Source of the DNA: an uncultured bacterium
GTDB lineage: Bacteria > Oederibacteriota > Muellerivitia > Muellerivitales > Muellerivitaceae
Direction of reading: 5' to 3'
Assembly: GCA_964525605.1 (NCBI GenBank)
Contig: CAZGKT010000012.1
Coordinates: forward strand, 7,771 to 71,770
DNA: 64,000 bases
Shown here: positions 1 through 64,000 of the stretch, one piece after another
How the letters are laid out: each line of letters starts with the position of its first letter
Numbering within the stretch: position 1 is the stretch's first letter
Translations under genes and position numbers: made by a program
The notes under the pieces: model-generated
Database searches by the model: none
What the model was told of the DNA's origin: nothing
What the model saw: the letters and a program-made list of their open reading frames with translations, nothing else

Positions 1-1149
1 CGACTTTAACATTTCTCCCAGTTTTCCGATCATCACCACAGAATTCTCATCAAGCGAAACAAGGAATCTGGCATATTCGGAAGCCTTGGTGAAATCACCC
101 TTGGCCTCGGCCCGATCCAGGAGCGATTTATAAGCCTGTGTAGCCTCCGCTTTTGCGCCCCGCTTCATGGCCAGTTCCGCCTGGACCTCCAGAACCATTG
201 GGTTGTCCTTCTCAACCTTCAAGGCCCGTTGGACAACCTCATTGGCCTTATCCAATTGGTTTTGCTCCATGAGAACACGGGCCAAGTGCGCCAAAGCCCC
301 GACATGATTCACCTTGAAACGAAGCAGGTTGTCCAGTTCGGTCTTGGCTTCCGAAAATTGCTGTTTTTTGAACAGGACCACGCCCTGGATGTAATGAGCT
401 TCAATACTTTTTAGTTCAATGGCTTTCGATGCGTTTTGCTGGGCCCTTTCCAAATCCCCCACGTTCAAGGCCAGTTCGGCAAGAACTAGAAATTCTTTTT
501 TCGCTTCGCCTTCCGAACCTTGTTTAAGGAAAATTTGGGCCAGGTTGGATCTGGCGTCGAGATGGTTGGGTTCTAGATTGACGACCTTCTGGTAAATCTC
601 TTGAGCCTTTTTTAAAACCCTCGATTTTAAAAAGCTGTCGCCCACATGCATATAAGCCTCAACCGCTTCCTTGGCGAGGCCTTTCTTTTCGTATAGTTCA
701 CCCAGTTTGGAATAAGCCGCGAGGTTGTCCTTATCCAGCTTCGACACTTCTCTTAAAGCTTCGATGGCTCCGTCCACATCGCCGCTCTCCATCGCGCTTT
801 CGGCCCGAATCGTTTCTCGAATCAGGTTTTGTTGCTGAATCCCTTCCGAGGTGAGCTTGGAAGAATCAAGGTTCGCGATCTTCTTATTGACGATAACGGC
901 CTTGTCGGCTTGTCCCCGGGTTGAAAAGTCGGAAGAAACCTTGATGTACTCGTCAAAGGCTTCCCGAACCGCGCCTTTTTTGACGTAAACATCTCCCAAC
1001 ATATTGTGGGTGTTGACGTCATCCGGATCGAGAGCGATGAGTTTTTTATATTCTTCAATGGCTTTATCCCAGCGGCCTTCCTGGAAATAAATGTAAGCCA
1101 TTTTGACGATGTTTTTTTTGTCGCCACCGGCGGCGGCTGGGACGGTCAT
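1..1149 (-). CDS. TPR-repeat protein (partial; C-terminus lies beyond window start)
   Basis: Minus-strand frame opens at ATG ~1149 (MTVPAAAGGDKKNIVKMAYIYFQEGRWDKAIEEYKKLIALDPDD...) and stays open to nt 1. It is a succession of 34-aa TPR-like units. It is missing from the ORF track only because there is no in-window stop; the listed 229..414 and 822..1127 ORFs are other frames of the same region. Confidence 0.75.
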   Translation of the reverse strand, partial: MTVPAAAGGDKKNIVKMAYIYFQEGRWDKAIEEYKKLIALDPDDVNTHNMLGDVYVKKGAVREAFDEYIKVSSDFSTRGQADKAVIVNKKIANLDSSKLTSEGIQQQNLIRETIRAESAMESGDVDGAIEALREVSKLDKDNLAAYSKLGELYEKKGLAKEAVEAYMHVGDSFLKSRVLKKAQEIYQKVVNLEPNHLDARSNLAQIFLKQGSEGEAKKEFLVLAELALNVGDLERAQQNASKAIELKSIEAHYIQGVVLFKKQQFSEAKTELDNLLRFKVNHVGALAHLARVLMEQNQLDKANEVVQRALKVEKDNPMVLEVQAELAMKRGAKAEATQAYKSLLDRAEAKGDFTKASEYARFLVSLDENSVVMIGKLGEMLKS

Positions 1150-1813
1150 AACCCCTCGTAATTCCGTTCAAGATGATCGGGAAAAAGGAAAAGACAGAGG
1201 AAAAAAAGAAGCAAATCCCCTTGAATGCCTGAAAAACACTATAACATCCGAGATTTTAGTTCGCAAGGAATTGGCGGGGGTTTCACGAGAAATTGCGTCC
1301 ACTTTCACCCGTCTAAACTCATGAAATGCAAAGATCAACGAGGAAGTTAAAGATTCAACCTTGCGGGCGGGTTCTTTTCGCTTGATCGGTTTCGAGGCCA
1401 AGGGAAAAATCGGCTCTTCTTGTTCCGAACCGACCCAATGCCATGGTCTATTCGAGTTTCCCGAATTTTTTCACCGCAAAACAATGATTTTCAATGCTTG
1501 CCGTTGCATCACTCCCCGCCCCATTGGCCGCAGTGACCACCACCCGGCGGATCCCGCTGGTTGGTCCACTTGTGTTTCCAACAGCACTTTCAGCACTGAC
1601 TAGCCCTCAACAGTTTGGAGCCATTCACCGGCACGTGGTAAACGCGAAACATAGTTTTTATGATCCCGTTCCCCGTTGGACTGGAATCTTGAAGAACCAA
1701 CCTTACCCACAGTGGGTCCCTGTCAAAGTCTTTTACCCATTTTCCGCAGTCTAGCCTCCTCCCTTCATTCCAAAACCCCAAATATATGTTGTTTTATTCA
1801 ACCCGTTTTTGGC

Positions 1814-2269
1814 ATGTCGTTTGCTTTATTTGAGGGTGCGGTCGTTCAAATAAAACGCGGTGCTTTTGAACTGGCAAATGCCGTTTTAATAATCTTTCCC
1901 AAGGAACCAAAGGTGCCCGTCTCAGAAAACAAAGAAGAAAGACGTAAATATCCCCGAATCAAATTTGTGGATCGGGTGGAAATCTTTCCAGTCATTGAAT
2001 CCAAGTCCAGAAATATTTTCGAGGTGCAAAATACCCCTATCACCGTTAAAGCCGTCGATTTAAGCGAAAACGGAATCCGTCTGGAACTTGGAACTTCCAA
2101 GCCCCCAGCCCGCATCCTCAAACTTAATTTTCAGATCAACAAAGATAAATCCATCAACGTCTACGGCAAAATGGCTTGGGTTTCCGGTAAATTTCTAGGA
2201 TGTACGTTTGTCGCCATGGATAAGGAAAGCCGACAGCTGATCCGGGATTTTGTTGAAAAGTTGATTTAA
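1814..2269 (+). CDS. PilZ-domain protein (predicted c-di-GMP receptor)
   Basis: RRKYPRIKF (RxxxR) followed by DLSENGIRL (DxSxxG) gives the PilZ signature. Track ORF is 1676..2269; start moved to first ATG (MSFALFEG...) at 1814. Confidence 0.7.
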   Translation: MSFALFEGAVVQIKRGAFELANAVLIIFPKEPKVPVSENKEERRKYPRIKFVDRVEIFPVIESKSRNIFEVQNTPITVKAVDLSENGIRLELGTSKPPARILKLNFQINKDKSINVYGKMAWVSGKFLGCTFVAMDKESRQLIRDFVEKLI

Positions 2270-2364
2270 ACCCATAAACCTTCCCTCCCGAATAATCCGA
2301 CACCATACCCAAAAGTCATCGCAAGAGGTGTTGCATCCCCATTTCCTAAATCCGCCCGGGGCAA

Positions 2365-3606
2365 TCAAGGATACCTTGGAGAAACGGGCCCCGTGGGTAT
2401 GACATTTGAAGTCACGGGAGGGGTGGGGGTTAAAGCGGGCGAACTCGCCGAAGTTGCACCAGTTGCAAAGCCAATTTGTCCCGGCACGCAGGTCGGAACA
2501 GGAACTGCTAACCAAATCGAGACCGCAGATCCCCAGGACGATTTTTCCCAATTCCAATCAGTCAGCATATTGGGACAAAACTGAACGGTCATGGACCAAG
2601 CCGTGGCCCCCACAACCCCTGGCGTGCTCTTGAGCCAGGCAAAAAGATTGGTATCAAAAGTAGTGTCATCCTGGTTGCAGGCGAAGACGCTGGGTCCCAT
2701 TTCCCCCACCAGAACGGGGTGGGAGGCCAATAGGGTTCCGGGAACCTGGCCGTTCCAGGCACGGTCGGTTATGCCGTGGTCCGCGTAAAAATGGGCCGAA
2801 TAGACAATACCGTTTCCTACGTTGGTGAGTGGATAATTGGCCGCGTGACTCAAGTCCGCGCACCAGGCCAACCCCCCTGCCAGGCAAATATTTTTAGCAC
2901 CCGTAGACCTCACGGCGTTTAAGAGTCCCTGCATGCCCGGGGTCGAAAACCCGGCCCCATCACCCATCCCGCCCTTTTGCCAGAGGGTCCAGGCCGCGTC
3001 GTCATCCATTTTGTTGCTGCTGTAAGGTTCGTTATAAAGGTCGAATAGAACCGCGGGATTATTAGCGTAAAGCCCCGCCAAAGAGCTCCAAAAGGTGACC
3101 GCGTTTTGATCCGCCATGTACTGTTGCTTGGTCCTAGCGTCGGTGCCCCAGGCTCCCCCGCAGGGGGGACTGGCCGTATCCGCTTCCCCCGACCAATGCA
3201 AATCGAGAATGACGTAGGCATTGTGCTTGGAACAAAAATCAACGATATCGGAAATGAACCCTCGGTAAGTGACCAGATCGGCTCCGCCACAGCCGAACCA
3301 AAAATCCTGGTTCATCGGCAGTCGAATAATGTTGGAATGCCAGGCCGTGACGGCCTCTTGGACCGTATCCAGGGGTCTTCCCCACTCGCCGCCGGGGGGG
3401 CCATAGCCGTTACTGCAATATTCCAACCCGGCCACGTTGACCCCCTTCAGTGTGATGGGGCAACCGCTACCAGTGATAACCTGATTGCCTGAAACTAAAA
3501 GCGTGGGAGGAGCCGCGCAGGCTTGAAAGCAAAGGAAGATAATGACCGCCCCCGTCCAAAACGCTCGGGAACAACTCGGCCCTATCCCCCCAAAAATCAT
3601 TGCCAT
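2365..3606 (-). CDS. Secreted glycoside hydrolase family 5 (endo-beta-1,4-glucanase/mannanase type)
   Basis: Signal peptide MAMIFGG...FQACAAP. GH-A clan blocks present: LDLHWSGE, acid/base LYNEPY, nucleophile VLVGEMG. Confidence 0.85.
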   Translation of the reverse strand: MAMIFGGIGPSCSRAFWTGAVIIFLCFQACAAPPTLLVSGNQVITGSGCPITLKGVNVAGLEYCSNGYGPPGGEWGRPLDTVQEAVTAWHSNIIRLPMNQDFWFGCGGADLVTYRGFISDIVDFCSKHNAYVILDLHWSGEADTASPPCGGAWGTDARTKQQYMADQNAVTFWSSLAGLYANNPAVLFDLYNEPYSSNKMDDDAAWTLWQKGGMGDGAGFSTPGMQGLLNAVRSTGAKNICLAGGLAWCADLSHAANYPLTNVGNGIVYSAHFYADHGITDRAWNGQVPGTLLASHPVLVGEMGPSVFACNQDDTTFDTNLFAWLKSTPGVVGATAWSMTVQFCPNMLTDWNWEKSSWGSAVSIWLAVPVPTCVPGQIGFATGATSASSPALTPTPPVTSNVIPTGPVSPRYP

Positions 3607-3663
3607 GGTTATCCCCCGAGGAAAAACAAAGTCAAACCTGACCGTGTCTAGTTTAACAAAACG

Positions 3664-5550
3664 TCAGGGTTTCACCTCAGCCCGAAACGGCGCGGCAGGG
3701 AGGCCGGCACCATTGTAAAGGTTGCATCCAGGATCATCCGCCCAGGCATAACGCGTTCCCTTGGGATGGAACACCCGATCACTCCAAACCACGACTTCCT
3801 TACCCGATATCTTGGCTTGGGCGGGAACATACAGGTTATCTTCTCCCACAATCTCAAATCCAACTAACCGGTCACCCTTTACTTTCAATCCCTTGTCCGC
3901 ATGTTTGAAGGTTACGATCAACTTTTTCCCACTTATTTTCAGCGAGTCGAATAAGGGACCGGAGTAGGGCCCCTTTTTCCCATAGGCTTCATGAAGTGCC
4001 GCGAGGCCTAGGCGATAACCCACATCGATCTTGTCTTTGGGATGTATGGCTTTCGATTCCCCGACATCAATGAGTACCGCCAAACCCGTATGGGGGACGT
4101 CCAGAGCCGCCGCTTGAGCTTCCCGTAATTCGGGCCAGCCGTTTCCCGGCGTGGCATTCGGGTCGTGCCAATTGGGCAATTGGGCGATGATGAAAGGAAA
4201 ATCACCTTCACCCCAGGCCTTTCGCCATCCCTGAATCATGGCGGGGAGAAGTTTTTTGTAATTTTCAGCCTGGCCCACGTTGGTTTCCCCCTGGTACCAG
4301 ATCACGCCGCGCATGCCGTAAGGAATCAAGGGGGCTACCATACCGTTGAACAAGCCGACTGGCCGCATCCCCATGGGTTTCACGCAGGCGTTCAAGCAAA
4401 AACCATTCACCGCTGATAATTGGAGGGGCATGGGTTTTCCCCACCCGCTTTGTTGGAGACTATAAAAAGGAATTTGATAGGATTTCCAATCGGCGGCCGC
4501 CTCGAAAGGTTCCGAGCCATAATTGTCCCAATCCGTGACGATGGGTTGTTCTAACAGGACGTTAAATTTACCCGTGCCCTTCGCCTCAAACTCGATGAAA
4601 TCATAGGCGCTCAAGTCCACGGAGGTGTCATCCGGCGCCAGGGACGTGGTACAGTTCCCCCAACCTCCGGTCTGCACATCCGCCTTCACTTGGCCTACCC
4701 CGGAGTCCACCTGAAATGAAAAAGCGGACCCAGGTTGGGCGTTTGAGGACCAGGCACCAGTGGGAGAGGGGAGCAAGGTGATGGGTTGGTGGGCCGGATT
4801 ATTGGAAGTCAGGCGTAATCCCTTAATCTCCAGTTCCATCCTTTGAAGGCCACTGCGGGCTTTCTGTTCCGAAAGCGATAGCGAATTCCATCCAACCAAA
4901 AGGGGTTTAATGGACGGATTGGTTTCAAAGGCTTCCTCGGGCATCCAGGATTCGATCCAGGTTCCGCCCCAATAGGTTCCTATCATTCCAACAGGAACTT
5001 TCAAATCCTTATGTATTTTCTTAGCGAAATAATAGGCCGCGGCGGAAAAATTCTTGGCTGTGCCCGGATCGCAAACTTTCCAATCCCCGATGGGTTCTTC
5101 CTCGGGTTCGTTTGAAAGACGGCGACCCTGGACAAACCATCGGATGAGAGGGTTATTGGCTTTGGGCACCTCATTCGCCGAATCGCTCGTGTTATTCAGC
5201 GGCAATTCCATATTGGATTGTCCCGCAGCCACCCAGACCTCCCCTACCAGAACATCCCGGATCGTCACGGAACCGGAACCAGAAACCACCAATTCAAAGG
5301 GACCTCCAGCCTTCAGCGAAGGCAAGATGGCCTTCCATTTGCCATCCGATCCGGCCTGGGCCGTGGCCGTTTTGCCATCCATCGTAACCGTGACCGGCTG
5401 GTTGGGATTGTCCTGTCCCCAGACGGGGAGGGGCATCCCACGCTGGAGAACCATGTGGTCCCCGAACAGGGAAGGAAGTTTGATTTGGGCCATGGCCGAA
5501 CCTGACATCAGAAAAATCCAACCGCACAATAGGGTAAAAGGACGGCGCAT
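3664..5550 (-). CDS. SASA/DUF303-family SGNH carbohydrate O-acetylesterase (probable acetyl-mannan/xylan esterase)
   Basis: PSLFGDHMVLQR, VAAGQSNME (GQSN Ser block) and GVIWYQGETN blocks with an inserted beta-sandwich. Signal peptide from M19 (MRRPFTLLCGWIFLMSGSAMA). Track ORF extends to 5604. Confidence 0.8.
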   Translation of the reverse strand: MRRPFTLLCGWIFLMSGSAMAQIKLPSLFGDHMVLQRGMPLPVWGQDNPNQPVTVTMDGKTATAQAGSDGKWKAILPSLKAGGPFELVVSGSGSVTIRDVLVGEVWVAAGQSNMELPLNNTSDSANEVPKANNPLIRWFVQGRRLSNEPEEEPIGDWKVCDPGTAKNFSAAAYYFAKKIHKDLKVPVGMIGTYWGGTWIESWMPEEAFETNPSIKPLLVGWNSLSLSEQKARSGLQRMELEIKGLRLTSNNPAHQPITLLPSPTGAWSSNAQPGSAFSFQVDSGVGQVKADVQTGGWGNCTTSLAPDDTSVDLSAYDFIEFEAKGTGKFNVLLEQPIVTDWDNYGSEPFEAAADWKSYQIPFYSLQQSGWGKPMPLQLSAVNGFCLNACVKPMGMRPVGLFNGMVAPLIPYGMRGVIWYQGETNVGQAENYKKLLPAMIQGWRKAWGEGDFPFIIAQLPNWHDPNATPGNGWPELREAQAAALDVPHTGLAVLIDVGESKAIHPKDKIDVGYRLGLAALHEAYGKKGPYSGPLFDSLKISGKKLIVTFKHADKGLKVKGDRLVGFEIVGEDNLYVPAQAKISGKEVVVWSDRVFHPKGTRYAWADDPGCNLYNGAGLPAAPFRAEVKP

Positions 5551-5664
5551 GGCCAAACCTCCCGGGAAGGATATAAAAGGAAAATGTTTTGGAAGAAAAC
5601 CCATGCGTGCATTTTACTTTTTTTTGTGGGTTTTTGAAAAAGTGTTGGGTGGTAGAACTTCAGC

Positions 5665-6339
5665 TTAGGGTGTCTTTTCCCAGCCAAAGCTATCGGCGTC
5701 CACCACCCCCGGCGAGGTAAACAACGAAGAACCATTCCCGGCGAGCTGAAGGCCCACCTGGTAGACGTTGGAAACATTGGGTGCGGGGGAGGCCTGGTAA
5801 TTCGGTGCGTTCACGTTATACGTCACCTGCATCCATTGGCCGGGAACCAGCTTGACGAAGGTCCCGTTGGCGTATTGATAGGCGCTGTCCTTAAGGAATA
5901 TTTGGGCACCTATCTGGTTGGGAGCGGTCACGACGCCCGACACCAGTTTCACCCACATGGAAAGGGTCATATTGAATAAATTGAGGCCCTGGCCGGAGGA
6001 AGTGATCTGGTAATGGACCGAATATCCGGAAAGGGAAATATAGGTGGTGACACCCGCGTTGACCGAATAAGCCAGGTCAGGAACGGGAATTTCCAAAGCA
6101 TAGGGGCCCTGAAAAGCCTGGGATGTCACGGTCAGGGGCCAAGTTGAGGACAAATTCACCGGACTGGAAGAATCGTAAACCCAACTATCGGTCGTTCCGT
6201 CGTCGAAGGAACCAAAGGAAGCGATGGATGGATTGATCAAGGGGCTGATGGGGCCTGTGACTTTGCCACAGCCTGGCAAGAATAGGCCCAAGCCGATCAA
6301 TGAAAGAAAGGCCCATACGCTCATTGGAGTTTTCATCAT
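5665..6339 (-). CDS. Lipoprotein with beta-rich (CBM-like?) C-terminal domain
   Basis: Lipobox LFLPGC after MMKTPMSVWAFLSLIGLG. ATGA overlap with upstream GH5x2 gene. C-terminal domain compositionally resembles that of lipoprotein 13030..13767. Confidence 0.65.
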   Translation of the reverse strand: MMKTPMSVWAFLSLIGLGLFLPGCGKVTGPISPLINPSIASFGSFDDGTTDSWVYDSSSPVNLSSTWPLTVTSQAFQGPYALEIPVPDLAYSVNAGVTTYISLSGYSVHYQITSSGQGLNLFNMTLSMWVKLVSGVVTAPNQIGAQIFLKDSAYQYANGTFVKLVPGQWMQVTYNVNAPNYQASPAPNVSNVYQVGLQLAGNGSSLFTSPGVVDADSFGWEKTP

Positions 6340-8708
6340 CGGCCTCCCTCCAACTTTTCAGCCTGTAAGACGAACAGGTTCGCGATATTGACATCATCCG
6401 GGTTAAAACTGTTGGCGTCGCTCGAGTCGTGGGGCGCACCCAGCATCCAATAATTAGTGCCATCCCCTCCGGCTGCGTAGAACACCCTCATCATCTCATA
6501 AATCCACTGGGCTTGGTCATAGCCCGGCTTTCCCTTTTCAATGCCGAATTCCTCCATGACCACGGGTTTTTTCAATATTTCATGGGCATCCCGGACATAG
6601 GCGGTCAGGATGGCCGCGAGGGTTTTCGCGTTCCAGCCTGCGCCGTTCTGGGTCGGGTAAACGTGGAAAACGGCGTAATCGATGGAAGGGGACTGGTGGT
6701 CCCGGATAAAGTCCGTGCCCGAATAGTGGGTCCCGTTATTGGCCCTCAAGCCCTCTTCTCCGGTCGTCACCAACTGCTGGACACCCGTTTTTTTCAAGAA
6801 GCCCGCCATCTGGTCGATCCATACCGCCAGAAAATTCCCTGAGGTGTCCTTCTCATCCCGGGGCTCGTTCATCAAATCCCAGGCCATGATCGTCGGGTCG
6901 TTCTTGTAGGCGACCCCGGTGACGGTGTTGACGCGGTTGACCAGCATGGCCATCCAGTCCTGGAACCCCTTCTCAATGGCAGGGTTATCGAAAAAATCGT
7001 TCTTGACGGAGGATCCGTACCACTTGGCCCATTGGGGAGCCCCGCCAAAATCGTTCCAGTTTCCTGACAGGGCCAGGACCAAACGGATATGGTGCTTCCC
7101 GGCCGAGGCGATAACATGGTCCAGAAGCTGCAAGTTCGATTCCACGTATTGGCCGGGGGCTGTCTGGAAGTAGCGGAGTTTTTCCCAATCATCGGGAACG
7201 GGCTTGGACGATTCCCCGAAGGCCCAAGTGCGCATCACGGTAAATCCCATTTTCTCGGCTTCGCTGAAGATGTATTCCACTGAGTCGGGCATGTAATGAA
7301 TGTAATAATTATTGGTGCCCACGAAGCGGAACGGCTTATCCCCGTCGTAAAAGCCGGTTCCCTTGACCGTGATGAAATTTTTCGACCAGGGCTGGGAAGG
7401 CGCGATTAATCGCTTCAGGGGGGGCACCTCAAAGGAAAGAATATTGGAATACTGGTATCCTGAACCGGAGGCGGCCTTGACCTGAAAGTCGTAATGTTTC
7501 CCCGTCGAGAGGTTTTTCAAAAGAATCTGTTGGCTCAAGGCGGGCTGGGAAAGACCCGTTTCATGGTTCAAGAGTCCGTTTTCCCCATACCGGACGGAGA
7601 CTTGCGCCGATGTTGAGAGGACAACCGAAACCGCTTCACTAGCACCCCAATCCACGACAGGTTCCCCCTGGGGTGAGGCGGATACGCCGGTGAAGAGCCC
7701 GCTACCAACCAGAACAGCTGACTTGGATATGGCGGTCAGGGATGTTTGCAGGTCGGTCCAATGGACCGTTTGGGTAGGATCAATGGAGACCATGTAACCA
7801 GCCCCCGAATAAGCTTCTGGGGCCTGGGAATTGGCGGCGATGGGCACGACAGGCTTGCCCATTTGCTGGGCCCAGGTACCCGGGTTCGGCGCGTTGGGAG
7901 TCATCTCTTCCAATATAAAATCAACACCCGGTTGGTCCGCCAATTCCACAGCGGAAAGGCCGGGAGCGCCGGAATCCAAGGAAAGTACCACCTTCGCATT
8001 CGTTCCAAGGCTTTTTACGAAGGAAGCCATGGAAGTCGCCCATTGATCCGCGATGGCCGGATCGCCGAGTTCATAGCGGGGCGCATCGATAAGGTTGAAA
8101 GCCCAGATATTGGGATCCTTCGCGTAAGAAATGCCGGTCACCTTGTTCACCCGGCCCAGGAGCATTTGGACGTATTGCCGATACCAGGCCTTACACTGGA
8201 AATCGAGATAGAAAACCCCCGGATTGTGACTCCCAGCCCAAGCGGCGTAATATCCCTTTCCCCCTTCGGGGCCCGAATCGGCACACAAATCGAGGACCAG
8301 CTTCAACCCGGCTTTTCCGGCCGCGGCTGTCATCTGGTCCAGCTTGGCCAGGGCGGCCTCGTCCCAGGTTCCGGGACCGGTTTGAAGGGGCATAGGCGCT
8401 TTACCCAGGGAAAATGCGTTGGTTTTTACCACCCACACCCCGGCAGCCTTGGCCTGGGAGAAAAAGGCGGTGAGCTGGTCGGGGGACATGCGGTATAGCC
8501 CAGGGGCTTCCAATCCAGTCAGGTAAACCGGTTTGCCATCGGTCTGAAGGGAAAGACCGTCCACCTGCAAACCTCGGGCGGAAGTCGCGACAGCGGCGGT
8601 AAGGGAAGCTTTTCCTTTTTTCTTCTTGGCCGCCGCCTGTGCCCGCGGAACCGCCAGCGCCAAGACCAGGAAGACCACCATCAGCGGGATTAATGCTTTT
8701 GTTTTCAT
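6336..8708 (-). CDS. Secreted tandem GH5-like protein (two TIM-barrel domains separated by an FN3-like segment)
   Basis: Signal peptide MKTKALIPLMVVFLVLALAVPRAQA. ATG at 8708 preferred (AGGA 8 nt upstream); track ORF starts at GTG 8747. Domain 2 has TWAF / WDLMNEPR / VMEEFG. Domain 1 is paralogous but reads FNLIDAPR. Confidence 0.85.
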   Translation of the reverse strand: MKTKALIPLMVVFLVLALAVPRAQAAAKKKKGKASLTAAVATSARGLQVDGLSLQTDGKPVYLTGLEAPGLYRMSPDQLTAFFSQAKAAGVWVVKTNAFSLGKAPMPLQTGPGTWDEAALAKLDQMTAAAGKAGLKLVLDLCADSGPEGGKGYYAAWAGSHNPGVFYLDFQCKAWYRQYVQMLLGRVNKVTGISYAKDPNIWAFNLIDAPRYELGDPAIADQWATSMASFVKSLGTNAKVVLSLDSGAPGLSAVELADQPGVDFILEEMTPNAPNPGTWAQQMGKPVVPIAANSQAPEAYSGAGYMVSIDPTQTVHWTDLQTSLTAISKSAVLVGSGLFTGVSASPQGEPVVDWGASEAVSVVLSTSAQVSVRYGENGLLNHETGLSQPALSQQILLKNLSTGKHYDFQVKAASGSGYQYSNILSFEVPPLKRLIAPSQPWSKNFITVKGTGFYDGDKPFRFVGTNNYYIHYMPDSVEYIFSEAEKMGFTVMRTWAFGESSKPVPDDWEKLRYFQTAPGQYVESNLQLLDHVIASAGKHHIRLVLALSGNWNDFGGAPQWAKWYGSSVKNDFFDNPAIEKGFQDWMAMLVNRVNTVTGVAYKNDPTIMAWDLMNEPRDEKDTSGNFLAVWIDQMAGFLKKTGVQQLVTTGEEGLRANNGTHYSGTDFIRDHQSPSIDYAVFHVYPTQNGAGWNAKTLAAILTAYVRDAHEILKKPVVMEEFGIEKGKPGYDQAQWIYEMMRVFYAAGGDGTNYWMLGAPHDSSDANSFNPDDVNIANLFVLQAEKLEGGR

Positions 8709-8716
8709 GATCATTC

Positions 8717-11700
8717 CTAAAACTTCCCGGTCAGCGAGAATTGCCACATGTTGAGTGTTTGAAGGCTATTGTCGTCCTCCCAATAGTCGAGGAAACTTGG
8801 AAGGCCGTAGGTCAGGGAGGCCAAAACGGTGTTGTTCATAAAATATTTGCTGAAGCTGGCGTAAATATTGGTGTACTGGCCGAAGCGGTATCCGGTCTGG
8901 TCCACGTATTTCACATCCCCCTTGAGCCAGGTGTTGCCCCAGAACTTGTACTTCAACCCCGCGTCGTAGGTGAAGACTTCCCACCATTCGGTAACCGCAT
9001 CCCGGAATATGCCGGTAGCGAGGAACTGGGGCGTGATCTTGTAGTGAAGCTCATAGTTGGAAGTGATTTGAAGGGCCCGGGTGGGAATTTCCGGATTGGC
9101 CAAGGTGGGGTCACCCACGTTGTAACCGTCGTCGTAAAAGTACCACCAAAAATTCATGTAGAGGGGCGACTTGTCGGTGTTGTTGGTCAGGATGGTTCGG
9201 ATCCCGTAGTTACTATTGGTATTCGTCATGGAGGCGTAGTCGTAATACTGGATGTTTAAGTTGAGGCCCGTCAAAAAATCATTCCAAAAAGGGCTCCAAG
9301 TTTCCATGTCTTTGATGAGTTGGAGGGTATCGGTGGCCCAAACGATCTGGAAGTTATTCTGGATGGCTCCCGAGGAGGCCCCGGCAACCTCGTAAGGCAT
9401 GAAAAAGTAAATCGGGTTGACCGTGCGCCCCGCCGTCAATTTAAACGCGCCGAGTTGGTAATTGAGGCCTACGTCATAAGCCTGGTTATTGATGGAGGGA
9501 AGATCGTAAACGCTTCCCTGGTATGCCGTGTTCACGCTTTCGGCAAATTCCCCGAAAACCTGCAGATGAATGTCCCTCAAATAGCCGTTGAGGTCGGCCT
9601 CGTAGGTCTTGATGTCCGCTTCCACGTTGGACGTCAGGGGATTGCTTCCCGGCACGTTGCCATAGCGTCCGTCCAACAGGCCCGCGCCCAGCCACCAGTC
9701 CTCCACAGCGACGGATTTGAAACGCAAGAGATAACCCGCTGAATTTCCCAGGGAGAGGGGAGTGGTGCCATATTGGGCAAAACCCGAGGCCTGAAGCATC
9801 CCCACATTGCCAATGGAATAATGGTCCTCCGCCCCGTAAATCTGGCTGCCCAGGGAAGGACCGCTCAGCAATTGCATGGGATCATCCGAACCGCTCAATT
9901 GGTCGCCCGTGAAAAGGGCCAATTCATTGCCCCCGGCACGGACATCCAGCCGGATTTTTTCCAAATTAAACTGGGCCTGACTGTTTTGCGTTCCCATCAC
10001 CGAACCCTGCACCACCAGTTGTAAATGATCGGAAGGGTTGATTTTGAAGGATATATCCTCCCCGACGACCCCCTCCACCCGTTGGGAACCCGTCCCCAAC
10101 CAGCGAATGTTGTCCAGGTAAAAGGTGCCCCGTCCCGGAAGTCCCGCGACACCCGAAACTTTGAAGGCGATCACGTGAACCTGATTCGCGTTACGCAAGG
10201 TATCCCAAAATCTCCAGGCCGTTCGGGCGCTTTTGAAGTTGTTGCCTTGCAAGGGAATATCCAAATTATGGTTCCACCCGCAATTGAGAGTGACCGAGAG
10301 GGACTCGATGTCTTCCCCGTTGCTGTTTCCGTTGTAGGTCCCACCCGTGTAAAACTGCAGGTTAATGGCCAGGGGCTGTCCGGGGTTGAAGGCGTCGAAG
10401 TCGATATGGGTATAGGGGGAAACATCGATGGAACTGCCGGGGGGCCCGGGGGGGGTGTATTGGAAGATAGGGTTGTTGACGGCGGCGCCTGCGGCGAAGT
10501 TGCAGAGGTAATCCACTTCCAGGGAATGGCTTCCATCGGTCGCGTAAGCATTGCTTCGGGTCAAAATAACTCCCGTGTTGGCCTCCCAGGAAGTGATACT
10601 TCCCTCAAAGCTCTCAAAAGGAGTGTACTGCAGGGACCGGACGGTTAATTGGGTTTCAGACGAGACGCCAATCACCTGTCCCACATCCCGGGAACCTGCG
10701 GCGGGCCCGATCAAATCCCGTTCGATCGTCCGGAGGTTGGACATGAAAACATGCCCGTCGCCCAGGTGGTGGGGATGGATGTTGACGATGACCGTACGGA
10801 TGTCTTCCCGGGTTCTCAGGTAATCGGTCGAGGACCAGTTGGTTTCCAGCGATTTGAAAATGGCTTCGGAAATGTTCACCTTCACATTGCGGTTCCAGCC
10901 AGGCTTCAACGAGTAATCGATGCTTTCCTGCCATTCCGTATTGGGTCCGGTTTGAACGGCCAAGGTGAAAACAACCGAGTAGGATTGGGGATTATAAAAG
11001 TCGAACTCAACGGCAAGGACATTGCTCCAATCCACGAATTTATTTTTCACGAATTGGCAGGCCTGGTCATCGGCGAAGGTGCGGTACCGCAAGTCCACCG
11101 CATATACCCCCTGGGGGTTGTCCCGGGTTTTGAGCGTCGTGTAACCCGCCAAAACCGCGAAAGAATTGCTTCCCGCGCTGGTGGAAGCTTCCCAGCCATC
11201 CGCGGAAGCGTTATAGAGCGGGTCCCATAAAACCGTTCGTCCCTGAATTTCCCCCTTGGGGGCGGCGGACTTGCCCATCGCCACATTGTCCGTTCCGGTG
11301 ACGCGGACATTGTCAAAGTAGGCCGAGCCCGTCAAAGACCCATTATGGTAAAACCCGATGAAAAGGCTTTTAACCTGGTCCAGTTCCTCGGCATAGGCTG
11401 TGTTTTTCCACTGGCTGTCTGCGGTTTTGAAGTTCTTGGTCTTTAAGTAAAAGGTCACGTTTCGGTTCCATCCCGGCTTGACGGAAACGGGATTGGCTTC
11501 CTGCCATAAGAAGGTATCCCCTGTTTTCAGGACCATCCCGGCCTGGAGGGTTTCCTTCAGGGGGTTATAAATGTCCACCTTGACCGCGTCGGAATTTTTA
11601 AGGTTCAGGCTTTCATTTTGTTCGAAGCCATACCAGGCCTGCTGACCGTCGCCGTCGAAATCGAAGGACACCTTCAGCATATGGGTGCCTTCGGTGGCGT

Positions 11701-13012
11701 TCTTGGACTGGACGATGGTCGCCCCGGTTGATTTGTAAGTCCCCCCCATGGCGGCCCAGGGAGTGGTTCCCTTCTCGAAACCCTCCAGGAGGTGGTCGGT
11801 GCCCTCGACTGCCGGAAGGAAGGGCACGGCGGCACGAACGATTTTTTCCAACTCAGGCGCTTGGTCTGTAAGCAACCGCACGTTATCCACGACCACGAAG
11901 CCCTTGCCAATCTGGTGGGAAGCGAAGGAAAGCCCGAATTTCCGTACCGCGCCTAGTCCCACGAGGGGGGCCGTATTGATGTAGTTGCTGGCGGCGCACT
12001 TGTAGATCTTGGATTTCAGGGAGATGGCCACGTTCCGGTTCCAACCGGGCTTCAGGGTTTGGGAAGCGGATTCGTAATAATCCCACTTGGCGCCTGTATT
12101 CAACACGATAGTGGTATCCATCGGGTCTTTCCCCGGCACGAAAACGTCATACATCACGCCATTGGCCGCCGAAAGATCCATGTCGGCCTCCAGGACGAAA
12201 GTGCCCCGGTCATCCGGCTGTTTGTTTTCAAAATTCAAAAAGGCCGCATGGGTTCCTTCCGTGGTCTGGACCGTTTTCACATCCGTATCGGTGGCCGAAG
12301 AATAGTCCTTATCGGGCGCGAAGGGGCAACTCCCGTCCTCAAAACCCGTTACCAGGACCGGGCTTCCCGTAACCAAGTCGGCGGCGGTGAATTTCAGGAC
12401 TTTGCTTTCATCCGCCCCGGTCAAGCGAAGGTCATCCATGTAGAGGTAGCCTTCCCCCTCCTGCTGGGTCTCAAACACAAGGGCCGCTTGCTTCAAGTCG
12501 GACTTGGGATTCAAGGAGGTTATGTCGAAGACAACATTCCGGTTCCACCCCGGAACCAGGGTCGTTTCGGGCGACTTGAGCCAATTCCAGGAGGGGCCCT
12601 GTTTGAGAATGACGGAGCCGGTGAACGTCAAGGGAGAGGAATTGTAAAAATCCACCGTCAGGGAGGTGGCGCCGGTCAGGTCCCCCACCTGGGAAGTGGA
12701 AAAGGCAACCCTTCCACCCCCCTTGGACAGGATGAAATGGCCTCGGTAACCGTAACGGCCGCTGGTAGGAAAATCGGGGGAGATGATTCCGCCATCCATG
12801 ACGCTGGCCTCGAACTGGGTGCCCCAATAGGTGTTACCCAGTTCGAAATCTTCCCAGATGAATGGTTGAGCCGGGGCCGATAAAGGCGATGGAGGCGGCG
12901 GTTCCTGTGCGTAAGAGACGTGGGGCGGTAGACTGCAAGCCAACACAAAAAAGGCGAAGCTCCGAAAAGCCGCGCCAATTTTAAAAGGATATGAATTCAA
13001 TCTGTGACTCAC
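8717..13012 (-). CDS. Giant outer-membrane protein: signal peptide + five tandem PGWNRNV-modules + C-terminal beta-barrel
   Basis: 1431 aa. Signal peptide KIGAAFRSFAFFVLACSLPPHVSYA-QE. Motif PGWNRNV at aa 154, 322, 513, 704 (degenerate CGWNHNL at 911). Last ~450 aa have alternating amphipathic beta pattern ending ...SLTGKF (terminal Phe). Confidence 0.8.
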   Translation of the reverse strand: MSHRLNSYPFKIGAAFRSFAFFVLACSLPPHVSYAQEPPPPSPLSAPAQPFIWEDFELGNTYWGTQFEASVMDGGIISPDFPTSGRYGYRGHFILSKGGGRVAFSTSQVGDLTGATSLTVDFYNSSPLTFTGSVILKQGPSWNWLKSPETTLVPGWNRNVVFDITSLNPKSDLKQAALVFETQQEGEGYLYMDDLRLTGADESKVLKFTAADLVTGSPVLVTGFEDGSCPFAPDKDYSSATDTDVKTVQTTEGTHAAFLNFENKQPDDRGTFVLEADMDLSAANGVMYDVFVPGKDPMDTTIVLNTGAKWDYYESASQTLKPGWNRNVAISLKSKIYKCAASNYINTAPLVGLGAVRKFGLSFASHQIGKGFVVVDNVRLLTDQAPELEKIVRAAVPFLPAVEGTDHLLEGFEKGTTPWAAMGGTYKSTGATIVQSKNATEGTHMLKVSFDFDGDGQQAWYGFEQNESLNLKNSDAVKVDIYNPLKETLQAGMVLKTGDTFLWQEANPVSVKPGWNRNVTFYLKTKNFKTADSQWKNTAYAEELDQVKSLFIGFYHNGSLTGSAYFDNVRVTGTDNVAMGKSAAPKGEIQGRTVLWDPLYNASADGWEASTSAGSNSFAVLAGYTTLKTRDNPQGVYAVDLRYRTFADDQACQFVKNKFVDWSNVLAVEFDFYNPQSYSVVFTLAVQTGPNTEWQESIDYSLKPGWNRNVKVNISEAIFKSLETNWSSTDYLRTREDIRTVIVNIHPHHLGDGHVFMSNLRTIERDLIGPAAGSRDVGQVIGVSSETQLTVRSLQYTPFESFEGSITSWEANTGVILTRSNAYATDGSHSLEVDYLCNFAAGAAVNNPIFQYTPPGPPGSSIDVSPYTHIDFDAFNPGQPLAINLQFYTGGTYNGNSNGEDIESLSVTLNCGWNHNLDIPLQGNNFKSARTAWRFWDTLRNANQVHVIAFKVSGVAGLPGRGTFYLDNIRWLGTGSQRVEGVVGEDISFKINPSDHLQLVVQGSVMGTQNSQAQFNLEKIRLDVRAGGNELALFTGDQLSGSDDPMQLLSGPSLGSQIYGAEDHYSIGNVGMLQASGFAQYGTTPLSLGNSAGYLLRFKSVAVEDWWLGAGLLDGRYGNVPGSNPLTSNVEADIKTYEADLNGYLRDIHLQVFGEFAESVNTAYQGSVYDLPSINNQAYDVGLNYQLGAFKLTAGRTVNPIYFFMPYEVAGASSGAIQNNFQIVWATDTLQLIKDMETWSPFWNDFLTGLNLNIQYYDYASMTNTNSNYGIRTILTNNTDKSPLYMNFWWYFYDDGYNVGDPTLANPEIPTRALQITSNYELHYKITPQFLATGIFRDAVTEWWEVFTYDAGLKYKFWGNTWLKGDVKYVDQTGYRFGQYTNIYASFSKYFMNNTVLASLTYGLPSFLDYWEDDNSLQTLNMWQFSLTGKF

Positions 13013-13029
13013 TTGCTTAAATTAATAAC

Positions 13030-13767
13030 TCAGTAATTCCAATTGAAAATATCGACGATCGCCTGAGAAGCCGTGCCCGAGCCATTGGTGTTGATTTGAA
13101 CCCCGATCAAGACGACCTGCGTGGGATCAAAGCTTCCCACCACGGCACCGGGTACGGAATAAGTCAAGGCCACGCATCCCGGTCCCGCGTTGATCCAGTT
13201 GCTGTAGGAAGAGGCCCAACTTTGGCCGGCACCGTCCTGGACGAAAACATACCCCCCTTGGGGGTAGGTGGCGTTGAACCCCGAAGCAAAGGAAATGACC
13301 GAGCTGATGTTTTTGCCGGCCAAGTTGGTAGCAGTCCCGAGGTTGTATTGGATGTTGGCCTGTTGACTGGTTGCCGTAAAACCGATCGTCACTTCCAACG
13401 CCCCCATATTCGGGGAACAGGAAGCGCTTGGATTGAATCCTGTGGTTACCGACACGCCCGCCGTGGATCCGCTCGCGTTGTAGTTCCATCCGGTGATGGA
13501 GGCCGCCGAACTAAAATAGTAGCCGGGCATCGGGGTCGCGGTCGGCATACCGGTAGGTGTGATCGTGGGAGACATCGTGACCGTGGGGGTGTTGGTCGGT
13601 GGAGGAACGGTCGGCGTTGGATAACCCCAATTGGGCTCGTTGGGATTGTTAACGCCGCATCCGGTGTAAAACAATGGAACGAGGGAAACCACCGCGATAA
13701 ACGCCAAAAACATGAGGACGGCCGAACGTTTCAAGGGAGTCTCCGTGAACCCGGGGCAAATTTTCAA
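13030..13767 (-). CDS. Lipoprotein with Pro/Thr-rich linker and beta-rich C-terminal domain
   Basis: Lipobox LFYTGCG. Linker PTPTVPPPTNTPTVTMSPTITPTGMPTATPMP. 17 nt upstream of OMP gene. Start uncertain (TTG 13767 or ATG 13713). Confidence 0.6.
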   Translation of the reverse strand: MKICPGFTETPLKRSAVLMFLAFIAVVSLVPLFYTGCGVNNPNEPNWGYPTPTVPPPTNTPTVTMSPTITPTGMPTATPMPGYYFSSAASITGWNYNASGSTAGVSVTTGFNPSASCSPNMGALEVTIGFTATSQQANIQYNLGTATNLAGKNISSVISFASGFNATYPQGGYVFVQDGAGQSWASSYSNWINAGPGCVALTYSVPGAVVGSFDPTQVVLIGVQINTNGSGTASQAIVDIFNWNY

Positions 13768-13850
13768 CGGTTTCAGTAAAGCGTTTTAATGAGGCTATCA
13801 CCCACGCCAAGAAACTGTCAAGAAAGTATTGCTTTTCATTGAAGCGCCCG

Positions 13851-14891
13851 TTAACCCCTCGCTCTCGAGGGGGCCTTGGCCGTGGATTCACGGACCACCA
13901 GCTCAACCGGGACCTCCAGCCGGACGGCCTTTTGGTTCCCGTTTTCAATCATCTGCAATACCCGGTTGACGCCCATCTTGCCCATGTACTCCTTTGCCAC
14001 GCTGATGGTCGTCAGGGGCGGATTCGTGTAATTGCTCATCGTGATATTGTCGAAGCCGACCACGCTCAAGTCTTGGGGCACCTTTCGGCCCGTCTCGTGG
14101 GCCGCCCTTAAAACCCCGGCGGACATCTCGTCGTTGACGCAAAAGAGGGCGGTCAAGTCCTTCCGTTTGACAAGAATTTCTTTCGCCCTTGCGTAGCCTT
14201 CCCAAAAATTCAAGTTGTCGGCCTTGAAGATCAGGCCATCGGAGGGCTCAATGCCGTTTTTCACCAGCGCCGATTTCCAACCCGCCAACCTTTCCTGGAT
14301 GCTGGGACGATCCCAAGCCGCGGCCAGGATACCGATTTGCTTGTGCCCAAGCCGGACGAGGTGTTCGACCGCCAGCACCCCGCCCTTGCGGTTGTCGATC
14401 TGAATCGTGTCGATTCCTTTCAAATGGGGAAAGTTGTCGATGGCCGCAATGGGGATTTTCCGCTTTTTCATGTCGGCCGCCATCTTGGGATCGCACCGGC
14501 CTATCACCAGGATTCCATCCACGTTTTTCTCTCGGACGATCTTGGGAAGGCTGGGATAGCCCTGGTAAACCGATTCAATATAGGAAAAGTATAGGTTGAA
14601 ACCCTGGGCCAGGGTTTCCTTCACCACGCCTTCGATCACGAAGGAATAGAAATGGTTCGAGATGGGCTGGTCCTCGAGGTAAAAAATCACCCCCAGATTG
14701 CGCGTTCTTTTCCCCGCCAAGCCCGCCGCGAGGGCGCTCGGGTGGTAGTCCAGCTTTTCCGCCGCCGCCATCACTTTGCGCTGGACCGCCTGGCTGATGA
14801 CCATGTCGGCCCGGCGGTTGAGAACGAAGGATACGGTGGTGATGGACACCCCCGCCGCCTTGGCCACGTCCTTGATTGTCACATGCTTCAT
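13851..14891 (-). CDS. LacI-family transcriptional regulator
   Basis: N-terminal HTH MKHVTIKDVAKAAGVSITTVSFVLN followed by periplasmic-binding-protein-like sugar-binding fold. Confidence 0.9.
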   Translation of the reverse strand: MKHVTIKDVAKAAGVSITTVSFVLNRRADMVISQAVQRKVMAAAEKLDYHPSALAAGLAGKRTRNLGVIFYLEDQPISNHFYSFVIEGVVKETLAQGFNLYFSYIESVYQGYPSLPKIVREKNVDGILVIGRCDPKMAADMKKRKIPIAAIDNFPHLKGIDTIQIDNRKGGVLAVEHLVRLGHKQIGILAAAWDRPSIQERLAGWKSALVKNGIEPSDGLIFKADNLNFWEGYARAKEILVKRKDLTALFCVNDEMSAGVLRAAHETGRKVPQDLSVVGFDNITMSNYTNPPLTTISVAKEYMGKMGVNRVLQMIENGNQKAVRLEVPVELVVRESTAKAPSRARG

Positions 14892-15116
14892 ATGAACTCC
14901 TCGCCTTTTTCAACGAACCTTTCAAGTCATTCGACAGGGCAATTATTCACCCGGGGAGATGCAAAATCAAAAAAGAAACCATCTTCTTTTACGAAGAAAG
15001 CTTCAACCGAATGCCCCCCCGAAAGGAAAGTGAGGGCGGAGGCTCGAAAGGAACCTAAAGCCCAAATAAACCAACCTTGCGATATTACTTTATATTTGGC
15101 GGATTAAAGCTAGAAT

Positions 15117-15132
15117 ACTAAAACCTTTTAGT
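15117..15132. promoter_or_regulatory. 16-bp palindrome ACTAAAACCTTTTAGT, candidate LacI-family operator
   Basis: Inverted repeat (7/8 per half) 56 nt upstream of the GH130 start, in the LacI/GH130 divergent intergenic region next to a TATATT -10-like element. Half-site ACTAAAAC recurs at ~17669 upstream of GH36. Confidence 0.3.
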
Positions 15133-15187
15133 TAATCTTAGAGTCGAAAGCCTTTTAAGGCCCGACCATCCAACCCGGAGGATTTCC

Positions 15188-16114
15188 TTGGCTAATGAGA
15201 CCGTGTTTAAGCGTTATTCCCAGAATCCCATCATCACCTCGGCGGCCGTGCCTGACGCGCACGTCATCATGAACAGCGCCGTGATCCGGTTCAAAGGGGC
15301 TTACGCCGGGGTCTTCCGGGTGGACACCCAGGAAATGGTCATGGAACTGCATGTGGGTTTCAGCCAGGACGCCCTCCATTGGGACATCCAGCCCCAGCGC
15401 CTGAAGCTTTACGGCAAGGTCCCAAAGGCCATTCCCTGCGGGATGGGTTACGACCCCCGCATCACCCAGATCGGGAATACCTATTACATCACCTGGTGCT
15501 ATTACCCCACCCCCGGACCCTCCATCGGATTGGCCTCGACCCAGGATTTCAAGAAGTTCACCCAACTTTCGACCATTCTCCTGCCCTACAACCGAAACGC
15601 GGTGCTCTTCCCCCGCAAGATCAACGGAAAGTTCGCCTTGCTTCACCGGCCTTCCGATAACGGCCACACGCCTTTCGGCGATATCTTCTACGCCACGAGC
15701 CCCGACATGATCCATTGGGGAAACCATGAGTTCGTTTTTGGAAGAACCAGCGGCTGGCAAATGACGAAGGTCGGGGCCGGCCCCACGCCCATCGAGACCA
15801 AAGAGGGGTGGGTCATCCTCTATCACGGCGTCCATACCACCTGTAACGGGTTTGTTTATTCCATGGGCGGCGCGATCCTCGATTTGGACCAGCCTTGGAA
15901 AGTGAAGTATCGGACGAAGCGATATCTGATGGCGCCCACCGAGCTCTACGAACGGGTGGGTTTCGTGCCCAATGTGGTCTTCCCCACCGCGGCGATCCTG
16001 GATGAAAAGACCAACCAGATCGATGTCTATTACGGCGCGGCCGACACCTGCGTTTGCCTGGCCTCGGCCGACTTCGGCGAGGTCGTGAAGTTTATCAAGA
16101 AGAACAGCTATTAA
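15188..16114 (+). CDS. Glycoside hydrolase family 130 (beta-mannoside phosphorylase/hydrolase)
   Basis: MANETVFKRYSQNPIIT...LHWD...YDPRI...LLHRPSD...YYGAADTCVCLA; typical GH130 (DUF377) five-bladed propeller blocks. Confidence 0.8.
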   Translation: MANETVFKRYSQNPIITSAAVPDAHVIMNSAVIRFKGAYAGVFRVDTQEMVMELHVGFSQDALHWDIQPQRLKLYGKVPKAIPCGMGYDPRITQIGNTYYITWCYYPTPGPSIGLASTQDFKKFTQLSTILLPYNRNAVLFPRKINGKFALLHRPSDNGHTPFGDIFYATSPDMIHWGNHEFVFGRTSGWQMTKVGAGPTPIETKEGWVILYHGVHTTCNGFVYSMGGAILDLDQPWKVKYRTKRYLMAPTELYERVGFVPNVVFPTAAILDEKTNQIDVYYGAADTCVCLASADFGEVVKFIKKNSY

Positions 16115-16316
16115 AAAATTCGATTGATTTACCGCAGAGACGCGGAGAACAACGTTTCACCGACTTATGGGCCCCTCTCTAAAAATTGCCTTTTTGGTTT
16201 TGTCGGCTCCAATAAACAAGGTTTTCTTTGTGTCTTGATGCCTTGGGGTAACCCATTATTAGGTTTCCTTATTTCTTTCGATTTTCTCCGCGTCTCCGCG
16301 GTTAAATTTTCTTCGT

Positions 16317-17612
16317 CTATTTTTTGAAAAAGTTCTTATTCACGTCCGCTGTCGCCTTTTTCAACGCCACCGCCGCCGTCTCGTCCCCGTTCCAGACCCG
16401 TTCCAGTGCCGAATCGATATGGCTCTTCCATTCCGCGATATTGGGGTCCAGCGGCTGCCAATGTCCGTCTTTTACCGCGTCCACCAGGAAAGCCTTGGAC
16501 TTGGGCTGTTGGTTGTCCAGGAAAACCGGCGACTGGGCCAGGGCCTTGATCGCCGGCTGGGTCAAACCGGTGGCGGCCATGTATTTCTCTCCCACCTCGC
16601 CCGCGAGAAACTTCACCAGCTCAAAGGCCAAGTCCGGGTGTTGGGAAGTCCGGATGATGCCGTAACCCGTCGCGCTCATGGGGAAACCCCGATGTCCCTT
16701 CGGCCCCAAGGGGAATTCCACCACATCCCAATCGAATGATTTGATCTCACGGAAACGGGGGGTCATCCAGATCCCGCTGTAGAACATGGCCCCCTGACCG
16801 TTGATGAAGTAATCCGAATTGCCCAACCCGCCCATGGCCGTGGAAGCGCTGGGGCTGGGGGTACAGCCGTACTTGAAGATGAGGTCGGCCCGGAACTGGG
16901 CTCCCGCGATGGCCTCGGGGGTATCCAACATGCATCGCGTGTCGTGGTTTATGTCATCCACCAGGGTTCCCCCGAAGGCGTAAACCCAGGCGTCCCAGGT
17001 CGGGTAATCATCCACGAATCCCCATTGGTCCGTCTTTCCCCCGGCGGCCTTCTTGGTCAGTTTTTGAGCGGTCGCCACGAACTCCTCGTAGGTCCAGTCG
17101 TTCTTCGGGTAAGGCAGGCCCGCTTCGTCGAATTTCTTCTTGTTGTAATAGATCACCGCGATCGGGGCGATATCCCGGGGGATGGCCGTGAGCATGCCGT
17201 TCACCGTGTAATGGTCGATCGCCTCGGGATAAAAATCCGTCAGTTTGATGGAAGGGTCCTTGTCCACATAGGGTTTCAGGTCCACAAATAAACCCCGGGT
17301 GGTAAAGGAAGACATCTGTTCCGCGTTGATGGCCATCACGTCCGGGGCCTGGTTGGCCGAGAAATCGGTCAGGATCTTGGTGATATATTCGCCATAGGGC
17401 GCCCGTTGAAGAACCACCTCCACATCCGGGTGGGCCTTCTTGAAGTCGTCGATCGCGAATTGGACGATCTTGTTCTCCTCCACCCCGCCCCAGCCGATGC
17501 ACGAGAGCGTGACTTTCCCGTTGTTCTTCGAACAGCCGAGGGGGCCTAAAAGAAGAGGCCCAAAGAACGATACAAAAATGGAAAGAGTCAAAGGAACCAT
17601 AAGATTTTTCAT
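16317..17612 (-). CDS. ABC transporter solute-binding lipoprotein (family 1, sugar-binding)
   Basis: Lipobox LLGPLGCS. SBP_bac_1-like sequence throughout. No permease or ATPase genes in the window. Confidence 0.8.
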   Translation of the reverse strand: MKNLMVPLTLSIFVSFFGPLLLGPLGCSKNNGKVTLSCIGWGGVEENKIVQFAIDDFKKAHPDVEVVLQRAPYGEYITKILTDFSANQAPDVMAINAEQMSSFTTRGLFVDLKPYVDKDPSIKLTDFYPEAIDHYTVNGMLTAIPRDIAPIAVIYYNKKKFDEAGLPYPKNDWTYEEFVATAQKLTKKAAGGKTDQWGFVDDYPTWDAWVYAFGGTLVDDINHDTRCMLDTPEAIAGAQFRADLIFKYGCTPSPSASTAMGGLGNSDYFINGQGAMFYSGIWMTPRFREIKSFDWDVVEFPLGPKGHRGFPMSATGYGIIRTSQHPDLAFELVKFLAGEVGEKYMAATGLTQPAIKALAQSPVFLDNQQPKSKAFLVDAVKDGHWQPLDPNIAEWKSHIDSALERVWNGDETAAVALKKATADVNKNFFKK

Positions 17613-17734
17613 GAATAACCTCCGTTGATGGCCGATTATATCAAAGGGATATTTATTACCAATAAAAGACTAAAACGATTTAATCTTTTCAGGTTATTCT
17701 ACGGTTCGATTACCTCTATCCTATCGGGATAACC

Positions 17735-19924
17735 ATGATCCATTTCGACCCAGACCAAAAGATCTTCCGATTGATCTCCGACCGATCGGTTTCGATGATG
17801 GCCGTCCACCCGGCCGGGGGGCTGGGCTTCCTCTATTGGGGGAAGACCCCCGCGCCCGAGGTCGAACAGGGCTTTACCCAGGAATGGGAGGAGAAGACCC
17901 GGGACATCACCCCCAACACCGACCTGAACATGGTCCGGCGGGATTTCGCCGACTTCGGCCACAATGACCTGCGCACCCCGGCTTATCTCGTCGAACTGAA
18001 AGACGGGTCCCGGATCACCGAATTCCATTACCTTTCCCATGAGATCCTCCCAGGAAAACCTGACTTCCCAGGTCTTCCCTCTTCCCAGGTTTTGTCCGAA
18101 GACCAGGTTCAAACGCTCCGTTTAACCCTTATTGACCAGCCCACCGGCCTGGAGATCGACCTCTTCTATACCCTCTATCCCCATCGGGATATGTTGGTTC
18201 GTCGAAGCCGGATTCGAAACAAGGGAACCCAGGCGGTCAAGGTTTTGAAATTCGCGACTTTGGGCCTCGACCTGCCCCCAGAGGACTACCACCTCGTGAG
18301 TTTCGGCGGGGCCTGGGCCCGGGAGCGAATGTTCCAGGAACGCCCCCTGCTCCAGGGGACCGTTCGATTGGAAAGCCGCCGGGGCATCTCGTCCCACGAG
18401 ATGAACCCCTTCGCGATGGTCACGAAGGGCCGTGCGAGCGAGGATCAAGGCGAGGTTTTCGGCTTCGCCCTGGCCTACAGCGGGAACTGGCTCCTGGAGG
18501 CCGAGGTCCATCAAACGGGGTGGCTCCGCCTCAACATGGGCTTGAGCGACTTCGGCTTTCAATGGTTCCTGGCGCCTGGCGAAACCTTCACCGCCCCCGA
18601 ATGCCTGATGGCCTACTCGCCCTCGGGTTTTGACGCCATCAGCCAAACCTATCATTCGTTCGTCCGCGACCGGGTCTGCCGGGGGAAATGGGCCCAAAAA
18701 CCCCGGCCCATCCTCATCAACAATTGGGAAGCCACCTATTTCGATTTCAAACACGAGGATATCCTCCGCATCGCCAAAACCGCCGCGCAAACGGGCGTCG
18801 AAATGATGGTTTTGGACGACGGCTGGTTCGGCAAGCGGGATAAGGACGACAGTTCCCTGGGCGATTGGTTCGTCGATCTTCGAAAGCTCCCCAAAGGGCT
18901 TCCCGCCCTCTCGAAAGAGATCCACGACCTCGGCCTGAAATTCGGTCTTTGGTTCGAACCCGAGATGATTTCGCCCCGGAGCCGGCTCTACGAAAAACAC
19001 CCCGACTGGTGCCTGCATGTGAACGACCGCGAACGAAAGACCGCGCGCAATCAACTAGTGCTGGATATGACCCGCCCAGAAGTACGGGATTACCTTTTCG
19101 ACACGATCGGGCGGGTGTTGGAAGAGACCCAGGTCGATTATGTGAAGTGGGACATGAACCGCTCCCTCACCGAGGTCGGGAGCCCCTCCCTGCCCCCCGA
19201 ACGCCAGGGCGAGGTCACCCATCGGTACTGCCTGGGGGTCTATGAACTCATGGAACGATTAAACAAAAGATTCCCAAATGTTCTCTTCGAAGGCTGCGCG
19301 GGCGGCGGCGGGCGTTTCGACCTGGGGATCTTAAGTTACCAACCCCAGATATGGTCCTCGGACAATATGGATGGTTGGGACCGGCTCCTCATTCAATACG
19401 GAACCAGTTTTTGTTACCCGGCCCTCACCCAGGGCTCCCATATCGGTTCCTCCCCCAATCAAATCACACGGCGGGAATCCCCCTTGAAATGGCGGGCGCT
19501 CCTGGCCATGTCAGCGAACCTGGGGGTGGAAGCGGATATTTCCAAATGGAGTGAGGGGGATAGAAAGGAACTGGCCGGTTATATCTCTCTATATAAGGAG
19601 ATCCGGCCCCTGGTCCAATTCGGGGATTTTCACCGTTTGGAAGCCCCCTATGATTTCGCCCGGACGGCCTGGATGTTTACGAGCCGGGATCAAAAAGAAG
19701 CCCTGCTCTTTATTTTCCAGTCCACCCCGCCACAAGGCCCGGGGGTGAAGCCCGTTTGCCTCAGGGGTTTAGACCCCGCCCTCCTTTACCAAATCAAGGG
19801 TGAGGGAGCGGCGTTCACCGGCGAACACCTGATGTCGGATGGATGGCTGCCGAAGGAATTCCAGACCGGCCGCGTTCCCACGCTTTTCCATGCCGCCCTT
19901 TACCGCCTCCAGGCCGGGAACTAG
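17735..19924 (+). CDS. Alpha-galactosidase, glycoside hydrolase family 36
   Basis: MVLDDGWFGKRDKDDSSLGDW, KFGLWFEPEM, KWDMNR catalytic blocks. 729 aa. Confidence 0.9.
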   Translation: MIHFDPDQKIFRLISDRSVSMMAVHPAGGLGFLYWGKTPAPEVEQGFTQEWEEKTRDITPNTDLNMVRRDFADFGHNDLRTPAYLVELKDGSRITEFHYLSHEILPGKPDFPGLPSSQVLSEDQVQTLRLTLIDQPTGLEIDLFYTLYPHRDMLVRRSRIRNKGTQAVKVLKFATLGLDLPPEDYHLVSFGGAWARERMFQERPLLQGTVRLESRRGISSHEMNPFAMVTKGRASEDQGEVFGFALAYSGNWLLEAEVHQTGWLRLNMGLSDFGFQWFLAPGETFTAPECLMAYSPSGFDAISQTYHSFVRDRVCRGKWAQKPRPILINNWEATYFDFKHEDILRIAKTAAQTGVEMMVLDDGWFGKRDKDDSSLGDWFVDLRKLPKGLPALSKEIHDLGLKFGLWFEPEMISPRSRLYEKHPDWCLHVNDRERKTARNQLVLDMTRPEVRDYLFDTIGRVLEETQVDYVKWDMNRSLTEVGSPSLPPERQGEVTHRYCLGVYELMERLNKRFPNVLFEGCAGGGGRFDLGILSYQPQIWSSDNMDGWDRLLIQYGTSFCYPALTQGSHIGSSPNQITRRESPLKWRALLAMSANLGVEADISKWSEGDRKELAGYISLYKEIRPLVQFGDFHRLEAPYDFARTAWMFTSRDQKEALLFIFQSTPPQGPGVKPVCLRGLDPALLYQIKGEGAAFTGEHLMSDGWLPKEFQTGRVPTLFHAALYRLQAGN

Positions 19925-19950
19925 CTTCCCCTCAATCCGGAGGACGCGGC

Positions 19951-20253
19951 TTAGGCCGTTACGGCCTGGGTCACTTCGGTAGGGGCCTTGGGAAGGGTGA
20001 CCATGGAAGACTCGTCCCACATTTCCGTGACGTTGTTTTCCAACAAGACCAGATAGCCCTTAAATTCCCCCCCGGCCCCTTTGAACGCCGCCGAGGCGAT
20101 GCTCCCCACTTTGTTCGTTCGATAATTACCCACCCGATGATTCAATTCAAAGTGCGTCATGTAGCCTTCGTTGTAAGACATAAGCCCTCCCGTTTTGATC
20201 GTTTTTATCTCAAAAAAATCCGCCGCGATCCGGGAAGAAAATAAGGTTGTCAT
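19951..20253 (-). CDS. Hypothetical small protein (lower-GC gene)
   Basis: 101-aa frame from MTTLFSSRIAADFFEIKTIKTGG...; AT-rich codons unlike its neighbours. The track ORF (to 20619) overlaps the hlyIII start and is trimmed. No recognisable motif. Confidence 0.3.
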   Translation of the reverse strand: MTTLFSSRIAADFFEIKTIKTGGLMSYNEGYMTHFELNHRVGNYRTNKVGSIASAAFKGAGGEFKGYLVLLENNVTEMWDESSMVTLPKAPTEVTQAVTA

Positions 20254-20410
20254 CTGTTTTCTTGAGTGGACCCATCCATCGAGTACGTTGAATTCAGGAT
20301 AGGGTGACCCAGGGGCCGCTTCAAGCGAACATCCAACTATATTGTCGTAAATTTCAGGTGCTAAGATGTTGGAGAAACCCGATGCCCCTTTAACCCGAAA
20401 GAAGCCTTTC

Positions 20411-21079
20411 ATGAACCCGGTCTCCACCCGCCCCGCCCCTGCGGGGTATACCCCCGGCGAGGAACTCGCCAACGGCATCACCCACGGCGTCGCCGCCCTC
20501 TTGACCTGCGCCGGGGCGGCGGTTTTGATCACCCTGGCCGCCCTCACGGGAAACGCCTGGCATATTGTCAGTTTCAGCGTCTTTTCGGGCGCCTTGATTT
20601 TGCTTTTCGTCTTTTCCACGCTCTACCACAGTTTCCAATCGCCGCGGGTCAAATACGTTTTCGAGGTTTTGGACCATTCGGCCATCTTTCTCGTCATCGC
20701 GGGAACCTATACGCCCCTGACCCTTGTCACCCTGCACGGGGTCCTGGGTTGGACCTTATTCGGCGTGGTTTGGGGTTTGGCGGCGGCGGGGATCGTGATG
20801 AAGGCCTTTTTCACCGGGCGCTTCCGCCTGGTTTCCACCCTGCTCTACCTGGGGATGGGCTGGATGATCCTGGCGGCGGGAAAACCACTCGTCGCTTCCC
20901 TGCCGTCCGGGGGACTGACGCTTTTAATCGCGGGAGGGGTTTTCTACAGCCTGGGAACCATCTTCTACCTTTGGAAAAAACTGCCCTACCATCACGCCGT
21001 CTGGCATCTTTTCGTTTTCGCGGGCGCCCTTTGCCACTACTTCACCCTTTTGTTTTACGTTTTGCCTCAAAAGGTCTGA
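20411..21079 (+). CDS. Hemolysin-III / PAQR family membrane protein
   Basis: GEELANGITHGVAALL N-terminal block. Seven hydrophobic spans. ...HAVWHLFVFAGALCHY C-terminal His motif. Alternative start at 20366. Confidence 0.8.
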   Translation: MNPVSTRPAPAGYTPGEELANGITHGVAALLTCAGAAVLITLAALTGNAWHIVSFSVFSGALILLFVFSTLYHSFQSPRVKYVFEVLDHSAIFLVIAGTYTPLTLVTLHGVLGWTLFGVVWGLAAAGIVMKAFFTGRFRLVSTLLYLGMGWMILAAGKPLVASLPSGGLTLLIAGGVFYSLGTIFYLWKKLPYHHAVWHLFVFAGALCHYFTLLFYVLPQKV

Positions 21080-21125
21080 GCGCGGGAAAAATTTCCACGT
21101 CGTTTCGTGGGTCCGCCCGGCCGAT

Positions 21126-23090
21126 TTATTTCAGCGATTTGGGAACCGTTCCCTGCGGAGGCAGAACCTGCAAGCCGTTGGAGACCATCAGGCTCTCCAG
21201 GTCCGATTTTTTCCAGTAGGAAATTCCGTTGGTTTTTTTAGCTTCCGAATCCATGACCTGGTAATACGGGGTTCCGTCCTTGCCGGTAAAGGCTTTCGAC
21301 ACCGCGATCCAGTGGGACCAGCTGGCCTGGGGATTGGCCACCTGATTGGAAATGCGAACCACGACCGGTCTTGGGTTTTGGGCTAAGGCCGCCGGGATAT
21401 CCTTGACCGGCACCGCGTTAATATCGCCCAGGGCGCGGGCGGATTGGAGCATGTCAAACCCGGTGAGTCCCCCCAGTTTCGTCACTTCAAGATCGGGGCT
21501 TTTGAGCACGCTCACCGGCAGGGAATAATCGGTCCGAACCTTGCCCAGGGCGACGGCGGCGGCGACTCCGTAAGGGGTTTCGGCGGCGTTGGCGAGGGCG
21601 AAAATGCCGCAGTCCAGGTTGTTTTGCAGGCCGGCCGCCACCTGGTTGGAGCCCTTCCCTTTTTTGGCCGCCTTCGCCAGGGCCGCGTACTCGGCTTCAC
21701 TCCGGTCGAGCGTTTTGTCGTTGTACAGCTTCGTCGCGGCGTCGCCGGTGACGGGAGTCACGGCGGACGGGTTGTCAAAGATCGGCGCCGTTTCGTAGAT
21801 GGTGACCGCCTTGCTCATATAACGGTTGATCTCATCCTGGCTGGCCCCCGCCGCCTTCAACCGCGCGGCGCCCAGGTCGTTGTAAAACTGTTTTTCCTTC
21901 TTCTGATTCGCGTTGTACCTTTGAATCAGGTCCTTTTTCTTGGCTTCGGGCAAACTTTGGAAATTCGCCGCGTCCTGGATGATGCGGGCCTTCTCGGCGG
22001 TGATATCCTTCTGGGTGTTGATGAATGGTTCCGCCTGGCCGGGACTCAGGTCGGGCTGCAAGGCGGCGCCCGAGAGGGGGAAATTTTCATCGGCCGGGCT
22101 GTTCGCTCCGCCCGTCCCTCCCTCGCCGGTTTCAGGGCCGGTTCCGGTCGCGGTCTCCCCTCCCGGCAGGCTTAAATTCGGCACCACTCCGTTGGGCGTG
22201 TCAAACCCCAGGTTGCTTTCGGCCTTCATATCCTCCAGCGAGGGTTGGTTCAGGGCATCGGGTCCGGTGACGGCGTTTTGCTGGAGTTGATACATGCCTT
22301 TCCCCCCCGGCATGTCATACCCGTCCCCGTTCGTCCCGCCGGCCGTGAAAAAGGGATTGCGCCCCTCGCCGGGTGAGCCCAGGTTCGATTTGGATTTTCC
22401 CAGTTTTTTGTCCATCTCCTCGGCGAGATAGCCCCTGTAGGCGATCGCGACATACTTAAAAACCGTGGGGTTGAGGTTATGGATCAGGTTGTAGCCGGCC
22501 CCCAGGACGAACACCGAGGCCATGACCAGTTTACGAAGGGCTTCCCGGGCCTTCCCCGAGAGCGGGTCGCCCAATTCATAATCCAGGCTTTCGGCGATCG
22601 GCCTTCCCTTCACCGCGCCCAACCTGATTTCGCATTCACACTCGATGTTTTTTTTCGGGCCCAGCGCCCTCAATAACCGTTTCTGGTCCTTGTCCCGCAG
22701 TCTCAGGGAGCCGTTGGTGGGAAGCAGACGCTTATCCCTGCTTTCTTGACCGCCCTGAATCAGGGTGTGAAACCGGCCGTTGGCGTCGGCCAGGGCCGCG
22801 TCGCCGGCGATCGGCTGTAAAACCAGGACATCGTGCGGGCCGAAATGTTTTCGAGGCAGGGCGGTTCCAAAACCGGAGGGAAGCAATCCCAGGACACGGT
22901 AGAGTCCCAGGGGAGTATCTCCAAAGGGAAGAAGCGGATTACGGGTGGGGTTTCCATGGCGAAGGGCGGCGGAAGAATCGGCCCGTCCGCAAATGGGAAA
23001 GGGGCCCGCCAAGCGGCGGCCGTCTTCTTCCAGGTGAACGGTCCCCTCCACATCGCGTTGGGGGGGCAAGGTCACGATCAGTTTGCGCAT
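21126..23090 (-). CDS. Two-domain protein: YkuD (L,D-transpeptidase)-like domain with Ser in place of catalytic Cys + TM + low-complexity spacer + C-terminal papain/transglutaminase-like Cys-His domain
   Basis: TPLGLYRV ... RFHTLIQGG ... NGSLRLRDKDQKRLL lines up with the YkuD TPxGxF ... HGT ... SHGCIRMxNxD core. C-terminus has QNNLDCGIFALA ... SHWIAV. Start chosen at ATG 23090 (GGAGAGGGT immediately upstream); track ORF starts at TTG 23168. Confidence 0.65.
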   Translation of the reverse strand: MRKLIVTLPPQRDVEGTVHLEEDGRRLAGPFPICGRADSSAALRHGNPTRNPLLPFGDTPLGLYRVLGLLPSGFGTALPRKHFGPHDVLVLQPIAGDAALADANGRFHTLIQGGQESRDKRLLPTNGSLRLRDKDQKRLLRALGPKKNIECECEIRLGAVKGRPIAESLDYELGDPLSGKAREALRKLVMASVFVLGAGYNLIHNLNPTVFKYVAIAYRGYLAEEMDKKLGKSKSNLGSPGEGRNPFFTAGGTNGDGYDMPGGKGMYQLQQNAVTGPDALNQPSLEDMKAESNLGFDTPNGVVPNLSLPGGETATGTGPETGEGGTGGANSPADENFPLSGAALQPDLSPGQAEPFINTQKDITAEKARIIQDAANFQSLPEAKKKDLIQRYNANQKKEKQFYNDLGAARLKAAGASQDEINRYMSKAVTIYETAPIFDNPSAVTPVTGDAATKLYNDKTLDRSEAEYAALAKAAKKGKGSNQVAAGLQNNLDCGIFALANAAETPYGVAAAVALGKVRTDYSLPVSVLKSPDLEVTKLGGLTGFDMLQSARALGDINAVPVKDIPAALAQNPRPVVVRISNQVANPQASWSHWIAVSKAFTGKDGTPYYQVMDSEAKKTNGISYWKKSDLESLMVSNGLQVLPPQGTVPKSLK

Positions 23091-23124
23091 ACCCTCTCCC
23101 CAGGCCGTTAAATGGATGTATTTG

Positions 23125-26100
23125 TCACAATTGTATGTTTTTTCGTCCGCCCTTTCCATTTTTTTCAAGCCCTAAAATCTCCGCATAGCGCCGGACCATC
23201 AAATCCATCGTAAATTTTTCGTTAACGATCCTTCGGCTGGCCTTGCCAAAGAGTTCTCGTTTCGCCCGATTCGTGAGCAATAGGCGGACCTGGTGGGCCA
23301 TTTCCCGGGGATCGGTATCGGAAACCAAATAGCCGTTCACGCCCGTCTGAACCTGTTCTGCCGTTCCGCCGTGTTTCGTGGCGACAATGGGCAGGCCCAG
23401 GCTCATGGCTTCCAGCGAGGCGTTGGGCGACCCATGATCCGTGCCGAGCAGGAGAAAAACCTGGAACTCCCGCAGGTAGGGCGCCACGTTGCCCTGGTGC
23501 CCCGCGAATTCCATGTTGGCGACGCCCATTTCTCCCGCCCGCCGGTGGATGAATTTCCAGTATTCCTCGTACTTGGGGTTTCCCGCTCCCACCAGTTTCA
23601 ACCTCACGCCGGGCAGGCGCCGGTTGAGCGCGGCGAGCATATCGACTAGAAACTCGATGCGTTTACTGGGCAAAATTCGACAGCAGGTTCCGATGATCCA
23701 ATCCCGCCCCGCCTTCCCTTCCGCTTCTCCCCCGGGTCCGCCTGCCGTTGCGCCCGAGAGATCCGGCACCCCGTTGGGAATGACCGAAAGCTTTCGGCCC
23801 GGCATCCGGATGCCGGGGGGATACCCGCCCTCGTATTTGGAGATGAAATGGTCGAGGCGGTGGAAATAATCTTTCCCGTCCAGGGCGATACGCTGTTGGA
23901 AGTCGGCCGCGTTCTGGATATCCGCGAAGAGCCAGGGGCCCGGGCTGACGTCGATCAGGCGCACCCGGCCTGGAGGGAGGATCTTGGCGAGCAGTAATTT
24001 CACCTTCGCCTCCACGTTCCAAAAAACCAGCGTTCCGATTCCCAAATGCCGGACCATGGAAAGGATCTGTTCGACCCGGTTCAGGTAGGTTCGGGCCGAG
24101 CGCATGGAAAACACGGGCACGCCCGCCGATTCCAGTTCTTCAAGGAAAGGCTGGTGGTTGATCGATTGGATCACCCCCAGCCAGGTGCGCCCCTCCCGGG
24201 GCAGGCGGCAGAGGAGATTCACCAGCGATCTCGGCGATCCCCCCAGGTTCAGGTTGTCGGTTAAAAAAAGAATCCCGGGTTTGTCCGGGGTTTCCGGGTA
24301 TAGGGCCGGCATGCCGTATTGCCCCAGGTAACTCCACAGCCGGGGAACCAGGTCCGCGTCCGGCGGCCGGACCGGGACCAGCCTTTGTCCCCTCGACAGA
24401 ACCTGGACGATCCCCTTGACGTAAGCTCCGATGTCCGCCGTATCCTTCACAATGACCGCCTCGGGAGGCAGGCATTCCCGGTTCCCCCCCGCGTCGGCGG
24501 AAACGATGGGGCAACCGGCGTGAACCGCCTCCAGCGTGGCAACGCTCAAGCCCTCATATAGACTCGTATTCAAGAAGACATCAAAGGCCGCGTAATAGGG
24601 CCCCACATCCTTGACCGGTCCGGGCGTGAGCAGGTCCGGCATCACTCCCAGGTCCAGCGCCTGCTTGCAGGTCGCCTCATAGGTCACCCGGCCGTTTCCC
24701 CATTGATGGTCCCACCCGCCCAGGATCATGAGTTTGGCGTTCTGGTGCCGGCGGATTTCGGCCAACACCCTCACGGCGCGGGTGTAGGCTTTCTGGGTCT
24801 TGAATTCCCCCACCATGCCGATGAGCAGGGTGTTCTCGGGGATCGAATGGAGATCCCGGATTTTCTGGCGCTGGGCCAGCAGATCCTCGGGGGTGAACCA
24901 TCTTTGCAATTCATGGCGCACCGCCACGACCGGTTTGGGGCATTTTGCCGCGCGCAGCTGCTCGGCCACGTCCTGTGAAACGGCCGCCACGTAAGGCACA
25001 TGGGGATCATCAAATTCGGCCGGGGCGTTTTGCCAGGAAGGCTTGGAATTCTGAATGACCGGTATGGTGATGACGCCGTAGCGCCACAGGGCCTTCAAGT
25101 AGGGCATGTGGATCATGTGGGTAAAGACCACCGGGGTGGGCGAGGCCAGGATCTCAAAGGCCGCCATCCGCATCTTGGATTCCAGGTCGAGGGAGTGGAG
25201 CCGGTAAACCCGCCTCTGGGGATCGCCTTTATAATCGTAAGAAGGTTTCACGTCCGCCAGGATGAAAAGCTTGGACGTGACCGGGTTTTTCCCCAGGCCC
25301 TGCAGGGTTTCAATCACGCTCCGTTCGGCCCCTCCCCGCGCCAGACTCGGAAGCATCAGGTTGATATGGTGGGAGTGGGATATTTCGGGAGTGACCGGCT
25401 GGCGCACCTCGGAGGTTGAAATCTGCACGGGCATGGGAGGAATTTCCGGCGAGGGGGCGGGGGTTTGGTTTTCCTCCTGCGCCGGTGGAGCCGAATCCAC
25501 CAACCCATATTGTTCATAAAGATGTCCAAGGGTCGATTCGGCCGGGACCGAGTCCTTGTTGGGCGCCTCCTCCACGCATTTCACACCCCGGTATTTGCCT
25601 TCGTCCATCGCCAGGGTGCGCCACATTTCGTTGATCCAGTGGATGGCGTGCCATTCTTCCGGGATGGGTTCTTCCCGCTCGATGAAGGGCAGAATGATCT
25701 TTTCCCACTTGTCCTCGTTGCAGATCCCCGGAAGGATGAACCGGTCCAACTTCAACTTGCGCACGTTGCGGGAAAGCACGCGGTTGGGCATCAGCCAGGC
25801 GCTTTTCTCGTCGGCGTCCCGCCATACCTGCTCGTAGGTCATCTTCATCAACCGGCTCTTGGGGGGGCATTTCATGATGTTTCCCACTACCCCTACCCGG
25901 TGCGGGCGGAAGACGTACTTCCCGGGAAAATTCAGGGGTTTCAGGCAGGTCACGTCCATATCCACCCAATACCCGCCCTTCTCATATAGAAGCTTGAAGC
26001 GAAACAGGTCCGAAAAGGGCGCGCCTACGCTCCCCCGGCCCACGCCGGTCTCCGGATCGATCTCCTTCTTATAGAAGATCTTGTCCTTGGGGATGATTTC

Positions 26101-27276
26101 GGACGCGTCCTCCAAGATGACTTCCGGCGGCAGGGGCGTCTCCAAATCGTCGTAAAGCCAAAGGTGAAACTCGTGTCCGTGTTTGAGGAAGGAACGAATC
26201 GTCAGCTCTTCAAGCTTGGAAAGCCGGTTGCCGATCCAAAGCCCATGCACCACCCGGTTGGCGGGGGTCAAACGACCCAGGACCATTCGGCCAGGGGCCG
26301 TTCGGCCCTTTGGTTTCACCTTCGCTCCGGTTTTCCTTTTCATCGGAGCCCCCGCCCGCAACAGAGCTTCCGCGTCGTCCCAATTTTTCCAACCCCTGCG
26401 CCGGACCCCCCCATTGATGAAATGGATCAATTTCGGGGTGGGCTTGGTTTTATGGGGACGAAGGCTGTAGGTGTCCTGGAAGGGAATTTGTTTTCCCGGA
26501 AGGGATTGCCGGTTTTTCAGGGGCGTCCCCTCGTGGCAATCCAGGATGAAGTTGTACTCGCGCGGCAGGGTCGGCGTCTTTTGAAGACCCAGTTTCCAGG
26601 CCGCCGCCACCAGGGTGCCCTGGTCACGGGTTTTCCAGTAGGGATCGTTGAAAATCTCGCGGGTATACCGGTTCCAAAGGTCCAACAGGGGTTTAGATTC
26701 CCGCTTAAAGACGAACAATCCCCCGTTCCAGTGAGCCCAGGACGGGTCCTTGACGGAGACATTGAATTTCTTTTGAATCGCTTGGACCAGGTGATCGCAT
26801 TGGGACTCCTCGCAACCGCAGTTGACCGCGTACCGGCTGAAGGTCGGCAGGGGGTAGTGGTCCGGGGCGAAGGCGACGCATCCCTTCACGCGGGTGAAGA
26901 TCGAATCCACATCCTTGTTCACCGCGATCACGTCATTGTCCAGGTAACAGCCCACCAGGCCCGGATCCTTCAGGTAACCTTGAATTCCGGTCTTGATCAT
27001 GATGGCCATCTGGTGGTCGTCGAACCCCTCGATGCGGGGAATGTCGATCAATTGGTCGTGGTTGATGGGCGCGCTGATCCCGCATCCGAGGATCACGATG
27101 TCTTTTCGGGAGTACTTTTTCAGGAATTGCAGGGAGATGTTGACTCGTTCGGCGTGCTCATTTCCGCAGACCACATAGACGTAAGTGTGGCGGGAAGGTT
27201 GAAGGCTTTTACGATGGGAAGAGGCGGATTTTTTGGTTGGTTTGACCGATTTTGCCATGCCCGCCCCGTTTTTCAT
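23125..27276 (-). CDS. 1383-aa multi-module glycosyltransferase (GT-A DxD module + GT32-like Gly_transf_sug/Gb3_synth module + two GT4 GT-B modules)
   Basis: Module 1 has DNDVIAV (DxD). Module 2 has LWIGNRLSKLEELTIRSFLKHGHEFHLWLYDD and GYWVDMDV. Module 3 has a GT4 N-half (PSLARGGAERSVIETLQGL) and C-half (LIGMVGEFKTQKAYTRAV...). Module 4 has LGGSPRSLVNLL... and ...SPNASLEAMSLGLPIVATKHGGTAEQV. Confidence 0.85.
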   Translation of the reverse strand: MKNGAGMAKSVKPTKKSASSHRKSLQPSRHTYVYVVCGNEHAERVNISLQFLKKYSRKDIVILGCGISAPINHDQLIDIPRIEGFDDHQMAIMIKTGIQGYLKDPGLVGCYLDNDVIAVNKDVDSIFTRVKGCVAFAPDHYPLPTFSRYAVNCGCEESQCDHLVQAIQKKFNVSVKDPSWAHWNGGLFVFKRESKPLLDLWNRYTREIFNDPYWKTRDQGTLVAAAWKLGLQKTPTLPREYNFILDCHEGTPLKNRQSLPGKQIPFQDTYSLRPHKTKPTPKLIHFINGGVRRRGWKNWDDAEALLRAGAPMKRKTGAKVKPKGRTAPGRMVLGRLTPANRVVHGLWIGNRLSKLEELTIRSFLKHGHEFHLWLYDDLETPLPPEVILEDASEIIPKDKIFYKKEIDPETGVGRGSVGAPFSDLFRFKLLYEKGGYWVDMDVTCLKPLNFPGKYVFRPHRVGVVGNIMKCPPKSRLMKMTYEQVWRDADEKSAWLMPNRVLSRNVRKLKLDRFILPGICNEDKWEKIILPFIEREEPIPEEWHAIHWINEMWRTLAMDEGKYRGVKCVEEAPNKDSVPAESTLGHLYEQYGLVDSAPPAQEENQTPAPSPEIPPMPVQISTSEVRQPVTPEISHSHHINLMLPSLARGGAERSVIETLQGLGKNPVTSKLFILADVKPSYDYKGDPQRRVYRLHSLDLESKMRMAAFEILASPTPVVFTHMIHMPYLKALWRYGVITIPVIQNSKPSWQNAPAEFDDPHVPYVAAVSQDVAEQLRAAKCPKPVVAVRHELQRWFTPEDLLAQRQKIRDLHSIPENTLLIGMVGEFKTQKAYTRAVRVLAEIRRHQNAKLMILGGWDHQWGNGRVTYEATCKQALDLGVMPDLLTPGPVKDVGPYYAAFDVFLNTSLYEGLSVATLEAVHAGCPIVSADAGGNRECLPPEAVIVKDTADIGAYVKGIVQVLSRGQRLVPVRPPDADLVPRLWSYLGQYGMPALYPETPDKPGILFLTDNLNLGGSPRSLVNLLCRLPREGRTWLGVIQSINHQPFLEELESAGVPVFSMRSARTYLNRVEQILSMVRHLGIGTLVFWNVEAKVKLLLAKILPPGRVRLIDVSPGPWLFADIQNAADFQQRIALDGKDYFHRLDHFISKYEGGYPPGIRMPGRKLSVIPNGVPDLSGATAGGPGGEAEGKAGRDWIIGTCCRILPSKRIEFLVDMLAALNRRLPGVRLKLVGAGNPKYEEYWKFIHRRAGEMGVANMEFAGHQGNVAPYLREFQVFLLLGTDHGSPNASLEAMSLGLPIVATKHGGTAEQVQTGVNGYLVSDTDPREMAHQVRLLLTNRAKRELFGKASRRIVNEKFTMDLMVRRYAEILGLEKNGKGGRKNIQL

Positions 27277-27480
27277 CGAATGGCTCCCGACGCAAGAGAG
27301 GCCAGTATAGGTGAGTGGTTATTGGCGAAAGAAGGGTAAATTGAAACACCCATTCATTTGATTTAAAAAGACCCGGCCTTTTTTATAATCTCCAGGTCCG
27401 GGTCTTGCAAAAACCCCCGCATCAATTCAAAGATTTAACTCCGTGTTTTCGGAGCGAATGTCTTTAAAGGAAATTACCGC

Positions 27481-29637
27481 TTGTCCCTCTCCATCTTCAG
27501 CTACAAGCCGCCCCACGACGGCACCTTAGCCCATATTGAAAACGGGGTCCTGAAGTTTTCCATCGAGGGCGAAAAGGATTCCCATCCCCGCTTTTCGGGT
27601 TTTAATTCCTTTTACCGCGCCATGAAGGTGGCCGGCGCCTTCGATGTCCGGCCCGACGTGATCGCCTGGGGCGGGGGGAGTTCCCCCCGGGACCCCATGG
27701 ATCTCTACGACGGCATCGCGCCCGAACTCATTCTGGCCGAAGACCTTCAATTATTCGGCAAGAAAACCCTCCTCTTTCGATCGAGCCACGAACGGGCCCA
27801 TATCTTTTCTTCCTATGGCCTTTCCCCCTTTCCCCAGGGCCAGCCCGTCTATGCCCTCGTCTGGGAAGGAGGGATCGGAGCCTTCTACGAGATCGACGAA
27901 AAGCTGAACATCCACCCCTTCGGGACGGTTTTAAGAAACCCCGGCCACCGCTACAGCATTCCCTACTCGGTTGCCAACCCCCAGAACGCCAAGTCCAAGG
28001 CCGACTGGTTTTTGCACGGCTATTACGCGGGTAAAACCATGGCGCTGGCCGCCTACGGCGAAATCATGGGCCGGGACCAAAGGAAGGATTGGTCGGCGGA
28101 AATCGACGCCTTCTTGAAAATGAAAATGGTCTTTGAAATGCCGGGAAACCGCCCGCAGGACCAAAAGGCCGCGGAATCCTACGTCGCCGAGCTGAAAAAA
28201 AGCCGGCTCTTCGACATCGGGGTCGAATCGGAAGACTTCAAGGATTTCACCTACGCCCTCAGCGCGAAAATTTACGGCCTCTTCCACCATTTCGCGAAAC
28301 AAAACCTGAAAAAGGGTTATCCCCTCCTTATCAGCGGCGGGTGCGGTTTGAACTGCGATTGGAACACCCAATGGAAGGAAAGCGGATTATTTTCGGACCT
28401 GTTCGTCCCGCCCTGCACCAACGACAGCGGCATCGCCATTGGCATGGCGGTGGACGCCCAGAGGCACGTCTCCGGAAACGCCAAACTCGACTGGTCCGTC
28501 TATTGCGGGGAGTCTTTCGTGGAAGACGCGGTCGATTTAACCGGCTTCCGGATTTCGCCCTTGAATTTGGACGAAGTGGCCGCCCTGCTGGAAAAGGGAA
28601 AGGTCCTGGCCTGGGTCGAGGGCCGTTACGAGATGGGCCCCCGAGCCCTCTGCCACCGTTCGCTCATTGCCGCGCCCTTCAAGAAGGAAATGACCGACCG
28701 CCTGAACAAGATCAAGAACCGGGAGCCCTTCCGGCCCATCGCGCCCATTTGCCTGGAGGAAGAGGTTTCCGAATACTTCGATTGGCGGGGCCCCAGCCCC
28801 TTCATGCTGTATTTTCAAAGGGTCCGATCGCCCCAACTCCAGGCCGTCACCCACGTCAACCGGACCGCGCGGGTCCAGACCGTCAACGACCGGACCAACC
28901 CCCGAATGGCGTCCCTTTTGCGGGTCTTCAAGAAGAAAACGGGGTTCGGGGTTTTGTGCAACACCAGCCTGAACTTCGCCGGCATGGGTTTCATCAACCG
29001 CCTGTCCGACCTGGTGCGCTACACCCTCAAGACAGGGTTGGACGGCTTCGTGGTGGAAGACCGGCTTTACTTGAAGCGGGCCTTCGACTACCGCCGCCCC
29101 GATTCGGCAGCTTCCCTCGCCCCTTCCCGCCCCTATCTTTCGCTTTCCGAGCCGGTCGTCACCTATCCCTTGACGAACAAGACCGAGACTGAAATCACGC
29201 CCCAAGCCATCCGCTTAAAATTCGAAACCCCTTCCGACATCTGCGTCTTGAGCTTTTCTTCCAACGTGGGCCCTTTCGCCGCCCCCGGCGTGGTGGATGT
29301 GAAGGGTTACGGCTTTTTCCAATTCCAGGCCCAGGCGCCGAAGGGGTTGAAGTTTTTCGTGACCATGACCGAATCCGGGGCCAACGCCCCCGATGCCGGG
29401 TCCTTTTCCGGCGTGAACGGGGCGGACGGGGAACGTTATTTCTTCCCGACCCAGCTGGGAACCGGGGATTGGGCCACCTACCGGTTGGACTTGGCTGCCC
29501 TGAACCTGTGGCGGTACTGGGGAAATCAAAAGGGAAATAATATCTTGGATCTACAGGGTTTGAGATCGATCGAGTTTTTCGTTCTGGGAAACCAGAAAGG
29601 CGAGATTCAGTTGAGGCATTTGGAGTTCACGGTTTAA
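27481..29637 (+). CDS. NodU/CmcH-family carbamoyltransferase with extra C-terminal beta-sandwich (CBM-like) domain
   Basis: TTG start. LSIFSYKPPHDGTLAHIENGVLKFSIEGEKD (ASKHA N-domain) and LLISGGCGLNCDWN...NDSGIAIGMA (GGxxLN block). Residues ~545-718 form an additional domain (...WATYRLDLAALNLWRYWG...IEFFVLG...). Confidence 0.75.
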   Translation: MSLSIFSYKPPHDGTLAHIENGVLKFSIEGEKDSHPRFSGFNSFYRAMKVAGAFDVRPDVIAWGGGSSPRDPMDLYDGIAPELILAEDLQLFGKKTLLFRSSHERAHIFSSYGLSPFPQGQPVYALVWEGGIGAFYEIDEKLNIHPFGTVLRNPGHRYSIPYSVANPQNAKSKADWFLHGYYAGKTMALAAYGEIMGRDQRKDWSAEIDAFLKMKMVFEMPGNRPQDQKAAESYVAELKKSRLFDIGVESEDFKDFTYALSAKIYGLFHHFAKQNLKKGYPLLISGGCGLNCDWNTQWKESGLFSDLFVPPCTNDSGIAIGMAVDAQRHVSGNAKLDWSVYCGESFVEDAVDLTGFRISPLNLDEVAALLEKGKVLAWVEGRYEMGPRALCHRSLIAAPFKKEMTDRLNKIKNREPFRPIAPICLEEEVSEYFDWRGPSPFMLYFQRVRSPQLQAVTHVNRTARVQTVNDRTNPRMASLLRVFKKKTGFGVLCNTSLNFAGMGFINRLSDLVRYTLKTGLDGFVVEDRLYLKRAFDYRRPDSAASLAPSRPYLSLSEPVVTYPLTNKTETEITPQAIRLKFETPSDICVLSFSSNVGPFAAPGVVDVKGYGFFQFQAQAPKGLKFFVTMTESGANAPDAGSFSGVNGADGERYFFPTQLGTGDWATYRLDLAALNLWRYWGNQKGNNILDLQGLRSIEFFVLGNQKGEIQLRHLEFTV

Positions 29638-29638
29638 T

Positions 29639-29659
29639 CCGGCGGTCTCTTCGCGCCGG
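29639..29659. terminator. Possible bidirectional terminator hairpin between convergent genes
   Basis: CCGGCG-gtctcttcg-CGCCGG, 6-bp GC stem between stop of carbamoyltransferase (29637) and stop of 29668..30171. No clean U-tract. Confidence 0.2.
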
Positions 29660-29667
29660 GTCCGGCC

Positions 29668-30171
29668 TTAATCCGGAAACCGGGAGAGAATATCCGTATC
29701 CAGGTTGTAGCCCATCCGGGCAAAGGGCGGAAAGACCACCCAGATAATCGTATGGTTGATATAGTTGAACTCGTTCCAATAATTAAAAACATATTTCACT
29801 TTCGGAATTTTCGGGATGAATTCCGGGGCCAGGTCCTGCAGTTTGTCCGGGAAGCGCTTGTATTTGACCCGGTATTGGTTGCAGGCGTCCGTGATTTGGC
29901 GCAGGTGGGCGTTCCCGACCTTATAGTTGAAGGACCGGGCGCCAAACACCGCGGCGATCATCAGCGCGAAGATTCCCGCCTTGAACAGGCGGGGTTTAAC
30001 CAATCGTTTATGACGAACCGAAGCGATCCCGGCCCCGATCAATAGAACGAGGATGCCTCCCAAACCCACCACCAGGGTCAGGATGCCCTGATCCAAGAAG
30101 AAGACGTCCAGGATAAAAATGAACCCGGCGGTCATCCAGGTCCTTCGGAGGCTTAAGGGTTTTTCGTCCAA
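29668..30171 (-). CDS. Hypothetical membrane protein
   Basis: Two strong hydrophobic spans (AGFIFILDVFFLDQGILTLVVGLGGILVLLIGAGIA; IFALMIAAVFGA). 167 aa. No recognised domain. Confidence 0.5.
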   Translation of the reverse strand: MDEKPLSLRRTWMTAGFIFILDVFFLDQGILTLVVGLGGILVLLIGAGIASVRHKRLVKPRLFKAGIFALMIAAVFGARSFNYKVGNAHLRQITDACNQYRVKYKRFPDKLQDLAPEFIPKIPKVKYVFNYWNEFNYINHTIIWVVFPPFARMGYNLDTDILSRFPD

Positions 30172-30956
30172 GTCATTCTCCCAGGGAGGCGGTTCGAGCA
30201 GGCCCCGCGTTCCCGCGATCCATCGTACATACTAATCCTAACCAGGTAAAACCCCCGGGTTTAATGATTTTCACCCCCGAGTAGCGGTTTCCTGAATTCC
30301 CTTTGGATATATGAAAATGATAAGGGAGGACGTCCATTATTCGGGTTCAAGCTCGAAGTGATGTTTGGATTGAAGGATGATCAGAGGAGCCAATTCGCGT
30401 AGGTGCTAAAGTTTCTGGGTAGCGGATCTCCCGTTTCGGGAGCCCCCCCACTCAGCAAGTGGATCCATCCCCACAACCATTGTTCCCCATGGCATCCGCA
30501 AGATCGCGATGATTGACAGCCGTCTCCCTGCCTTTGCGGTATCGCCACGTTCACGTCGGATCGGGGAGATGCGCTCCGGGGCCATGAGGGTGGCCGAACG
30601 GGTCACCTGCCAAAAGATGTTGGAGGCTTGGGCCCCGTTGATCAAGGTCACTCGGCCATGAGGGGTTTCGAAATACCTTCCAAAACGATAAAAAAACCAC
30701 CATCGACAAGTTTGTTTGGCAAAAAAAATCAAAATGATCCTTCGAACTCTCAATTTGATTTTAAGGAGTGTTTTGAAAAACAAGCCTCTACGAGTTTCGG
30801 TCAAGCGTCGGGAACCCCAGGCTCAGAAAAGACCCCATCCCTCCTTGGGACGGGTTTGATTTTTCACACGCCTGCTTCACGAAATTCTCCGCGACGTCGC
30901 GTCTTGGCATTGAATCCTTCCGTTAGGTTTTTCGTATCCCATCCATTCTTTTCCCC

Positions 30957-33900
30957 ATGAAACACGGCTTATTTCTTGCTCTCGTTCATAGGGTGAAACC
31001 TCCCCAGATCATCCGGAAACTCGCCAACCTTCGCCGCCACTTCCCCTTCCGCTTTCCCGCCTCCTTCCTCGTTTCCCGGCCCACGGAGGCTCCCATCCGC
31101 TCCGAGCTTTTCAGCACCGAACGGTTCGACCAGCACGCCCGCTCGCTGGCGGCGGCGCAAACCCTCACCGACGACCCCAAAGCCGGAGCCCAGCTCTTTC
31201 CCCGGCTCCGCGAAAACGAAAATATCCTCGGGGAGGCCTTCCGCTACCTCACCGGCGAGGTCCAGAAAAAGAAACCCATCAACCCCGCCGGCGAGTGGCT
31301 TTTGGATTCCTACTACGTGGTGGAGGAACAGCTCCGCGACATCAAGCGGTTTCTGCCCCACGACTTCTACAACGAGCTCCCGAAACTTTCCGATGGTTTC
31401 TTGAAGGGCTACCCCCGTGTCTACGGCCTGGCCTGGGCTTACGTGGCCCATACGGACAGCCGATTCGACCCCGAATCCCTCATTCATTTCGTGCGTTCTT
31501 ACCAGCAGGTGGAGCCCCTGACCATCGGGGAACTCTGGGCCCTGGCCATCACGCTTCGGGTCGTGATGGTCGACAACCTGCGCCGCATCGCCGTATACCT
31601 CGTCACCTCCCAGGAGGCGCGCCAGGACGCGGACGCCTTCGTGGACGAGCTGTTAGGGCTCATCGAGGAATCCTCGCTTTCCAGCCGCCCCACGGCCGCC
31701 AAACTCCAGCGCCAATCCGTCCATCCGGCCTACCTGGTCCAGCTCATCCAGCGCCTGCGCTACCAGGACCCCCGGGGAACGCCCGCGGTGGACTGGCTGA
31801 ACGAAAAACTTGCCTTCGAAAAAACCACCGCCGAGGAAATGGTCACCTCCGTCCACAGCCTCCAGGCCGCCAACAACTCCACGGTGCGAAACATCATCAC
31901 CAGCTTCCGCAACATGACGACCTTCGACTGGCAGGATTTTTTCGAGTCCGTCAGCCTGGTCCAGGAGATCCTTGCCCGGCACCCCCTTTATTCCCAAATG
32001 GATTTCAAGACCCGCAACTCCTACCGCACCGCCGTTGAGGAACTGGCCAAGGGATCGGGTAAAAGCGAATTAGAAATCGCGCAGCTAGCCCTCCAAAGGG
32101 CGGCCGAAGGCGCGGACCACCAGGGTTTTTCAGCCCGGATGGGCGATCCCGGCTATTCCCTCTTCGACGAGGGCCGCCGGGCCTTTGAGAAGAAAATCGG
32201 ATTCCAGGTCCCGTTGAAAAAACGTCTCCGCCGTTTTTGCACCGACTACCCGGCCCTCACCTACATCGGCAACATTCTCTTCATGGCCACGGTCATCCTC
32301 TGGATCGCGGCGCTGATGAACCCCCACCTGCCCCAGGCCGAAAGGTTTCTTCTCTTGTTTTTGGGCCTCTTCCCCGCCGGGGACCTGGCCGTCGGCTGGG
32401 TCAACCATTTCGTCACCGGCATGGTGCCGCCCCGCCATCTCGCGCGCCTGGAGTTCTTGGCGGGCCCCACCCCGGAGTTCCGGACCTTCGTGGTGGTTCC
32501 CACCCTGCTGGAAAAGGAATCGAACATTCCCGAACAGTTGGAAAAACTGGAAGTCCATTACCTTTCCAACGCCGACGGGGAAGTCTATTACGCCCTGCTG
32601 ACGGACTTTCCCGATTCTTCCGTGGAAATTTCGCCGGAGGATGAAAAAAAACTCAACCTCGCCGTCCAGCTAACCGCCGAGCTGAACCAACGCCACGGAC
32701 CCGCAGCCGGTGGAGCTTCCCGTTTTTTCCTCTGCCACCGCAAAAGGCTTTGGAACCCGCTGGAAGGAAAGTGGATGGGCTGGGAACGAAAGAGGGGGAA
32801 GCTTCACGAATTCAATAGGCTTTTGCGGGGAGCCCAGGATACGAGCTTCCTGCGTCCCGATGGCTCCGTTCTCACTGTCCCTTCCGGGGTCCGTTACGTC
32901 ATCACCCTGGATGCCGACACCAAGCTTTCCCCCGGCGTGGTCAACCACCTGGTGGGCATCCTGGCCCATCCGCTCAACCAGGCAAGGCTGGACCCCGTCC
33001 GCCAAAAGGTCGTGGAAGGCTACGGCATCCTCCAGCCCCGGGTCACGGCTTTCCTTCCAGCCCAGGACGAAAAATCCATCTTCCAAAAACTCTTTTCAGG
33101 CGATTGCTGCATCGACCCCTACGCCTCGGCCGTTTCGGATGTGTACCAGGACCTCTTCGGCGAGGGCAGTTTCACCGGCAAGGGCATCTACGACGTGGAC
33201 GCGGTGGAACAATCCCTGAAAGGGCGGATCAGCGAAAACCGCCTCCTGAGCCACGACCTCTTCGAGGGCTGTTTCGCCCGTTGTGGCTACGCCAGCGACC
33301 TGGAATTCTTCGAGGAATTCCCCTCCCACGCCGAAACCTCCACCCTGCGCAACCACCGCTGGATCAGGGGCGATTGGCAGCTCTTGCCCTGGATCTTCGG
33401 CCGGGAAGGCAACTCGCTCTCCACCCTTTCCCGTTGGAAAATGGCCGACAACCTGCGCCGAAGCCTCTCCCCCATCGGCACCGTCTGCCTTCTCATCGGG
33501 GCCTTCTGCCTGCCTCAGGTCTACCAGCCCGGCTGGGTAGGCTTGGCCTTGTTAGGGATAGCCCTTCCTTCTTATATACCCTTCTTCAAGGACCTGGTCC
33601 TGTGGCGCCGCCCCCTCCATTGGAGGGACCATTTGGGCGAAATTACACGGGATTTCGTCCTCGGGAGCGGTCAGTTCCTCGTCAATCTGGTTCTGGTGGC
33701 CCACCGTGCCTGGATGCACCTTGACGCCATCCTCCGCACCCTCTGGCGTCTGTTCGTTAGCCACCGCAACCTCCTTGAATGGGTCACCGCCGCCCAGGCC
33801 AACTCTAACTCTGCCCTTAGCCTCTCTCATTTCCTTCGAAGGATGAAGGGTTCGATCTTCATCGCGTGTTTCGCGGCGGCCTTAACGGCCCTGTTCAACC

Positions 33901-36900
33901 CGGCCTCCCTGCCCCTCTGCCTTCCTTTCGTCCTTCTCTGGCTTTGCGCGCCCTGGTTCGCCCAGGCCATCAGTACCCCCGAACCCAAGCGGGAAAGCCT
34001 ACCCTTGACCGCCGATGAAACCAGTGAACTGCGGCTCCATGCCCGGCGCGTCTGGGCTTTCTTCAGCCACTTCGCCGTGAAGGAGGATCATTTCCTCCCG
34101 CCCGATAATTTCCAGGAAGACCCCCTCCCCGTCGTGGCGCACCGGGGTTCCCCGACCAATTTCGGCCTCTACCTTCTCTCCGTCGTCACCGCCCATGATT
34201 TCGGCTGGATCGGCCTCACCGAAATGACCCGAAAACTGGAAGCGGCCCTGAAAAGCCTCAAAGACATGCAGCGATTCCGGGGCCATTTTTATAACTGGAT
34301 CGACACCCAAACCCTTCTGCCCCTGGAACCCCGTTACATCTCATCGGTGGACAGCGGAAACCTGGCCGGCCATCTCTTGACCCTTTCCCAATCCTGCAGG
34401 GATCTGGCCCACCAGCCGCTCTTTCCCGATTCCATCATTGAGGGAATCCAGGACACGGTGTCCCTCCTTAAAAAATCGGCGCAGGCCCTTCCCCTTCACG
34501 CTTTCTCCTCCGCCACCCCCTTGAGCCAGCTTCAAAAGGAAATCGCCAACTTCGACAGCCAGCTTATTCGGGAGGAACATTCCCGCACCCATTCCGAATG
34601 GGCCTCCTACTGGACCCAGCTTTCCCTCCAGGCCGAAACCCTCAAGGATGCCGCCCATGCCTTCTCCGCCGGCCAGCGCGGGGAGGAAATATTCGAAATG
34701 ACGGCTTGGGCAGACCGCGTCGCCGACGATGTCCAAAGCCATACCCAGGATTTCCAACACTTCTTCCCCTGGGCCCTGGGCCGTTCGGCCCTGGATCATT
34801 CAAACCTTCCTACACTAGAAGCCGATTCTCCGGTGATCCGCGAATTCCAATCATCGCTCGGTAAACTTCTCTCCTCCGGCATGACCCCCGCCGAAGTACC
34901 AGGCCTTTGCGAACAGGCACTCGCTTCCATTGAGGCGAAACGCCAGGTCCGCGACAGCCCTCCCCTTTCCGAGTCCGAGGAACTTTATTTCGACCAGGTG
35001 GGCGCGGCATTAACCCTCGCCGCCCAAAATGGCCGGGAGATTTTGCGAAGGTTGGAGGAGGTAGCTACCGATTCCCGGACGATCTTCAATGAGATGGATT
35101 TCAGCTTTTTGCTGAATCCCCAGAAGAAGCTTTTCTCCATCGGCTATCGGATTGCCGATAGCCGTTCGGCTGACGGCCATTCGACCGATGGACAGTTGGA
35201 AGAGGGCTGTTACGACCTTTTGGCCTCCGAAGCCCGCCTCACCAGCTATGTGGCCATCATCAAAAAAGACGTTCCCGTTTCCCATTGGTTCAGGTTGGGC
35301 CGGGGGCTGGTGGCGGATGAGGGCAAGGCGATGCTGATGAGCTGGGCCGGGTCTATGTTCGAGTACCTCATGCCTTCCCTCGTCATGACCACGCCCGGCG
35401 GAAGCCTTTTGGACCAGACCTGTCGGCGGGTGGTGGAACGGCAGATGGATTACGGGAATTTACGGGGTTCGCCCTGGGGCGTATCGGAAGCGGGATATAA
35501 CGCCCGGGACCTGGACCTGAATTACCAGTATTCCACCTTCGGTGTGCCCGGCCTGGGGTTGAAGCGGGGTTTGGCTAAGGACCTCGTCATCGCGCCCTAT
35601 GCCACGGCTCTCGCCGCCATGTTGGAACCCCGAAAGGCCCTTTTTAATTTCCAGAAATTGGAACAACTGGGCGCCCGGGGCTTGTACGGGTTTTACGAAT
35701 CGCTGGATTACACCCCGACGAGGCTTCGGGAAAACGAGAAATTCGCCCTAGTGAAGTCCTATATGGCCCACCACCAGGGCATGTCGCTCATTGCCTTTTC
35801 CAACGTGGTTAATTCCGGCCTCATGCGCCGCCGCTTCCACATGGACCCCTTGGTCCAGGCGGGCGAGCTTTTGTTGCAAGAAAAGACCCCCAGGAATCTG
35901 GGGGCGGCGCGCGACCAGAAGGAAGAGGTGGAAATCCAGGTCATCCAGGTGCCGATCCCCTCCATCCTTCGCGATATCCGCTCGCTCCACCACGCCGTCC
36001 CTAGTTCCCACCTGCTCTCCAACGGCCGTTACGCCGTCATGATCACGGCCGCCGGATCGGGCTATAGCCGCTGGAAAAACCGCGCCGTCACCCGCTGGCG
36101 GGAAGACGTCACCCGCGACCCCTACGGCAGTTTCCTTTACCTGAGGGATCTCAAGTCGGGTGGGGTCTGGTCGGCGGCCTACCAGCCGGTCTTGACCGAA
36201 CCCCTGCAGTACCACGTGCTGTTTTCGGAAGACCGGGCCAAGATCTCGCGCGTGGACCATGGGATCTCCACCGACCTGGAAATTCTCGTTTCGGCGGAAG
36301 ACGACGCCGAGCTCCGCCGCCTCACCCTCACCAACCCCGGGGGCGTCGAAAGGGAAATCGAGGTCACTTCTTATTCGGAAGTGGTGCTGACCGACCCCGC
36401 CGCCGATTTGGCCCATCCGGCCTTTTCCAACCTCTTCATTGAGACCCGTTTCATCCCGGGTCTCGCCGCCCTCACGGCCAGGCGGCGCCCCCGCTCTTCC
36501 GGCGAGGAACCGGTCTTCATGGCCCAGGTGCTTTCCGTGGGAAGCGAAACCTTCGGGGAAATCGAGTACGAAACCGACCGGGCGAAATTCATCGGCCGGG
36601 GCCGCACACCCCGCACCGCCTCCTCGGTCTTGGACGGCCTGCCCCTTTCCCTTTCCACCGGCGCGGTGCTGGACCCCATCCTGTCTTTAAGGGTCAAGGT
36701 GCGCTTAGCTCCCGGCACCTCCGCCCAGGTTTGTTTCACCACCCTGGTGACGGGCTCCGAAACCGAAATGCTTTCAATGGCCGAAAAATACCATAATTCC
36801 TCCGCCTTCGAGCGTTCCTCCGCCCTCGTCTGGACCCAATCCACCGCCAAGCTTCATCACTTGGGGATCGAACTGGAAGAAGCCCAGCTTTTCCAGAAAC

Positions 36901-39863
36901 TCGCAAACCGAATCCTTTTTTCCGACCCCCTCATGCGCCCCACGAGCGAGATCTTGAAAAAGAACCGCATGAACGTGACGGGCCTCTGGTCCCGCGGCAT
37001 CTCGGGCGACCTGCCCATTCTTTTGGTCCGGGTGGACGACCTGGAAGACCAGGCCCTGATCCGCCAGCTTTTGCGCGCCCACGAATACTGGCGCATGAAA
37101 CGGCTATCGATGGATATCGTGCTGCTGAACGAGAAGGGGCCTTCTTACGTGCAAGATTTACAGACAGCCCTGGAAGGCATGGTGCGGGGCAGTGAAGCGA
37201 CATCCCTCGGCAACCCCGACCTGCCTCCCGGGCGCATTTTCGTCTTGCGCGACGACCTGCTGGACGTGCGGGAAAAGAACCTTTTGCTGGCCGTAGCCCG
37301 GGCCATCCTCAACAGCCGCCAGGGCACCCTCGCCGAGCAGGTGATGCGGGTACGAAAATTCGACAGTTTCAAGTACGTTCCCGCGAAGAAAATGGAAGAG
37401 ACGGAAAAATTCCGCCTCGCGGAAAGGGTCGAGCCCCCGGTTTCGCTTTTTCCCCTGGACTTCTTCAACGGCATCGGCGGCTTCACCCCCGATGGGCGGG
37501 AATACGCCATCGTGCTGGAAAAGGGCCAACGCACCCCCGCCCCCTGGATCAACGTGATCTCCAATGGCGAATTCGGGTTTCAGGTTTCCGAATCGGGCGC
37601 GGGCTACACCTGGGCCTTGAACAGCCGGGAAAACCAGATTTCCCCCTGGTCCAACGACCCCGTGATAGACCCTCCCGGCGAGGCCTTTTATATCCAAGAC
37701 TCGGAGGATCTCTGGTCCCCCACCGCCTCCCCCATCAGGCTGGAAGATGCCACCTATACCGCCCGGCACGGAGCGGGTTACAGCGTTTTTGGCAACGAAT
37801 CCAACGGTATCCGAAGCACCCTCACCCAGTTCGTGGACGCCAAAGAACCGGTCAAGATTTCCCGGTTAGTCCTGCAAAACCGATCCCACCGCTCGAGGGA
37901 GCTTTCCATCACCGGTTACGTGGAATGGGTGCTCGGTTTTAACCGCACCCAAACCTCGCATTCTCTCGTGACCGAAATGGACGCCGAAACCGGCGCGCTT
38001 TTCGCCATGAACCCGCTCAACCCAGTTTACGGAAGCCGGGTTTCATTTTTCGACCTCAAGGGCACCCAGACCGCCTTCACCTCTGACCGGTCCGAATTTA
38101 TCGGAAGAAACGGAACACTGGAACGCCCCGCCGGGCTTTTGCGGAAGGAACCCTTAAGCGGCACCACCGGAGCCGGGTTTGATCCCTGCGGGGTTTTGCA
38201 GGCCCCCCTCACCCTGGCTCCGGGCGAGAAAAAGGAACTGGTGTTTCTTTTAGGGCAGGCCGAAAGCCAGGACCAGGCCCGCCGCTTGGTAAAAACCTTC
38301 AGGCAGAGGGGCGTGGAGGAGAGCCTACAGGCCGTTAACCAATTCTGGGATAACTTTTTGGGCAAGATCCAGGTGCAAACCCCCGACCCCGCGATGGACC
38401 TCATGCTCAACCGCTGGCTTCAAACCCAAACCCTGGCCTGCCGGTTTTGGGCCCGCTCGGCCTTTTACCAGGCCGGAGGCGCCTATGGCTTTAGGGACCA
38501 ACTTCAGGATGTGATGGCCATCGTGACGACCGACCCCACCCTGGCCCGGTCGCATATCCTGGTGGCCGCCGGCCGGCAGTTCCCCGAAGGCGATGTCCAG
38601 CATTGGTGGCACCCCTTGTCCGGGCGGGGGGTGAGGTCCCGCGTTTCGGATGACCGCCTCTGGCTTCCCTATGTGGTGCTCCATTACCTGAAGGTGACGG
38701 AGGATCAGGCCCTGCTGGAAGAACTGGTTCCCTTCCTTCAAGCCCCGCTTCTTCGCCCCGACCAGGAAGATTCCTATTTCGAACCCACGGTTTCCCGCGA
38801 ACCTGCCCTGGACCTTTACGAACATTGCGCGAGAGCGGTCGATATCAGCCTTCAAACCGGTGTCCACGGCCTGCCCCTGATGGGAAGTGGGGATTGGAAT
38901 GACGGCATGAACCGAGTCGGCCATGAGGGAAAGGGTGAAAGTGTTTGGCTGGCCTGGTTTCTCCATGAAATCCTGACAGAAATGGCCCCAGTCGCCCAGT
39001 CGAAGGGCGATGAAAAGCGGGCGAAAACTTGGGCCGAACACGCTGACAAGCTCAAACAGGCCCTGGAAACGAACGCCTGGGACGGGACCTGGTACCGCCG
39101 GGCCTTTTTCGACGACGGTTCCCCCCTGGGGTCCAGGGAAAACACCGAATGCCAGATCGATTCCATCGCCCAGAGCTGGGCGGTATTATCCGGCGCCGCG
39201 GACCCGGCCCGAGCGCTCCAGGCCATGAAATCCGTGGAAGAGCGCCTCATCCTCAAGGACGATGACCTGGTTTTGATCTTCACCCCGCCCTTCGACCAAA
39301 CACCGAAAGACCCCGGCTATATCAAGGGTTATCTGCCCGGCGTGAGAGAAAATGGGGGCCAATACACCCACGCCGCCGTCTGGTGTCTCTTGGCCTACGC
39401 GAAGATGGGAATGGGCAAGCAGGCCTTCGAGTTGTTTTCGATGTTGAACCCTATCAACCACGCCCTGACCCGAACCCATGTGGCGACCTACAAAACCGAA
39501 CCCTATGTGATGGTGGCGGATATTTACGGCAAAGCCCCCCACGTGGGCCGGGGCGGCTGGACCTGGTACACCGGTTCGGCCGGGTGGATGTATAGGGCCG
39601 GAGTCGAATTTATCTTGGGAATACAGCAGAGAGGCAAAAAACTACATTTCGATCCATGCATACCGAAGGAATGGTCTGGATTTAAGGTTACTTATCAGAA
39701 TCTAAGTAGTGTTTATGACATTCAATTCGAAAACCCTAATCATGTTTCCAAAGGGGTTCAACGTATTGAATGTGATGGAGTTGTTGTTCAGACGAAGGAT
39801 GCGGCGATCGACTTGAAGGATGATCGGAAGACCCATTTCGTGAAAGTTATTTTAGGCCCGTAA
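30957..39863 (+). CDS. ndvB: Cyclic beta-1,2-glucan synthase (GT84 glycosyltransferase + GH94 phosphorylase-like domain), 2968 aa
   Basis: Multi-TM N-region. GT84 core with YVITLDADTKL (DxD). NHRWIRGDWQLLPWI. C-terminal GH94 blocks GFRDQLQD, WTWYTGSAGWMYRAG. Overall size and order as NdvB/ChvB/Cgs. Last ~85 codons (from ~39605) are visibly AT-richer than the rest. Confidence 0.9.
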   Translation: MKHGLFLALVHRVKPPQIIRKLANLRRHFPFRFPASFLVSRPTEAPIRSELFSTERFDQHARSLAAAQTLTDDPKAGAQLFPRLRENENILGEAFRYLTGEVQKKKPINPAGEWLLDSYYVVEEQLRDIKRFLPHDFYNELPKLSDGFLKGYPRVYGLAWAYVAHTDSRFDPESLIHFVRSYQQVEPLTIGELWALAITLRVVMVDNLRRIAVYLVTSQEARQDADAFVDELLGLIEESSLSSRPTAAKLQRQSVHPAYLVQLIQRLRYQDPRGTPAVDWLNEKLAFEKTTAEEMVTSVHSLQAANNSTVRNIITSFRNMTTFDWQDFFESVSLVQEILARHPLYSQMDFKTRNSYRTAVEELAKGSGKSELEIAQLALQRAAEGADHQGFSARMGDPGYSLFDEGRRAFEKKIGFQVPLKKRLRRFCTDYPALTYIGNILFMATVILWIAALMNPHLPQAERFLLLFLGLFPAGDLAVGWVNHFVTGMVPPRHLARLEFLAGPTPEFRTFVVVPTLLEKESNIPEQLEKLEVHYLSNADGEVYYALLTDFPDSSVEISPEDEKKLNLAVQLTAELNQRHGPAAGGASRFFLCHRKRLWNPLEGKWMGWERKRGKLHEFNRLLRGAQDTSFLRPDGSVLTVPSGVRYVITLDADTKLSPGVVNHLVGILAHPLNQARLDPVRQKVVEGYGILQPRVTAFLPAQDEKSIFQKLFSGDCCIDPYASAVSDVYQDLFGEGSFTGKGIYDVDAVEQSLKGRISENRLLSHDLFEGCFARCGYASDLEFFEEFPSHAETSTLRNHRWIRGDWQLLPWIFGREGNSLSTLSRWKMADNLRRSLSPIGTVCLLIGAFCLPQVYQPGWVGLALLGIALPSYIPFFKDLVLWRRPLHWRDHLGEITRDFVLGSGQFLVNLVLVAHRAWMHLDAILRTLWRLFVSHRNLLEWVTAAQANSNSALSLSHFLRRMKGSIFIACFAAALTALFNPASLPLCLPFVLLWLCAPWFAQAISTPEPKRESLPLTADETSELRLHARRVWAFFSHFAVKEDHFLPPDNFQEDPLPVVAHRGSPTNFGLYLLSVVTAHDFGWIGLTEMTRKLEAALKSLKDMQRFRGHFYNWIDTQTLLPLEPRYISSVDSGNLAGHLLTLSQSCRDLAHQPLFPDSIIEGIQDTVSLLKKSAQALPLHAFSSATPLSQLQKEIANFDSQLIREEHSRTHSEWASYWTQLSLQAETLKDAAHAFSAGQRGEEIFEMTAWADRVADDVQSHTQDFQHFFPWALGRSALDHSNLPTLEADSPVIREFQSSLGKLLSSGMTPAEVPGLCEQALASIEAKRQVRDSPPLSESEELYFDQVGAALTLAAQNGREILRRLEEVATDSRTIFNEMDFSFLLNPQKKLFSIGYRIADSRSADGHSTDGQLEEGCYDLLASEARLTSYVAIIKKDVPVSHWFRLGRGLVADEGKAMLMSWAGSMFEYLMPSLVMTTPGGSLLDQTCRRVVERQMDYGNLRGSPWGVSEAGYNARDLDLNYQYSTFGVPGLGLKRGLAKDLVIAPYATALAAMLEPRKALFNFQKLEQLGARGLYGFYESLDYTPTRLRENEKFALVKSYMAHHQGMSLIAFSNVVNSGLMRRRFHMDPLVQAGELLLQEKTPRNLGAARDQKEEVEIQVIQVPIPSILRDIRSLHHAVPSSHLLSNGRYAVMITAAGSGYSRWKNRAVTRWREDVTRDPYGSFLYLRDLKSGGVWSAAYQPVLTEPLQYHVLFSEDRAKISRVDHGISTDLEILVSAEDDAELRRLTLTNPGGVEREIEVTSYSEVVLTDPAADLAHPAFSNLFIETRFIPGLAALTARRRPRSSGEEPVFMAQVLSVGSETFGEIEYETDRAKFIGRGRTPRTASSVLDGLPLSLSTGAVLDPILSLRVKVRLAPGTSAQVCFTTLVTGSETEMLSMAEKYHNSSAFERSSALVWTQSTAKLHHLGIELEEAQLFQKLANRILFSDPLMRPTSEILKKNRMNVTGLWSRGISGDLPILLVRVDDLEDQALIRQLLRAHEYWRMKRLSMDIVLLNEKGPSYVQDLQTALEGMVRGSEATSLGNPDLPPGRIFVLRDDLLDVREKNLLLAVARAILNSRQGTLAEQVMRVRKFDSFKYVPAKKMEETEKFRLAERVEPPVSLFPLDFFNGIGGFTPDGREYAIVLEKGQRTPAPWINVISNGEFGFQVSESGAGYTWALNSRENQISPWSNDPVIDPPGEAFYIQDSEDLWSPTASPIRLEDATYTARHGAGYSVFGNESNGIRSTLTQFVDAKEPVKISRLVLQNRSHRSRELSITGYVEWVLGFNRTQTSHSLVTEMDAETGALFAMNPLNPVYGSRVSFFDLKGTQTAFTSDRSEFIGRNGTLERPAGLLRKEPLSGTTGAGFDPCGVLQAPLTLAPGEKKELVFLLGQAESQDQARRLVKTFRQRGVEESLQAVNQFWDNFLGKIQVQTPDPAMDLMLNRWLQTQTLACRFWARSAFYQAGGAYGFRDQLQDVMAIVTTDPTLARSHILVAAGRQFPEGDVQHWWHPLSGRGVRSRVSDDRLWLPYVVLHYLKVTEDQALLEELVPFLQAPLLRPDQEDSYFEPTVSREPALDLYEHCARAVDISLQTGVHGLPLMGSGDWNDGMNRVGHEGKGESVWLAWFLHEILTEMAPVAQSKGDEKRAKTWAEHADKLKQALETNAWDGTWYRRAFFDDGSPLGSRENTECQIDSIAQSWAVLSGAADPARALQAMKSVEERLILKDDDLVLIFTPPFDQTPKDPGYIKGYLPGVRENGGQYTHAAVWCLLAYAKMGMGKQAFELFSMLNPINHALTRTHVATYKTEPYVMVADIYGKAPHVGRGGWTWYTGSAGWMYRAGVEFILGIQQRGKKLHFDPCIPKEWSGFKVTYQNLSSVYDIQFENPNHVSKGVQRIECDGVVVQTKDAAIDLKDDRKTHFVKVILGP

Positions 39864-39890
39864 AACCAATGTTTTACAAAGTGGATCGAA
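39790..39890. repeat. ~100-bp segment (cgs 3' end + 25 nt downstream) duplicated at ~60985..61085
   Basis: ...acgaaggatgcggcgatcgacttgaaggatgatcggaagacccatttcgtgaaagttattttaggcccgtaa...tttacaaagtggat vs ...atgaaggatgcgacgattgaattgaagaatgaccagaagaccaaattcttgaaagtcatcttaggcttataa...ttcacaaagtggat (~75% identity). Confidence 0.7.
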
Positions 39891-40084
39891 TCAGCCAAAA
39901 TTCTAAAATTAACCCCGAATCGCTAGCGAAGATCCCTGAAAAACATATCCAACGGCCATGGACTCTCCATCAAAAACGGGGTTATCTTTGGAACATCGGC
40001 CCCAAAAACCTGACTGCAAGCTAGCTATCCACGGCGCATAGCCCAGTTCAAATATACACAAACCAAGCTTATACTCATCCCGGC

Positions 40085-40678
40085 ATGACCGGGACTGGCA
40101 TAAGGAGCCGTGGTTTGTTCACTAAATACAAAGCCATTCAAAAACCCTGGATGGATGAAAAAGAAATTGCTCTCATTCGGAAGTACCTGCAACCCGGGCA
40201 CATCATGTTGGAATGGGGAAGCGGGGGAAGCACCTTCTATTTCTCCCAATTCGTCCAAAAATATTACAGTATCGAATCCGATCAAAAATGGGGAAAAATC
40301 ATCAGGCGCCGGGTTTTGTGGAGTGAGTTTTGGGTGAAAGTCCTCCGGGGACGGAAAGAACCCAAGATTATCTATCACCCGGTCAAGATGCCTGTCCGGC
40401 CCAGGACGATTCCCACCAGATATGAAGACTATCGGGATTTTATTGAGCGGGTCGATCACTTGGGGGTGAAACGGTTCGATGTGGTTTTAATCGACGGGCG
40501 GGGACGGGACCATTGCGCGAAAAAAATTCTCGACTACATCGATGAAAAATCCGTCGTTTTTATCCACGATTACTTCATGCCGGGCCGGGAATATTATTCG
40601 GAGGTTCTGCAGTGGTATGACATCTTGGAAGCCGTTACGGATACTCCCCAGACTTTGGTGGCCTTGCGCAAAAAATAA
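40085..40678 (+). CDS. Small Rossmann-fold SAM-dependent methyltransferase-like protein
   Basis: HIMLEWGSGGSTFYF (motif I-like E-x-G-x-G-G-S-T), acidic SIESD (motif II-like), VVLIDGRG. Sits in the lower-GC stretch directly after cgs. Alternative start at 40151. Confidence 0.5.
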   Translation: MTGTGIRSRGLFTKYKAIQKPWMDEKEIALIRKYLQPGHIMLEWGSGGSTFYFSQFVQKYYSIESDQKWGKIIRRRVLWSEFWVKVLRGRKEPKIIYHPVKMPVRPRTIPTRYEDYRDFIERVDHLGVKRFDVVLIDGRGRDHCAKKILDYIDEKSVVFIHDYFMPGREYYSEVLQWYDILEAVTDTPQTLVALRKK

Positions 40679-40786
40679 ACTTGGGAAGGATGCGGCTCCC
40701 AAACCGGATCGGGGCGTGGTGTCTGATCCCCTTTTCCGCGCCTTTTCCCCTTTGAGGCCCGTTCCCGGCTCTTATACTGTCCCTCT

Positions 40787-41716
40787 ATGAAAAAGCTCTC
40801 CTGGCTCATCCTGGTTGTCGTTGCGGCCGTTCCCTGCGCCTTATACGCCCAAACCGAACCAACTCCATCTTCTTCGGACTTGGCTCTCCCCGCCATGCCC
40901 CATCCCATCACACCCGTGCCCGAGATCGGCCGAATCTGGGCCCCTAGCCCGCCCCCTCAAGCAGAGGGCTTTGGTTTGGGTGCCCCCATTACGGAAAAAG
41001 GGTTGGAGGTCCCTAGCCCAACCCCACAGGTGGAGGTACCGGTTTTGTCCACGACATCCCCGAGCACTGTTTCATCAGCCCCGGACGTTTCCCCCACGGT
41101 CGCACCCACATTCGCGGGCGTGGTCCTGGCGATGGGAAAAACCACTCCCCGCCCGAAGGTGGAATTGGACACCACCCTGGGGGGCTTGGAGGGTTTTAAC
41201 GGTGAAAAAGGTCTGGGGTGGGGTGGCTCCATTGCCTGTTACGATCCGGTGTCACCCGACTTAGGGCTAGGGGGTTCCCTGGGCTTCTACGTCATGAACT
41301 CCCAGGTCGTTTCAGACAACACCTATACCACAGTTCCGCCCAGTGCCCCCTCGACCTCCCCGGGCCAGGAGGTCTTGGCCCAGACCAACACCCGATTCCA
41401 GATTTTGGGTTCGGCGAAAGTCACGATGAGCGGTTCGAACCTGCGGCCCTATCTATTGGCGGGGTTGGGGGTTGCCTTTATTTCCGATACAGGAAATGTC
41501 AGTGAGATCGTCTCGGGCAATACCGTCGCGTACCACACCCTCGCCGACAACACTCAAACCTGCGCGGTAGGCGAGGCCGGGGTGGGTTTGAAGATCCCTC
41601 TCGTTCAGGCGCTCGATCTAGCCTTGGAGGGAAAAGTCGACTTGCTCTATGACCCGAAGGGCGGAACGACTACCACCTATCTCCCCTTCCAGGCCGGGCT
41701 GGATTTCGGTTTATAA
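40787..41716 (+). CDS. Outer-membrane beta-barrel protein with Pro/Ser/Thr-rich N-terminal region
   Basis: Signal peptide MKKLSWLILVVVAAVPCALYA. Alternating amphipathic strands in C-terminal 180 aa ending ...LPFQAGLDFGL. Confidence 0.65.
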   Translation: MKKLSWLILVVVAAVPCALYAQTEPTPSSSDLALPAMPHPITPVPEIGRIWAPSPPPQAEGFGLGAPITEKGLEVPSPTPQVEVPVLSTTSPSTVSSAPDVSPTVAPTFAGVVLAMGKTTPRPKVELDTTLGGLEGFNGEKGLGWGGSIACYDPVSPDLGLGGSLGFYVMNSQVVSDNTYTTVPPSAPSTSPGQEVLAQTNTRFQILGSAKVTMSGSNLRPYLLAGLGVAFISDTGNVSEIVSGNTVAYHTLADNTQTCAVGEAGVGLKIPLVQALDLALEGKVDLLYDPKGGTTTTYLPFQAGLDFGL

Positions 41717-41984
41717 GGGAGTAGGGTTGATACCCGATGACCAACAGGTTCGACTAAATCGAACATAGGTCGATGTCAGCCAGTTTTATCGTTGAACTTG
41801 GGCAGATTTCCCCTTGAAAAATGAATTTATATAACCGCATGGGTAAACCTGTCGTAGTGTCCGGGGAACCGAGGCATGACCTGGAGCCCGGCCTCTTTTT
41901 GAAACCAGTGGTATTATTACAGTAATTCCCAATTACGCCGTTAGGTGAATGGGTTCGATCCTATATATGACTGGAGAATATGAC

Positions 41985-43304
41985 ATGAAAAAATCTTTCA
42001 GCTTCTTGGGCCTGGCTTTAGGAGCCCTAACCCTATCCCTGGTCTGCGGATGCAGTAACCACCTGACCACCGCAACCGTCACCAACCCATCCATTGCTCC
42101 CGTCAACATCGCCCCCAACGCCACACTTTATACGGCCGAAGAAGCGACGAACCAGACAGGGGCATCCCTCTATGGTTCCTGCGAAAGCCTCACTAGTTCG
42201 GGCAATATCTTCTTCTCTCCCTTCAGTATCACGACCTGCTTGGCCATGGCTCAGGAAGGCGCGGTCGGCAACACCCAGATTCAGATGCAAAATTTCTTGG
42301 GGCTCAACCCCACGACCTCAACCCGGCTCTCGAGTATGCAAACCCTGATCAATCAGATTAATGCCCCCGGCAAGTCCTACACCCTCGACACAGCCAATAA
42401 TATGTGGCTTCAGGTTGGTTTTCCCTTCCTTCCGGCTTATCTCAACACGGTTCAAACCTACTATGACGCGGGCGTCACGAACGTGGATTTCGTCAACCAG
42501 CCCGCCCAGGCCTTGCAGACGATCAACGGCGCGGTCTCGCAGGAAACCGACGGGTACATCCCGACCCTGTTTTCCGGCCTTCCCCCCAAAACCAAACTGG
42601 TTCTGACCAACGCCATTTATTTTAAGGGCGACTGGCAATTCCAGTTCCCCGTGTCGAATACGGCTCCCCAGACCTTCAATCTCACGACTACCACTTCCGA
42701 ACCGGTCAGCATGATGCACATGACCTTCAACGCCAACCTTGGCACCTTCAACGGGGCGGCCACCGTTTTGTCCATCCCCTACAGCAATTACCAGGCTTCG
42801 ATGTACGTTTTCCTGCCGCCACTCGGCAGCATGGCGGCCCTGGAAAGCCAAATGACCGGAGCTAACATCAACACCTGGCTGACGGCTAACGCTTCGACGA
42901 TGAACTCAACCACCGCCTATGGCCAGGTAATGCTGACCCTGCCCAGGTTCAGCTTCAAAACCAATTACGACCTGACCAGCGCTTTGACTGCCGACATGCC
43001 CCTGGCCTTTACCATCCCCGGGCCCACCACGCTGATAGGGGCCGATTTCTGGAATATCGACGGAACGAACAACTTGTACATCACCGAGGTGGTCCATCAA
43101 GCCTATGTGGACGTTTCGGAAACGGGCACGACCGCCGCCGCCGCGACCGGGGTCGCTTTGGGGTGCCCCAATTGCATGGTCGTATCGATGCCGATGATCA
43201 ATTCCTTCACCGCGGACCATCCCTTCATTTTCATGATCGTGGACAACGCCTCCAATACGGTGTTGTTCATGGGCCGAGTGAACGATCCGCTTTCCAGTAA
43301 TTAA
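41985..43304 (+). CDS. Serpin (serine protease inhibitor) lipoprotein
   Basis: Lipobox LSLVCGC. Serpin N-block NIFFSPFSITTCLAM. Hinge ETGTTAAAATG. C-terminal FTADHPFIFMIVDNASNTVLFMGRVNDP. GGAG RBS 10 nt upstream of ATG 41985. Confidence 0.85.
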   Translation: MKKSFSFLGLALGALTLSLVCGCSNHLTTATVTNPSIAPVNIAPNATLYTAEEATNQTGASLYGSCESLTSSGNIFFSPFSITTCLAMAQEGAVGNTQIQMQNFLGLNPTTSTRLSSMQTLINQINAPGKSYTLDTANNMWLQVGFPFLPAYLNTVQTYYDAGVTNVDFVNQPAQALQTINGAVSQETDGYIPTLFSGLPPKTKLVLTNAIYFKGDWQFQFPVSNTAPQTFNLTTTTSEPVSMMHMTFNANLGTFNGAATVLSIPYSNYQASMYVFLPPLGSMAALESQMTGANINTWLTANASTMNSTTAYGQVMLTLPRFSFKTNYDLTSALTADMPLAFTIPGPTTLIGADFWNIDGTNNLYITEVVHQAYVDVSETGTTAAAATGVALGCPNCMVVSMPMINSFTADHPFIFMIVDNASNTVLFMGRVNDPLSSN

Positions 43305-43344
43305 CGGTTGTAGGAAGTTATAAAAGAATAGGTTCAGGTGGGAT

Positions 43345-43362
43345 GGGGTCAGGGTTGACCCC
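43345..43362 (+). terminator. Possible terminator hairpin after serpin
   Basis: GGGGTCA-gggt-TGACCCC 7-bp stem 40 nt after the serpin stop; followed by AT-rich but not a clean T-run. Confidence 0.2.
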
Positions 43363-44064
43363 GTTCAAGGGCATTATTTCGGTTACTCGGCAAACCAACC
43401 CGACTTCATTTAACACAATCCCAAATTATTCTTCTGAATGATTTAGAAGACTAGGCGCGATCGAAATCAAATCTAAATAACACAAGGCCAAAACAACTCC
43501 CGATATGTTCTTTAATACGGGATTAGGATTTCACCACAAATACCTTGATCGGCCTCGATCGCGCAGGAGTCCTATTACCCTAATCCACAATGAATAATGA
43601 TTTGGAGGAGTCTTTTATTCCAAAAAAAATGGACCATCCAAATAAATAAACCGGCTGACAGTTTCCCCTTGATCGGATTGGGGAATCGGGAAGGTTCCGG
43701 CGGGGGCATAGGCTTGGCGAGAGGCGGGTGTCCCTTTTTAAGAAGTCTTAACGGTTAGAGCCGTAAGAGGAACGAGTGCAAGGTCAGACCTCACCCCACA
43801 CAAAGGCCCGGAAAATTTCGGAAGTAACCCCGCGATATATCAGCGCAATATTAGCATTTTCGAAACCTGCCGACCTTGCGGCGATTCCATGACCAGGTAA
43901 TAGAGCCCGTCCGCTTTTTCGACTAGCCTCGGACAAGCCATGGCTAACAGGACTAAAATCAGCTTCTCCACCCCGCCCGTTGATACCCTTTCCCGATTAA
44001 AAAAAATATAATTGATGGATCTACCGCGCAAGAAATTAAAACCTGATATCGCCAGGAGTAACTT

Positions 44065-44601
44065 ATGCCGAAAAAAATTATCTGTTCCAAATGCGGGGCT
44101 GTACTGCCCCCCTTCGCCACGACGGAAAACCCTAAACGCATCTATAAAATATGTGCCGAGTGCGAGGCCGATTTAACCCGTCAAATCAAGGGTCCGGCAG
44201 TGGAAAAATACCTCGATACGCTGGGTACCCCGGCCCTCGTAGTCAACCGGGATCTGCGCGTGATCGCCTTCAATCAAAATTGTTTACGAGATTTATGCGG
44301 CAATGAACCCAAACCCACCGGCCTGCTCGCCGGGGAATTTTTGGAATGCCATAACGCTTCCCTGCCCGAACGATGCGGGGCCACCCCGGCTTGCCTGGAC
44401 TGCGCCATCCGCCGTACCGCGATCGACACCCTGAGGACGAAGGAATCCCAAAAATACGTCCCCGCCCTCATCCCCGGGAAGGACGGAAACCGAATGGTCC
44501 GAAGGGAATTTTTAATTTCCACGGATAAACTGGGAGACATGGTTCAGATCACCATCGAAAAATTGGTTACTGTTCTGTTGCCCCCCGCCTCGGAAAACTG
44601 A
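44065..44601 (+). CDS. Cys-rich small protein: N-terminal zinc-ribbon (CxxC...CxxC) + PAS-like region with second Cys cluster
   Basis: CSKCG...CAEC, then NRDLRVIAFNQNCLRDL (PAS-like), then ECHNASLPERCGATPACLDC. AGGAG 9 nt upstream. Confidence 0.55.
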   Translation: MPKKIICSKCGAVLPPFATTENPKRIYKICAECEADLTRQIKGPAVEKYLDTLGTPALVVNRDLRVIAFNQNCLRDLCGNEPKPTGLLAGEFLECHNASLPERCGATPACLDCAIRRTAIDTLRTKESQKYVPALIPGKDGNRMVRREFLISTDKLGDMVQITIEKLVTVLLPPASEN

Positions 44602-44655
44602 ATCAAAAGTCAAAAGAGCGTCACCCCCTTTTAATTTGCTGATCAAAAAAAAGAA

Positions 44656-47600
44656 CTATTTGCGCTTATGGCCCTTTGGCTTTCGGACCTTATGGGTATG
44701 GACCTTGGGTTTCTTGCCCTGGTGAGGCGGGCGGTCGGATTTCTCCCAGGCGGTGACCACATCCTCGATGCGGACGGTCCGGGCCCATTGTTGAGCCCCT
44801 TCCAATTGCTCGCTCGGGAATCGGCTCCGTAAATCCCGCGCAAAAGTATCCGCTTGATCCTTTGTTTGCCGGTGACAGATGGGTTGGGTCAGGGCGAGCG
44901 TGATGAAACTCAAGGCTTGGCCTTCCTCCCCCTCGGCCTTCAAGAGTCGGGAGATCCCTACCGCCAGGTCGATCAATTGGGGCTTGAGCTTGGCTTCCGT
45001 CGCCATCCGTGCCGCCCTTTTGAAATATTTTTTAGTTTCCGGGTAGGCTTCCAACCGGCACGCGATATCCCCCAAATGGATGCAAGTGGCCGACATCCCC
45101 AGCACATCCCCCGTTTCCTCGAAGAAACCCAGGCTTTTCAGGAAAAAATTTTCGGCTTCCTTCCATCGCTTTGCGAAACCCGATAGGGCACCCAGGTGGT
45201 AAAAATGCCAAGCCTCGCTGGTGGGATTCGATCCCTCCTTCGTCAACAAGTCATGGGACTGCTGGAAAAGGCCCGCCGCTTCCTGATCTTTTCCCTGGGC
45301 GAACCTCAAATTGCCTAAAAGGTCCATGGACCAGGCGATCCCCCGGGAGTCGCCGATATCCTGGTAAATTTTCAATCCATCCTGAAAAAACTGATCGGCC
45401 TCCTCGTACTCCCCCAGGGACCAGCTGACGTATCCCAAGTGATCGCTCGTTGCCGCGACCGCCCGGCGGTCCCCCAGGTCCTGCGAAATGGATTTACTCT
45501 CCAGGTACATTTGGCGGGCGCCGGCGTAATCCCCTACCAAAACGGCCACCCGTCCCAGGTTTCTCATGGCCCAGGCGGTTCCCCGGCGGTCGCCGCTCCG
45601 GGAATAGGCCTCTAAGCTCTTCATGTGATAAGCCCGGGCCTCCGCGAATTGACCCAGGTCGAACAGCGCCTCTCCGGTCAGGATATAGGAGTAGGCCATC
45701 TCCCGCTCGTCCCTGTCCTTTTCGGAATAGACGAGGCTTTTGCGGATAAAGGTAAGGCCCTTCCGCAGATTTCCCATCAAGAGGGTGATGTGGCCCAGGT
45801 GGTTGAGGGTGAGGGTGATGCCGGACCGCTGGCCGTTACGGTAATAAACCTTGAAGCTTTTTTCGTAATAATCCTTGGCCTTTTTAAACTCACCCTGGGT
45901 CTCAGCCACCAGGCCCAAACCGGCCAGGGCGAAACCCGATTGTTTCAGCGCGGAGGCGCCCTGGAACAGTTCCAGGCTTTTCTCAAACAGTTTTCGGGCC
46001 ACCTGGACACGGCCCAAATCGATTTCAAAATCACCCCGGCGGGAAAGCAGCTTGCCCAAAAGAACCGCCTTGGAATCGGTCATGTCGCCGGGGTCCTGGT
46101 ATCTTTCCTGGAGAATGTCCGCAGCCCGCTGAAAGGCCTCCTGGCCTTCCTGGAGCCACCCTTTCGTCTCGTAGAGGGTGAACAGGCTGTCCAGGTAATC
46201 CCCCATGACTTTTTCCTGCCCCCCATCGACCGCCCGGACCCACCCTTCCCGGATGTTTTCCATTTCCTGGAGAAGCCCCTCGAAAACGATCCGCTGGTTG
46301 GGCCCATACAAGTCCCGCTCCCTTTTCTTCAGCAGGTTTCCGAAATAGGCACTATGGTCGGCCATGGCCTGGGTCTTCCGGGCCGGATCGTCGAATAGTT
46401 TTTCCTTGGCGAAATGCTTCAGGAGCTCGTGGATCTCGTAGCGGCCGTCGGGCCGAAGACGAACCAAGGACTTCCCTTCGAGCGCGTTCAGGATGGGCTC
46501 GGTGGCCCCGGCCACGGCGCGAGCGGCCAAGCGGGTAAACCCACCCCGGAAGGTTGAAATGGCCATCAGGGATTTTTTCTGGGTTTCGGAAAGGAGGATC
46601 CAGGAATACTCGAACACCGCCCTCAAACTGCGGTGCCGGGGCGGTAGGTGGGGCATGGCGGTCGCCAAGAAATCTCGGCTACTCTCGATTTTATCCGCGA
46701 TCGGGGCGAGGCCCAGCGAAGAAACCCACGTCGCCGAAAGTTCCAGCCCCAGGGGCATTCCCTCCAAAAGCCGGCAGACGCGAATCAGGGACGGTCCCTC
46801 CTCCGCCTCCAAAGCAAAATCCGGACGCACCCGCCGGGCGCTTTTGAGGAACAATTGGACGGCGGCAAAGGCTTCCAGGGGGCCCTCCTGTCCCTCCTCG
46901 GGGTAGCGGAGACCCCGGACCTCGAATATTTTTTCGATTCCGATACCCAATTTTTCGCGGGACGTCACGATAATTTTCACGCCGGGCGCGGCCCTCAGGA
47001 GGTCTTGGATCAGATCCGCCCCCTCGACGAGGTGCTCGAAGTTGTCCAAAACGATCAAGCATTCTTTCGGCTTCAAATGGTTCAACAGCTGGGTTTTCGG
47101 ATCTTCCGGGCCGAAAAAGAAAAATTTCATGGCGGTGGCGATGGTACTGACGATCAACTGGTCCGATAGAAGCGGCGCCAGGGCCACCCAATAGACCCCA
47201 TCCTTGAACCGTTCCACCAACTCCGCCGCGGTCTGAAAAGCCAGCCGGGTCTTCCCGAAACCGCCCGGCCCCGCCAGGGTCACCTGCCGGACGGGGGAAC
47301 GGGCGAGCATTTCAGTCAATTCGCCGATTTCCTCCCGCCTTCCAAAAAAGGGAGAGATCTGAGGAAAAAAATTCTGGGTATAGTTCTTCAACGATCGAAG
47401 GGGCGGAAATTCCCCATGGGGTAAATCCGGATGCTGGAGGGAAAAGACATTTTCGGGTTCGCTCAGGTCTTTAAGGAAATGGGTTCCCAGATCCTGGAGC
47501 CGGGCGTCGGGAGGCAGAGGGATAAAATGTACCGCGGGAACCGTCAGGAGGATCTGGCCCCCCCAGGCCGTTTCCAGTAGTTTGAGGGCGTGGTTAAAGT

Positions 47601-47949
47601 CCGGGCCCACATAGGTCTGGGCGTACTGGTCGGCCTCTCCCGAATGCAGAACGACGCGGACCTTCCCCTGGCCGAAGGCGTCCCAGGACCGGGCGGGAAA
47701 TTGTTTTTGAATGTCCAGGGCGGCTTGAGCGGCCTCCCCGGGCTCTAAAATGGATAAAACCCCGGCGAGAGTGCGCTGCATCCAATGGGCGCCGTGAGCT
47801 TGGAGCAATTCTTCCAAAAAGAAAAACTGCCCGCCCAAAACATGGTCCGCTTCGGGCGTGCCCCGGCCCTGGAAAACAGCCGGATGGTCGATTTCAATAA
47901 AAAGGAAAATCAATGCGTCGTCGCCTTTGCGTGGCCAATGGCAAAGCAC
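44656..47949 (-). CDS. STAND signalling ATPase: N-terminal class-III cyclase-homology domain (degenerate) + NB-ARC + TPR array
   Basis: VLHSGEA...GPDFNHALKLLETAWGGQILLT (cyclase fold). Walker A GPGGFGKTRLA. Walker B CLIVLDNFEH. More than 10 TPRs in C-terminal 500 aa. Basic tail KKPKVHTHKVRKPKGHKRK. GTG start. Confidence 0.85.
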   Translation of the reverse strand: MLCHWPRKGDDALIFLFIEIDHPAVFQGRGTPEADHVLGGQFFFLEELLQAHGAHWMQRTLAGVLSILEPGEAAQAALDIQKQFPARSWDAFGQGKVRVVLHSGEADQYAQTYVGPDFNHALKLLETAWGGQILLTVPAVHFIPLPPDARLQDLGTHFLKDLSEPENVFSLQHPDLPHGEFPPLRSLKNYTQNFFPQISPFFGRREEIGELTEMLARSPVRQVTLAGPGGFGKTRLAFQTAAELVERFKDGVYWVALAPLLSDQLIVSTIATAMKFFFFGPEDPKTQLLNHLKPKECLIVLDNFEHLVEGADLIQDLLRAAPGVKIIVTSREKLGIGIEKIFEVRGLRYPEEGQEGPLEAFAAVQLFLKSARRVRPDFALEAEEGPSLIRVCRLLEGMPLGLELSATWVSSLGLAPIADKIESSRDFLATAMPHLPPRHRSLRAVFEYSWILLSETQKKSLMAISTFRGGFTRLAARAVAGATEPILNALEGKSLVRLRPDGRYEIHELLKHFAKEKLFDDPARKTQAMADHSAYFGNLLKKRERDLYGPNQRIVFEGLLQEMENIREGWVRAVDGGQEKVMGDYLDSLFTLYETKGWLQEGQEAFQRAADILQERYQDPGDMTDSKAVLLGKLLSRRGDFEIDLGRVQVARKLFEKSLELFQGASALKQSGFALAGLGLVAETQGEFKKAKDYYEKSFKVYYRNGQRSGITLTLNHLGHITLLMGNLRKGLTFIRKSLVYSEKDRDEREMAYSYILTGEALFDLGQFAEARAYHMKSLEAYSRSGDRRGTAWAMRNLGRVAVLVGDYAGARQMYLESKSISQDLGDRRAVAATSDHLGYVSWSLGEYEEADQFFQDGLKIYQDIGDSRGIAWSMDLLGNLRFAQGKDQEAAGLFQQSHDLLTKEGSNPTSEAWHFYHLGALSGFAKRWKEAENFFLKSLGFFEETGDVLGMSATCIHLGDIACRLEAYPETKKYFKRAARMATEAKLKPQLIDLAVGISRLLKAEGEEGQALSFITLALTQPICHRQTKDQADTFARDLRSRFPSEQLEGAQQWARTVRIEDVVTAWEKSDRPPHQGKKPKVHTHKVRKPKGHKRK

Positions 47950-48440
47950 TGGAATTCATTGGGGTTTATCGTCAAAGCTTGCTTGAAAGATTATATCGGA
48001 TAAGGGCCATGAAAGCCTCACCTGCCCAGGATTAGCAGACTTTATGGCATCTCTTAAAAAAAATGCCTTTGGCTTTGTTCCAAATATTAATTCACTCTTT
48101 GTGTCTTGGTGTCTTTGTGTTGGATTCTCAGAATTCCCTTAATCGCTTAATTTTCCAATGGTTTTACCCCTAATAACCAATGGTAATCCCACTTTTTGCC
48201 TCAAGATTCCCGCTCCCAGGCCGTTAGGTTTTACATGGAACCTATTACCAGTCTTCCCCCACAATCCACACCCAATCCTTATGCGACCATCGGAGCCAGT
48301 GCCTTGGCGGCTTTCGAAGAAGAGAGTGCCAAGCTCCTTGCGATGACCAAGGATTCGGTCCCCAACCCGGCCTACCTTGGCAGTCAGGTTGACGTCAAAG
48401 CCTGATCGTTTGCCTGTTCGCCCGGTTCAAACCTTTCCCC

Positions 48441-49064
48441 ATGGGAGTCCCCGTGAGAACTAAAAAACTCGCCCGTTGGATGGTCATCGTTTTGTGGGCG
48501 GCGCCTTTAGGGGTGATCGCCGATGATTGGCAGACTTTCACTTCCGAGGATTCCGCTTTCACCGCACAAATGCCCGGCACGCCCGATAACGTGGGGGGAG
48601 TCTATATCTGGGCCAAGCCCAACGCCCAGGGGACCGGCAACGACATCCGTTACAAGATCTACTATCACGAACCCTCCGCCGATGCCCTCAAGCCAACGGA
48701 TAGGTCGGGCCAGGCGTTACTCGCCGCCATCGTTTTGGACGACGACCCCACGGATTACTACAATTTATCGGTGACGAAAACACCCTTTAAATTCAAGGGA
48801 CGTCCGGCCCTCTTGATCGATAAACCCCTGAACCCGGATGGCGTGCCCGGACGATCCGATACGCTCTACATCCTTGCCGGCCAGGGAGTTTTCATCATGA
48901 GTTATTTCGCCACGGAGGCGAATTTTCGCCGGGACTACGCGAATAAATTTTTCGAATCCATTAAGATCCATAATCCCTATTCGGACCCGGATGCCCCAAC
49001 AGCCTCCCCCGCCCTCCCGGGCACGATCGGAACGCCGGTGGCCGTTCCCACGACGCCCGAATAA
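48441..49064 (+). CDS. Hypothetical secreted protein
   Basis: Signal peptide RTKKLARWMVIVLWAAPLGVIA-DD. 207 aa. Pro-rich C-terminus. No recognised domain. Confidence 0.5.
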   Translation: MGVPVRTKKLARWMVIVLWAAPLGVIADDWQTFTSEDSAFTAQMPGTPDNVGGVYIWAKPNAQGTGNDIRYKIYYHEPSADALKPTDRSGQALLAAIVLDDDPTDYYNLSVTKTPFKFKGRPALLIDKPLNPDGVPGRSDTLYILAGQGVFIMSYFATEANFRRDYANKFFESIKIHNPYSDPDAPTASPALPGTIGTPVAVPTTPE

Positions 49065-49144
49065 ACCCCGGGGAAAATGATCAGGTCAACATCGTCCATT
49101 CTTAAACCGGATCAGGATGACCTAACATTATTTCTATCTAACGA

Positions 49145-49402
49145 CTAAACAGGGCTTCCAACCGCCAATTCCAGCAGGGCTTCCACCGCCTTGTCCGCGT
49201 CCTCGCCCTCCGCGGTTATTTCCAACCGGTTTCCCTTAGCGTGAAGCAGACCGACCATCTCGACTAAACTTTTTGGGTCCACCTCGATTTTTCCCTTTCG
49301 AAGGGTAAGCTTGGATTTGAATTGATGGGCCGCCAGGGTGATTTCCATCAAGGTGCGGGGATTTAAGTCAGTCGCCTGAGGATGGGTGTAAGTGAATATC
49401 AT
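49145..49402 (-). CDS. HPr-family phosphocarrier-like protein with Asn at the His15 position (Crh-like)
   Basis: 85 aa. ITAEGEDADKAVEALLEL matches HPr C-terminus (ISAEGEDEQKAVEHLV). Ser46 context KGKIEVDPKSLVEMVGL is conserved. Active-site block reads DLNPRTL where HPr has GLHTRPA. Confidence 0.7.
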   Translation of the reverse strand: MIFTYTHPQATDLNPRTLMEITLAAHQFKSKLTLRKGKIEVDPKSLVEMVGLLHAKGNRLEITAEGEDADKAVEALLELAVGSPV

Positions 49403-49487
49403 TTGAAAACCTCCGTGTGAAAAAGTGATTGGGTGAAATGTCTATCCGGGAAAGGTTAAAGGAAAAGGCGGAAACGGCTCAAAAGGC

Positions 49488-49844
49488 TTAAATTCTCAAG
49501 AACAGGAGGCAAGGGATTGGATTCCATTTCGTAGCCGGGAAAACCAACCCCGCTTCCAACCCAGCCGGCATCCACAAAGGTTGGGTTTCCTGGCCGGATT
49601 TCGAAAGGGATTCCGAAGGTTTCTGAATTTTTGAATCAATTTCACGGGTCTGAGAATTCAATTGGTTCATTAAACCGCCGACAGGGTGGCGGGTGGGACA
49701 AGATTGGATGGATGCCTTCTCGAGAACGATCTGGCGCTGGCAGACGCCCAGGCTAAGAAAAGGGCGAAAGACAAAAGGGGTCAGGACGGCCGCCACCAGA
49801 CCGATCAATGAAATTTTTTTCAACCACCCCAAGAGTCTCAGCAT
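49488..49844 (-). CDS. Hypothetical small membrane protein
   Basis: MLRLLGWLKKISLIGLVAAVLTPFVF hydrophobic N-terminus. Track ORF starts at GTG 49853. No motif. Confidence 0.35.
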   Translation of the reverse strand: MLRLLGWLKKISLIGLVAAVLTPFVFRPFLSLGVCQRQIVLEKASIQSCPTRHPVGGLMNQLNSQTREIDSKIQKPSESLSKSGQETQPLWMPAGLEAGLVFPATKWNPIPCLLFLRI

Positions 49845-50098
49845 GGGAACCACCCGTCTTGAAAAGGAGAGCGGAAAAAGATTTCTTCGGCCCCGCAGGC
49901 CGATTTTCGTGCCTAATTCCCTCTCGAAAGTTCAGACGCATGGCGATCCGAAAAGATTCGGCGAAGGGTGTCAGGCTTGAAAATTAATGGTTGATAGGAA
50001 CATGTCAACGAATTCAATCGGGATCCTGAGGGGTGAGACCTGAAGCACCGAAGAGGACCGAAAAAAAGGATTCATTGTCCCTTTTATCTTCCGAAAAT

Positions 50099-50575
50099 TT
50101 ATTGGCTCTTTCGGTTTTGAATATCCTTGAGCCTCTGATCGACCGTGTAAGGCTGATCCGTCATGGGCACGGGTGTGGTGTTAAGAATATCGTAGGCGTC
50201 ATAAACGTTCTGGGTGTCCGGCATCGTTTTAAAAAGCTGAATCTTGTAGCTGACCCGGCGTTGATCCAAAACGCGGTGTCCTTCCGCGTGCGATTCGGCG
50301 TCCAGGTCGGGCTGGCCGCCGTCCTCCGTCGCCAAAAGGACGTAATAGCGGCATCCCTGCTCAAAAGTAAATTCCGCGCACCGATAGCCCGCGCATTCCT
50401 CGGCGAATCCGGGTTGACCGCCACTGCAAACAATTTCCCAAACGCCGTCTTCGCGGGGAATATTGTCGTACCCCGCCGAAAGGAGGCCGACCTTTTGGTA
50501 ACGCGCGGCACCCGCGCATCCACCGATCAGCGGTATCAATACCGCCAGCAAGAGAAAGCCACTGGTTTTTCCCAC
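50099..50575 (-). CDS. Cys-rich lipoprotein
   Basis: Lipobox LIPLIGGCAG. GTG start at 50575 with AAAGGAAA 8 nt upstream (track ORF to 50644). Seven further Cys in mature part. Confidence 0.5.
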   Translation of the reverse strand: MGKTSGFLLLAVLIPLIGGCAGAARYQKVGLLSAGYDNIPREDGVWEIVCSGGQPGFAEECAGYRCAEFTFEQGCRYYVLLATEDGGQPDLDAESHAEGHRVLDQRRVSYKIQLFKTMPDTQNVYDAYDILNTTPVPMTDQPYTVDQRLKDIQNRKSQ

Positions 50576-50694
50576 GATGAAATTTCCTTTCTGAGTTCGA
50601 ATCAAAGAGTATAAAAAAATTACCCTCAATCCGCACCGACCCACTCATAGACGTTCATCACGAAAGAGGCTTTATGGGACCCATTCAAATCGGA

Positions 50695-52077
50695 TCAAGG
50701 CGGGGTGGTCGCGGGCATTAAGCCATCCAGGGCCGCCTTGACCGGGGGGTTGTTCGGGTTCAATTTAAGACATTTTTCATAAGCCTGGCGTGCCCCATCC
50801 CGATTCCCTACTTTGAGCAGAGCGCTTCCCAGGCCCTGAAAGGCCTGCCAGGAGGCTGGGTTTTCCTGAACGACCTTCTGGAAAGCCGTTACCGCCGGGG
50901 CATATTGGCCCTGCTGGTAATCGTTGAGGGCGGAGCGGTACTCCTCAGCCGTCGGGTCTTTCACAGCCTCCGAAGCCGGGCCGTTTCGCATGGCTTCATT
51001 CAAGAGGATCTGCAGGGTGGGATAGACCGCGTCCGGCTTGTCCGCCAGGGTCCCCACGAGCGCCTTCAGCTCCGGCTGAAAATACTGGGCCAACTCCATG
51101 CATCGCAATGCCCCCTTGGGTTTGAAGGCGCTTCCGGAAATAAAGGATGCCTCTCCATTGGCTCCGCGCTGAGAGTCAAAGACCACGCTGGAATTGACAA
51201 ACTCGGCGTGCGTTTTCTCTCCCCGGGCGTATGGCAAACCCCAAGCCACGCATTGGCTCACCGAGGCGCCATTTCCCGTCTTGTAGTTGTAGAGGTCTAA
51301 ATTCTGAGCTCGGAGATAAAGGATGGCGGTTCGGATAAAGGGCTCCAGATCGTAAAAATGGTAATGCAGCGCATCCCGTTGCAGGAAGTCCAGGGTCGTC
51401 CCATCAGGGTTTAAGTTTCTCCCCATCAGGGTTTTCAGAGATTCCAAAACTTTATTTTCCAGATCCGGTTCGTTCAAGGTGAAGGCCACCAAGGCGATGG
51501 TCTTCAATCGATGGGTCTGGTGGTTGTTCCAATGGCTTCCTTTTTTGGGGTTATCGGCGTCCAGGAGCGTTTGGGCCACCGACCTTACCCAGGAATCCAA
51601 AACTTGCTGATCCGCCCGGGATGTCTTGGGGCGAATGAGATCGTAGGTTTCCAGGAGCGGTTCCAACTGGGTGGCGTCAATGGGGTCTTCCGGGGGCTGA
51701 CAGGTCTTGGCCCAGGCCGTCAGGTAAGCCGCCGCCTTATTGAGATATGCCGCGTCACCCGTTAAGGCATAGGCCAGCCCCAGGGACTGTAGCCGGGGCA
51801 TGTCTTTTAAAGCTTCCTGGGTTTGGGTTTTTTCGGCGCTTCCCCTCAGCTTCCCCGCCGTCTGGATTTCGTCAATGGGATGGGGAGTCAAGCCGAGAGC
51901 CTCTTGGGCCTGATGGAGGATGGACTTTGCGCAACGGCCGGCATCCGGGGAGGCCGGCACCAGGGCCCGAAGACGCAAGACTTCTGCGTCCGTCAGGGAG
52001 ACGACCCCGGCATGGAGGGTGGGAACCCATCCAAGGAAAAAACAACCGATAAGAGTAAAAAAACATTTGAGACCCAT
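50695..52077 (-). CDS. Secreted alginate-lyase-like (alpha/alpha-toroid polysaccharide-lyase fold) protein with C-terminal TPR
   Basis: Signal peptide MGLKCFFTLIGCFFLGWVPTLHA. SHWNNHQTHRLKTIALVAF resembles the PF05426 alginate-lyase/heparinase N-domain. C-terminal YQQGQYAPAVTAFQKVV...GNRDGARQAYEKCLKLNP TPRs. Confidence 0.55.
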   Translation of the reverse strand: MGLKCFFTLIGCFFLGWVPTLHAGVVSLTDAEVLRLRALVPASPDAGRCAKSILHQAQEALGLTPHPIDEIQTAGKLRGSAEKTQTQEALKDMPRLQSLGLAYALTGDAAYLNKAAAYLTAWAKTCQPPEDPIDATQLEPLLETYDLIRPKTSRADQQVLDSWVRSVAQTLLDADNPKKGSHWNNHQTHRLKTIALVAFTLNEPDLENKVLESLKTLMGRNLNPDGTTLDFLQRDALHYHFYDLEPFIRTAILYLRAQNLDLYNYKTGNGASVSQCVAWGLPYARGEKTHAEFVNSSVVFDSQRGANGEASFISGSAFKPKGALRCMELAQYFQPELKALVGTLADKPDAVYPTLQILLNEAMRNGPASEAVKDPTAEEYRSALNDYQQGQYAPAVTAFQKVVQENPASWQAFQGLGSALLKVGNRDGARQAYEKCLKLNPNNPPVKAALDGLMPATTPP

Positions 52078-52131
52078 AGCGGCTCCTATCGAGAAAAAAA
52101 GCAGTCAACAAACCGCGGGTTAAAAACCCTT

Positions 52132-52425
52132 TCAAGCCAGATTTTTTCCTGCTCCGCGCATAAAGGTCACGGACCATATAAGAAGCACCGCGAGGAATGA
52201 TGAAATACAGAAAATCCAAAGGAGCGAAAATTCATTCGTAAAACTCTCGAACGTAAGGACCGCCAACAATAGAAGCTCCAGGGTACCCACCCCAAGGTTC
52301 CAAAGAAGATTCCCTCGATTCTTTTCGATCTTTTTTCCTTTGGGCCAGAACAAATCACGGCACGAATAAAACACATGGGGAAAGACGATGATAAACCCTA
52401 CAAAAATAACCCCAAAAGAACTCAT
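52132..52425 (-). CDS. Hypothetical small membrane protein (AT-rich gene)
   Basis: 97 aa with three hydrophobic spans (VIFVGFIIVF; LELLLLAVLTF; LLWIFCISSFLAVLLIW). ATG start. Lower GC than surroundings. Confidence 0.4.
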   Translation of the reverse strand: MSSFGVIFVGFIIVFPHVFYSCRDLFWPKGKKIEKNRGNLLWNLGVGTLELLLLAVLTFESFTNEFSLLWIFCISSFLAVLLIWSVTFMRGAGKNLA

Positions 52426-52761
52426 GGTGTTTCATCCCTAACGCAGATTTTTTCCAACCCCTCATTTCAGCCAAACATCCTTATAGTGATCAGGCCAACA
52501 AGGGCCATTTTAAATTGAATTACGTTGAAGCCGGGCTTTATTTAAAAGACCCGATCGCATGATGCGTGAAAACTGTAACGTAAAAAAACCCCTCCGTCCT
52601 CAGGCCAGGCGGGCTTGCTTTCCAAATACCCCCGCCTTAATAATGAGCCTCTTTTTAAGGGGTCCATCCAGATCCTTCAGAAAACTTGTAAATATCGGGT
52701 TAAACAGAATCTTTACCATTAACTATAAAAAGACATTTCCTAAAATGATCCCAGGTACCGC

Positions 52762-53910
52762 ATGAACCGCGAAATCGAAACCCCCAAACAAACTCCGTTG
52801 AGTCTTGATTCCCTCGAATGGGTGATTCCCCTTGAGGAAATTCTCCAAGAAATACCCTATTACGGCATTTATATTTGCGACCTCTCCGGAAAGGCGATTT
52901 TTTGGAATCAGGGCGCTGAAATGCTGACCGGTTATAAGCCCCCGGAGATCATTGGTCGGTCCTCCATTAGCGAACTTCTCCAATTCACCGACACGAAAGG
53001 CAAGGCCCTCCACGGAAAAAGCGACCTGATGCATAAATGCCTGAAGCAGGGGGTGAAACATCAGCAAAAAATCCAGCTGAAAACCAAGCCCGGCCATCCC
53101 TTGTCGGCCCTCATCCACTTCCTTCCCATAAAGGACCGCCATGGAGAGATTCCCTCCGGCATCGTCTTCTTCCACGACATCAGCAAGGACGAAGACACGA
53201 TATTGACCCAAAAGATAGTGAACAGCTCCCTCAAGCAGTATGTTTCCAACGCCACCTACCGCGAGGCCCTGATCAAGGCCGTCTCCAACAAGAAGACCGA
53301 ACCGGAAGTCATTGACCGTACCATCCTCTTCATGGACATGGTCGGATTCACCACCTACGCGGAAAAAACCACACCCACCCAGGTCATCCGGACCCTCAAC
53401 GACCTCCTGAGTCTGGCGGGAGAAGCGGTTCGGGAATGTAAGGGCGACATCGATAAGTTTATCGGCGATTCCCTCGTTGCCGTTTTCAAGGACCCCAACA
53501 AAGCGGTTCAGGCGGCCCTGCAAATCCGGTTGGGCCTTTTTGAACTAAATGACCATCGGGAAGAGAAGGGCAAAATGCCCATTGAGGTTCGAATGGGGAT
53601 CAACACCGGCCGGTTGATCCGGGGCGAAATCGGCTCCCTCCACCGCAAGGAGCTCACGGTCATCGGGGACGTGGTCAATACGGCCTCCCGGGTCCAAACC
53701 AAGGCAAACCGCGGGGAAATCCTGATCACCCAAGCCACTTACGATCTTCTCGAAAACCAAAGGGATTGCTTCCCCGTGGGAAAAGTGGCCCTCAAGGGAA
53801 AAAGGCAATTGGTCACCATGTATCGGATTGGCGGATTGGCGAAGGTGGATCTGCCCTGGATTCCCAAATTCTTAAATGTGCTGTTGAACCGCGACGAAAA
53901 AGAGGCTTAA
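52762..53910 (+). CDS. PAS-domain class-III adenylate/guanylate cyclase
   Basis: PAS (IYICDLSGKAIFWNQGAEMLTGY). Cyclase blocks ILFMDMVGFT, KFIGDSLVAVF, RMGINTGRLIRGEIG, TVIGDVVNTASRVQ; both metal Asp present. Confidence 0.85.
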   Translation: MNREIETPKQTPLSLDSLEWVIPLEEILQEIPYYGIYICDLSGKAIFWNQGAEMLTGYKPPEIIGRSSISELLQFTDTKGKALHGKSDLMHKCLKQGVKHQQKIQLKTKPGHPLSALIHFLPIKDRHGEIPSGIVFFHDISKDEDTILTQKIVNSSLKQYVSNATYREALIKAVSNKKTEPEVIDRTILFMDMVGFTTYAEKTTPTQVIRTLNDLLSLAGEAVRECKGDIDKFIGDSLVAVFKDPNKAVQAALQIRLGLFELNDHREEKGKMPIEVRMGINTGRLIRGEIGSLHRKELTVIGDVVNTASRVQTKANRGEILITQATYDLLENQRDCFPVGKVALKGKRQLVTMYRIGGLAKVDLPWIPKFLNVLLNRDEKEA

Positions 53911-53967
53911 CCGAAAACAACGGGGTTCGGGCTTTACTCTTTTGGGAGCGATGCCCTAGCCCCTTTT

Positions 53968-54372
53968 TTATGCCCGGCGGGATTTTTTAGAGTGTTTCTT
54001 AAAGAATGCCGCAATCTGCGGTTTGTCCACCTTGCCCTGCGCGACATCGAGGGTGATCTTTTCAAACTCCGCCTCGCTGGAAGGCGGAAGAGTAATCCCG
54101 TTTAATTCCAAAAACACATCCGCCGCCATCGCCCCGACTCGTTTGTTACCATCCACGAAAGGATGATTCAAGGCGATGTGGAAAAGATAAGCCGCCGCCA
54201 TGAGATATCGATCCGCATGAAGAAATTGGCCCCCAAACTCAGCCGGGGGCATCGCCAGGGCCGATTGCAAAAGGCCCATGTCGCGCAAGCCTTCGCTCCC
54301 TCCCAATTGGCGGATCTGTTCTTTATGGATATATAAAACCTGGTCGAGGGTCAAAAATACAGGCGTCTTCAT
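53968..54372 (-). CDS. doc: Doc (death-on-curing) Fic-fold toxin
   Basis: HPFVDGNKRVG Fic/Doc motif. 134 aa. 5 nt after antitoxin gene. Confidence 0.85.
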   Translation of the reverse strand: MKTPVFLTLDQVLYIHKEQIRQLGGSEGLRDMGLLQSALAMPPAEFGGQFLHADRYLMAAAYLFHIALNHPFVDGNKRVGAMAADVFLELNGITLPPSSEAEFEKITLDVAQGKVDKPQIAAFFKKHSKKSRRA

Positions 54373-54377
54373 CGGCC

Positions 54378-54605
54378 CTAACCCGCCAAGGTCTTGTACA
54401 TTTTCGGAAATTTCTTGAAGGACTTCGCCACAGCCGATTCAAACCTCGTTTGTTTATTCTTGTCCCCGGCGGGCGAGATGATCAGGTTCTTGCCGTCCGT
54501 GGTGACGTAAAGGGCGGATTTTTCGGTGATCTGAAGCAGATCCATGATGGGCCGTTCGATGACCAGCGCGTAGCTGTTGCCGTGTTTGGTGAGTTTCTTG
54601 ATCAT
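54378..54605 (-). CDS. AbrB/MazE-fold (SpoVT-AbrB) antitoxin
   Basis: MIKKLTKHGNSYALVIERPIMDLL (swapped-hairpin KxGNSxAVxIP-type block). 75 aa. Immediately upstream of doc. Confidence 0.7.
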   Translation of the reverse strand: MIKKLTKHGNSYALVIERPIMDLLQITEKSALYVTTDGKNLIISPAGDKNKQTRFESAVAKSFKKFPKMYKTLAG

Positions 54606-54825
54606 GTTTTTTCTCCGTTATAACTTTATATATACAATGTTATAACCCGCCTCGCGATTCGTCAAGGAATCCCGGGCATCCCCCAAAACGGGTCATTCCC
54701 GGTTGTGGACAAGTATTAAATCTCAAAAGGACCCTACGATTGTTCAAGGGGTTCTTCGGAAATGAGAGGGAGGGAAAGGACCGCCTGAAGCGATGCCGCA
54801 AAAGGCGGTCCTTTTTTTCAAACGA

Positions 54826-55965
54826 TCAATAAAAACGCAAAGTGCCGTTCAAACGCAATCCGGAAAAATCGATATAAGCCGTGGAACTGTCGTTGTTTTT
54901 GAAGGTCCCGTTAACGGATGCGCCATTGAAGGTTCCGGTGTAGGTGAGCGGCGTCATCTGCAGATAACGGTAACCGATCCCGATATCCAGCGCCCAACTC
55001 TTGTTCGCGCCCTGGAGGAACTCTCCCTCCACCGCGAACATGCCGCCAAAATTCGAGGCATCGATATCTAAGTTCCCCTCATTGAAGCCGCTGATCGCAT
55101 AGGTGGAACCCACGAGTGTGTAATAACCCCCTTCAACATGGAAGATGAGGTTCCATTTATCCTGGATCGGGATCAGGTACTTGGCGACCACGGCACCCCC
55201 GACTGCGTAGGAAGTCCAAACATAACTGTCACCTATATCATCCGTGACGGTTTCGGGGCTCTTGGCCATGCCCTGCGCCTGCAGACCCAACTGGAACGAC
55301 CGGGCCAGGGTGTAGTCGGCTCCCAGGTCCAGTTCATACCCATAGGTTGTTTGGGAACTCGTCAGGGCGGGTCCATAAAAGTCCTGGAGGTCCTGAGAGC
55401 CCCCCAGCCAACCGGCTAGGCCCAGGTTCCAGGCGATGCTTCCCTCTTTAGGCAAAGGGCTGTTATCCGTCGATACGGCGACAACAGACGTGGTGGCAGG
55501 GGTGGGAAGAGCGGGTGGGGCCGCTGACGTGTCCGCAGGCGCCGCAGCCTGCGCGGTGACACCGGCCGCGGGGGTCGTGACGGCGGCATCCGGCGGAATG
55601 GCTGGTTGGGTTGACGGTTGCGCGGGCGGAGGCGGGGCGGTTGGCGCGGTGCCCAATTCAGCTTGCAGTTTTTGCACTTCAGCGGCCACTACGGCGTTAT
55701 CCGGTTTCAAGGAGAGGCTTGTTTGATAGGCGGCCAAGGCGGCGGCTTTGTTCCCCAAAATCAATTGGCAGTTTCCAACACCTTGGAACGCTACGCCGTA
55801 ATTGGCGTTCGCGGCTGCGGCCGCCTGATAGTTCACCAGAGCGTTCTGATAATCCTTCGCCGCGTAATCCTTATTGCCTTCCAGCAGATCCTGATAGGCG
55901 GTCATCTGGGCATAAGCTCCGGAAACCGCGAAAAGGCAAAGTATCAAAAAGAGCCAACGTTTCAT
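54826..55965 (-). CDS. TPR + Ala/Pro-rich linker + beta-barrel outer-membrane protein
   Basis: Signal peptide MKRWLFLILCLFAVSGAYA (GGGAGG RBS). TPR. PTAPPPPAQPSTQPAIPP linker. Barrel ending ...LRLNGTLRFY. Confidence 0.65.
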   Translation of the reverse strand: MKRWLFLILCLFAVSGAYAQMTAYQDLLEGNKDYAAKDYQNALVNYQAAAAANANYGVAFQGVGNCQLILGNKAAALAAYQTSLSLKPDNAVVAAEVQKLQAELGTAPTAPPPPAQPSTQPAIPPDAAVTTPAAGVTAQAAAPADTSAAPPALPTPATTSVVAVSTDNSPLPKEGSIAWNLGLAGWLGGSQDLQDFYGPALTSSQTTYGYELDLGADYTLARSFQLGLQAQGMAKSPETVTDDIGDSYVWTSYAVGGAVVAKYLIPIQDKWNLIFHVEGGYYTLVGSTYAISGFNEGNLDIDASNFGGMFAVEGEFLQGANKSWALDIGIGYRYLQMTPLTYTGTFNGASVNGTFKNNDSSTAYIDFSGLRLNGTLRFY

Positions 55966-56262
55966 AAATAGCCTCCCAAGAGATATTGAATGCCCTAAAC
56001 TCTGAAACCAATTTGTCCGGATCACTTCCACTTGTCGCGCCAGACCCCATTACCCGTACCCACAACTTCCTCAAATTATATCGCTCGCTCGGCTTTTGTG
56101 ACCTTGAAGTTCATTCGGTTCTAAAAATATTCAGCCGACGATCTCTTGATACCCATACTTTTTTTGATTCCGCAGGATAGACCAGAAAGAACCGGGCGAG
56201 AAAAAATTGCCTGACAACCGGAATGAACTTAAGGTAATAACCATTACATGAGGGGGCACCCC

Positions 56263-57510
56263 ATGCGTTTTCATTGGGTCAATTTTCTTTTCCTTTTCGC
56301 GCTGTCCCTCTTGCGAGGCCCCGCCGCATTCGCCCAGCCAGCCGAACCTTCCCCTCAGGATCTTTATTATCGAGCGGTGACCTTTTTCAACTCCCAGGAT
56401 TACAACTCCGCCCTGCCTCTGTTCAATCTGGTCATCCAATCCGACCCGTCGAACTATTTGGCCTACTATTACCTTGGCACCTGCCAGGGCAAGACCGGGG
56501 ATGTGAAAGACCAGGTTTTAAACTATGACCTATCGGACCACCTGCATCCCTATCCCGCGCTCAAGGCCTACGCGGATAAGTTGAAAAACAACCTGCCGAT
56601 CGAAGATCAGGAATGGGTGGAATCCCATTTAGCCCAAACTCCCGCCACCCCCACACCCGAACCGTTACAACCCTTGGGCCCCGCGAAGGATACGGGTTTC
56701 GGGGTCCGCTTTTCCACCAGCCTGTCTCTCTACAACCTGGCGGATTTAAATACCGAGATTGGTTTTGTTCAGCAGGAAGTTCAAGGCTGGGAGGCGGCCA
56801 ACCCCGGCGATGGTTATCAAACACAAACCTCCCTCAGCACGACGGATATTGGTTTTGAAATCAATCCGTTTTTGCCCATCGGGTCCCAGATGGAGGCAGG
56901 GTTTTCATTCACCGCTTGGCCTGCCGCCGCCGGCGCTTCCTACGAAATCACCGCCGGAAACGCCCCAAGCTATTTTGTCCGCAGCCAGTGGTCCCTCAAC
57001 ACCTTCAGTCTCGATTTGAAGGGCCGGGCCTACATCGGCGAACCCGCGGTAAGAGGGATTCGATTTTTTGTGGAACCATCCTTAGGGATTCAGCCCATCA
57101 ATGTCCAATTATTCAAAACCTATCAGGACACCACCGACACCCCCTCCTCCAACCAGGTCGGATATAACGTATCGGCGGTCGGCGCCAACGCCGCCCTGAA
57201 ACTGGGGGCGGTGTTTATGCCCGCTCCCCATGCCCAGGTTTCCATGAGCGCGGGCTGGCAATATGCCGCCGCCGCAGGCTTCAACGGCACCTATTCGGAT
57301 TCGGGCGTGCCCGCCATGAACGGCGCGGCAGGGTCAGTGCAGATGTACACCAACCCCGCCACCCATCAGCAATACCTTTTCTTCATGCCCAGCGACACCG
57401 CTCAATACACCAACTTCGGGGTCAACAGCCAGACCCAGAATTATTCACGGGCTTTGAATATTGATTTTGGGGGCTTAATCTTGAGCCTCGACGCCAGCTA
57501 CAGTTTTTAA
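56263..57510 (+). CDS. TPR + linker + beta-barrel outer-membrane protein (paralog-like partner of 54826..55965)
   Basis: Signal peptide MRFHWVNFLFLFALSLLRGPAAFA (GAGGGGG RBS; track ORF from 56248). TPR. PATPTPEPLQP linker. Barrel ending ...LSLDASYSF. Confidence 0.65.
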   Translation: MRFHWVNFLFLFALSLLRGPAAFAQPAEPSPQDLYYRAVTFFNSQDYNSALPLFNLVIQSDPSNYLAYYYLGTCQGKTGDVKDQVLNYDLSDHLHPYPALKAYADKLKNNLPIEDQEWVESHLAQTPATPTPEPLQPLGPAKDTGFGVRFSTSLSLYNLADLNTEIGFVQQEVQGWEAANPGDGYQTQTSLSTTDIGFEINPFLPIGSQMEAGFSFTAWPAAAGASYEITAGNAPSYFVRSQWSLNTFSLDLKGRAYIGEPAVRGIRFFVEPSLGIQPINVQLFKTYQDTTDTPSSNQVGYNVSAVGANAALKLGAVFMPAPHAQVSMSAGWQYAAAAGFNGTYSDSGVPAMNGAAGSVQMYTNPATHQQYLFFMPSDTAQYTNFGVNSQTQNYSRALNIDFGGLILSLDASYSF

Positions 57511-57563
57511 GAAGGTTGGTCGATTCGCATCATCAAGCGGGCAAGCGAAACCCAACGTCGCCC

Positions 57564-58049
57564 TTAGTGGGCAACGGCCCGCAGGTCGGGGGTTTGGGTT
57601 CCGTATTGGGAAGTTCTTAAATCCACGTCTTCCGTCGGGCTTTGCTTGAAAAGCCGGTAGGCGGTGGCATGGCTGGTGTAGTAGAGGAAGCCGTAATCCA
57701 TCTTGTTGATCCCCACCGATTCAAAGACCACCGCGTTGGCCCCGTTCTCAGCGGCCTTCTCCTGAAATTGCGAGCAAAGCTTTTCGGCGGACCATTGGGA
57801 ATCCTGGGGGGTCATAAGGGTACAGACGGGGACCGCTTGAAGATCGGGGGGAAAGGCTTCTTTGGATCGGAAAAAATAGACTTCCTGGGCTTTGAGCGCG
57901 GGATAGTCGCCCTGGCCATCCAGCTTTTGAACGACGGCCGGGTATTGATAAAGGGAAACCACGCAACCGCCCCCTCCCAACATCGAGAGGGTCAACAAAA
58001 GAAAAGCGAAAAAATTGAGAGGCCCGGCGGTTCGAACCCCTCGGTTCAT
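57564..58049 (-). CDS. Hypothetical lipoprotein
   Basis: Lipobox MLGGGGC after FFAFLLLTLS. 161 aa. Confidence 0.5.
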   Translation of the reverse strand: MNRGVRTAGPLNFFAFLLLTLSMLGGGGCVVSLYQYPAVVQKLDGQGDYPALKAQEVYFFRSKEAFPPDLQAVPVCTLMTPQDSQWSAEKLCSQFQEKAAENGANAVVFESVGINKMDYGFLYYTSHATAYRLFKQSPTEDVDLRTSQYGTQTPDLRAVAH

Positions 58050-58053
58050 TGGT

Positions 58054-58650
58054 TTAAAAAAGTTTTCGGTTCCAGAAACGCGGTTTTTTAGCTTTTCTCA
58101 AATGTTTCTGGCCCGTGAACCCGCTCACGGGGGAAAGCCCACCCACCGGGGGTTGAGGTTGGTGGGAGTCTTCTTTTATTTCCAGATACCGGAAATAACC
58201 CCACACACCCGCCACGATCAGAATAATCAGGATGAGAATCCAAAGCAGCCAATTGGTTCCCCGTTTGGGTTTGGGAGCTACGGTGGCATCCACGGGGGGC
58301 ATCGGTTGAGAAACGATGGGCGTCGGAACGACCGTGGGGGTCGCCTGAACTTGGGCCGCAACGACCGTCGGCGTGGGCGTGACCTCAACGGGTAGGGCTT
58401 TGGCCACATGGTGATGGTGGATACGGACAGGCTGTTCCGCCTGTGGGGTGACGGCCGCTATTGCCTCAGGGGTGGGTTGGTCCGTCGGGGTGGCATCCGG
58501 GTTTAAAACGGTTTCCGGGGCCTTTTGGTTTCTGACTTCACTATTCCCACAAGCGGTCACGAATAAGCCGCAAAGAACCAGCAGAAAACCAAAGGCGATG
58601 GTTGTACCGTAGCGTTTCAAAGTTGCCTCCCAAGGATTGACCCTAAGCAT
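58054..58650 (-). CDS. Pro/Thr-rich lipoprotein with C-terminal TM anchor and His4 run
   Basis: Lipobox LFVTACG. PTDQPTPEAIAAVTPQAEQPVRIHHHH. C-terminal WLLWILILIILIVAGVWGYF TM helix. Confidence 0.5.
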   Translation of the reverse strand: MLRVNPWEATLKRYGTTIAFGFLLVLCGLFVTACGNSEVRNQKAPETVLNPDATPTDQPTPEAIAAVTPQAEQPVRIHHHHVAKALPVEVTPTPTVVAAQVQATPTVVPTPIVSQPMPPVDATVAPKPKRGTNWLLWILILIILIVAGVWGYFRYLEIKEDSHQPQPPVGGLSPVSGFTGQKHLRKAKKPRFWNRKLF

Positions 58651-59006
58651 TATATAGGATTTGTTGAGGATTATTCAAAAAGCAAGGTACATGCCAAACC
58701 CAAAACACCTTAAATCCTTTAATGGAGGTAAAAGCCAATCCGCAATCGATCAAATGGAGAAGGAGGGTCTAAATCCGGAATTAGTTGATGTAACCCTATT
58801 TTTTGTCGGTTCAACGATAAATGGGGTCAATGGATGGGGAGTGGGGTGAATAATTTCTTTTCAAATTTGACCCTGCTTGCGCGGTCCTATTTCACAAGTT
58901 TATTTCCCTTAAACGACGCCGGGTTCGATGGGGAGAGTGCATGGTTCGGAATTTCTTTTCCACCTGGGTCAAAGCAACCGGCCTCGAGAGTCTGGTTTTT
59001 CGCCCC

Positions 59007-60065
59007 TTAAGGCGTTTCCCAGACGTCGTTGAAGTTGGTTGGGTCCCAGCCGCCCAGGATCATCAACTCATTGTTGAACACCACCGAGGAAAGGTTGTTG
59101 CGGGCCGTGAAAGCCGCGCGGGAGGCGGCTTGGGTCCAATGGGCCCCATCCGAGGAGTACCAGGCGTCGTTGAGGTCTCCCCCCGTGCCGATACCCCCGA
59201 CCACCCACATCAGGTTGTCGTAAACCGCGCTGGCGAAATAAGCGCGGGGGCTGAACTGGGACACGGACCCGGAGGCGGAATAGGTCAAAACCTTGGACCA
59301 GGTCGCCCCGTCGGGCGAAGACCACACATCGTTGGAATAGCCGGGGCCGCTCGCGGTTCCGCCGATCACCCATATCAAGTTGTTGTAAACCAGCCCTCCC
59401 TGCCCCTCCCTGGCTCCGAAGGCCGCGCTGGTCGTGGCCGCGGTCCAGGTTACCCCGTTGGAAGAATACCAGGCGTCGGCATTGTAGGTACCGGCAATCA
59501 CCCACATGAGATTTTTGAAAACCACGGCGGAGGCGTAGTCCCTTTGGGAGAACTGCGTGGTGCCGCCGGAAGCGTTGTTGGTGACGGCCATGGTCCAGGT
59601 GGCCCCATCCGGCGAGGACCAGACGTCGTTGAGCCAACTGCCGTTGTAACCCCCGAAAACCCACATCAGGTTGTCGTAAACCACCGAGGCGTGGCCTTGG
59701 CGTTGACCGAACTGGGTGGTGGCGGGAGAGGAGTTGTTGGCCAACTGCTGGGTCCAAACCGAACCGTTGGTGGAATACCACACGTCGTTGAGGTCGCCGC
59801 TGTTGCCGCTCCCGCCGATCACCCAGGCCCGGTTGTCGAACACCAGGGACGTTTGCGCATCGCGGACCGTGAAGCTGTTGGCGGCCCCGTTATCGATCTC
59901 AAACCACGCGGCGCCCGTGCTAGGGTTCATGGTCGCCGTGGGCGTAGCTTGGCCCGCGGGGGCGGTGGGCGATGCGGCCGGATTGTTCCCACAGGAAGCG
60001 CAGAAGAAACCCAGCCCTAACGCGAAAAATAAACCCGCCCAATATTTCTCGAATCCCCGGATCAT
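59007..60065 (-). CDS. Kelch-repeat beta-propeller lipoprotein
   Basis: Lipobox FFCASCG. Six repeats of the form (N)LMWV(I/F)GG...LNDVWSS(P/N)DG(A/V)TW. Confidence 0.75.
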   Translation of the reverse strand: MIRGFEKYWAGLFFALGLGFFCASCGNNPAASPTAPAGQATPTATMNPSTGAAWFEIDNGAANSFTVRDAQTSLVFDNRAWVIGGSGNSGDLNDVWYSTNGSVWTQQLANNSSPATTQFGQRQGHASVVYDNLMWVFGGYNGSWLNDVWSSPDGATWTMAVTNNASGGTTQFSQRDYASAVVFKNLMWVIAGTYNADAWYSSNGVTWTAATTSAAFGAREGQGGLVYNNLIWVIGGTASGPGYSNDVWSSPDGATWSKVLTYSASGSVSQFSPRAYFASAVYDNLMWVVGGIGTGGDLNDAWYSSDGAHWTQAASRAAFTARNNLSSVVFNNELMILGGWDPTNFNDVWETP

Positions 60066-60306
60066 AAAACACGCTCCCCGTGCCTATTTCCAACGTGGGC
60101 GTATTGTGAAGGAAGTTCCGGGAACTTTGAAAGGGCCGGGGGTGTTAAAAAAAGGTTAAGGCTTAACCCTACAAAAGCCAGGATCGATTGAGGTGAAGGA
60201 TGACCATAAAACCCCGGCAAGGGGCTAGGTTTTCGTACTCTTCTTCCCCAAAATAAACCCTTCAACCACCGCGCTTTTGATCGAAAGTACACCAAGGAGA
60301 GACCCC

Positions 60307-60975
60307 ATGGATGTGACCCAAGCTTTGAAAAGCCGATATACCTGCCGAGGCTTTAAACCAAACCCGGTGCCGAAAGAAACGCTGACTGAAATACTTGAGG
60401 CCGCCAACCGCGCGCCCTCCTGGGCCGATACCCAGCCTTGGGAAGTCTATGTCGCATCAGGCGATGCCTTGGAAAGGCTCCGCAAGGCCCATCTGGATAT
60501 TTTCGCCACGGGAGCCGCCCCCCACCCGGATCTTCCCGCCCCCGCCCAATGGCCCCCGGCCCTGAAAAAGCGCATGGATGACCTGTTGGCCCTTCATAAG
60601 AAGGAAGCCCAAGACCATCCCGAGCACAAGAACAACCCCGAAGCTTATCTGGTGCGCCAGATGAATTTCTTCAAAGCGCCCGTGGTGATTTACCTTTGCC
60701 TGGACCGCACGCTAAGCCCCTGGTCCATTTTCGATATGGGTTTTTATGCCCAAAGCCTGCTTCTCGCCGCCAAGGAAAGGGGTTTAGACACCGCCGGTTC
60801 CTACCGCTTGGTTTCGTATCCTGAACTGATCCGCAGTGAAATGGGGATTCCAGAGAACCTTTCGATCCTCTTCGGGATCGCCTTGGGCTACGCCACCGAA
60901 CATTCCCAAACCACAAGGTTCGAAAGCCCCCGAAGGCCCATCAAAGAGGTTGTGAAGTGGAAGGGGTTTGAGTGA
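60307..60975 (+). CDS. Nitroreductase-family FMN oxidoreductase
   Basis: MDVTQALKSRYTCRGFKPNPVPKETLTEILEAANRAPSWADTQPW (nitroreductase N-block). Track ORF from TTG 60277. Confidence 0.85.
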   Translation: MDVTQALKSRYTCRGFKPNPVPKETLTEILEAANRAPSWADTQPWEVYVASGDALERLRKAHLDIFATGAAPHPDLPAPAQWPPALKKRMDDLLALHKKEAQDHPEHKNNPEAYLVRQMNFFKAPVVIYLCLDRTLSPWSIFDMGFYAQSLLLAAKERGLDTAGSYRLVSYPELIRSEMGIPENLSILFGIALGYATEHSQTTRFESPRRPIKEVVKWKGFE

Positions 60976-60990
60976 AGGGCGGTCGTTCAA

Positions 60991-61062
60991 ATGAAGGATG
61001 CGACGATTGAATTGAAGAATGACCAGAAGACCAAATTCTTGAAAGTCATCTTAGGCTTATAA
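60991..61062 (+). pseudogene. Remnant duplicate of the last 23 codons of the cyclic-glucan synthase gene
   Basis: MKDATIELKNDQKTKFLKVILGL* vs cgs C-terminus TKDAAIDLKDDRKTHFVKVILGP*. Similarity continues past the stop (acaaagtggat). Starts the AT-rich islet. Confidence 0.6.
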
Positions 61063-61755
61063 ATCTACCGCTTCACAAAGTGGATAATGGTGGCCAGGCA
61101 CCTTTTTGCTCGGTTCTATTTTATGGCCAGGAGTTAAATAAATATTATTTCCTGGCGTAGAGATAAATTGAACAGGTTTATCTTTCATAGTTTTTTTATG
61201 GGGAATTACAGAACCAATTGATTTTTGACTTTCATCACCAGAAGCGCCTACTGATACAACCCCAAAATAATATTTTTTACCATTCTGCAAAACGCCAATG
61301 GTGATTTTACTTTTTTTAAATGGTTTTCTTATTCGTCTAGTAAAATTAATTCCATTGGTAGAGAAATACAGAACATATCCAATCGCATTTGGCATTGAAT
61401 CCCACGTTAAATTTGCAGATCCATTTTCTGCTTCAATATTGAAATGTGTTGGTGGTATTGGTTTTTTTTCTCGATTATGTGGTTTCGCGACCCCGTGGAC
61501 ACTTGGTGTACTTTCTATAGCTTCGTCTAATTCAATGTGCCGTCCACCCGGGACTGCTTTTTTAAAATATTCTTCTTGGGACCATGTTGGTGTTGGAGTA
61601 AGTTCATCAGAGAAAGCTGATTTTGGTAAAATTCCAAAATATTCAATAAGCAAAAAAATAAAAGCCAGAAATGATAAAAACCAGTTTTTGCAAAAAAGGG
61701 ATAGTGCCGAAAACGGGAAATATGCTTCTTTGCGATGAATGAATTTTTTTTTCAT
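61057..61755 (-). CDS. Membrane-anchored FN3-like-domain protein (AT-rich islet paralog A)
   Basis: N-terminal hydrophobic anchor FLSFLAFIFLLIEYFGIL. FN3-like PTHFNIEAENGSANLTWDSMPNAIGYVLYFSTNG...YYFGVVSVGASG. Confidence 0.6.
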   Translation of the reverse strand: MKKKFIHRKEAYFPFSALSLFCKNWFLSFLAFIFLLIEYFGILPKSAFSDELTPTPTWSQEEYFKKAVPGGRHIELDEAIESTPSVHGVAKPHNREKKPIPPTHFNIEAENGSANLTWDSMPNAIGYVLYFSTNGINFTRRIRKPFKKSKITIGVLQNGKKYYFGVVSVGASGDESQKSIGSVIPHKKTMKDKPVQFISTPGNNIYLTPGHKIEPSKKVPGHHYPLCEAVDL

Positions 61756-61787
61756 AAAAACCTCTGAAATCCCGTACTAAAGATATT

Positions 61788-61825
61788 GTTGCATACCATC
61801 CTTTTTAAAACACCCATGTGCAGGA
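61788..61825. repeat. 38-bp perfect direct repeat, copy 1 (gttgcataccatcctttttaaaacacccatgtgcagga)
   Basis: Identical 38-mer at ~62533..62570. Flanking 20 nt also similar (tttttcaacgt / tttttcaatgt). Confidence 0.8.
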
Positions 61826-62011
61826 ATATTGTGTAAATTTTTCAACGTAATGCTAAACCATGATATTGGTCATAGGGGGAGCTGGGGTTGAAAGGGGTAT
61901 TGTGTGCCAATATTTAGACGCAATTGGTTCCCCGTAAAGGGGGGGCTTATTCACCCCAAACCCAAATTTTTTTCCGCTAATAAGTTTAAATTCTGTTAAG
62001 GGGTGTTATAG

Positions 62012-62524
62012 ATGAAAAATCAAAAATTCGTAGTTGTGTTCAAATTTTTATTTTTTTTTCCTATTTTTGTCTGGTTCACTTTTATAAATGTAAGCCATGC
62101 CCAATTGATTGAGTCAACACCATCAGTGGACAACCCTCCTGAAAGTCAACACGATTACGGCCAATGGTTAGATAAACAAGCAAAAAACCAAAAAGAAATC
62201 GGAACACCTGCAGCCCTCTACAAACTTTCGCCAATGCCAGATTCTCCAACGAATTTAAAAATTGAGGCTGGCAATGGTTTAGCACTTTTAAAATGGGACA
62301 AGATGCCTAATGCGATCGCTTATCTTATTTATATTTCTAATGATGGGAAAACTTTTAAAAAGCGATTTAAAAAACCAGTTAAAACAACCAAAATTGAAAT
62401 TGGATTATTGGAAAACGATCAAACTTATTACTTCGGGATTACATCAATCGCGCATTATGGGAAAGAAAGCAAAATGGCTGTCCAAACTGTCACGCCCAGA
62501 AAAGGTTTAAGGTTTAAAGAGTAA
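62012..62524 (+). CDS. Secreted FN3-like-domain protein (AT-rich islet paralog B)
   Basis: Signal peptide FLFFFPIFVWFTFINVSHA. Shares IESTPSV and FN3-like block PTNLKIEAGNGLALLKWDKMPNAIAYLIYISNDG...YYFGITSIAHYG with 61057..61755. Confidence 0.6.
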   Translation: MKNQKFVVVFKFLFFFPIFVWFTFINVSHAQLIESTPSVDNPPESQHDYGQWLDKQAKNQKEIGTPAALYKLSPMPDSPTNLKIEAGNGLALLKWDKMPNAIAYLIYISNDGKTFKKRFKKPVKTTKIEIGLLENDQTYYFGITSIAHYGKESKMAVQTVTPRKGLRFKE

Positions 62525-62532
62525 GATTTTCC

Positions 62533-62570
62533 GTTGCATACCATCCTTTTTAAAACACCCATGTGCAGGA
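62533..62570. repeat. 38-bp perfect direct repeat, copy 2
   Basis: Same 38-mer as 61788..61825, 8 nt after stop of 62012..62524. Confidence 0.8.
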
Positions 62571-62647
62571 GCCCGTATTTATTAGTATTTTTCAATGTTC
62601 CGCCGAATTCGTCTGGATTTGAATAAGCTCAAATGCAGTGTGATCGG

Positions 62648-62722
62648 GGTCGGTCATCAATTATTAATATACTAAAATTCGTTCATCCTTCGTGAATGGA
62701 GTCGGTCATTATTTATTAATAT
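62648..62722. repeat. Two 23-nt direct repeats GGTCGGTCAT(C/T)A(A/T)TTATTAATAT separated by ~30 nt
   Basis: Copies at ~62648..62670 and ~62700..62722 (20/23 identical), each containing palindromic TATTAATA. In the convergent gap between FN3 gene B and the TM-cyclase gene. Confidence 0.6.
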
Positions 62723-62781
62723 TTCCCAAATCCAAATCCGCCCTTATTCGCCGAAACTTCAAGCAAAATCCCACTGTTCCT

Positions 62782-63822
62782 TTAAGCCAATCCAGCCTGA
62801 ATCTTCTTTCCCAAGACCACATAGGGGATGTGCAGTCCGGTTTTGCCCTTGATCGTGACGGCAGGCAGTTCCTCCAGGCGAAAGTCGTCGGCGGCCGAAT
62901 GGGCCATGTCCCGGTTGATGAGGATTTGGCCGTCTTTCGCCAGGGCGCAAAGGCGGGCGGCGAAATTGACCGTGTCCCCGATGACCGTGAATTCCATGCG
63001 CCGGGCCGAGCCCAGGTTTCCCATGATGACGTTGCCCGCCGCCAGCCCGATCCCCAGGCCCGTTTCAACATCCTTACTGTAGTTGCCCTTGAAGGCGCCC
63101 AAAATCTGGTGGAATCCATCCTGCATTTGCAGGGCCGAAAGCAGGGCCTTTTGGATCGACTCGGCTTCCTTATCCGGGGGAAAGGGGTAAAAAGCGAGGA
63201 TGGAGTCACCCATGAACTTGTTAATCTCCCCGCCTGAGAAGGTGATGATTTCTTCCAACTCGGTGAACATCCGGTTGAGGTAGCGCACTGTTTCCTGGGG
63301 CCTGAGCTTCTCGGTCATGGCGGTAAAACCCCGCACATCCGAAACCAAAACGATACAGCTGGTCACTTCCCCTTCCCATACGGCCTTGTTGCCCTTGGCC
63401 GTGGCGAATTGGGAAGCCCGGGTGCCCACGAATTTGTCCAGAATATGCAGGCTCTCGACCAGTTTTTTCTCGGTCCCGCTGAAATGAGCGTAGGCCAGGT
63501 CCATAATTTCTTTTTTCGTGGCCCCGATGGCCAAGGGGGTGGACTTGCGGACGATCTTGTAATCTTGGGGCAATACCCGGCACCGAAGAAGGAAGGACTG
63601 GAGTTCAACGAGGAGGGCTTCTTGGGCCCTCCACCAGAAGGCCCGGGCGACCAAGACCAACAGCGCGGCCGAGGCGACCCCGCAGGCAAAGGCAGCCTCC
63701 AAGGATTGGGTGTAAAACCAACTGACGGCCCCGATGATGATCACAGTGCCGAGAACCCAGATCGCGGGCAGGGCCTTGCCCGGTTGGTCTTCTTCTTTTT
63801 TAACCTCGGGTCCGTTCGCCAT
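62782..63822 (-). CDS. Membrane-anchored class-III adenylate/guanylate cyclase
   Basis: Two N-terminal TM helices (AIWVLGTVIIIGAVSWFY; AFACGVASAALLVLVARAFWW). Cyclase blocks CIVLVSDVRGFT, KFMGDSILAFY, GIGLAAGNVIMGNLG, FTVIGDTVNFAARL. Confidence 0.85.
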   Translation of the reverse strand: MANGPEVKKEEDQPGKALPAIWVLGTVIIIGAVSWFYTQSLEAAFACGVASAALLVLVARAFWWRAQEALLVELQSFLLRCRVLPQDYKIVRKSTPLAIGATKKEIMDLAYAHFSGTEKKLVESLHILDKFVGTRASQFATAKGNKAVWEGEVTSCIVLVSDVRGFTAMTEKLRPQETVRYLNRMFTELEEIITFSGGEINKFMGDSILAFYPFPPDKEAESIQKALLSALQMQDGFHQILGAFKGNYSKDVETGLGIGLAAGNVIMGNLGSARRMEFTVIGDTVNFAARLCALAKDGQILINRDMAHSAADDFRLEELPAVTIKGKTGLHIPYVVLGKKIQAGLA

Positions 63823-64000
63823 GGTGCCGCTATTTTATCAGGGTGGAGACCCCCATATTCGTTTCGTTTTCTGCACAAAAGAGTTTTGACTGCCCCGTTG
63901 CTGCAGGCCCAATCCCTTTGTGGGTTCCAAATGAATTAAGGATTTAATAGGTCCAAACTTGGTCCAGCGACATTTGATTGGGCATATTTTTGCTTCCCTC

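Follow-up and report, generated by a model that had tools for sequence, protein, structure and literature searches.

A conserved chain of four glycosyltransferase modules and its linked, inactivated L,D-transpeptidase homologue

The window, the 64-kb stretch of DNA analysed here, encodes on its reverse strand a complete open reading frame of 1383 amino acids (23125..27276, stop codon included) whose product, judging from its sequence, is a genuine, conserved and cytoplasmic single-chain assembly line of four Leloir glycosyltransferase (GT) modules. These are arranged in the order GT8-like GT-A, GT32/toxin-like GT-A, GT4 GT-B and GT4 GT-B, and the families to which they are assigned are all retaining. 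Our preferred reading, to which we give a probability of about 0.6, is that this four-module assembly line works jointly with the product of the gene that follows it; more speculatively, that product would be the acceptor or would present it.

Identity of the four modules

The reading frame is present as the first-pass annotation had described it, with an ATG start, and every motif quoted there was recovered in the translation, namely YLDNDVIAV (aa 111-119), LWIGNRLSKLEELTIRSFLKHGHEFHLWLYDD...GYWVDMDV (aa 345-441), LYEGLSVATLEAVHAGCPIV (approximately aa 905-924) and SPNASLEAMSLGLPIVATKHGG (approximately aa 1282-1303). The protein was also rightly taken to be soluble, as no transmembrane segment is predicted (the maximal 19-residue Kyte-Doolittle mean is 1.26).

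Module 1 (aa 28-310; 26347..27195, reverse strand), previously left in an uncertain GT-A family, can now be resolved to a GT8-like retaining GT-A domain. Its fold is closest to solved GT8 members, the best structural match being the GT8 module of WbbM, and its motifs comprise a DxD (D113, D115), WNGG, RDQ, HFINGG..GW and CxCx4CxH. All 35 sequences compared share D113-x-D115 and H285, and H285 would serve as a metal ligand. Sequence identity to GT8 enzymes (LgtC, glycogenin, GlyE and the xylosyltransferase domain of LARGE1) is only 12-20%, and the module differs from them in the additional CxCx4CxH motif. As the Pfam model Glyco_transf_8 (PF01501) yields no match to it even at an E-value of 10, and is recorded only in a few homologues (P0013 and P0123), we file it as GT8-like rather than as a member of GT8. 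The family is small and sharply bounded, with 329 representatives among 1.84 billion, and constitutes a compact GT8-like group outside the coverage of Pfam and NCBIfam that carries the database label "hypothetical protein".

Module 2 (aa 335-600; 25477..26274, reverse strand) is a GT32/toxin-like retaining GT-A domain with the motifs HGLWIG, SDLFRxK and a DxD within WVDMDV (D438, D440), in agreement with its earlier description as GT32-like. The Pfam model Gly_transf_sug (PF04488) matches above its cut-off of 23 bits, with 29.1-29.9, but the match is confined to the 30 residues of the DxD region. The GT-A fold is related to solved GT32 and toxin-type enzymes, with marginal sequence E-values against solved members (0.003-0.02), and the nearest structures belong to the toxin-type group that includes the protein-glycosylating TcdA and TcdB. 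The relevant comparators are GT32 (Och1, Gb3 synthase) and the glucosylating-toxin GT-A group (TcdA/B, SetA, LtpM, YeGT, Lgt1); unlike the latter, the four-module protein is not a secreted toxin, and unlike Och1 it lacks a membrane anchor, while in contrast to both groups module 2 sits between other GT modules of the same chain.

The C-terminal half consists of two GT4 domains of the GT-B fold on the reverse strand, module 3 (approximately aa 640-1000; 24277..25359) and module 4 (approximately aa 1010-1383; 23128..24249). Both domains are complete by Pfam. When each module was scanned separately, Glycos_transf_1 and Glyco_trans_1_4 matched module 3 with E-values of 6e-19 and 2e-20 (68.7 and 74.1 bits) and module 4 with 3e-22 and 1e-24 (79.5 and 87.5 bits), the cut-offs being 26-27 bits. 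For the putative N-terminal Rossmann halves with their Gly-rich loop, the motifs GGAER (module 3) and NLGG (module 4) are conserved, and Glyco_transf_4 scores of 14-17 bits stay below cut-off. An E-x7-E region had been claimed for both modules. It is present in module 3 as E907-x7-E915, together with K825, E915 being invariant and E907 found in at least 90% of sequences; module 4 has the second Glu only, within PNASLEAM, and while the loss of the first Glu is common in GT4 it is still a departure. PDB sequence matches include Tll1590, the 3c4q/3c48 glycosyltransferases and TreT for module 3, and Alr3699, 2jjm/3mbo, TarM and PimB for module 4; GlyE and Gtf1 also figure among the structural and sequence matches of the GT modules. 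Assignment to the GT4 "conflict-system" effectors (PF20706), which would call for linkage to STAND/EAD or other conflict modules, was rejected, the modules scoring 23.7 and 19.7 bits where 26 are required. PADLOC returned no matches for the GT, the downstream protein or the neighbouring carbamoyltransferase, and the contexts that PMC8195603 describes were not seen around the GT gene.

Conservation and modularity of the family

The four-module architecture recurs at 44-79% identity in several phyla, including Verrucomicrobiota, and many active-site residues of the family are invariant. A motif scan recovered all four modules in 36 of 120 listed homologues, and a further 22 failed the strict GT4b pattern alone. 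The 36 proteins all keep the DxD of module 1, the DxD of module 2 and the LEAM of GT4b; at the GT4a position Glu is found in 34 and Asp in one. The family is also naturally modular. In many Proteobacteria module 1 is encoded by an adjacent gene of its own (loci L023, L033-36, L040, L042-47 and L049), and three-module proteins without it exist, e.g. in Mesorhizobium. In a sister clade (P0107, P0113, P0119 and P0120) module 1 has DxN for DxD and PW[KR]T[GS] for HWNGG, and the C-terminal half of module 4 is lost, while in L007 an intact stand-alone module-1 gene adjoins a protein of the sister-clade type; module decay does therefore occur in the family.

These observations bear on two alternatives to a chain of four active enzymes. 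Separate module-1 genes might suggest that the long frame arose when an assembly or sequencing error joined several GT genes, but this is effectively refuted: uninterrupted four-module homologues of 1290-1412 aa come from dozens of independent contigs, differing in sample and lineage, two close relatives, P0002 and P0003, have conserved linkers, and the frame in the window has no break. Recurrence of the architecture across phyla, with catalytic motifs preserved in each module, shows that the fusion is no artefact. It is also conceivable, although very improbable, that catalysis is confined to some modules, the rest being structural or acceptor-binding scaffolds, leaving in function a one- or two-GT enzyme. 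The decayed sister clade and the separate intact module 1 of L007 offer a model for this. Against it, the metal- and nucleotide-binding motifs are intact in all four modules of the window protein and likewise in the 36 four-module homologues, the one Asp at the GT4a Glu apart. As first proposed, there are four GT modules rather than one or two, each keeping its catalytic signatures family-wide.

The downstream partner and other neighbors

Thirty-four nucleotides beyond the GT stop codon lies a gene for a 654-aa protein (21126..23090, reverse strand, from an ATG at 23090). Of 70 loci, 45 carry a member of this partner family linked to the GT, and so do nearly all of those with sufficient flanking sequence; in 33 loci the partner lies on the same strand and starts between -73 and +120 nt from the GT stop, overlapping it or following closely. 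The co-transcribed partner is the strongest clue to the target of the GT. A terminator-like hairpin directly past its stop codon (21095..21110, reverse strand), detected by a consensus scan only, might possibly mark the end of a two-gene operon. The first-pass annotation did not include the partner gene, which is the sole nearly universal neighbor of the GT.

The window partner comprises an inactive YkuD-like N-terminal domain, a hydrophobic segment, a low-complexity linker and a C-terminal domain. The N-terminal domain (aa 1-175; 22566..23090, reverse strand) is a homologue of the catalytic domain of L,D-transpeptidases (YkuD/ErfK) and aligns along its whole length with distant relatives that carry PF03734 and retain IHGG...GC[ILV]R; one partner member itself gives a weak YkuD Pfam match. 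A functional YkuD domain was considered and rejected, as both the His and the Cys of the HxxxxxxxxG...GC(I/V)R signature are replaced in the window protein, by Gln (LIQGG) and Ser (TNGSLRL) respectively, so that it is a homologue only. The GT-linked clade as a whole has Gln, rarely His, at the first position and Ser, Gly or Ala at the second. Unlike the L,D-transpeptidases the domain lacks an N-terminal signal peptide and precedes a signal-like segment; given this arrangement and the replaced His and Cys, it is expected to lie in the cytoplasm and to lack catalytic activity.

Following this domain, 30 of 35 partners possess a hydrophobic stretch, the other five having none, and 19 of the 35 contain a twin-arginine-like [ST]RRxx[LM]R motif. 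A Tyr motif in a small-residue context occurs 2-15 residues past the AxA site. In the window partner the RR pair is missing (REALRK), and the region contains several Tyr. The C-terminus is variable, with a Pfam-recognised peptidoglycan hydrolase domain (Pesticin, lysozyme, Tae4 or CHAP) in six of the 35. Most partners are 350-900 aa long, but that of L046 has 253 aa and that of L023 ends in ...AVAQSY a few residues past the signal-like segment.

Other associations are less constant. A NodU/CmcH-type O-carbamoyltransferase (27481..29637, forward strand), with Carbam_trans_N and Carbam_trans_C domains and an E-value of 8e-73 to the NodU model that falls below the equivalog cut-off, is divergently transcribed across the 204-bp gap that had been reported. 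This pairing is real but facultative, being found in nine of the 70 loci, among them L010, the nearest relative, and Bacteroidota loci whose only module is the GT32-like one. The cyclic-glucan synthase, a 2968-aa GH94 protein (30957..), does lie 3.7 kb away as had been noted, but its proximity is incidental, since neither the 77%-identical L010 nor any other locus has it within the 10-kb flanks that were retrieved. Methyltransferases of two families are found near the GT in 13 loci (seven and six, respectively).

Proposed function and its alternatives

By analogy with WbdA and WbbB, each module may add one sugar or one linkage type, and since there would be one module per linkage, the product made from nucleotide sugars would be a short hetero-oligosaccharide or repeat with up to four distinct α-type linkages. 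The first-pass proposal of processive assembly of a defined oligosaccharide may thus reasonably be inferred. In the window locus, O-carbamoylation of the glycan is probably the task of the divergent NodU-type enzyme, and elsewhere methyltransferases may take its place. The GT is linked to the partner gene, with which it would act together; the dead transpeptidase domain may dock the GT, remaining in the cytoplasm, while most homologues carry a predicted internal twin-arginine-like signal or anchor. We speculate that the partner itself accepts the glycan or presents the acceptor, and, from a short conserved motif in low-complexity sequence combined with fold similarity, that the Tyr-containing linker past the signal would receive its sugars while still in the cytoplasm, ahead of insertion into the membrane or export by Tat. 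Against the partner as acceptor are the missing RR pair and the several Tyr of the window protein and the five partners with no hydrophobic segment, and modules 1 and 2 also occur without any partner in Bacteroidota loci and L007 and can therefore act on something else. We know of no established precedent for an internal Tat signal behind a folded domain of 170 aa. An extended version of this proposal, which we consider unlikely, is an undescribed protein-glycosylation/export module in which the dead L,D-transpeptidase serves as a cytoplasmic "leader domain" recruiting the GT, the Tyr linker receives a defined, carbamoylated or methylated tetrasaccharide, and the modified C-terminal cargo (a peptidoglycan hydrolase in some members) would leave folded via Tat.

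Two alternatives place the GT in other pathways. One, somewhat unlikely in our estimate, is a polymerase of ABC-transporter-dependent polysaccharides acting on an undecaprenyl-diphosphate-linked primer at the inner membrane face; carbamoyl in the window, or methyl in other loci, would then be a non-reducing-end terminator and the partner a mere membrane tether or local peptidoglycan-remodelling factor. Soluble multi-module GTs with one module per linkage, and small caps such as methyl at chain ends, are the hallmark of these pathways: WbdA has two to three GT4 modules, WbbB combines GT99, GT102 and GT103, and WbbM combines GT111 and GT8 (PMC11231755). The window GT resembles them as a soluble or peripheral single chain with several Leloir modules, and carbamoyl- and methyltransferases recur beside it, with UDP-glucose dehydrogenase-like and epimerase genes in some loci. 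It differs in having four modules from three families, one above any prototype in PMC11231755, and in its sequence, judged by eye, neither a coiled-coil ruler nor a terminator domain stood out. Neither wzm/wzt nor phosphoglycosyltransferase, Wzx/Wzy or outer-membrane export genes occur in the six Pfam-annotated loci or among the recurrent gene clusters, and the neighbors of the window GT include no Wzm/Wzt exporter and no undecaprenyl-phosphate priming or adaptor GTs; the ABC ATPases of some loci are heterogeneous and non-specific. What is found instead is the near-obligatory partner, and a polymerase would leave this dead transpeptidase, the one universal neighbor, unexplained. The other alternative, quite improbable, regards the modules as providing glycosylation in a natural-product or RiPP-like pathway that tailors a peptide or small-molecule scaffold together with an N-terminal-twitch radical SAM enzyme and methyl- or carbamoyltransferases. 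Radical SAM/SPASM-twitch genes are present in 25 of the 70 loci, those of L042-44 and L049 being fused to a module-1-like GT domain, tailoring is typical of NodU/CmcH-type carbamoyltransferases and of CmcI-type methyltransferases, and the short partners of L023 and L046 leave a brief Tyr-containing C-terminal peptide that could be one such scaffold. The 64 kb of the window, however, contain no radical SAM gene, core biosynthetic, exporter and immunity genes are not recurrent, and the majority of partners are by their length not precursor peptides.

The proposed joint action of GT and partner has a parallel in sequential cytoplasmic protein O-glycosylation. In such systems, e.g. that of the serine-rich repeat (SRR) adhesins, GT4 and GT8-type enzymes act successively in the cytoplasm and the protein is exported later. 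The window GT shares this combination with GtfA/B (GT4), the GT8 enzymes such as GlyE and the bifunctional dGT1, but its enzymes are fused in one chain, and the putative substrate differs in lacking Ser-rich repeats and accessory Sec, its export signal being internal and Tat-like in appearance.

Multi-module GTs are the clearest natural instance of assembly-line glycan synthesis, and the best-studied have two or three modules. The present family is a widespread, uncharacterised variant of them, and since it also exists in split, three-module and decayed natural forms, the four-module GT offers a ready-made system for relating module order to glycan sequence. That an inactivated L,D-transpeptidase/Tat-like partner accompanies it almost without exception suggests that glycosylation in the cytoplasm is tied to the cell envelope in a way not recognised before.

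Domain architecture of the glycosyltransferase

The glycosyltransferase is encoded by an uninterrupted ORF with an ATG start (23125..27276, minus strand; 1383 aa), in which all the motif strings cited by the first-pass annotation are found in the order claimed. Pfam searches, run on the full protein and on its four segments individually, recovered two complete GT4-type C-terminal domains (Glycos_transf_1/Glyco_trans_1_4; 69–88 bits each, cut-offs 26–27) and Gly_transf_sug (PF04488; aa 420–449, 29 bits, cut-off 23), with no match in aa 1–330. NCBIfam yielded only generic GT4 similarity (stp2, BshA, EpsE, TviE, MshA, PelF, SdgA/B), all far under the equivalog cut-offs. Zero transmembrane segments are predicted, in agreement with the earlier description of a single soluble protein. 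The protein comprises four glycosyltransferase modules, as that annotation had proposed; the architecture is conserved, and the catalytic motifs of all four are intact.

Module 1 (aa 28–310, minus strand) has no match in Pfam or NCBIfam, and a PDB-sequence profile search returned only an acyl carrier protein and Rab5, which we dismissed as chance matches. As these sequence searches gave nothing usable, its family was taken from structure, the values in the comparison being 17.2 for the WbbM GT8 module, 17.0 for LgtC, 16.7 for GlyE, 16.6 for glycogenin, 16.2 for UGGT, 16.1 for AgtA and 15.7 for LARGE1. Because it has no sequence match to PF01501, we term it GT8-like rather than a member of GT8. 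Its alignments show an invariant DxD (D113, D115), WNGG, RDQ and H285..N..G....GW..D. Between the DxD and WNGG lies a CxCx4CxH motif (CGCEESQCDH in the window protein; 26800–26830, minus strand, about aa 153–162), nearly invariant in two alignments (A2 and A3), which looks like a small metal-binding insertion; classical GT8 enzymes are not known to carry this motif. Searched exhaustively with a profile, 1.84 billion representatives yielded just 329 members (234 at E<=1e-30), which marks this as a small family with sharp bounds. Metagenomes contain many stand-alone homologues of ~287 aa, called 'hypothetical protein' where a source name exists.

For module 2 (aa 335–600, minus strand), in addition to the PF04488 match, a 15-sequence profile picks up the GT32 enzyme Och1 (E 0.003) and SetA of Legionella (E 0.01), aligned from the initial (I/V)HxxWxG through to the DxD; the GT32-like reading originally given to this module is right. 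The AF2 model (pLDDT 93.2) lies nearest the toxin-type GT-A group, with comparison values of 14.1 for YeGT, 13.9 for LtpM, 13.4 for SetA, 13.3 for TcdA, 12.9 for glycogenin, 12.8 for TcdB and 10.5 for Och1. D422, R425, D438 and D440 are invariant. Among solved GT4 enzymes, the sequence matches are Tll1590, the 3c4q/3c48 glycosyltransferases and TreT for module 3 (GT4a), and Alr3699, 2jjm/3mbo, TarM, PglA, PimB and Gtf1 for module 4 (GT4b). Both are thus GT4 modules, but the E-x7-E motif attributed to each is complete only in module 3, which keeps GGAER, K825 and E907-x7-E915; module 4 retains the second Glu alone, within PNASLEAM.

Conservation and natural modularity

The four-module architecture recurs on many independent contigs at 44–79% identity, which, with the uninterrupted frame, effectively rules out the possibility raised earlier that the ORF is a sequencing fusion of separate genes. 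A genome scan placed the family in Verrucomicrobiota, Acidobacteriota, Alpha- and Gammaproteobacteria, Armatimonadota and Eremiobacterota, with the closest relative (77% identical) in locus L010 of a 'candidate division FCPU426' MAG; the surveyed loci are GC-rich. Of the 120 homologues listed, 36 show the full set of four modules in a motif scan, a lower bound, since a further 22 were missed on the strict GT4b pattern alone. The DxD motifs of modules 1 and 2 and the GT4b LEAM are kept in 36/36, and the GT4a position is Glu in 34 and Asp in one.

Three variants depart from this architecture. Three-module proteins of ~1030 aa, found in Mesorhizobium, Udaeobacter and others, lack module 1. In many Proteobacteria module 1 is split off as a gene of 280–296 aa directly upstream of a three-module gene, which it frequently overlaps by a few nt. 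In a decayed sister clade (proteins P0107, P0113, P0119 and P0120) module 1 is degenerate (DxN, PW[KR]T[GS]) and the C-terminal half of module 4 is lost. In locus L007, where the partner gene discussed below is absent, an intact stand-alone module-1 gene (L007:7213-8169) adjoins the decayed glycosyltransferase (L007:10001-13405), a case of compensated module decay. This split-and-fused pattern shows each module to be a functional unit in its own right that acts together with the others.

A 269-aa protein, conserved but unmatched in Pfam and NCBIfam, occurs in the nine three-module loci (L005:9074-9883, L009:14539-15345, both minus strand, and seven more); BLASTP at E 1e-5 detected no match to module 1 in these loci, and the protein might be its functional substitute. 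A Methyltransf_24 protein of 406–426 aa also accompanies three-module proteins lacking module 1.

The linked partner and other gene neighbors

Clustering the ORFs of 70 homologous loci showed that the gene directly downstream of the glycosyltransferase belongs to the only family that accompanies it almost everywhere (45/70 loci), the exceptions being mostly truncated contigs or Bacteroidota loci with modules 1 and 2 only. In 33 loci this partner lies on the same strand and starts -73 to +120 nt from the glycosyltransferase stop; in Mesorhizobium-type loci it is divergent, 0.1–2.6 kb upstream. Homologues of the window partner include L002:14125-15432, L003:14073-14936 and L019:14191-16152. The window partner (21126..23090, minus strand) starts at the ATG of 'MRKLIVTLPPQRD', 34 nt past the glycosyltransferase stop, and a weakly supported terminator-like hairpin follows its stop codon. 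The two genes are tightly linked and probably co-transcribed.

The first ~170 aa of the partner are conserved. Distant relatives of this domain match Pfam YkuD and bear the catalytic IHGG...GC(I/V)R, whereas in the glycosyltransferase-linked clade IQGG...G(S/G/A)LRL replaces it, Gln standing in place of His and Ser, Gly or Ala in place of Cys; the domain is homologous to L,D-transpeptidases, but both catalytic residues are gone. It is followed by a [ST]RRxx[LM]R motif in 19 of the 35 aligned partners and a hydrophobic stretch in 30, often ending in AxA, which together form a putative internal twin-arginine-like signal or anchor at about aa 190–225 in most homologues. By the positive-inside rule the N-terminal domain would be cytoplasmic; it is unusual for a Tat-like signal to be internal and to follow a folded domain. 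A few residues beyond the hydrophobic stretch, almost all of the 35 partners have a single Tyr in a context of small residues (GDYSP, LAYG, AYN, GGYD), and several short partners stop soon after it (L023 ends in ...AVAQSY). The C-termini are variable, with a peptidoglycan hydrolase identified by Pfam in 6/35 (Pesticin in two, Phage_lysozyme in one, Tae4 in two, CHAP in one). The window partner has the hydrophobic segment and only a single Arg (REALRK); its C-terminal domain, with no match in Pfam or PDB sequences, shows a Cys...His pattern ('NNLDCGIFALANAAE...SHWIAV') that, in our reading only, may be papain-like.

The NodU/CmcH-type carbamoyltransferase (27481..29637, plus strand), whose pairing with the glycosyltransferase had been pointed out at the outset, is divergent from it in the window and recurs in nine loci, among them L010 and four Bacteroidota loci with the stand-alone GT32-like unit only. 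Methyltransferases of the Methyltransf_24/CmcI type, in two families, are found in 13 loci (7 and 6), and a UDP-glucose dehydrogenase-like gene in seven. A radical SAM protein whose twitch/SPASM domain is N-terminal (near NF033640, below cut-off) is found in 25/70 loci (e.g. L019:17469-18539 and L057:5875-8960); in four proteobacterial loci (L042:15533-17338, L043:13653-15494, L044:15488-17293 and L049:15644-17371) it forms a fusion with a GT8-like domain resembling module 1. It was ruled out as a partner of the window glycosyltransferase, none being encoded within the 64 kb. ABC exporters, present in some loci, were set aside as their ATPases are heterogeneous.

L010 keeps the gene order carbamoyltransferase-glycosyltransferase-partner-HlyIII-GH36. 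The window also encodes a 2968-aa protein (30957-39863, plus strand) with two GH94 supersandwich domains, a GH94 catalytic domain and a glucoamylase-like domain, by its sequence a cyclic beta-1,2-glucan synthase (NdvB/Cgs)-like enzyme. The closeness of the glycosyltransferase to this gene, noted previously, is not repeated: the retrieved flanks of the other loci, L010 included, hold no such GH94 gene. The cyclic-glucan synthase, HlyIII and GH36 were rejected as functional partners, none being conserved beyond the closest relative.

The 10 kb of upstream flank retrieved for L010, a syntenic locus, lack the whole stretch at ~30–44 kb, including the gene for a 451-aa bacterial serpin (41949-43304, plus strand). 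Near the serpin lies a 1097-aa STAND NTPase (NB-ARC/NACHT-like) with TPRs (44656-47949, minus strand), which matches TPR models of PADLOC candidate defence proteins; neither gene is linked to the glycosyltransferase in other loci. PADLOC gave no matches for the glycosyltransferase, the partner or the carbamoyltransferase, and a PF20706 match is generic, so we rejected a defence or conflict system. A block of polysaccharide-utilisation genes occupies 2365-19924 (a SASA-type carbohydrate esterase, a GH5 cellulase-like protein, a 1431-aa protein with a mannanase galactose-binding domain, a LacI regulator, an ABC sugar-binding protein and a GH36 alpha-galactosidase). In L001 and L002, from one acidic-soil metagenome lineage, the glycosyltransferase-partner-methyltransferase module has transposase genes (DDE_Tnp_1, rve, IS110) and phage-like genes (ParB/methylase, terminase) on either side (7186-8502 and 16559-18973), which suggests that the module can be mobile.

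Possible product and acceptor

From their families and general CAZy knowledge, all four modules are presumably retaining enzymes, and the product should therefore carry alpha-type linkages. WbdA, WbbB and WbbM offer analogues for one module making one linkage (PMC11231755). By this analogy each module would form one linkage, and the neighboring carbamoyl- or methyltransferases would cap or decorate the glycan.

The main rival to the acceptor favored here would be a WbdA-like polymerase acting on a lipid-linked primer, with the export genes elsewhere. Polysaccharide export and priming genes are absent from the six Pfam-annotated loci, and as lipid-linked-glycan machinery is not linked to the locus, we favor, speculatively, the partner, or something that it presents, as the acceptor. 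The partner is also the only universal neighbor; the fold of module 2 is nearest the toxin-type group, which includes the protein-glycosylating TcdA and TcdB; and glycosylation in the cytoplasm would explain a Tat-type route. The loci without a partner imply that the modules can use other acceptors as well.

Publicly, members of the family are named only 'glycosyltransferase' or 'hypothetical protein', and our literature search found nothing specific on a GT8+GT32+GT4 fusion, a twitch radical SAM protein with a glycosyltransferase, or cytoplasmic Tyr glycosylation. The kind of enzyme is known; what appears to be new is the union of four modules from three glycosyltransferase families in one chain, an unannotated GT8-like family, and the pairing of the glycosyltransferase with a partner that joins a dead L,D-transpeptidase to a Tat-like signal.

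What the first reader, a model, noticed from the sequence alone, without database searches (positions are those of the whole stretch)
27481..40678. Cyclic beta-1,2-glucan synthase neighbourhood with a carbamoyltransferase(+CBM-like tail) and methyltransferase-like gene: candidate decorated cyclic glucan
Established: NdvB/ChvB/Cgs-type enzymes (GT84 + GH94) make periplasmic cyclic beta-1,2-glucans in alpha-proteobacteria. Known decorations (succinyl, phosphoglycerol, methylmalonyl) are added by separate enzymes.

Seen here:
- A 2968-aa cgs homolog with intact GT84 DxD and GH94 blocks.
- A NodU/CmcH-type O-carbamoyltransferase carrying an extra ~170-aa C-terminal beta-sandwich (nt ~29113-29637).
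- Directly after cgs, a small SAM-methyltransferase-like gene.
- An OMP and a serpin follow.

Inference: the glucan, or the product of the four-module GT, may be O-carbamoylated and/or methylated, in the way Nod factors are. The 785-bp noncoding leader in front of cgs (30172-30956) suggests substantial 5' regulation.
Basis: inference. Interest (0 to 1): 0.55.

Follow-up and report, generated by a model that had tools for sequence, protein, structure and literature searches.

The report
Cyclic-glucan synthase beside unrelated glycan-decorating genes
The genes are all really there, but the carbamoyl-adding enzyme belongs with a neighbouring four-part sugar-linking enzyme rather than with the cyclic-glucan synthase, so a "decorated cyclic glucan" is at best a weak possibility, and only for methylation.

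Summary
These are a full-length Cgs (2968 aa), a TobZ/NodU-family O-carbamoyltransferase (CT) with an extra C-terminal beta-sandwich, a small methyltransferase-fold gene and a serpin. The "OMP" is unverified.

The functional link mostly fails.
- **CT and cgs.** In related peat-bog genomes (L097/L098, L009/L010) the CT keeps its divergent partner, a 1380-aa multi-glycosyltransferase. No cgs lies within 10 kb downstream. An opposite-strand gene separates CT from cgs.
- **cgs neighbours.** Among 80 cgs loci from many phyla, none has a CT or MT-like homolog in its flanks, and no neighbour family recurs in more than 6 loci.
- **MT-like gene.** Its family sits in glycosyltransferase and sugar-nucleotide operons (27 of 121 immediate neighbours are GT2). 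It is next to cgs only here. Methylation of the glucan is therefore possible but unconserved.
- **785-bp "leader".** It is a divergent intergenic region at a synteny breakpoint, with no Rfam hit and no structure signal.

The region is a patchwork of ordinary family members plus one rare fusion.

The parts
21126..23168 (-). 680-aa ORF downstream of the multi-GT. It has no family hit. The N-terminal ~260 aa are conserved in relatives.
   Evidence: It is 77% identical over 262 aa to L009 and syntenic in L097.
23125..27276 (-). 1383-aa soluble multi-module glycosyltransferase. It has an unassigned N-terminal module, a GT32-like DXD module and two GT4 modules. It is the conserved divergent partner of the CT.
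   Evidence: Pfam on the whole protein and on segments. NCBIfam gives GT4 hits, all below their cut-offs. No TM segment. It is 77% identical to the L009/L010 homolog next to the CT and also present in L097/L098.
27277..27480 (.). 204-bp divergent intergenic region between the multi-GT and the CT. It contains a sigma-70-like site at 27362-27389 (+).
   Evidence: The site is a consensus match only.
27481..29085 (+). Catalytic part of the O-carbamoyltransferase (Kae1-like plus YrdC-like domains, TobZ/NodU/CmcH family).
29086..29637 (+). C-terminal CBM11/CIA30-like beta-sandwich fused to the CT.
29668..30171 (-). 167-aa two-TM protein on the opposite strand, convergent with the CT. It is the last gene syntenic with relatives.
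   Evidence: It matches the 167-aa ORF of L097 (70% nt, ~59% aa).
30172..30956 (.). 785-bp ORF-poor divergent intergenic region. It is a synteny breakpoint and there is no evidence of a structured RNA.
30957..39863 (+). [quoted passage not shown] Approximate sub-regions: GT84 nt 32454-33446, GH189-type cyclization domain nt 34104-35936, GH94 nt 37536-39620.
   Evidence: TM-like segments at aa 432-482, 837-855 and 965-1002.
40085..40678 (+). Small cytoplasmic class I methyltransferase-fold protein of an uncharacterised, glycosyltransferase-associated family. Some cluster members start at M23, nt 40151.
40787..41716 (+). 309-aa exported protein with a signal peptide, a Pro/Ser/Thr-rich linker and a Gly-rich C-terminal half. 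An OMP identity is plausible but unverified.
41949..43304 (+). Serpin with a hydrophobic, lipoprotein-like N-terminus.

Best explanation
The 13-kb stretch is a juxtaposition of independent envelope and glycan genes, not a dedicated 'decorated cyclic glucan' cluster.

**Unit A (23125-29637).** This is a conserved divergent pair: a soluble four-module glycosyltransferase and a cytoplasmic O-carbamoyltransferase. By family mechanism (inferred), the CT makes carbamoyl-adenylate from carbamoyl phosphate and ATP in its YrdC-like domain and transfers the carbamoyl group to a substrate hydroxyl in its Kae1-like domain. Its acceptor is most likely the oligosaccharide or glycoconjugate built by the adjacent multi-GT. 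The fused CBM11/CIA30-like module would act as a ligand-binding or tethering domain (inferred).

**Unit B.** cgs is a complete, stand-alone Cgs that makes cyclic beta-1,2-glucan, as it does in many phyla. It landed next to unit A in this lineage only. The 785-bp gap is the junction and holds two divergent promoter regions.

**The MT-like gene.** The small gene after cgs belongs to a family that travels with glycosyltransferases and sugar-nucleotide genes. It is probably a sugar O-methyltransferase (fold and motif shown; activity inferred). Its target here is undetermined.
For: 1. Synteny. L097/L098 (~80% nt identity) and L009/L010 (67-77% aa identity) keep GH36, HlyIII, the ORF628/680 homolog, the multi-GT and the divergent CT. 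L097 also keeps the TM167 homolog. Neither has cgs, the MT-like gene, P309 or the serpin within 10 kb downstream. Similarity to the window stops at nt ~30180.
2. The CT and cgs are separated by a conserved gene on the opposite strand, so they cannot form one operon.
3. Eighty cgs loci from different species, with flanks of up to 10 kb, have no homolog of the CT, MT-like gene, P309, serpin or TM167 at E <= 1e-5. No flanking family recurs in more than 6 loci.
4. The Cgs is intact.
5. MT-like family. Motifs EWGSGGST, SIE, DGRxRxxC and HD are conserved. The fold is class I methyltransferase at pLDDT 92.7. Its neighbours in other loci are GT4, GT2, GT9/LPS-core and polysaccharide genes. Of 121 immediate neighbours, 27 are GT2, and others are GT90/25/8/92, GDP-mannose dehydratase, epimerases and UDP-glucose dehydrogenase. 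None of 78 independent loci has cgs.
6. The tail module is fused to many unrelated catalytic domains.
7. No ChvA/NdvA-type exporter or known glucan-modifying gene was found in the window.
Against: - The MT-like family characteristically sits right next to a glycosyltransferase. Here the only adjacent GT on its strand is Cgs, 221 nt upstream, with no terminator-like site between them. A functional MT-Cgs pair therefore cannot be excluded.
- NodU-family CTs and MT-like genes share a single operon in 4 of 78 metagenomic loci, so the two decorating activities do co-occur in glycan pathways elsewhere.
- One CT-with-tail homolog (L011, 69% identity) is not next to a multi-GT.
- Only 10 kb downstream of the CT could be inspected in relatives, so cgs may lie further away.
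- No expression or chemical data exist.
Confidence: 0.6

Rival explanations
1. The MT-like protein O-methylates the cyclic beta-1,2-glucan, or its nascent chain, in the cytoplasm before export. cgs and the MT-like gene would then form a two-gene unit making a methylated cyclic glucan. The CT is not involved.
For: - The two genes share a strand and are 221 nt apart, with no terminator-like site on the + strand between them.
- The family is consistently embedded beside glycosyltransferases.
- The protein has no signal peptide or TM segment. The cryo-EM paper read describes the Cgs domains, and I infer from general knowledge that they act on the cytoplasmic side.
- The cgs-MT-P309-serpin order recurs on several short peat contigs, but all come from the same population (100% identical MT).
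Against: - None of 80 cgs loci carries the family, and none of 78 independent family loci carries cgs.
- The closest homologs (63-64% identity) sit after a GT4 next to GH36 or inside an LPS-core cluster.
- Promoter-like sites lie in the gap.
- The library search for glucan substituents returned papers on succinyl and phosphoglycerol groups, not methyl.
Confidence: 0.2
2. The CT and the MT-like protein both decorate the product of the four-module GT. cgs was inserted between members of an older glycan-decoration neighbourhood.
For: - CT-family and MT-like genes lie in a single operon in L129, L131, L151 and L159. L131 was annotated and also holds epimerases, DegT, GDP-mannose dehydratase and a GT2.
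- CT-multi-GT pairing is conserved.
- The closest MT-like homolog lies next to a GH36 that is 58% identical to the window's GH36.
Against: - Relatives with the multi-GT and CT have no MT-like gene within the 22 kb inspected.
- The GT4 beside the MT-like gene in L012 and L015 shows only generic GT4 similarity to the multi-GT.
- The CTs in those four operons are only 29-37% identical to this one.
Confidence: 0.1
3. One reading: the cyclic glucan is both O-carbamoylated (the CT being guided by its CBM-like tail to beta-glucan) and O-methylated, and the 785-bp leader imposes riboregulation.
For: - The CT, cgs and the MT-like gene lie within 13 kb.
- The tail's best structural match, CtCBM11, is known to me as a beta-glucan-binding module.
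Against: - An opposite-strand gene lies between the CT and cgs.
- The CT-multi-GT pair is conserved without cgs.
- None of 80 cgs loci has a CT.
- The tail module is fused mostly to non-carbohydrate enzymes, such as nucleotide cyclases.
- About 520-aa CT relatives lie in small-molecule clusters.
- The gap has no Rfam match and no structure signal.
Confidence: 0.04

Closest known systems
Agrobacterium tumefaciens ChvB/Cgs (PDB 8RF0, 8RF9) and Brucella Cgs
   Same: The match runs the full length at 2371 bits. GT84 residues (D, DxD, catalytic D, RW), the cyclization-domain AHHQGM motif, the GH94 GDWND motif and TM segments in comparable positions are all present.
   Different: Identity to any of the 80 genome homologs listed (the best kept from 600+ matches) is only 38-57%. 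The source is an uncultured peat-bog bacterium, not a host-associated alpha-proteobacterium. No chvA/ndvA-type exporter gene lies nearby.
TobZ / NodU / CmcH / NovN / VtdB O-carbamoyltransferases, and putative WapO (Pseudomonas LPS-core heptose carbamoyltransferase, PMC8005017)
   Different: It belongs to a distinct ~520-aa subfamily whose N-terminal ~90 aa fall outside the Pfam N-domain match. It carries an extra CBM11/CIA30-like C-terminal module. It scores far below the NodU equivalog cut-off, 246 versus 1000 bits. Its substrate is unknown.
CtCBM11 of Clostridium thermocellum Lic26A-Cel5E (PDB 1V0A) and CIA30 domains
   Different: Sequence identity is 14%. The module is intracellular and fused to a biosynthetic transferase, and elsewhere to nucleotide cyclases and beta-lactamase-family proteins. 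Sugar binding was not tested.
Known cyclic-glucan decorating enzymes: Cgm/OpgC-type succinyltransferase and CgmB/OpgB-type phosphoglycerol transferase (from general knowledge; substituents as in PMC7569799, listed)
   Same: The concept matches: separate enzymes add substituents to a Cgs product.
   Different: From general knowledge, those enzymes are membrane proteins acting at or beyond the inner membrane and add anionic groups. The CT and the MT-like protein here are soluble and cytoplasmic. They would add neutral groups that the library searches did not link to these glucans.
Class I SAM methyltransferases of the Methyltransf_24 / COMT-like type (best structural match 3CVO, 'methyltransferase-like protein SPO2022')
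   Same: It has the Rossmann-like class I methyltransferase fold, a glycine-rich motif I (EWGSGGS) and an acidic residue at the end of beta-2.
   Different: TM-scores are only about 0.6, with 10-20% identity. Pfam scores below its cut-off and NCBIfam has no model. No member has been characterised, so SAM binding and the acceptor are unknown.

Membership tests
[quoted passage not shown] | GT84 domain with UDP-coordinating D and DxD, a catalytic-base D and an RW motif, flanked by TM helices | tested here: met
   The equivalents of D527, D624/D626, D739 and R773-W774 are conserved in the 8rf0 alignment. DAD is at aa 652 and HRW at aa 800. TM-like segments lie at aa 432-482, 837-855 and 965-1002.
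[quoted passage not shown] | Cyclization (GH189) domain with catalytic glutamates and the conserved His-His pair | tested here: inconclusive
   The match to TiCGS-Cy 8wy1 has E 4.6e-124. The AHHQGM motif is at aa 1604, and candidate FEYLMP and SEAGYN glutamates are present. I did not map E1356/E1442 residue by residue.
[quoted passage not shown] | C-terminal GH94 phosphorylase domain with its catalytic Asp | tested here: met
   Pfam GH94 supersandwich (E 1.7e-162) and catalytic domain (E 2.5e-124) match over their full length. GDWND is at aa 2645. Cellobiose phosphorylase structures hit at E 1e-104.
[quoted passage not shown] | The product is a cyclic beta-1,2-glucan | not testable with these tools
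   This needs biochemistry.
NodU/CmcH/TobZ O-carbamoyltransferase | Kae1-like N-domain with a His/His/Asp metal site, plus a YrdC-like C-domain | tested here: met
NodU proper (Nod-factor 6-O-carbamoyltransferase) | Scores above the NCBIfam equivalog cut-off | tested here: not met
   246 bits against a cut-off of 1000. No nod genes lie nearby.
CBM11 carbohydrate-binding module | Beta-jelly-roll fold homologous to CtCBM11 | tested here: met
CBM11 carbohydrate-binding module | Binds beta-glucan through conserved cleft aromatic residues | not tested
   No residue-level superposition was available. Fusion partners elsewhere are mostly non-carbohydrate enzymes, which argues against assuming glucan binding.
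Class I SAM-dependent methyltransferase | Rossmann-like seven-strand fold with glycine-rich motif I and an acidic beta-2 residue | tested here: met
   AF2 pLDDT 92.7. All 50 Foldseek hits listed, of 384 at E <= 0.001, are methyltransferases or methyltransferase-fold proteins. E43, G45, G47 and E64 are invariant.
Class I SAM-dependent methyltransferase | Pfam/NCBIfam family membership above the curated threshold | tested here: not met
   Methyltransf_24 scores 21.6 bits against a cut-off of 26.3. There is no NCBIfam hit. Some homologs do pass PF13578.
Dedicated cyclic-glucan decoration locus (cgs plus modifying enzymes as a conserved unit) | Recurrent genomic linkage of cgs with the modifying genes across lineages | tested here: not met
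   None of 80 cgs loci has a CT or MT-like gene. None of 78 MT-like loci has cgs. Relatives carrying this CT lack cgs within 10 kb.
Cis-regulatory RNA leader upstream of cgs | Match to a known RNA family, or a thermodynamic signal above shuffled controls | tested here: not met
   Rfam found nothing at gathering score or at E <= 1. Folding z-scores are -1.38 and +0.43. Covariation could not be tested because no divergent homologs of the gap are available.

The most novel reading that the evidence does not exclude
The small methyltransferase-fold protein after cgs founds an uncharacterised, widespread, glycosyltransferase-associated sugar O-methyltransferase family. In this lineage it methylates cyclic beta-1,2-glucan in the cytoplasm. 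The product would be a neutral O-methylated cyclic glucan, a substituent that my library searches did not find reported for these glucans.
Probability: 0.15. Interest if true: 0.6.

Novelty: new variant of a known kind. Interest (0 to 1): 0.3.

Why it matters
If the decorated-glucan idea were right, it would add neutral substituents (carbamoyl, methyl) to the known chemistry of cyclic beta-1,2-glucans. It would also point to cytoplasmic tailoring before export.

The evidence instead shows that gene adjacency around cgs carries little functional information. Its neighbours differ in nearly every lineage examined.

Two things are still worth keeping:
- A rare fusion of an O-carbamoyltransferase to a CBM11/CIA30-like module. 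It is the only carbamoyltransferase among the 68 long tail-bearing representatives scanned, out of 158 hits in a library of 1.84 billion. It is paired with a four-module glycosyltransferase and is a candidate system for carbamoylating a cytoplasmic glycan.
- An uncharacterised methyltransferase-fold family that reliably marks glycan-biosynthesis operons in soil, freshwater and marine metagenomes.

Tried and rejected
1. **Remnant of a duplicated cgs 3' end.** A 35-nt direct repeat (30370-30404 versus 39813-39847, 80% identical) was considered. The seed is about chance level, and blastx of the gap against Cgs finds nothing better than E 0.35. Rejected.
2. **Structured RNA or riboswitch in the gap.** There are no Rfam hits and no folding signal.
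3. **Unusual gap length.** A crude ORF-free-gap survey of 58 cgs loci gives a median of ~215 nt. Twelve gaps are >= 500 nt and three are >= 785 nt. This gap is long but not unique, and the measure is rough.
4. **Mobile-element boundaries around the cgs block.** No convincing flanking repeats were found.
5. **Specific relationship between the GT4 next to the MT-like gene (L012, L015) and the multi-GT.** Only generic GT4 motifs are shared.
6. **A 'split' CT plus stand-alone tail (P0265, L186).** The upstream 453-aa ORF is not a CT, and that contig looks frameshift-prone.
7. **Taxon of the source.** Cluster look-ups carry no organism names. The best Cgs homologs are only 57% identical and taxonomically scattered. 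The phylum stays undetermined. Related contigs carry TonB/ExbBD, TonB-dependent receptors and LPS-core genes, which suggests a diderm.
8. **Literature.** No paper in the library links carbamoyl groups to periplasmic or cyclic glucans. The 11 co-occurrences are incidental.
Full report
**Observation.**
- The 718-aa product of 27481-29637 carries both carbamoyltransferase Pfam domains. It matches solved O-carbamoyltransferases.
- The metal-site histidines and aspartate (H12, H103, H107, D315) and the GPRAL..RS motif are invariant across 29 homologs.
- An AGGAA about 9 nt upstream supports the TTG start.
- The 2968-aa product of 30957-39863 aligns end to end with the cryo-EM-solved A. tumefaciens Cgs (2371 bits).
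- The GT84 residues that the structural paper names as UDP-coordinating or catalytic (D527, D624, D626, D739, R773) are all conserved in the printed alignment.
- The cyclization domain matches TiCGS-Cy (E 4.6e-124) and keeps the His-His motif that paper highlights.
- The GH94 domains match over their full length and the GDWND motif is present.
- The serpin is unambiguous.
- The 309-aa 'OMP' has a signal-peptide-like N-terminus but no family match, so its typing is unverified.

**The tail of the carbamoyltransferase.**
- Relatives at about 50% identity are ~520 aa long and end where the catalytic domains end. Among the 120 best hits listed, only five proteins (58-98% identity) carry the extra ~180 residues at the C-terminus.
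- The tail is modelled as all-beta.
- Sequence evidence is weak but convergent. The tail profile hits 1v0a at E 0.017. Pfam CBM_11 and CIA30 each match 3 of 5 tails weakly. Transitive homologs are annotated PF03425/PF08547.
- An exhaustive profile search of 1.84 billion representatives found 158 proteins with this module.
- I scanned 68 long ones. Only one is a carbamoyltransferase, and it is the representative of this protein's own cluster.
- Eleven of the 68 are adenylate/guanylate cyclases, five are beta-lactamase-family proteins, and a few are glycosidases.
- The module is therefore a promiscuous C-terminal ligand-binding or tethering domain. Its presence does not point to beta-glucan.

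**Who the carbamoyltransferase travels with.**
- In L097/L098 (about 80% nucleotide identity) and L009/L010 (67-77% amino-acid identity), the gene order GH36, HlyIII, 628-aa ORF, 1368-1380-aa multi-glycosyltransferase and divergent CT is preserved.
- No cgs, MT-like gene, 309-aa ORF or serpin lies in the following 10 kb.
- In L097, similarity to the window continues through the small two-TM gene on the opposite strand (window 29668-30171) and ends there. That point is exactly where the 785-bp gap begins.
- The multi-GT has a GT32-like DXD module, two GT4 modules and an unassigned N-terminal module. It has no TM segment.
- A third homolog (L011, 69%) stands apart from any multi-GT.
- Relatives of ~520 aa sit in small-molecule-type clusters. 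In Ralstonia the cluster has a second CT, an ATP-grasp enzyme, an MFS transporter and a thioesterase. On a Salmonella contig with plasmid-like genes (ParA-type ATPase, ParE/Phd) it has a ThyA-like enzyme, an NTPase, an amidohydrolase and an MFS transporter.
- The broader subfamily is therefore not glycan-specific.
- The best-supported acceptor for this CT is the product of its conserved divergent neighbour, not the Cgs product. The intervening convergent gene also rules out a CT-cgs operon.

**What cgs travels with.**
- A scan of one genome per species returned more than 600 relatives. The 80 best span MAGs labelled Chloroflexota, Acidobacteriota, Nitrospirota, Gemmatimonadota, Elusimicrobiota, Planctomycetota, Verrucomicrobiota, Bacteroidota, Spirochaetes and Proteobacteria, at 38-57% identity.
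- With up to 10 kb of flank each, none contains a homolog of the CT, MT-like gene, 309-aa ORF, serpin or TM167 at E <= 1e-5.
- Clustering 1525 flanking ORFs shows no family present in more than 6 loci.
- cgs is therefore typically a stand-alone gene with a fluid neighbourhood, and adjacency to it is weak evidence of function.
- The window holds no ChvA/NdvA-type exporter.

**The methyltransferase-like gene.**
- Pfam support is sub-threshold, but 161 homologs share invariant EWGSGGST, SIE, DGRxRxxC, HD and Y motifs.
- The model (pLDDT 92.7) is a class I methyltransferase fold. Its best match is the uncharacterised 'methyltransferase-like' 3CVO, followed by COMT and tRNA methyltransferases, at TM about 0.6.
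- The D137 ... H161-D162 arrangement resembles the metal triad of cation-dependent O-methyltransferases. That is my inference from memory and I did not test it.
- Context is informative. The closest homologs follow a GT4 next to a GH36 (63% identity). Others lie between two heptosyltransferases in an LpxB-KdtA-LpxK LPS-core cluster (64%). Others sit in polysaccharide clusters.
- In 78 independent metagenomic loci, 27 of 121 immediate neighbours are GT2. Others are GT90/25/8/92, GDP-mannose dehydratase, epimerases, UDP-glucose dehydrogenase and further methyltransferases.
- None of these loci has cgs.
- Four of them have a NodU-family CT in the same tightly packed operon. Carbamoylation and this putative methylation therefore do co-occur in glycan pathways elsewhere.
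- In the window the gene sits 221 nt after cgs on the same strand, with no terminator-like site between, though there are promoter-like matches.
- This keeps 'methylated cyclic glucan' alive at roughly 15-20%. The pairing is unique to this population: the eight short contigs that repeat it carry a 100% identical protein.

**The 785-bp gap.**
- It lies between the start of a minus-strand gene and the start of cgs, so it must hold two promoters.
- It has no plausible ORF and no Rfam match even at E <= 1.
- Folding energies are indistinguishable from shuffles (z -1.38 and +0.43).
- It has no similarity to relatives and no meaningful repeats.
- A crude survey puts it in the upper tail of upstream gaps among cgs loci: 3 of 58 are as long.
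- The simplest reading is junction DNA at a rearrangement point. Regulation is neither shown nor excluded.

**Verdict.**
- The region is a patchwork: an ordinary new member of the Cgs family, a rare CT-CBM11/CIA30 fusion paired with a multi-GT, and a member of an uncharacterised GT-associated methyltransferase-fold family.
- The library holds no report of carbamoylated periplasmic or cyclic glucans. A glycan carbamoyltransferase precedent does exist in the putative WapO of the Pseudomonas LPS core.
- Interest is modest at 0.3.

Noticed in passing
window 2365-19924: A mannan/galactomannan utilisation-type block. It holds two GH5 'cellulase' family proteins, a 1431-aa protein with mannanase galactose-binding domains, a SASA esterase with a CIA30 domain, a LacI regulator, a sugar SBP, a GH130 beta-1,4-mannooligosaccharide phosphorylase (15188-16114, +) and a GH36 alpha-galactosidase.
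   Followed up: no
L101/L102 (Salmonella enterica contigs with plasmid-like genes: ParA-type ATPase, ParE/Phd) and PMC8670742: A ~520-aa relative of this CT (50% identity, annotated 'proline dehydrogenase') sits in an operon with a thymidylate-synthase-like enzyme, an NTPase, an amidohydrolase and an MFS transporter. A paper in the library reports carbamoyltransferases involved in cytosine modification of DNA and RNA. The subfamily may include nucleobase- or nucleoside-modifying enzymes.
   Followed up: no
proteins P0295-P0436: The CBM11/CIA30-like tail module recurs at the C-terminus of adenylate/guanylate cyclases (11 of 68 scanned) and beta-lactamase-family proteins (5 of 68). This suggests a sensor or ligand-binding role for an uncharacterised subfamily of this fold.
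   Followed up: partly
window 21126-23168 (-): The 680-aa ORF after the multi-GT has no family hit. Only its N-terminal ~260 aa are conserved in relatives. By eye the N-terminal part looks L,D-transpeptidase-like and the C-terminal part Cys-peptidase-like ('NLDCGIFALANAA ... SHWIAV'). Neither was tested.
   Followed up: no
window 30001-38000: GC skew is strongly negative across most of cgs (-0.11 to -0.145). It is near zero in the 22-30 kb flank upstream. The compositional oddity fits the synteny break but I did not analyse it further.
   Followed up: no
window 41949-43304 and 44656-47949: A bacterial serpin with a lipoprotein-like N-terminus, followed on the opposite strand by a 1097-aa NB-ARC/STAND NTPase with TPR repeats.
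   Followed up: no
window 52762-53910 (+) and 62782-63822 (-): Two class III nucleotide cyclases, one of them with a PAS domain. PilZ-domain proteins also occur in the window (1676-2269) and next to CT homologs in L009 and L011.
   Followed up: no
window 59007-60065 (-) versus 58941-60020 (+): Two long overlapping ORFs lie on opposite strands. The minus-strand one is a Kelch-repeat protein (E 2.7e-29) and the plus-strand one has no family hit, so it is probably spurious.
   Followed up: partly
L097 12283-12921; L009 12195-12830: Relatives carry a bPH_2-domain gene between the CT and the TM167 homolog that is missing from the window. This is a second small indel at the same junction.
   Followed up: no
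L022 18848-20281 and 3 other cgs loci: A secreted ~477-aa protein recurs next to cgs in 4 of 80 loci. By eye it could be a beta-1,2-glucanase-like enzyme, but it was not scanned against any family library.
   Followed up: no

What the first reader, a model, noticed from the sequence alone, without database searches (positions are those of the whole stretch)
39605..39890. Compositional break in the last ~85 codons of cgs, and a second diverged copy of its terminal ~100 bp 21 kb downstream
Seen in sequence:
- From ~39605 the cgs reading frame switches from GC-rich codons to AT-rich ones (...ggcaaaaaactacatttcgatccatgcataccgaaggaatggtctggatttaaggttacttatcag...).
- The AT-rich character continues through the methyltransferase-like gene to ~40700.
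- The final 23 codons plus ~25 nt of 3' flank recur at ~60985-61085 at ~75% identity (TKDAAIDLKDDRKTHFVKVILGP* vs MKDATIELKNDQKTKFLKVILGL*, then ...acaaagtggat in both).
- The second copy sits exactly where a second AT-rich islet begins, right after the nitroreductase stop.

Inference: the 3' end of cgs has been replaced by, or recombined with, sequence from an AT-rich element that carries its own copy of this segment. This is the kind of scar left by elements that integrate into a gene's 3' end and supply a substitute terminus. No integrase is present, so the event is probably old or the element is decayed.
Basis: seen in the sequence. Interest (0 to 1): 0.5.

Follow-up and report, generated by a model that had tools for sequence, protein, structure and literature searches.

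The report
Swapped, repeated tail of cgs gene
The last ~87 codons of a giant cyclic-glucan synthase gene are an AT-rich piece with its own evolutionary history, and truncated copies of its end sit at the borders of small inserted gene cassettes, which most likely records repeated DNA integration and recombination at this gene's end.

Summary
Both observations hold. GC3 of cgs (30957-39863) steps from 0.76 to 0.39 at ~39600. That is 5.4 sd beyond 76 distant homologues. Positions 39780-39886 recur at 60978-61085 (78%, E 5e-18).

The reading "one AT-rich element between two att-like copies" does not fit:
- The 21 kb between the copies has host-like codon composition and no integrase.
- The same break occurs in a close relative (L102) whose downstream flank is GC-rich.

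New evidence:
- Window and L102 differ at 31% of synonymous sites before the break and 78% after it, so the tail is a recombination mosaic.
- The window holds two more degenerate stubs (30343-30467, 60164-60232). Another contig (L087) holds three, bracketing a ParE toxin-antitoxin module.
- The four well-preserved copies end at the same point, CAAAGTGGAT, 23-26 nt past the stop.
- The copies diverged like coding sequence (dN/dS 0.13-0.4).
- Two of them continue into a shared hairpin motif (M), after which cargo varies between strains.
- In L087 an SNF2 gene's 3' end is duplicated the same way around a PIN module.

Best reading (about 0.45): serial Campbell-type insertion of small cassettes that carry their own copy of the tail, plus allelic tail exchange, with an unknown recombinase acting in trans. 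Interest is moderate.

The parts
30957..39863 (+). cgs, cyclic beta-1,2-glucan synthase (2968 aa; GH94 supersandwich and catalytic domains)
   Evidence: ORF list. Pfam PF06165, PF17167 and PF10091. Homologues are named cyclic beta-1,2-glucan synthetase by JGI.
39600..39863 (+). AT-rich tail of cgs (last ~87 codons, the C-terminal domain after the GH94 catalytic domain). A recombination mosaic.
   Evidence: GC3 change-point at 39600. pS 0.31 before versus 0.775 after the break against L102. Site-pattern shift.
39780..39886 (+). X1: the repeated unit in its functional copy (last 27-28 codons, stop codon and 23 nt of flank ending in CAAAGTGGAT)
   Evidence: nhmmer E 8e-33.
60978..61085 (+). Starts 2 nt after the nitroreductase stop codon.
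   Evidence: 78% identical to X1 over 104 nt. nhmmer E 3.5e-31. Third-position-biased differences.
61077..61107 (+). Motif M (AAAGTGGATAATGGTGGCCAGGCACCTTTTT), which overlaps the end of X3. Single copy in the window.
   Evidence: Exact match to L087 10285-10315, and an inverted copy at L087 11398-11428. Contigs L096 and L098 end inside it.
30343..30467 (+). X0: degenerate cgs-tail stub upstream of the cgs start (core 30355-30403, in frame LKDDQRSQFA*; CAAGTGGAT at about 30457)
   Evidence: nhmmer E 6.8e-5. 24/28 identity 30370-30397 versus 39813-39840.
60164..60232 (+). X2: degenerate cgs-tail stub between the Kelch-repeat gene and the nitroreductase gene (core 60184-60214, in frame IEVKDDHKT)
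   Evidence: nhmmer E 1e-3.. Weak.
40085..40678 (+). MTase-like gene immediately downstream of cgs. Absent at this position in relatives.
   Evidence: Weak PF13578 hit. GC3 0.60. Downstream of cgs differs in L101, L102 and L092. Homologue in a glycan context.
60307..60975 (+). Nitroreductase gene, bracketed by stubs X2 and X3. Host-like composition.
   Evidence: PF00881. GC3 0.66.
61057..62780 (.). AT-rich islet (GC 0.33-0.41) after X3 and M. It holds two divergent paralogous FN3-like secreted proteins (61057-61755 on the minus strand, 62012-62524 on the plus strand).
61788..61825 (+). Left copy of a perfect 38-nt direct repeat that bounds the 745-nt unit holding ORF 62012-62524
   Evidence: family D7.
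62533..62570 (+). Right copy of the 38-nt direct repeat
   Evidence: family D7.

Best explanation
The last ~87 codons of cgs, plus about 25 nt of 3' flank, behave as a separable module at the edge of a strain-variable, AT-rich accessory region. Two processes act on it.

(1) Allelic exchange. Tails from a diverged, lower-GC pool are recombined onto the gene body, with the left junction at the domain boundary (~39600). This produces the codon-composition step.

(2) Serial Campbell-type insertion. Small DNA segments (toxin-antitoxin modules, single secreted-protein genes, a nitroreductase gene) each carry their own truncated copy of the tail and flank. Every insertion adds one more direct copy of the tail. 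These copies are the stubs X0, X2 and X3 in the window and A, A' and B in contig L087. The crossover is either homologous, within the tail, or site-specific at or next to the hairpin motif M that follows the common end point CAAAGTGGAT. The recombinase is not encoded locally and would act in trans.

Shown: the break, the mosaic, the stub family, their common right boundary, their coding-type divergence, and strain-variable cargo after M.

Inferred: the circular intermediates, the crossover site and the enzyme.
For: - GC3 step at 39600. The same step occurs in L102.
- Window versus L102: pS 0.31 upstream and 0.775 in the tail. The tail value equals that between the window and the much more distant L101 (0.75-0.77).
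- Stub B in L087 is 95% identical to L102 in the body part but only 74-77% in the tail. Site patterns shift between body and tail, p 0.017.
- There are four well-preserved copies (X1, X3, A, B) and three degenerate ones (X0, X2, A'), all in one orientation within each contig.
- The four well-preserved copies lose similarity at the same point after CAAAGTGGAT, whereas their left ends differ (equivalent to 39421, 39708 and 39780).
- Pairwise dN/dS is 0.13-0.40 with third-position bias, and there are no frameshifts over 27-57 codons. So each stub diverged while it was part of a working cgs gene and was placed where it is later.
- In L087 stubs A and B bracket a ParE/antitoxin module. The 3' end of an unrelated SNF2 gene (17 codons, 5 synonymous and 2 non-synonymous changes) plus its flank is duplicated in the same way around a PIN/antitoxin module. 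Both arrays end at inward-facing copies of M.
- Cargo differs between L087 and L094/L105 immediately after the M hairpin.
- DNA downstream of cgs is non-syntenic in all four relatives.
- Established knowledge: integrative elements that target a gene's 3' end supply a substitute end and leave the displaced end as a direct repeat, as with e14 and the 163-bp icd' (PMC6379469). Repeated integration builds tandem arrays (PMC7192596).
Against: - No integrase, transposase or other recombinase is found in the window between or beside the copies, or near the stubs in L087.
- The 21 kb between X1 and X3 is compositionally native.
- Stub X0 lies upstream of cgs.
- No empty site and no circular junction was observed.
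- Only two genomic contexts and about five tail alleles are available. The metagenome scan found nothing beyond these two populations.
- X0, X2 and A' are short and weak (E 7e-5, 1e-3 and 0.17).
- The tail dips in GC3 in every relative, so part of the AT-richness could be an intrinsic constraint.
- It is not known whether L087 belongs to the same genome as the window.
Confidence: 0.45

Rival explanations
1. Gene turnover without any attachment function. The lineage repeatedly gained extra cgs copies (paralogues or xenologues) and lost them by deletion. The stubs are ordinary pseudogene remains. The shared right boundary only reflects a conserved native terminator region beyond which later insertions differ.
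For: - dN/dS below 1 shows that every stub once belonged to a functional gene.
- Stub B reaches 440 nt upstream and has an internal 176-nt deletion, and stub A has lost its stop codon. Both are typical of pseudogene decay.
- X0 lies upstream of cgs, as a remnant of a predecessor gene would.
- No recombinase was found.
Against: - It needs at least five independent losses of a 9-kb gene, each sparing the last 28 or more codons and the flank.
- Three stubs lie within 1.3 kb in L087, interleaved with a TA module.
- The same architecture occurs at the SNF2 gene, which is intact.
- Cargo polymorphism begins exactly after M.
Confidence: 0.2
2. The compositional step is intrinsic rather than a recombination scar. 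The C-terminal domain of this cgs clade is kept AT-rich at synonymous sites by selection or a local mutational regime, for example an embedded signal, or relaxed codon selection and less GC-biased conversion next to a variable region. On this view the repeats are an unrelated matter.
For: - The dip occurs at the same place in L102, which has a GC-rich flank. It also occurs in L101 and, more narrowly, in L092.
- Distant homologues show a small average dip (-0.04).
- The break coincides with a protein-domain boundary.
- Intergenic DNA in this genome is AT-rich.
Against: - A constraint on synonymous sites should lower synonymous divergence. Instead pS rises from 0.31 to 0.775 at the break.
- Branch patterns change between body and tail.
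- The window's drop is a 5.4-sd outlier.
Confidence: 0.2
3. A single integrated element spans 39.9-61 kb, with attL formed by the new cgs end and attR formed by the displaced old end, and its integrase has since been lost.
For: - X1 and X3 are direct repeats of the gene end, 21.2 kb apart.
- The cgs end is compositionally foreign.
Against: - Genes from 40787 to 60975 have host-like GC3 (0.59-0.81) and typical chromosomal functions: serpin, STAND NTPase, alginate lyase, adenylate cyclase, Kelch and TPR proteins.
- The displaced copy, X3, is not a GC-rich 'native' end.
- There are additional stubs at 30.3 and 60.2 kb.
- The AT-rich tract starts 175 nt upstream of the repeat.
- L102 has the same tail without the element.
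Confidence: 0.08
4. Metagenome assembly artefact. The repeat caused chimeric joins.
For: - The window is a metagenomic contig.
- Two contigs end inside M.
Against: Both junctions recur at 99.1-100% identity in independent assemblies from several samples and sources (JGI, ENA, Logan).
Confidence: 0.02

Closest known systems
Integrative elements that target the 3' end of a protein-coding gene and supply a substitute end (e14 and phage 21 at icd in E. coli), and tandem arrays of such elements
   Same: - Direct, diverged repeats of the target gene's last codons plus flank.
- The functional copy carries a compositionally foreign end.
- The displaced copies are pseudogene stubs.
- Several stubs occur in series, as in tandem arrays (PMC6379469; PMC7192596).
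   Different: - No integrase is present in or beside any unit.
- Units are very small (0.25-1.1 kb cassettes, TA modules), or, for the 21-kb interval, compositionally native.
- One stub lies upstream of the gene.
- The sharp common boundary is the right (distal) end rather than a crossover core at the proximal end.
- The foreign tract in cgs starts 175 nt before the repeat.
Hitch-hiking mosaicism of a conserved gene next to a hypervariable locus (gnd beside the O-antigen rfb cluster in E. coli; from my own knowledge of Nelson and Selander 1994)
   Same: - Divergence is sharply elevated only in the part of the gene adjacent to a strain-variable region.
- Body and end of the gene have discordant histories.
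- The imported DNA has lower GC.
   Different: Hitch-hiking explains the mosaic tail but not the duplicated stubs or their common end point. Here the breakpoint recurs at the same codon in two lineages.
Integron cassette arrays and pdif (Xer) modules
   Same: - Arrays of small, AT-rich, often promoterless or TA-bearing units, each bounded by a repeated structured site.
- One unit in L087 is bounded by inverted copies of a 31-nt site, as pdif modules are.
- The recombinase acts in trans.
   Different: - The repeated boundary is a fragment of a host gene.
- M has no attC R''/R' boxes and no dif-like XerC/XerD arms.
- No IntI was found.
Tn7-like insertion downstream of a conserved gene (attTn7 at glmS; from my own knowledge)
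   Same: The junction lies at a fixed short distance (23-26 nt) beyond the stop codon of a large conserved gene.
   Different: - No tnsABCD-like genes.
- No TGT...ACA ends and no 5-bp target duplication.
- Tn7 does not duplicate the gene end.

Membership tests
Integrative genetic element at a gene's 3' end (e14/icd type) | Direct repeats of the target gene's 3' end at both borders (attL and attR) | tested here: met
   X1 39780-39886 and X3 60978-61085, 78% identical, same strand.
Integrative genetic element at a gene's 3' end (e14/icd type) | Integrase (tyrosine or serine recombinase) gene inside the element, usually next to an att site | tested here: not met
   Pfam scans of all sizeable ORFs from 39.9 to 63.8 kb and from 13.8 to 30.8 kb found no recombinase. 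None is present near the stubs in L087.
Integrative genetic element at a gene's 3' end (e14/icd type) | Intervening DNA is foreign and absent from relatives that have an uninterrupted site | tested here: inconclusive
   The 21-kb interval is compositionally native. Relatives L101, L102 and L092 lack it downstream of cgs, but none shows the precise empty site.
Integrative genetic element at a gene's 3' end (e14/icd type) | Identical crossover core shared by attL and attR | tested here: inconclusive
   The longest identities between X1 and X3 are 10 nt (GAAGGATGCG) and 11 nt (ACAAAGTGGAT). No attP or attB is available for comparison.
Integron cassette array | attC sites with RYYYAAC and GTTRRRY boxes, and an intI gene or a CALIN context | tested here: not met
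   No such boxes were seen on reading X, M and their flanks. No IntI in the Pfam scans.
Diversity-generating retroelement (TR/VR pair at a gene's 3' end) | Mismatches confined to template adenines, and a reverse transcriptase nearby | tested here: not met
   Differences between X1 and X3 are of all types (T/C, G/A, C/T, C/A, G/T and others). No RT was found in the Pfam scans.
Polymorphic-toxin orphan arrays (Rhs or CdiA type) | AT-rich variable C-terminal toxin tip not homologous between alleles, followed by an immunity gene. Orphans consist of the core end plus a new tip. | tested here: not met
   The tail aligns to the C-terminal domain of all 80 GH94/cgs homologues through to the last residue. 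The stubs share the same end rather than alternative tips.
Tn7-like attachment-site insertion | tnsA/B/C plus a target selector, TGT...ACA ends, and a 5-bp target-site duplication | tested here: not met
   None of these genes is present. The junction sequences lack these ends.
Recombination mosaic beside a variable locus (gnd-rfb type) | Excess synonymous divergence and a discordant history confined to the gene end facing the variable region | tested here: met
   pS 0.31 versus 0.775, Fisher p 0.001. Site-pattern shift p 0.017. Non-syntenic downstream DNA in four relatives.
Known structured RNA or mobile-element RNA (Rfam) | Match to a curated covariance model | tested here: not met
   No Rfam hit at gathering threshold in the window or in L087.

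The most novel reading that the evidence does not exclude
Motif M and its hairpin mark a so far undescribed cassette-integration platform. Small AT-rich cassettes (TA modules, single secreted-protein genes) would be inserted by a trans-acting recombinase at a conserved palindromic site 25-45 nt downstream of host genes (cgs, SNF2). Each cassette would carry a functional-looking copy of the host gene's 3' end, so that arrays of 'gene-end plus M' repeats build up. This would be an integron-like or pdif-like system that uses host gene termini as part of its site.
Probability: 0.12. Interest if true: 0.75.

Novelty: new variant of a known kind. Interest (0 to 1): 0.45.

Why it matters
- If the stubs really are integration footprints, the 3' end of cgs is a new protein-coding integration hot spot in an uncultured peat bacterium.
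- The footprints would come from very small, integrase-less cassettes that bring their own copy of the target's end. This extends the e14/icd paradigm to TA-sized units.
- It also shows that a codon-composition step inside a gene, together with displaced 3' stubs, can be used to find such sites in metagenomes.
- The shared hairpin at two unrelated genes hints at a common site-specific mechanism that would be worth testing.
- If instead the stubs are only gene-turnover debris, the finding is an ordinary, though well-documented, case of mosaic gene ends beside variable DNA.

Tried and rejected
- **DGR (TR/VR).** Rejected: mismatches are not adenine-specific and there is no RT (Pfam scans).
- **Rhs/CdiA-type toxin tip.** Rejected: the tail is the conserved GH94 C-terminal domain.
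- **Integron attC, dif/Xer site, Tn7 end for M.** None fits on reading the sequence. No Rfam family matches.
- **M as a dispersed repeat in the window.** Only one copy, even allowing 3 mismatches or using a profile.
- **Native GC-rich displaced end at 40685-40765.** A 12-mer (GAAGGATGCGGC) lies 6 nt after the MTase stop. Its score is at background level in a whole-window scan and the translation is not cgs-like.
- **Extension of copy 2 into the nitroreductase C-terminus.** The tblastn alignment RFESPRRPIKEV versus QFENPNHVSKGV is judged coincidental.
- **Link between X0, the Ice_binding-like fragment and the L101 downstream region.** Only a family motif is shared.
- **Synteny of the MTase, the 309-aa ORF, the islet ORFs and other neighbours with 80 distant cgs loci.** None found.
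- **Viral contig scans for M and X.** Nothing, or one chance hit (L097).
- **Metagenome scan for the X end.** Only the two known populations.
- **Taxon of the organism.** Could not be established.

Full report
**What is there**

The window is a metagenomic contig from a peat-soil bacterium. Near-identical contigs occur in several JGI, ENA and Logan assemblies. Its taxon could not be established. The best species-level hits to cgs are only 56-63% identical in protein and are scattered over many phyla.

ORF 30957-39863 encodes a 2968-aa cyclic beta-1,2-glucan synthase with GH94 domains. The Pfam catalytic domain ends at residue 2888.

**Checking the composition break**

- GC falls from about 0.60 to 0.41-0.45 between 39550 and 40150. 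The fall is in third codon positions: 0.7-0.8 before and 0.28-0.45 after.
- A likelihood change-point lies at codon 2882, which is window 39600 (LLR 25.6; GC3 0.76 versus 0.39). No other 85-codon window of the gene is below 0.58.
- The drop is 5.4 sd outside the distribution in 76 distant homologues (mean -0.04).
- The trough is 39606-39779 (GC3 0.29). The last 27 codons are less extreme (0.59). The MTase-like gene (GC3 0.60) is barely outside the host range of 0.59-0.81. The two ORFs of the islet at 61-62.8 kb are strongly foreign (0.22 and 0.31).

**Checking the repeat**

- 39783-39886 and 60982-61085 are 78% identical over 104 nt without gaps, E 5e-18.
- The repeat is in frame for 27-28 codons, shares the stop codon, and ends in an 11-nt identity, ACAAAGTGGAT.
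- Copy 2 begins 2 nt after the nitroreductase stop codon, exactly where GC collapses.
- Independent contigs confirm both junctions.

Both observations are therefore confirmed.

**The repeat is a family**

A protein search with the 85-aa tail returned an 89-aa "protein", P0003. It is a cgs 3' stub with an internal deletion, on a 34-kb contig, L087. L087 holds the following stubs:

| Stub | L087 position | Relation to the window |
|---|---|---|
| A | 9109-9289 | 77% to window 39708-39886; stop codon mutated to CAA |
| B | 9981-10318 | 89.7% to 39421-39536, then a deletion, then 82% to 39713-39886 |
| A' | 9358-9397 | mini-stub |

A ParE/antitoxin module lies between A and B.

A profile built from the four good copies finds two further significant stubs in the window, both on the + strand and both intergenic:
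- 30355-30403 (E 6.8e-5), 0.55 kb upstream of the cgs start.
- 60184-60214 (E 1e-3), just upstream of the nitroreductase gene.

The nitroreductase gene is thus bracketed by stubs X2 and X3.

**Shape of the family**

- In the multiple alignment, the four good copies stop resembling each other at the same position, right after CAAAGTGGAT and 23-26 nt past the stop codon. Their left ends differ, being equivalent to 39421, 39708 and 39780.
- Beyond that point, B and X3 share a further exact 21 nt, AATGGTGGCCAGGCACCTTTTT. I call the resulting 31-nt motif M. A has a collapsed version of it. The functional cgs copy continues with unrelated sequence.
- In L087, M is the 5' arm of a 66-nt imperfect hairpin (z -3.06). 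A 94%-complementary inverted copy lies 1.08 kb away, and the pair encloses a 247-aa lipoprotein gene.
- A strain variant (L094/L105) is identical to L087 up to the end of the hairpin and then carries different AT-rich cargo.
- Two contigs of the window population end inside M.

**The same architecture at a second gene**

On the other strand of L087, the last 17 codons and the flank of an intact SNF2 helicase gene are duplicated. The repeat is 104 nt at 78% identity, with 5 synonymous and 2 non-synonymous changes. The two copies bracket a PIN/antitoxin module, and each copy is followed by an M-like sequence. Two arrays therefore face each other across the lipoprotein gene: one built on cgs ends and one built on SNF2 ends.

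**How the copies diverged**

Pairwise dN/dS among X1, X3, A and B is 0.13-0.40, with one pair at 0.66. Third positions change most, and there are no frameshifts. With about 20% nucleotide divergence, this means the copies diverged as parts of working cgs genes, in different strains or species. They were placed in their present, non-functional positions afterwards. They are not old duplicates that decayed where they sit.

**Relatives**

A second protein search found closer cgs genes.

- **L102** is about 90% identical in nucleotides before the break. It shows the same GC3 step at the same codon (0.85 to 0.35), has a 22-aa loop insertion in the tail, and is followed by GC-rich, unrelated DNA with a convergent gene.
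- **L101** is 71% identical over the whole gene and comes from a lower-GC genome. It dips to 0.3-0.5 in the tail and is followed by a different AT-rich islet of small ORFs, with no extra stubs or M within 10 kb.
- **L092** dips only over the codons for YEIQFENPNHVSKGVQRIE and has a GC-rich end.

Nothing downstream of cgs is shared among the four. The AT-rich tail is therefore a feature of the clade. It is not a private scar linked to this MTase or islet.

**The break is a recombination boundary**

- Between the window and L102, synonymous differences are pS 0.31 (dS 0.40) in the 139 codons before 39600. They are pS 0.775 (saturated) in the 87 codons after it. The Fisher test on third positions of identical amino acids gives p 0.001. 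dN only doubles.
- The tail value equals that between the window and L101 (0.75-0.77).
- In a three-way comparison, L102 has no unique changes in 116 nt of body but the most unique changes (20) in 148 nt of tail (p 0.017).
- Stub B is 95% identical to L102 in the body but 74% in the tail.

Tails are therefore exchanged independently of the gene body, and the junction lies at the domain boundary.

**What does not fit a single integrated element**

- The 21 kb between X1 and X3 encodes a serpin, a STAND NTPase, an alginate lyase, adenylate cyclases, and TPR and Kelch proteins, all with host-like GC3. It has no integrase and no tRNA gene.
- The MTase-like gene has a 63% homologue located after a GT4 glycosyltransferase and next to a GH36 gene in another genome. 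It is probably a glycan-modifying enzyme rather than element cargo.
- A stub lies upstream of cgs.

**Most likely mechanism**

This part is inference. Small DNA circles that carry a truncated copy of a host gene's end (cgs or SNF2) plus M integrate by a single crossover. The crossover is either homologous, in the 100-450-nt gene fragment, or site-specific at M. Each event adds one more "gene-end plus M" repeat and one cassette.

Recombination with diverged donors also replaces the functional tail itself, importing lower-GC sequence. This is the logic of e14 at icd, where the prophage supplies the last codons and a 163-bp icd' stub remains (PMC6379469). It is also the logic of tandem arrays of integrative elements (PMC7192596). 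Here, however, the units are TA-sized and no local recombinase is present.

I put this at about 0.45. The rivals are:

| Rival | Confidence |
|---|---|
| Plain gene-turnover debris | 0.2 |
| An intrinsic AT-rich constraint for the break | 0.2 |
| The literal single-element model | 0.08 |
| Assembly artefact | 0.02 |

**Verdict**

The finding is a new variant of a known kind: displaced 3' gene stubs and a mosaic gene end beside variable DNA. It has one unexplained component, motif M and the fixed end point. Interest is moderate.

Noticed in passing
window 61788-61825 and 62533-62570: A perfect 38-nt direct repeat bounds a 745-nt unit that contains ORF 62012-62524. It looks like a recent cassette-type insertion or duplication inside the AT-rich islet.
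   Followed up: partly
window 61057-61755 (-) and 62012-62524 (+): The two divergently oriented islet ORFs are paralogues (41% identity over 112 aa, E 1e-29). Each has a signal-peptide-like N-terminus and a weak fn3-like domain. Their GC3 is 0.22 and 0.31.
   Followed up: yes
L087 11415-11518 and 12293-12396: A 104-nt direct repeat (78%) duplicates the 3' end and flank of an intact SNF2 helicase gene. The two copies bracket a PIN/antitoxin module.
   Followed up: partly
L087 10285-10315 and 11398-11428: A 31-nt inverted repeat (94% complementary, motif M) encloses a 1.08-kb segment with a 247-aa lipoprotein-like ORF. The left copy is also the 5' arm of a local 66-nt hairpin.
   Followed up: partly
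window 30406-30804 (-): A short ORF with a weak Ice_binding-like (PF11999) match. It is probably a gene fragment and lies between stub X0 and the cgs start.
   Followed up: partly
window 62640-62670 and 62692-62722: A tandem pair of 31-nt repeats (84%), GTGATCGGGGTCGGTCATCAATTATTAATAT, at the right edge of the islet, next to the 3' end of the adenylate cyclase gene.
   Followed up: no
window 59000-59850: Several families of internal direct repeats with a period of about 150-160 nt. They lie inside the Kelch/beta-propeller gene (59007-60065, minus strand) and are ordinary blade repeats.
   Followed up: no
window 40685-40696: The 12-mer GAAGGATGCGGC, identical to 39794-39805 in the repeat, lies 6 nt after the MTase-like stop codon. 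It is at chance level in a whole-window scan.
   Followed up: yes
L101 2496-11323: The orthologous cgs of the related 473-kb contig is called as several consecutive ORFs (150, 205, 2099, 63 and 440 aa). This indicates frameshifts, either from pseudogenisation or from long-read assembly errors.
   Followed up: no
L102 595-680; protein P0009: Two relatives carry 22-24-aa insertions at the same loop of the cgs tail (after ...KVIYRHLSS and ...YQHG). This loop tolerates length variation.
   Followed up: no
L106 8766-10528 and L107 4269-6031: The closest homologue of the MTase-like gene (63%) follows a GT4 glycosyltransferase and lies near a GH36 alpha-galactosidase. The window also has a GH36 gene (17735-19924) and large GT4 genes upstream of cgs.
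   Followed up: partly
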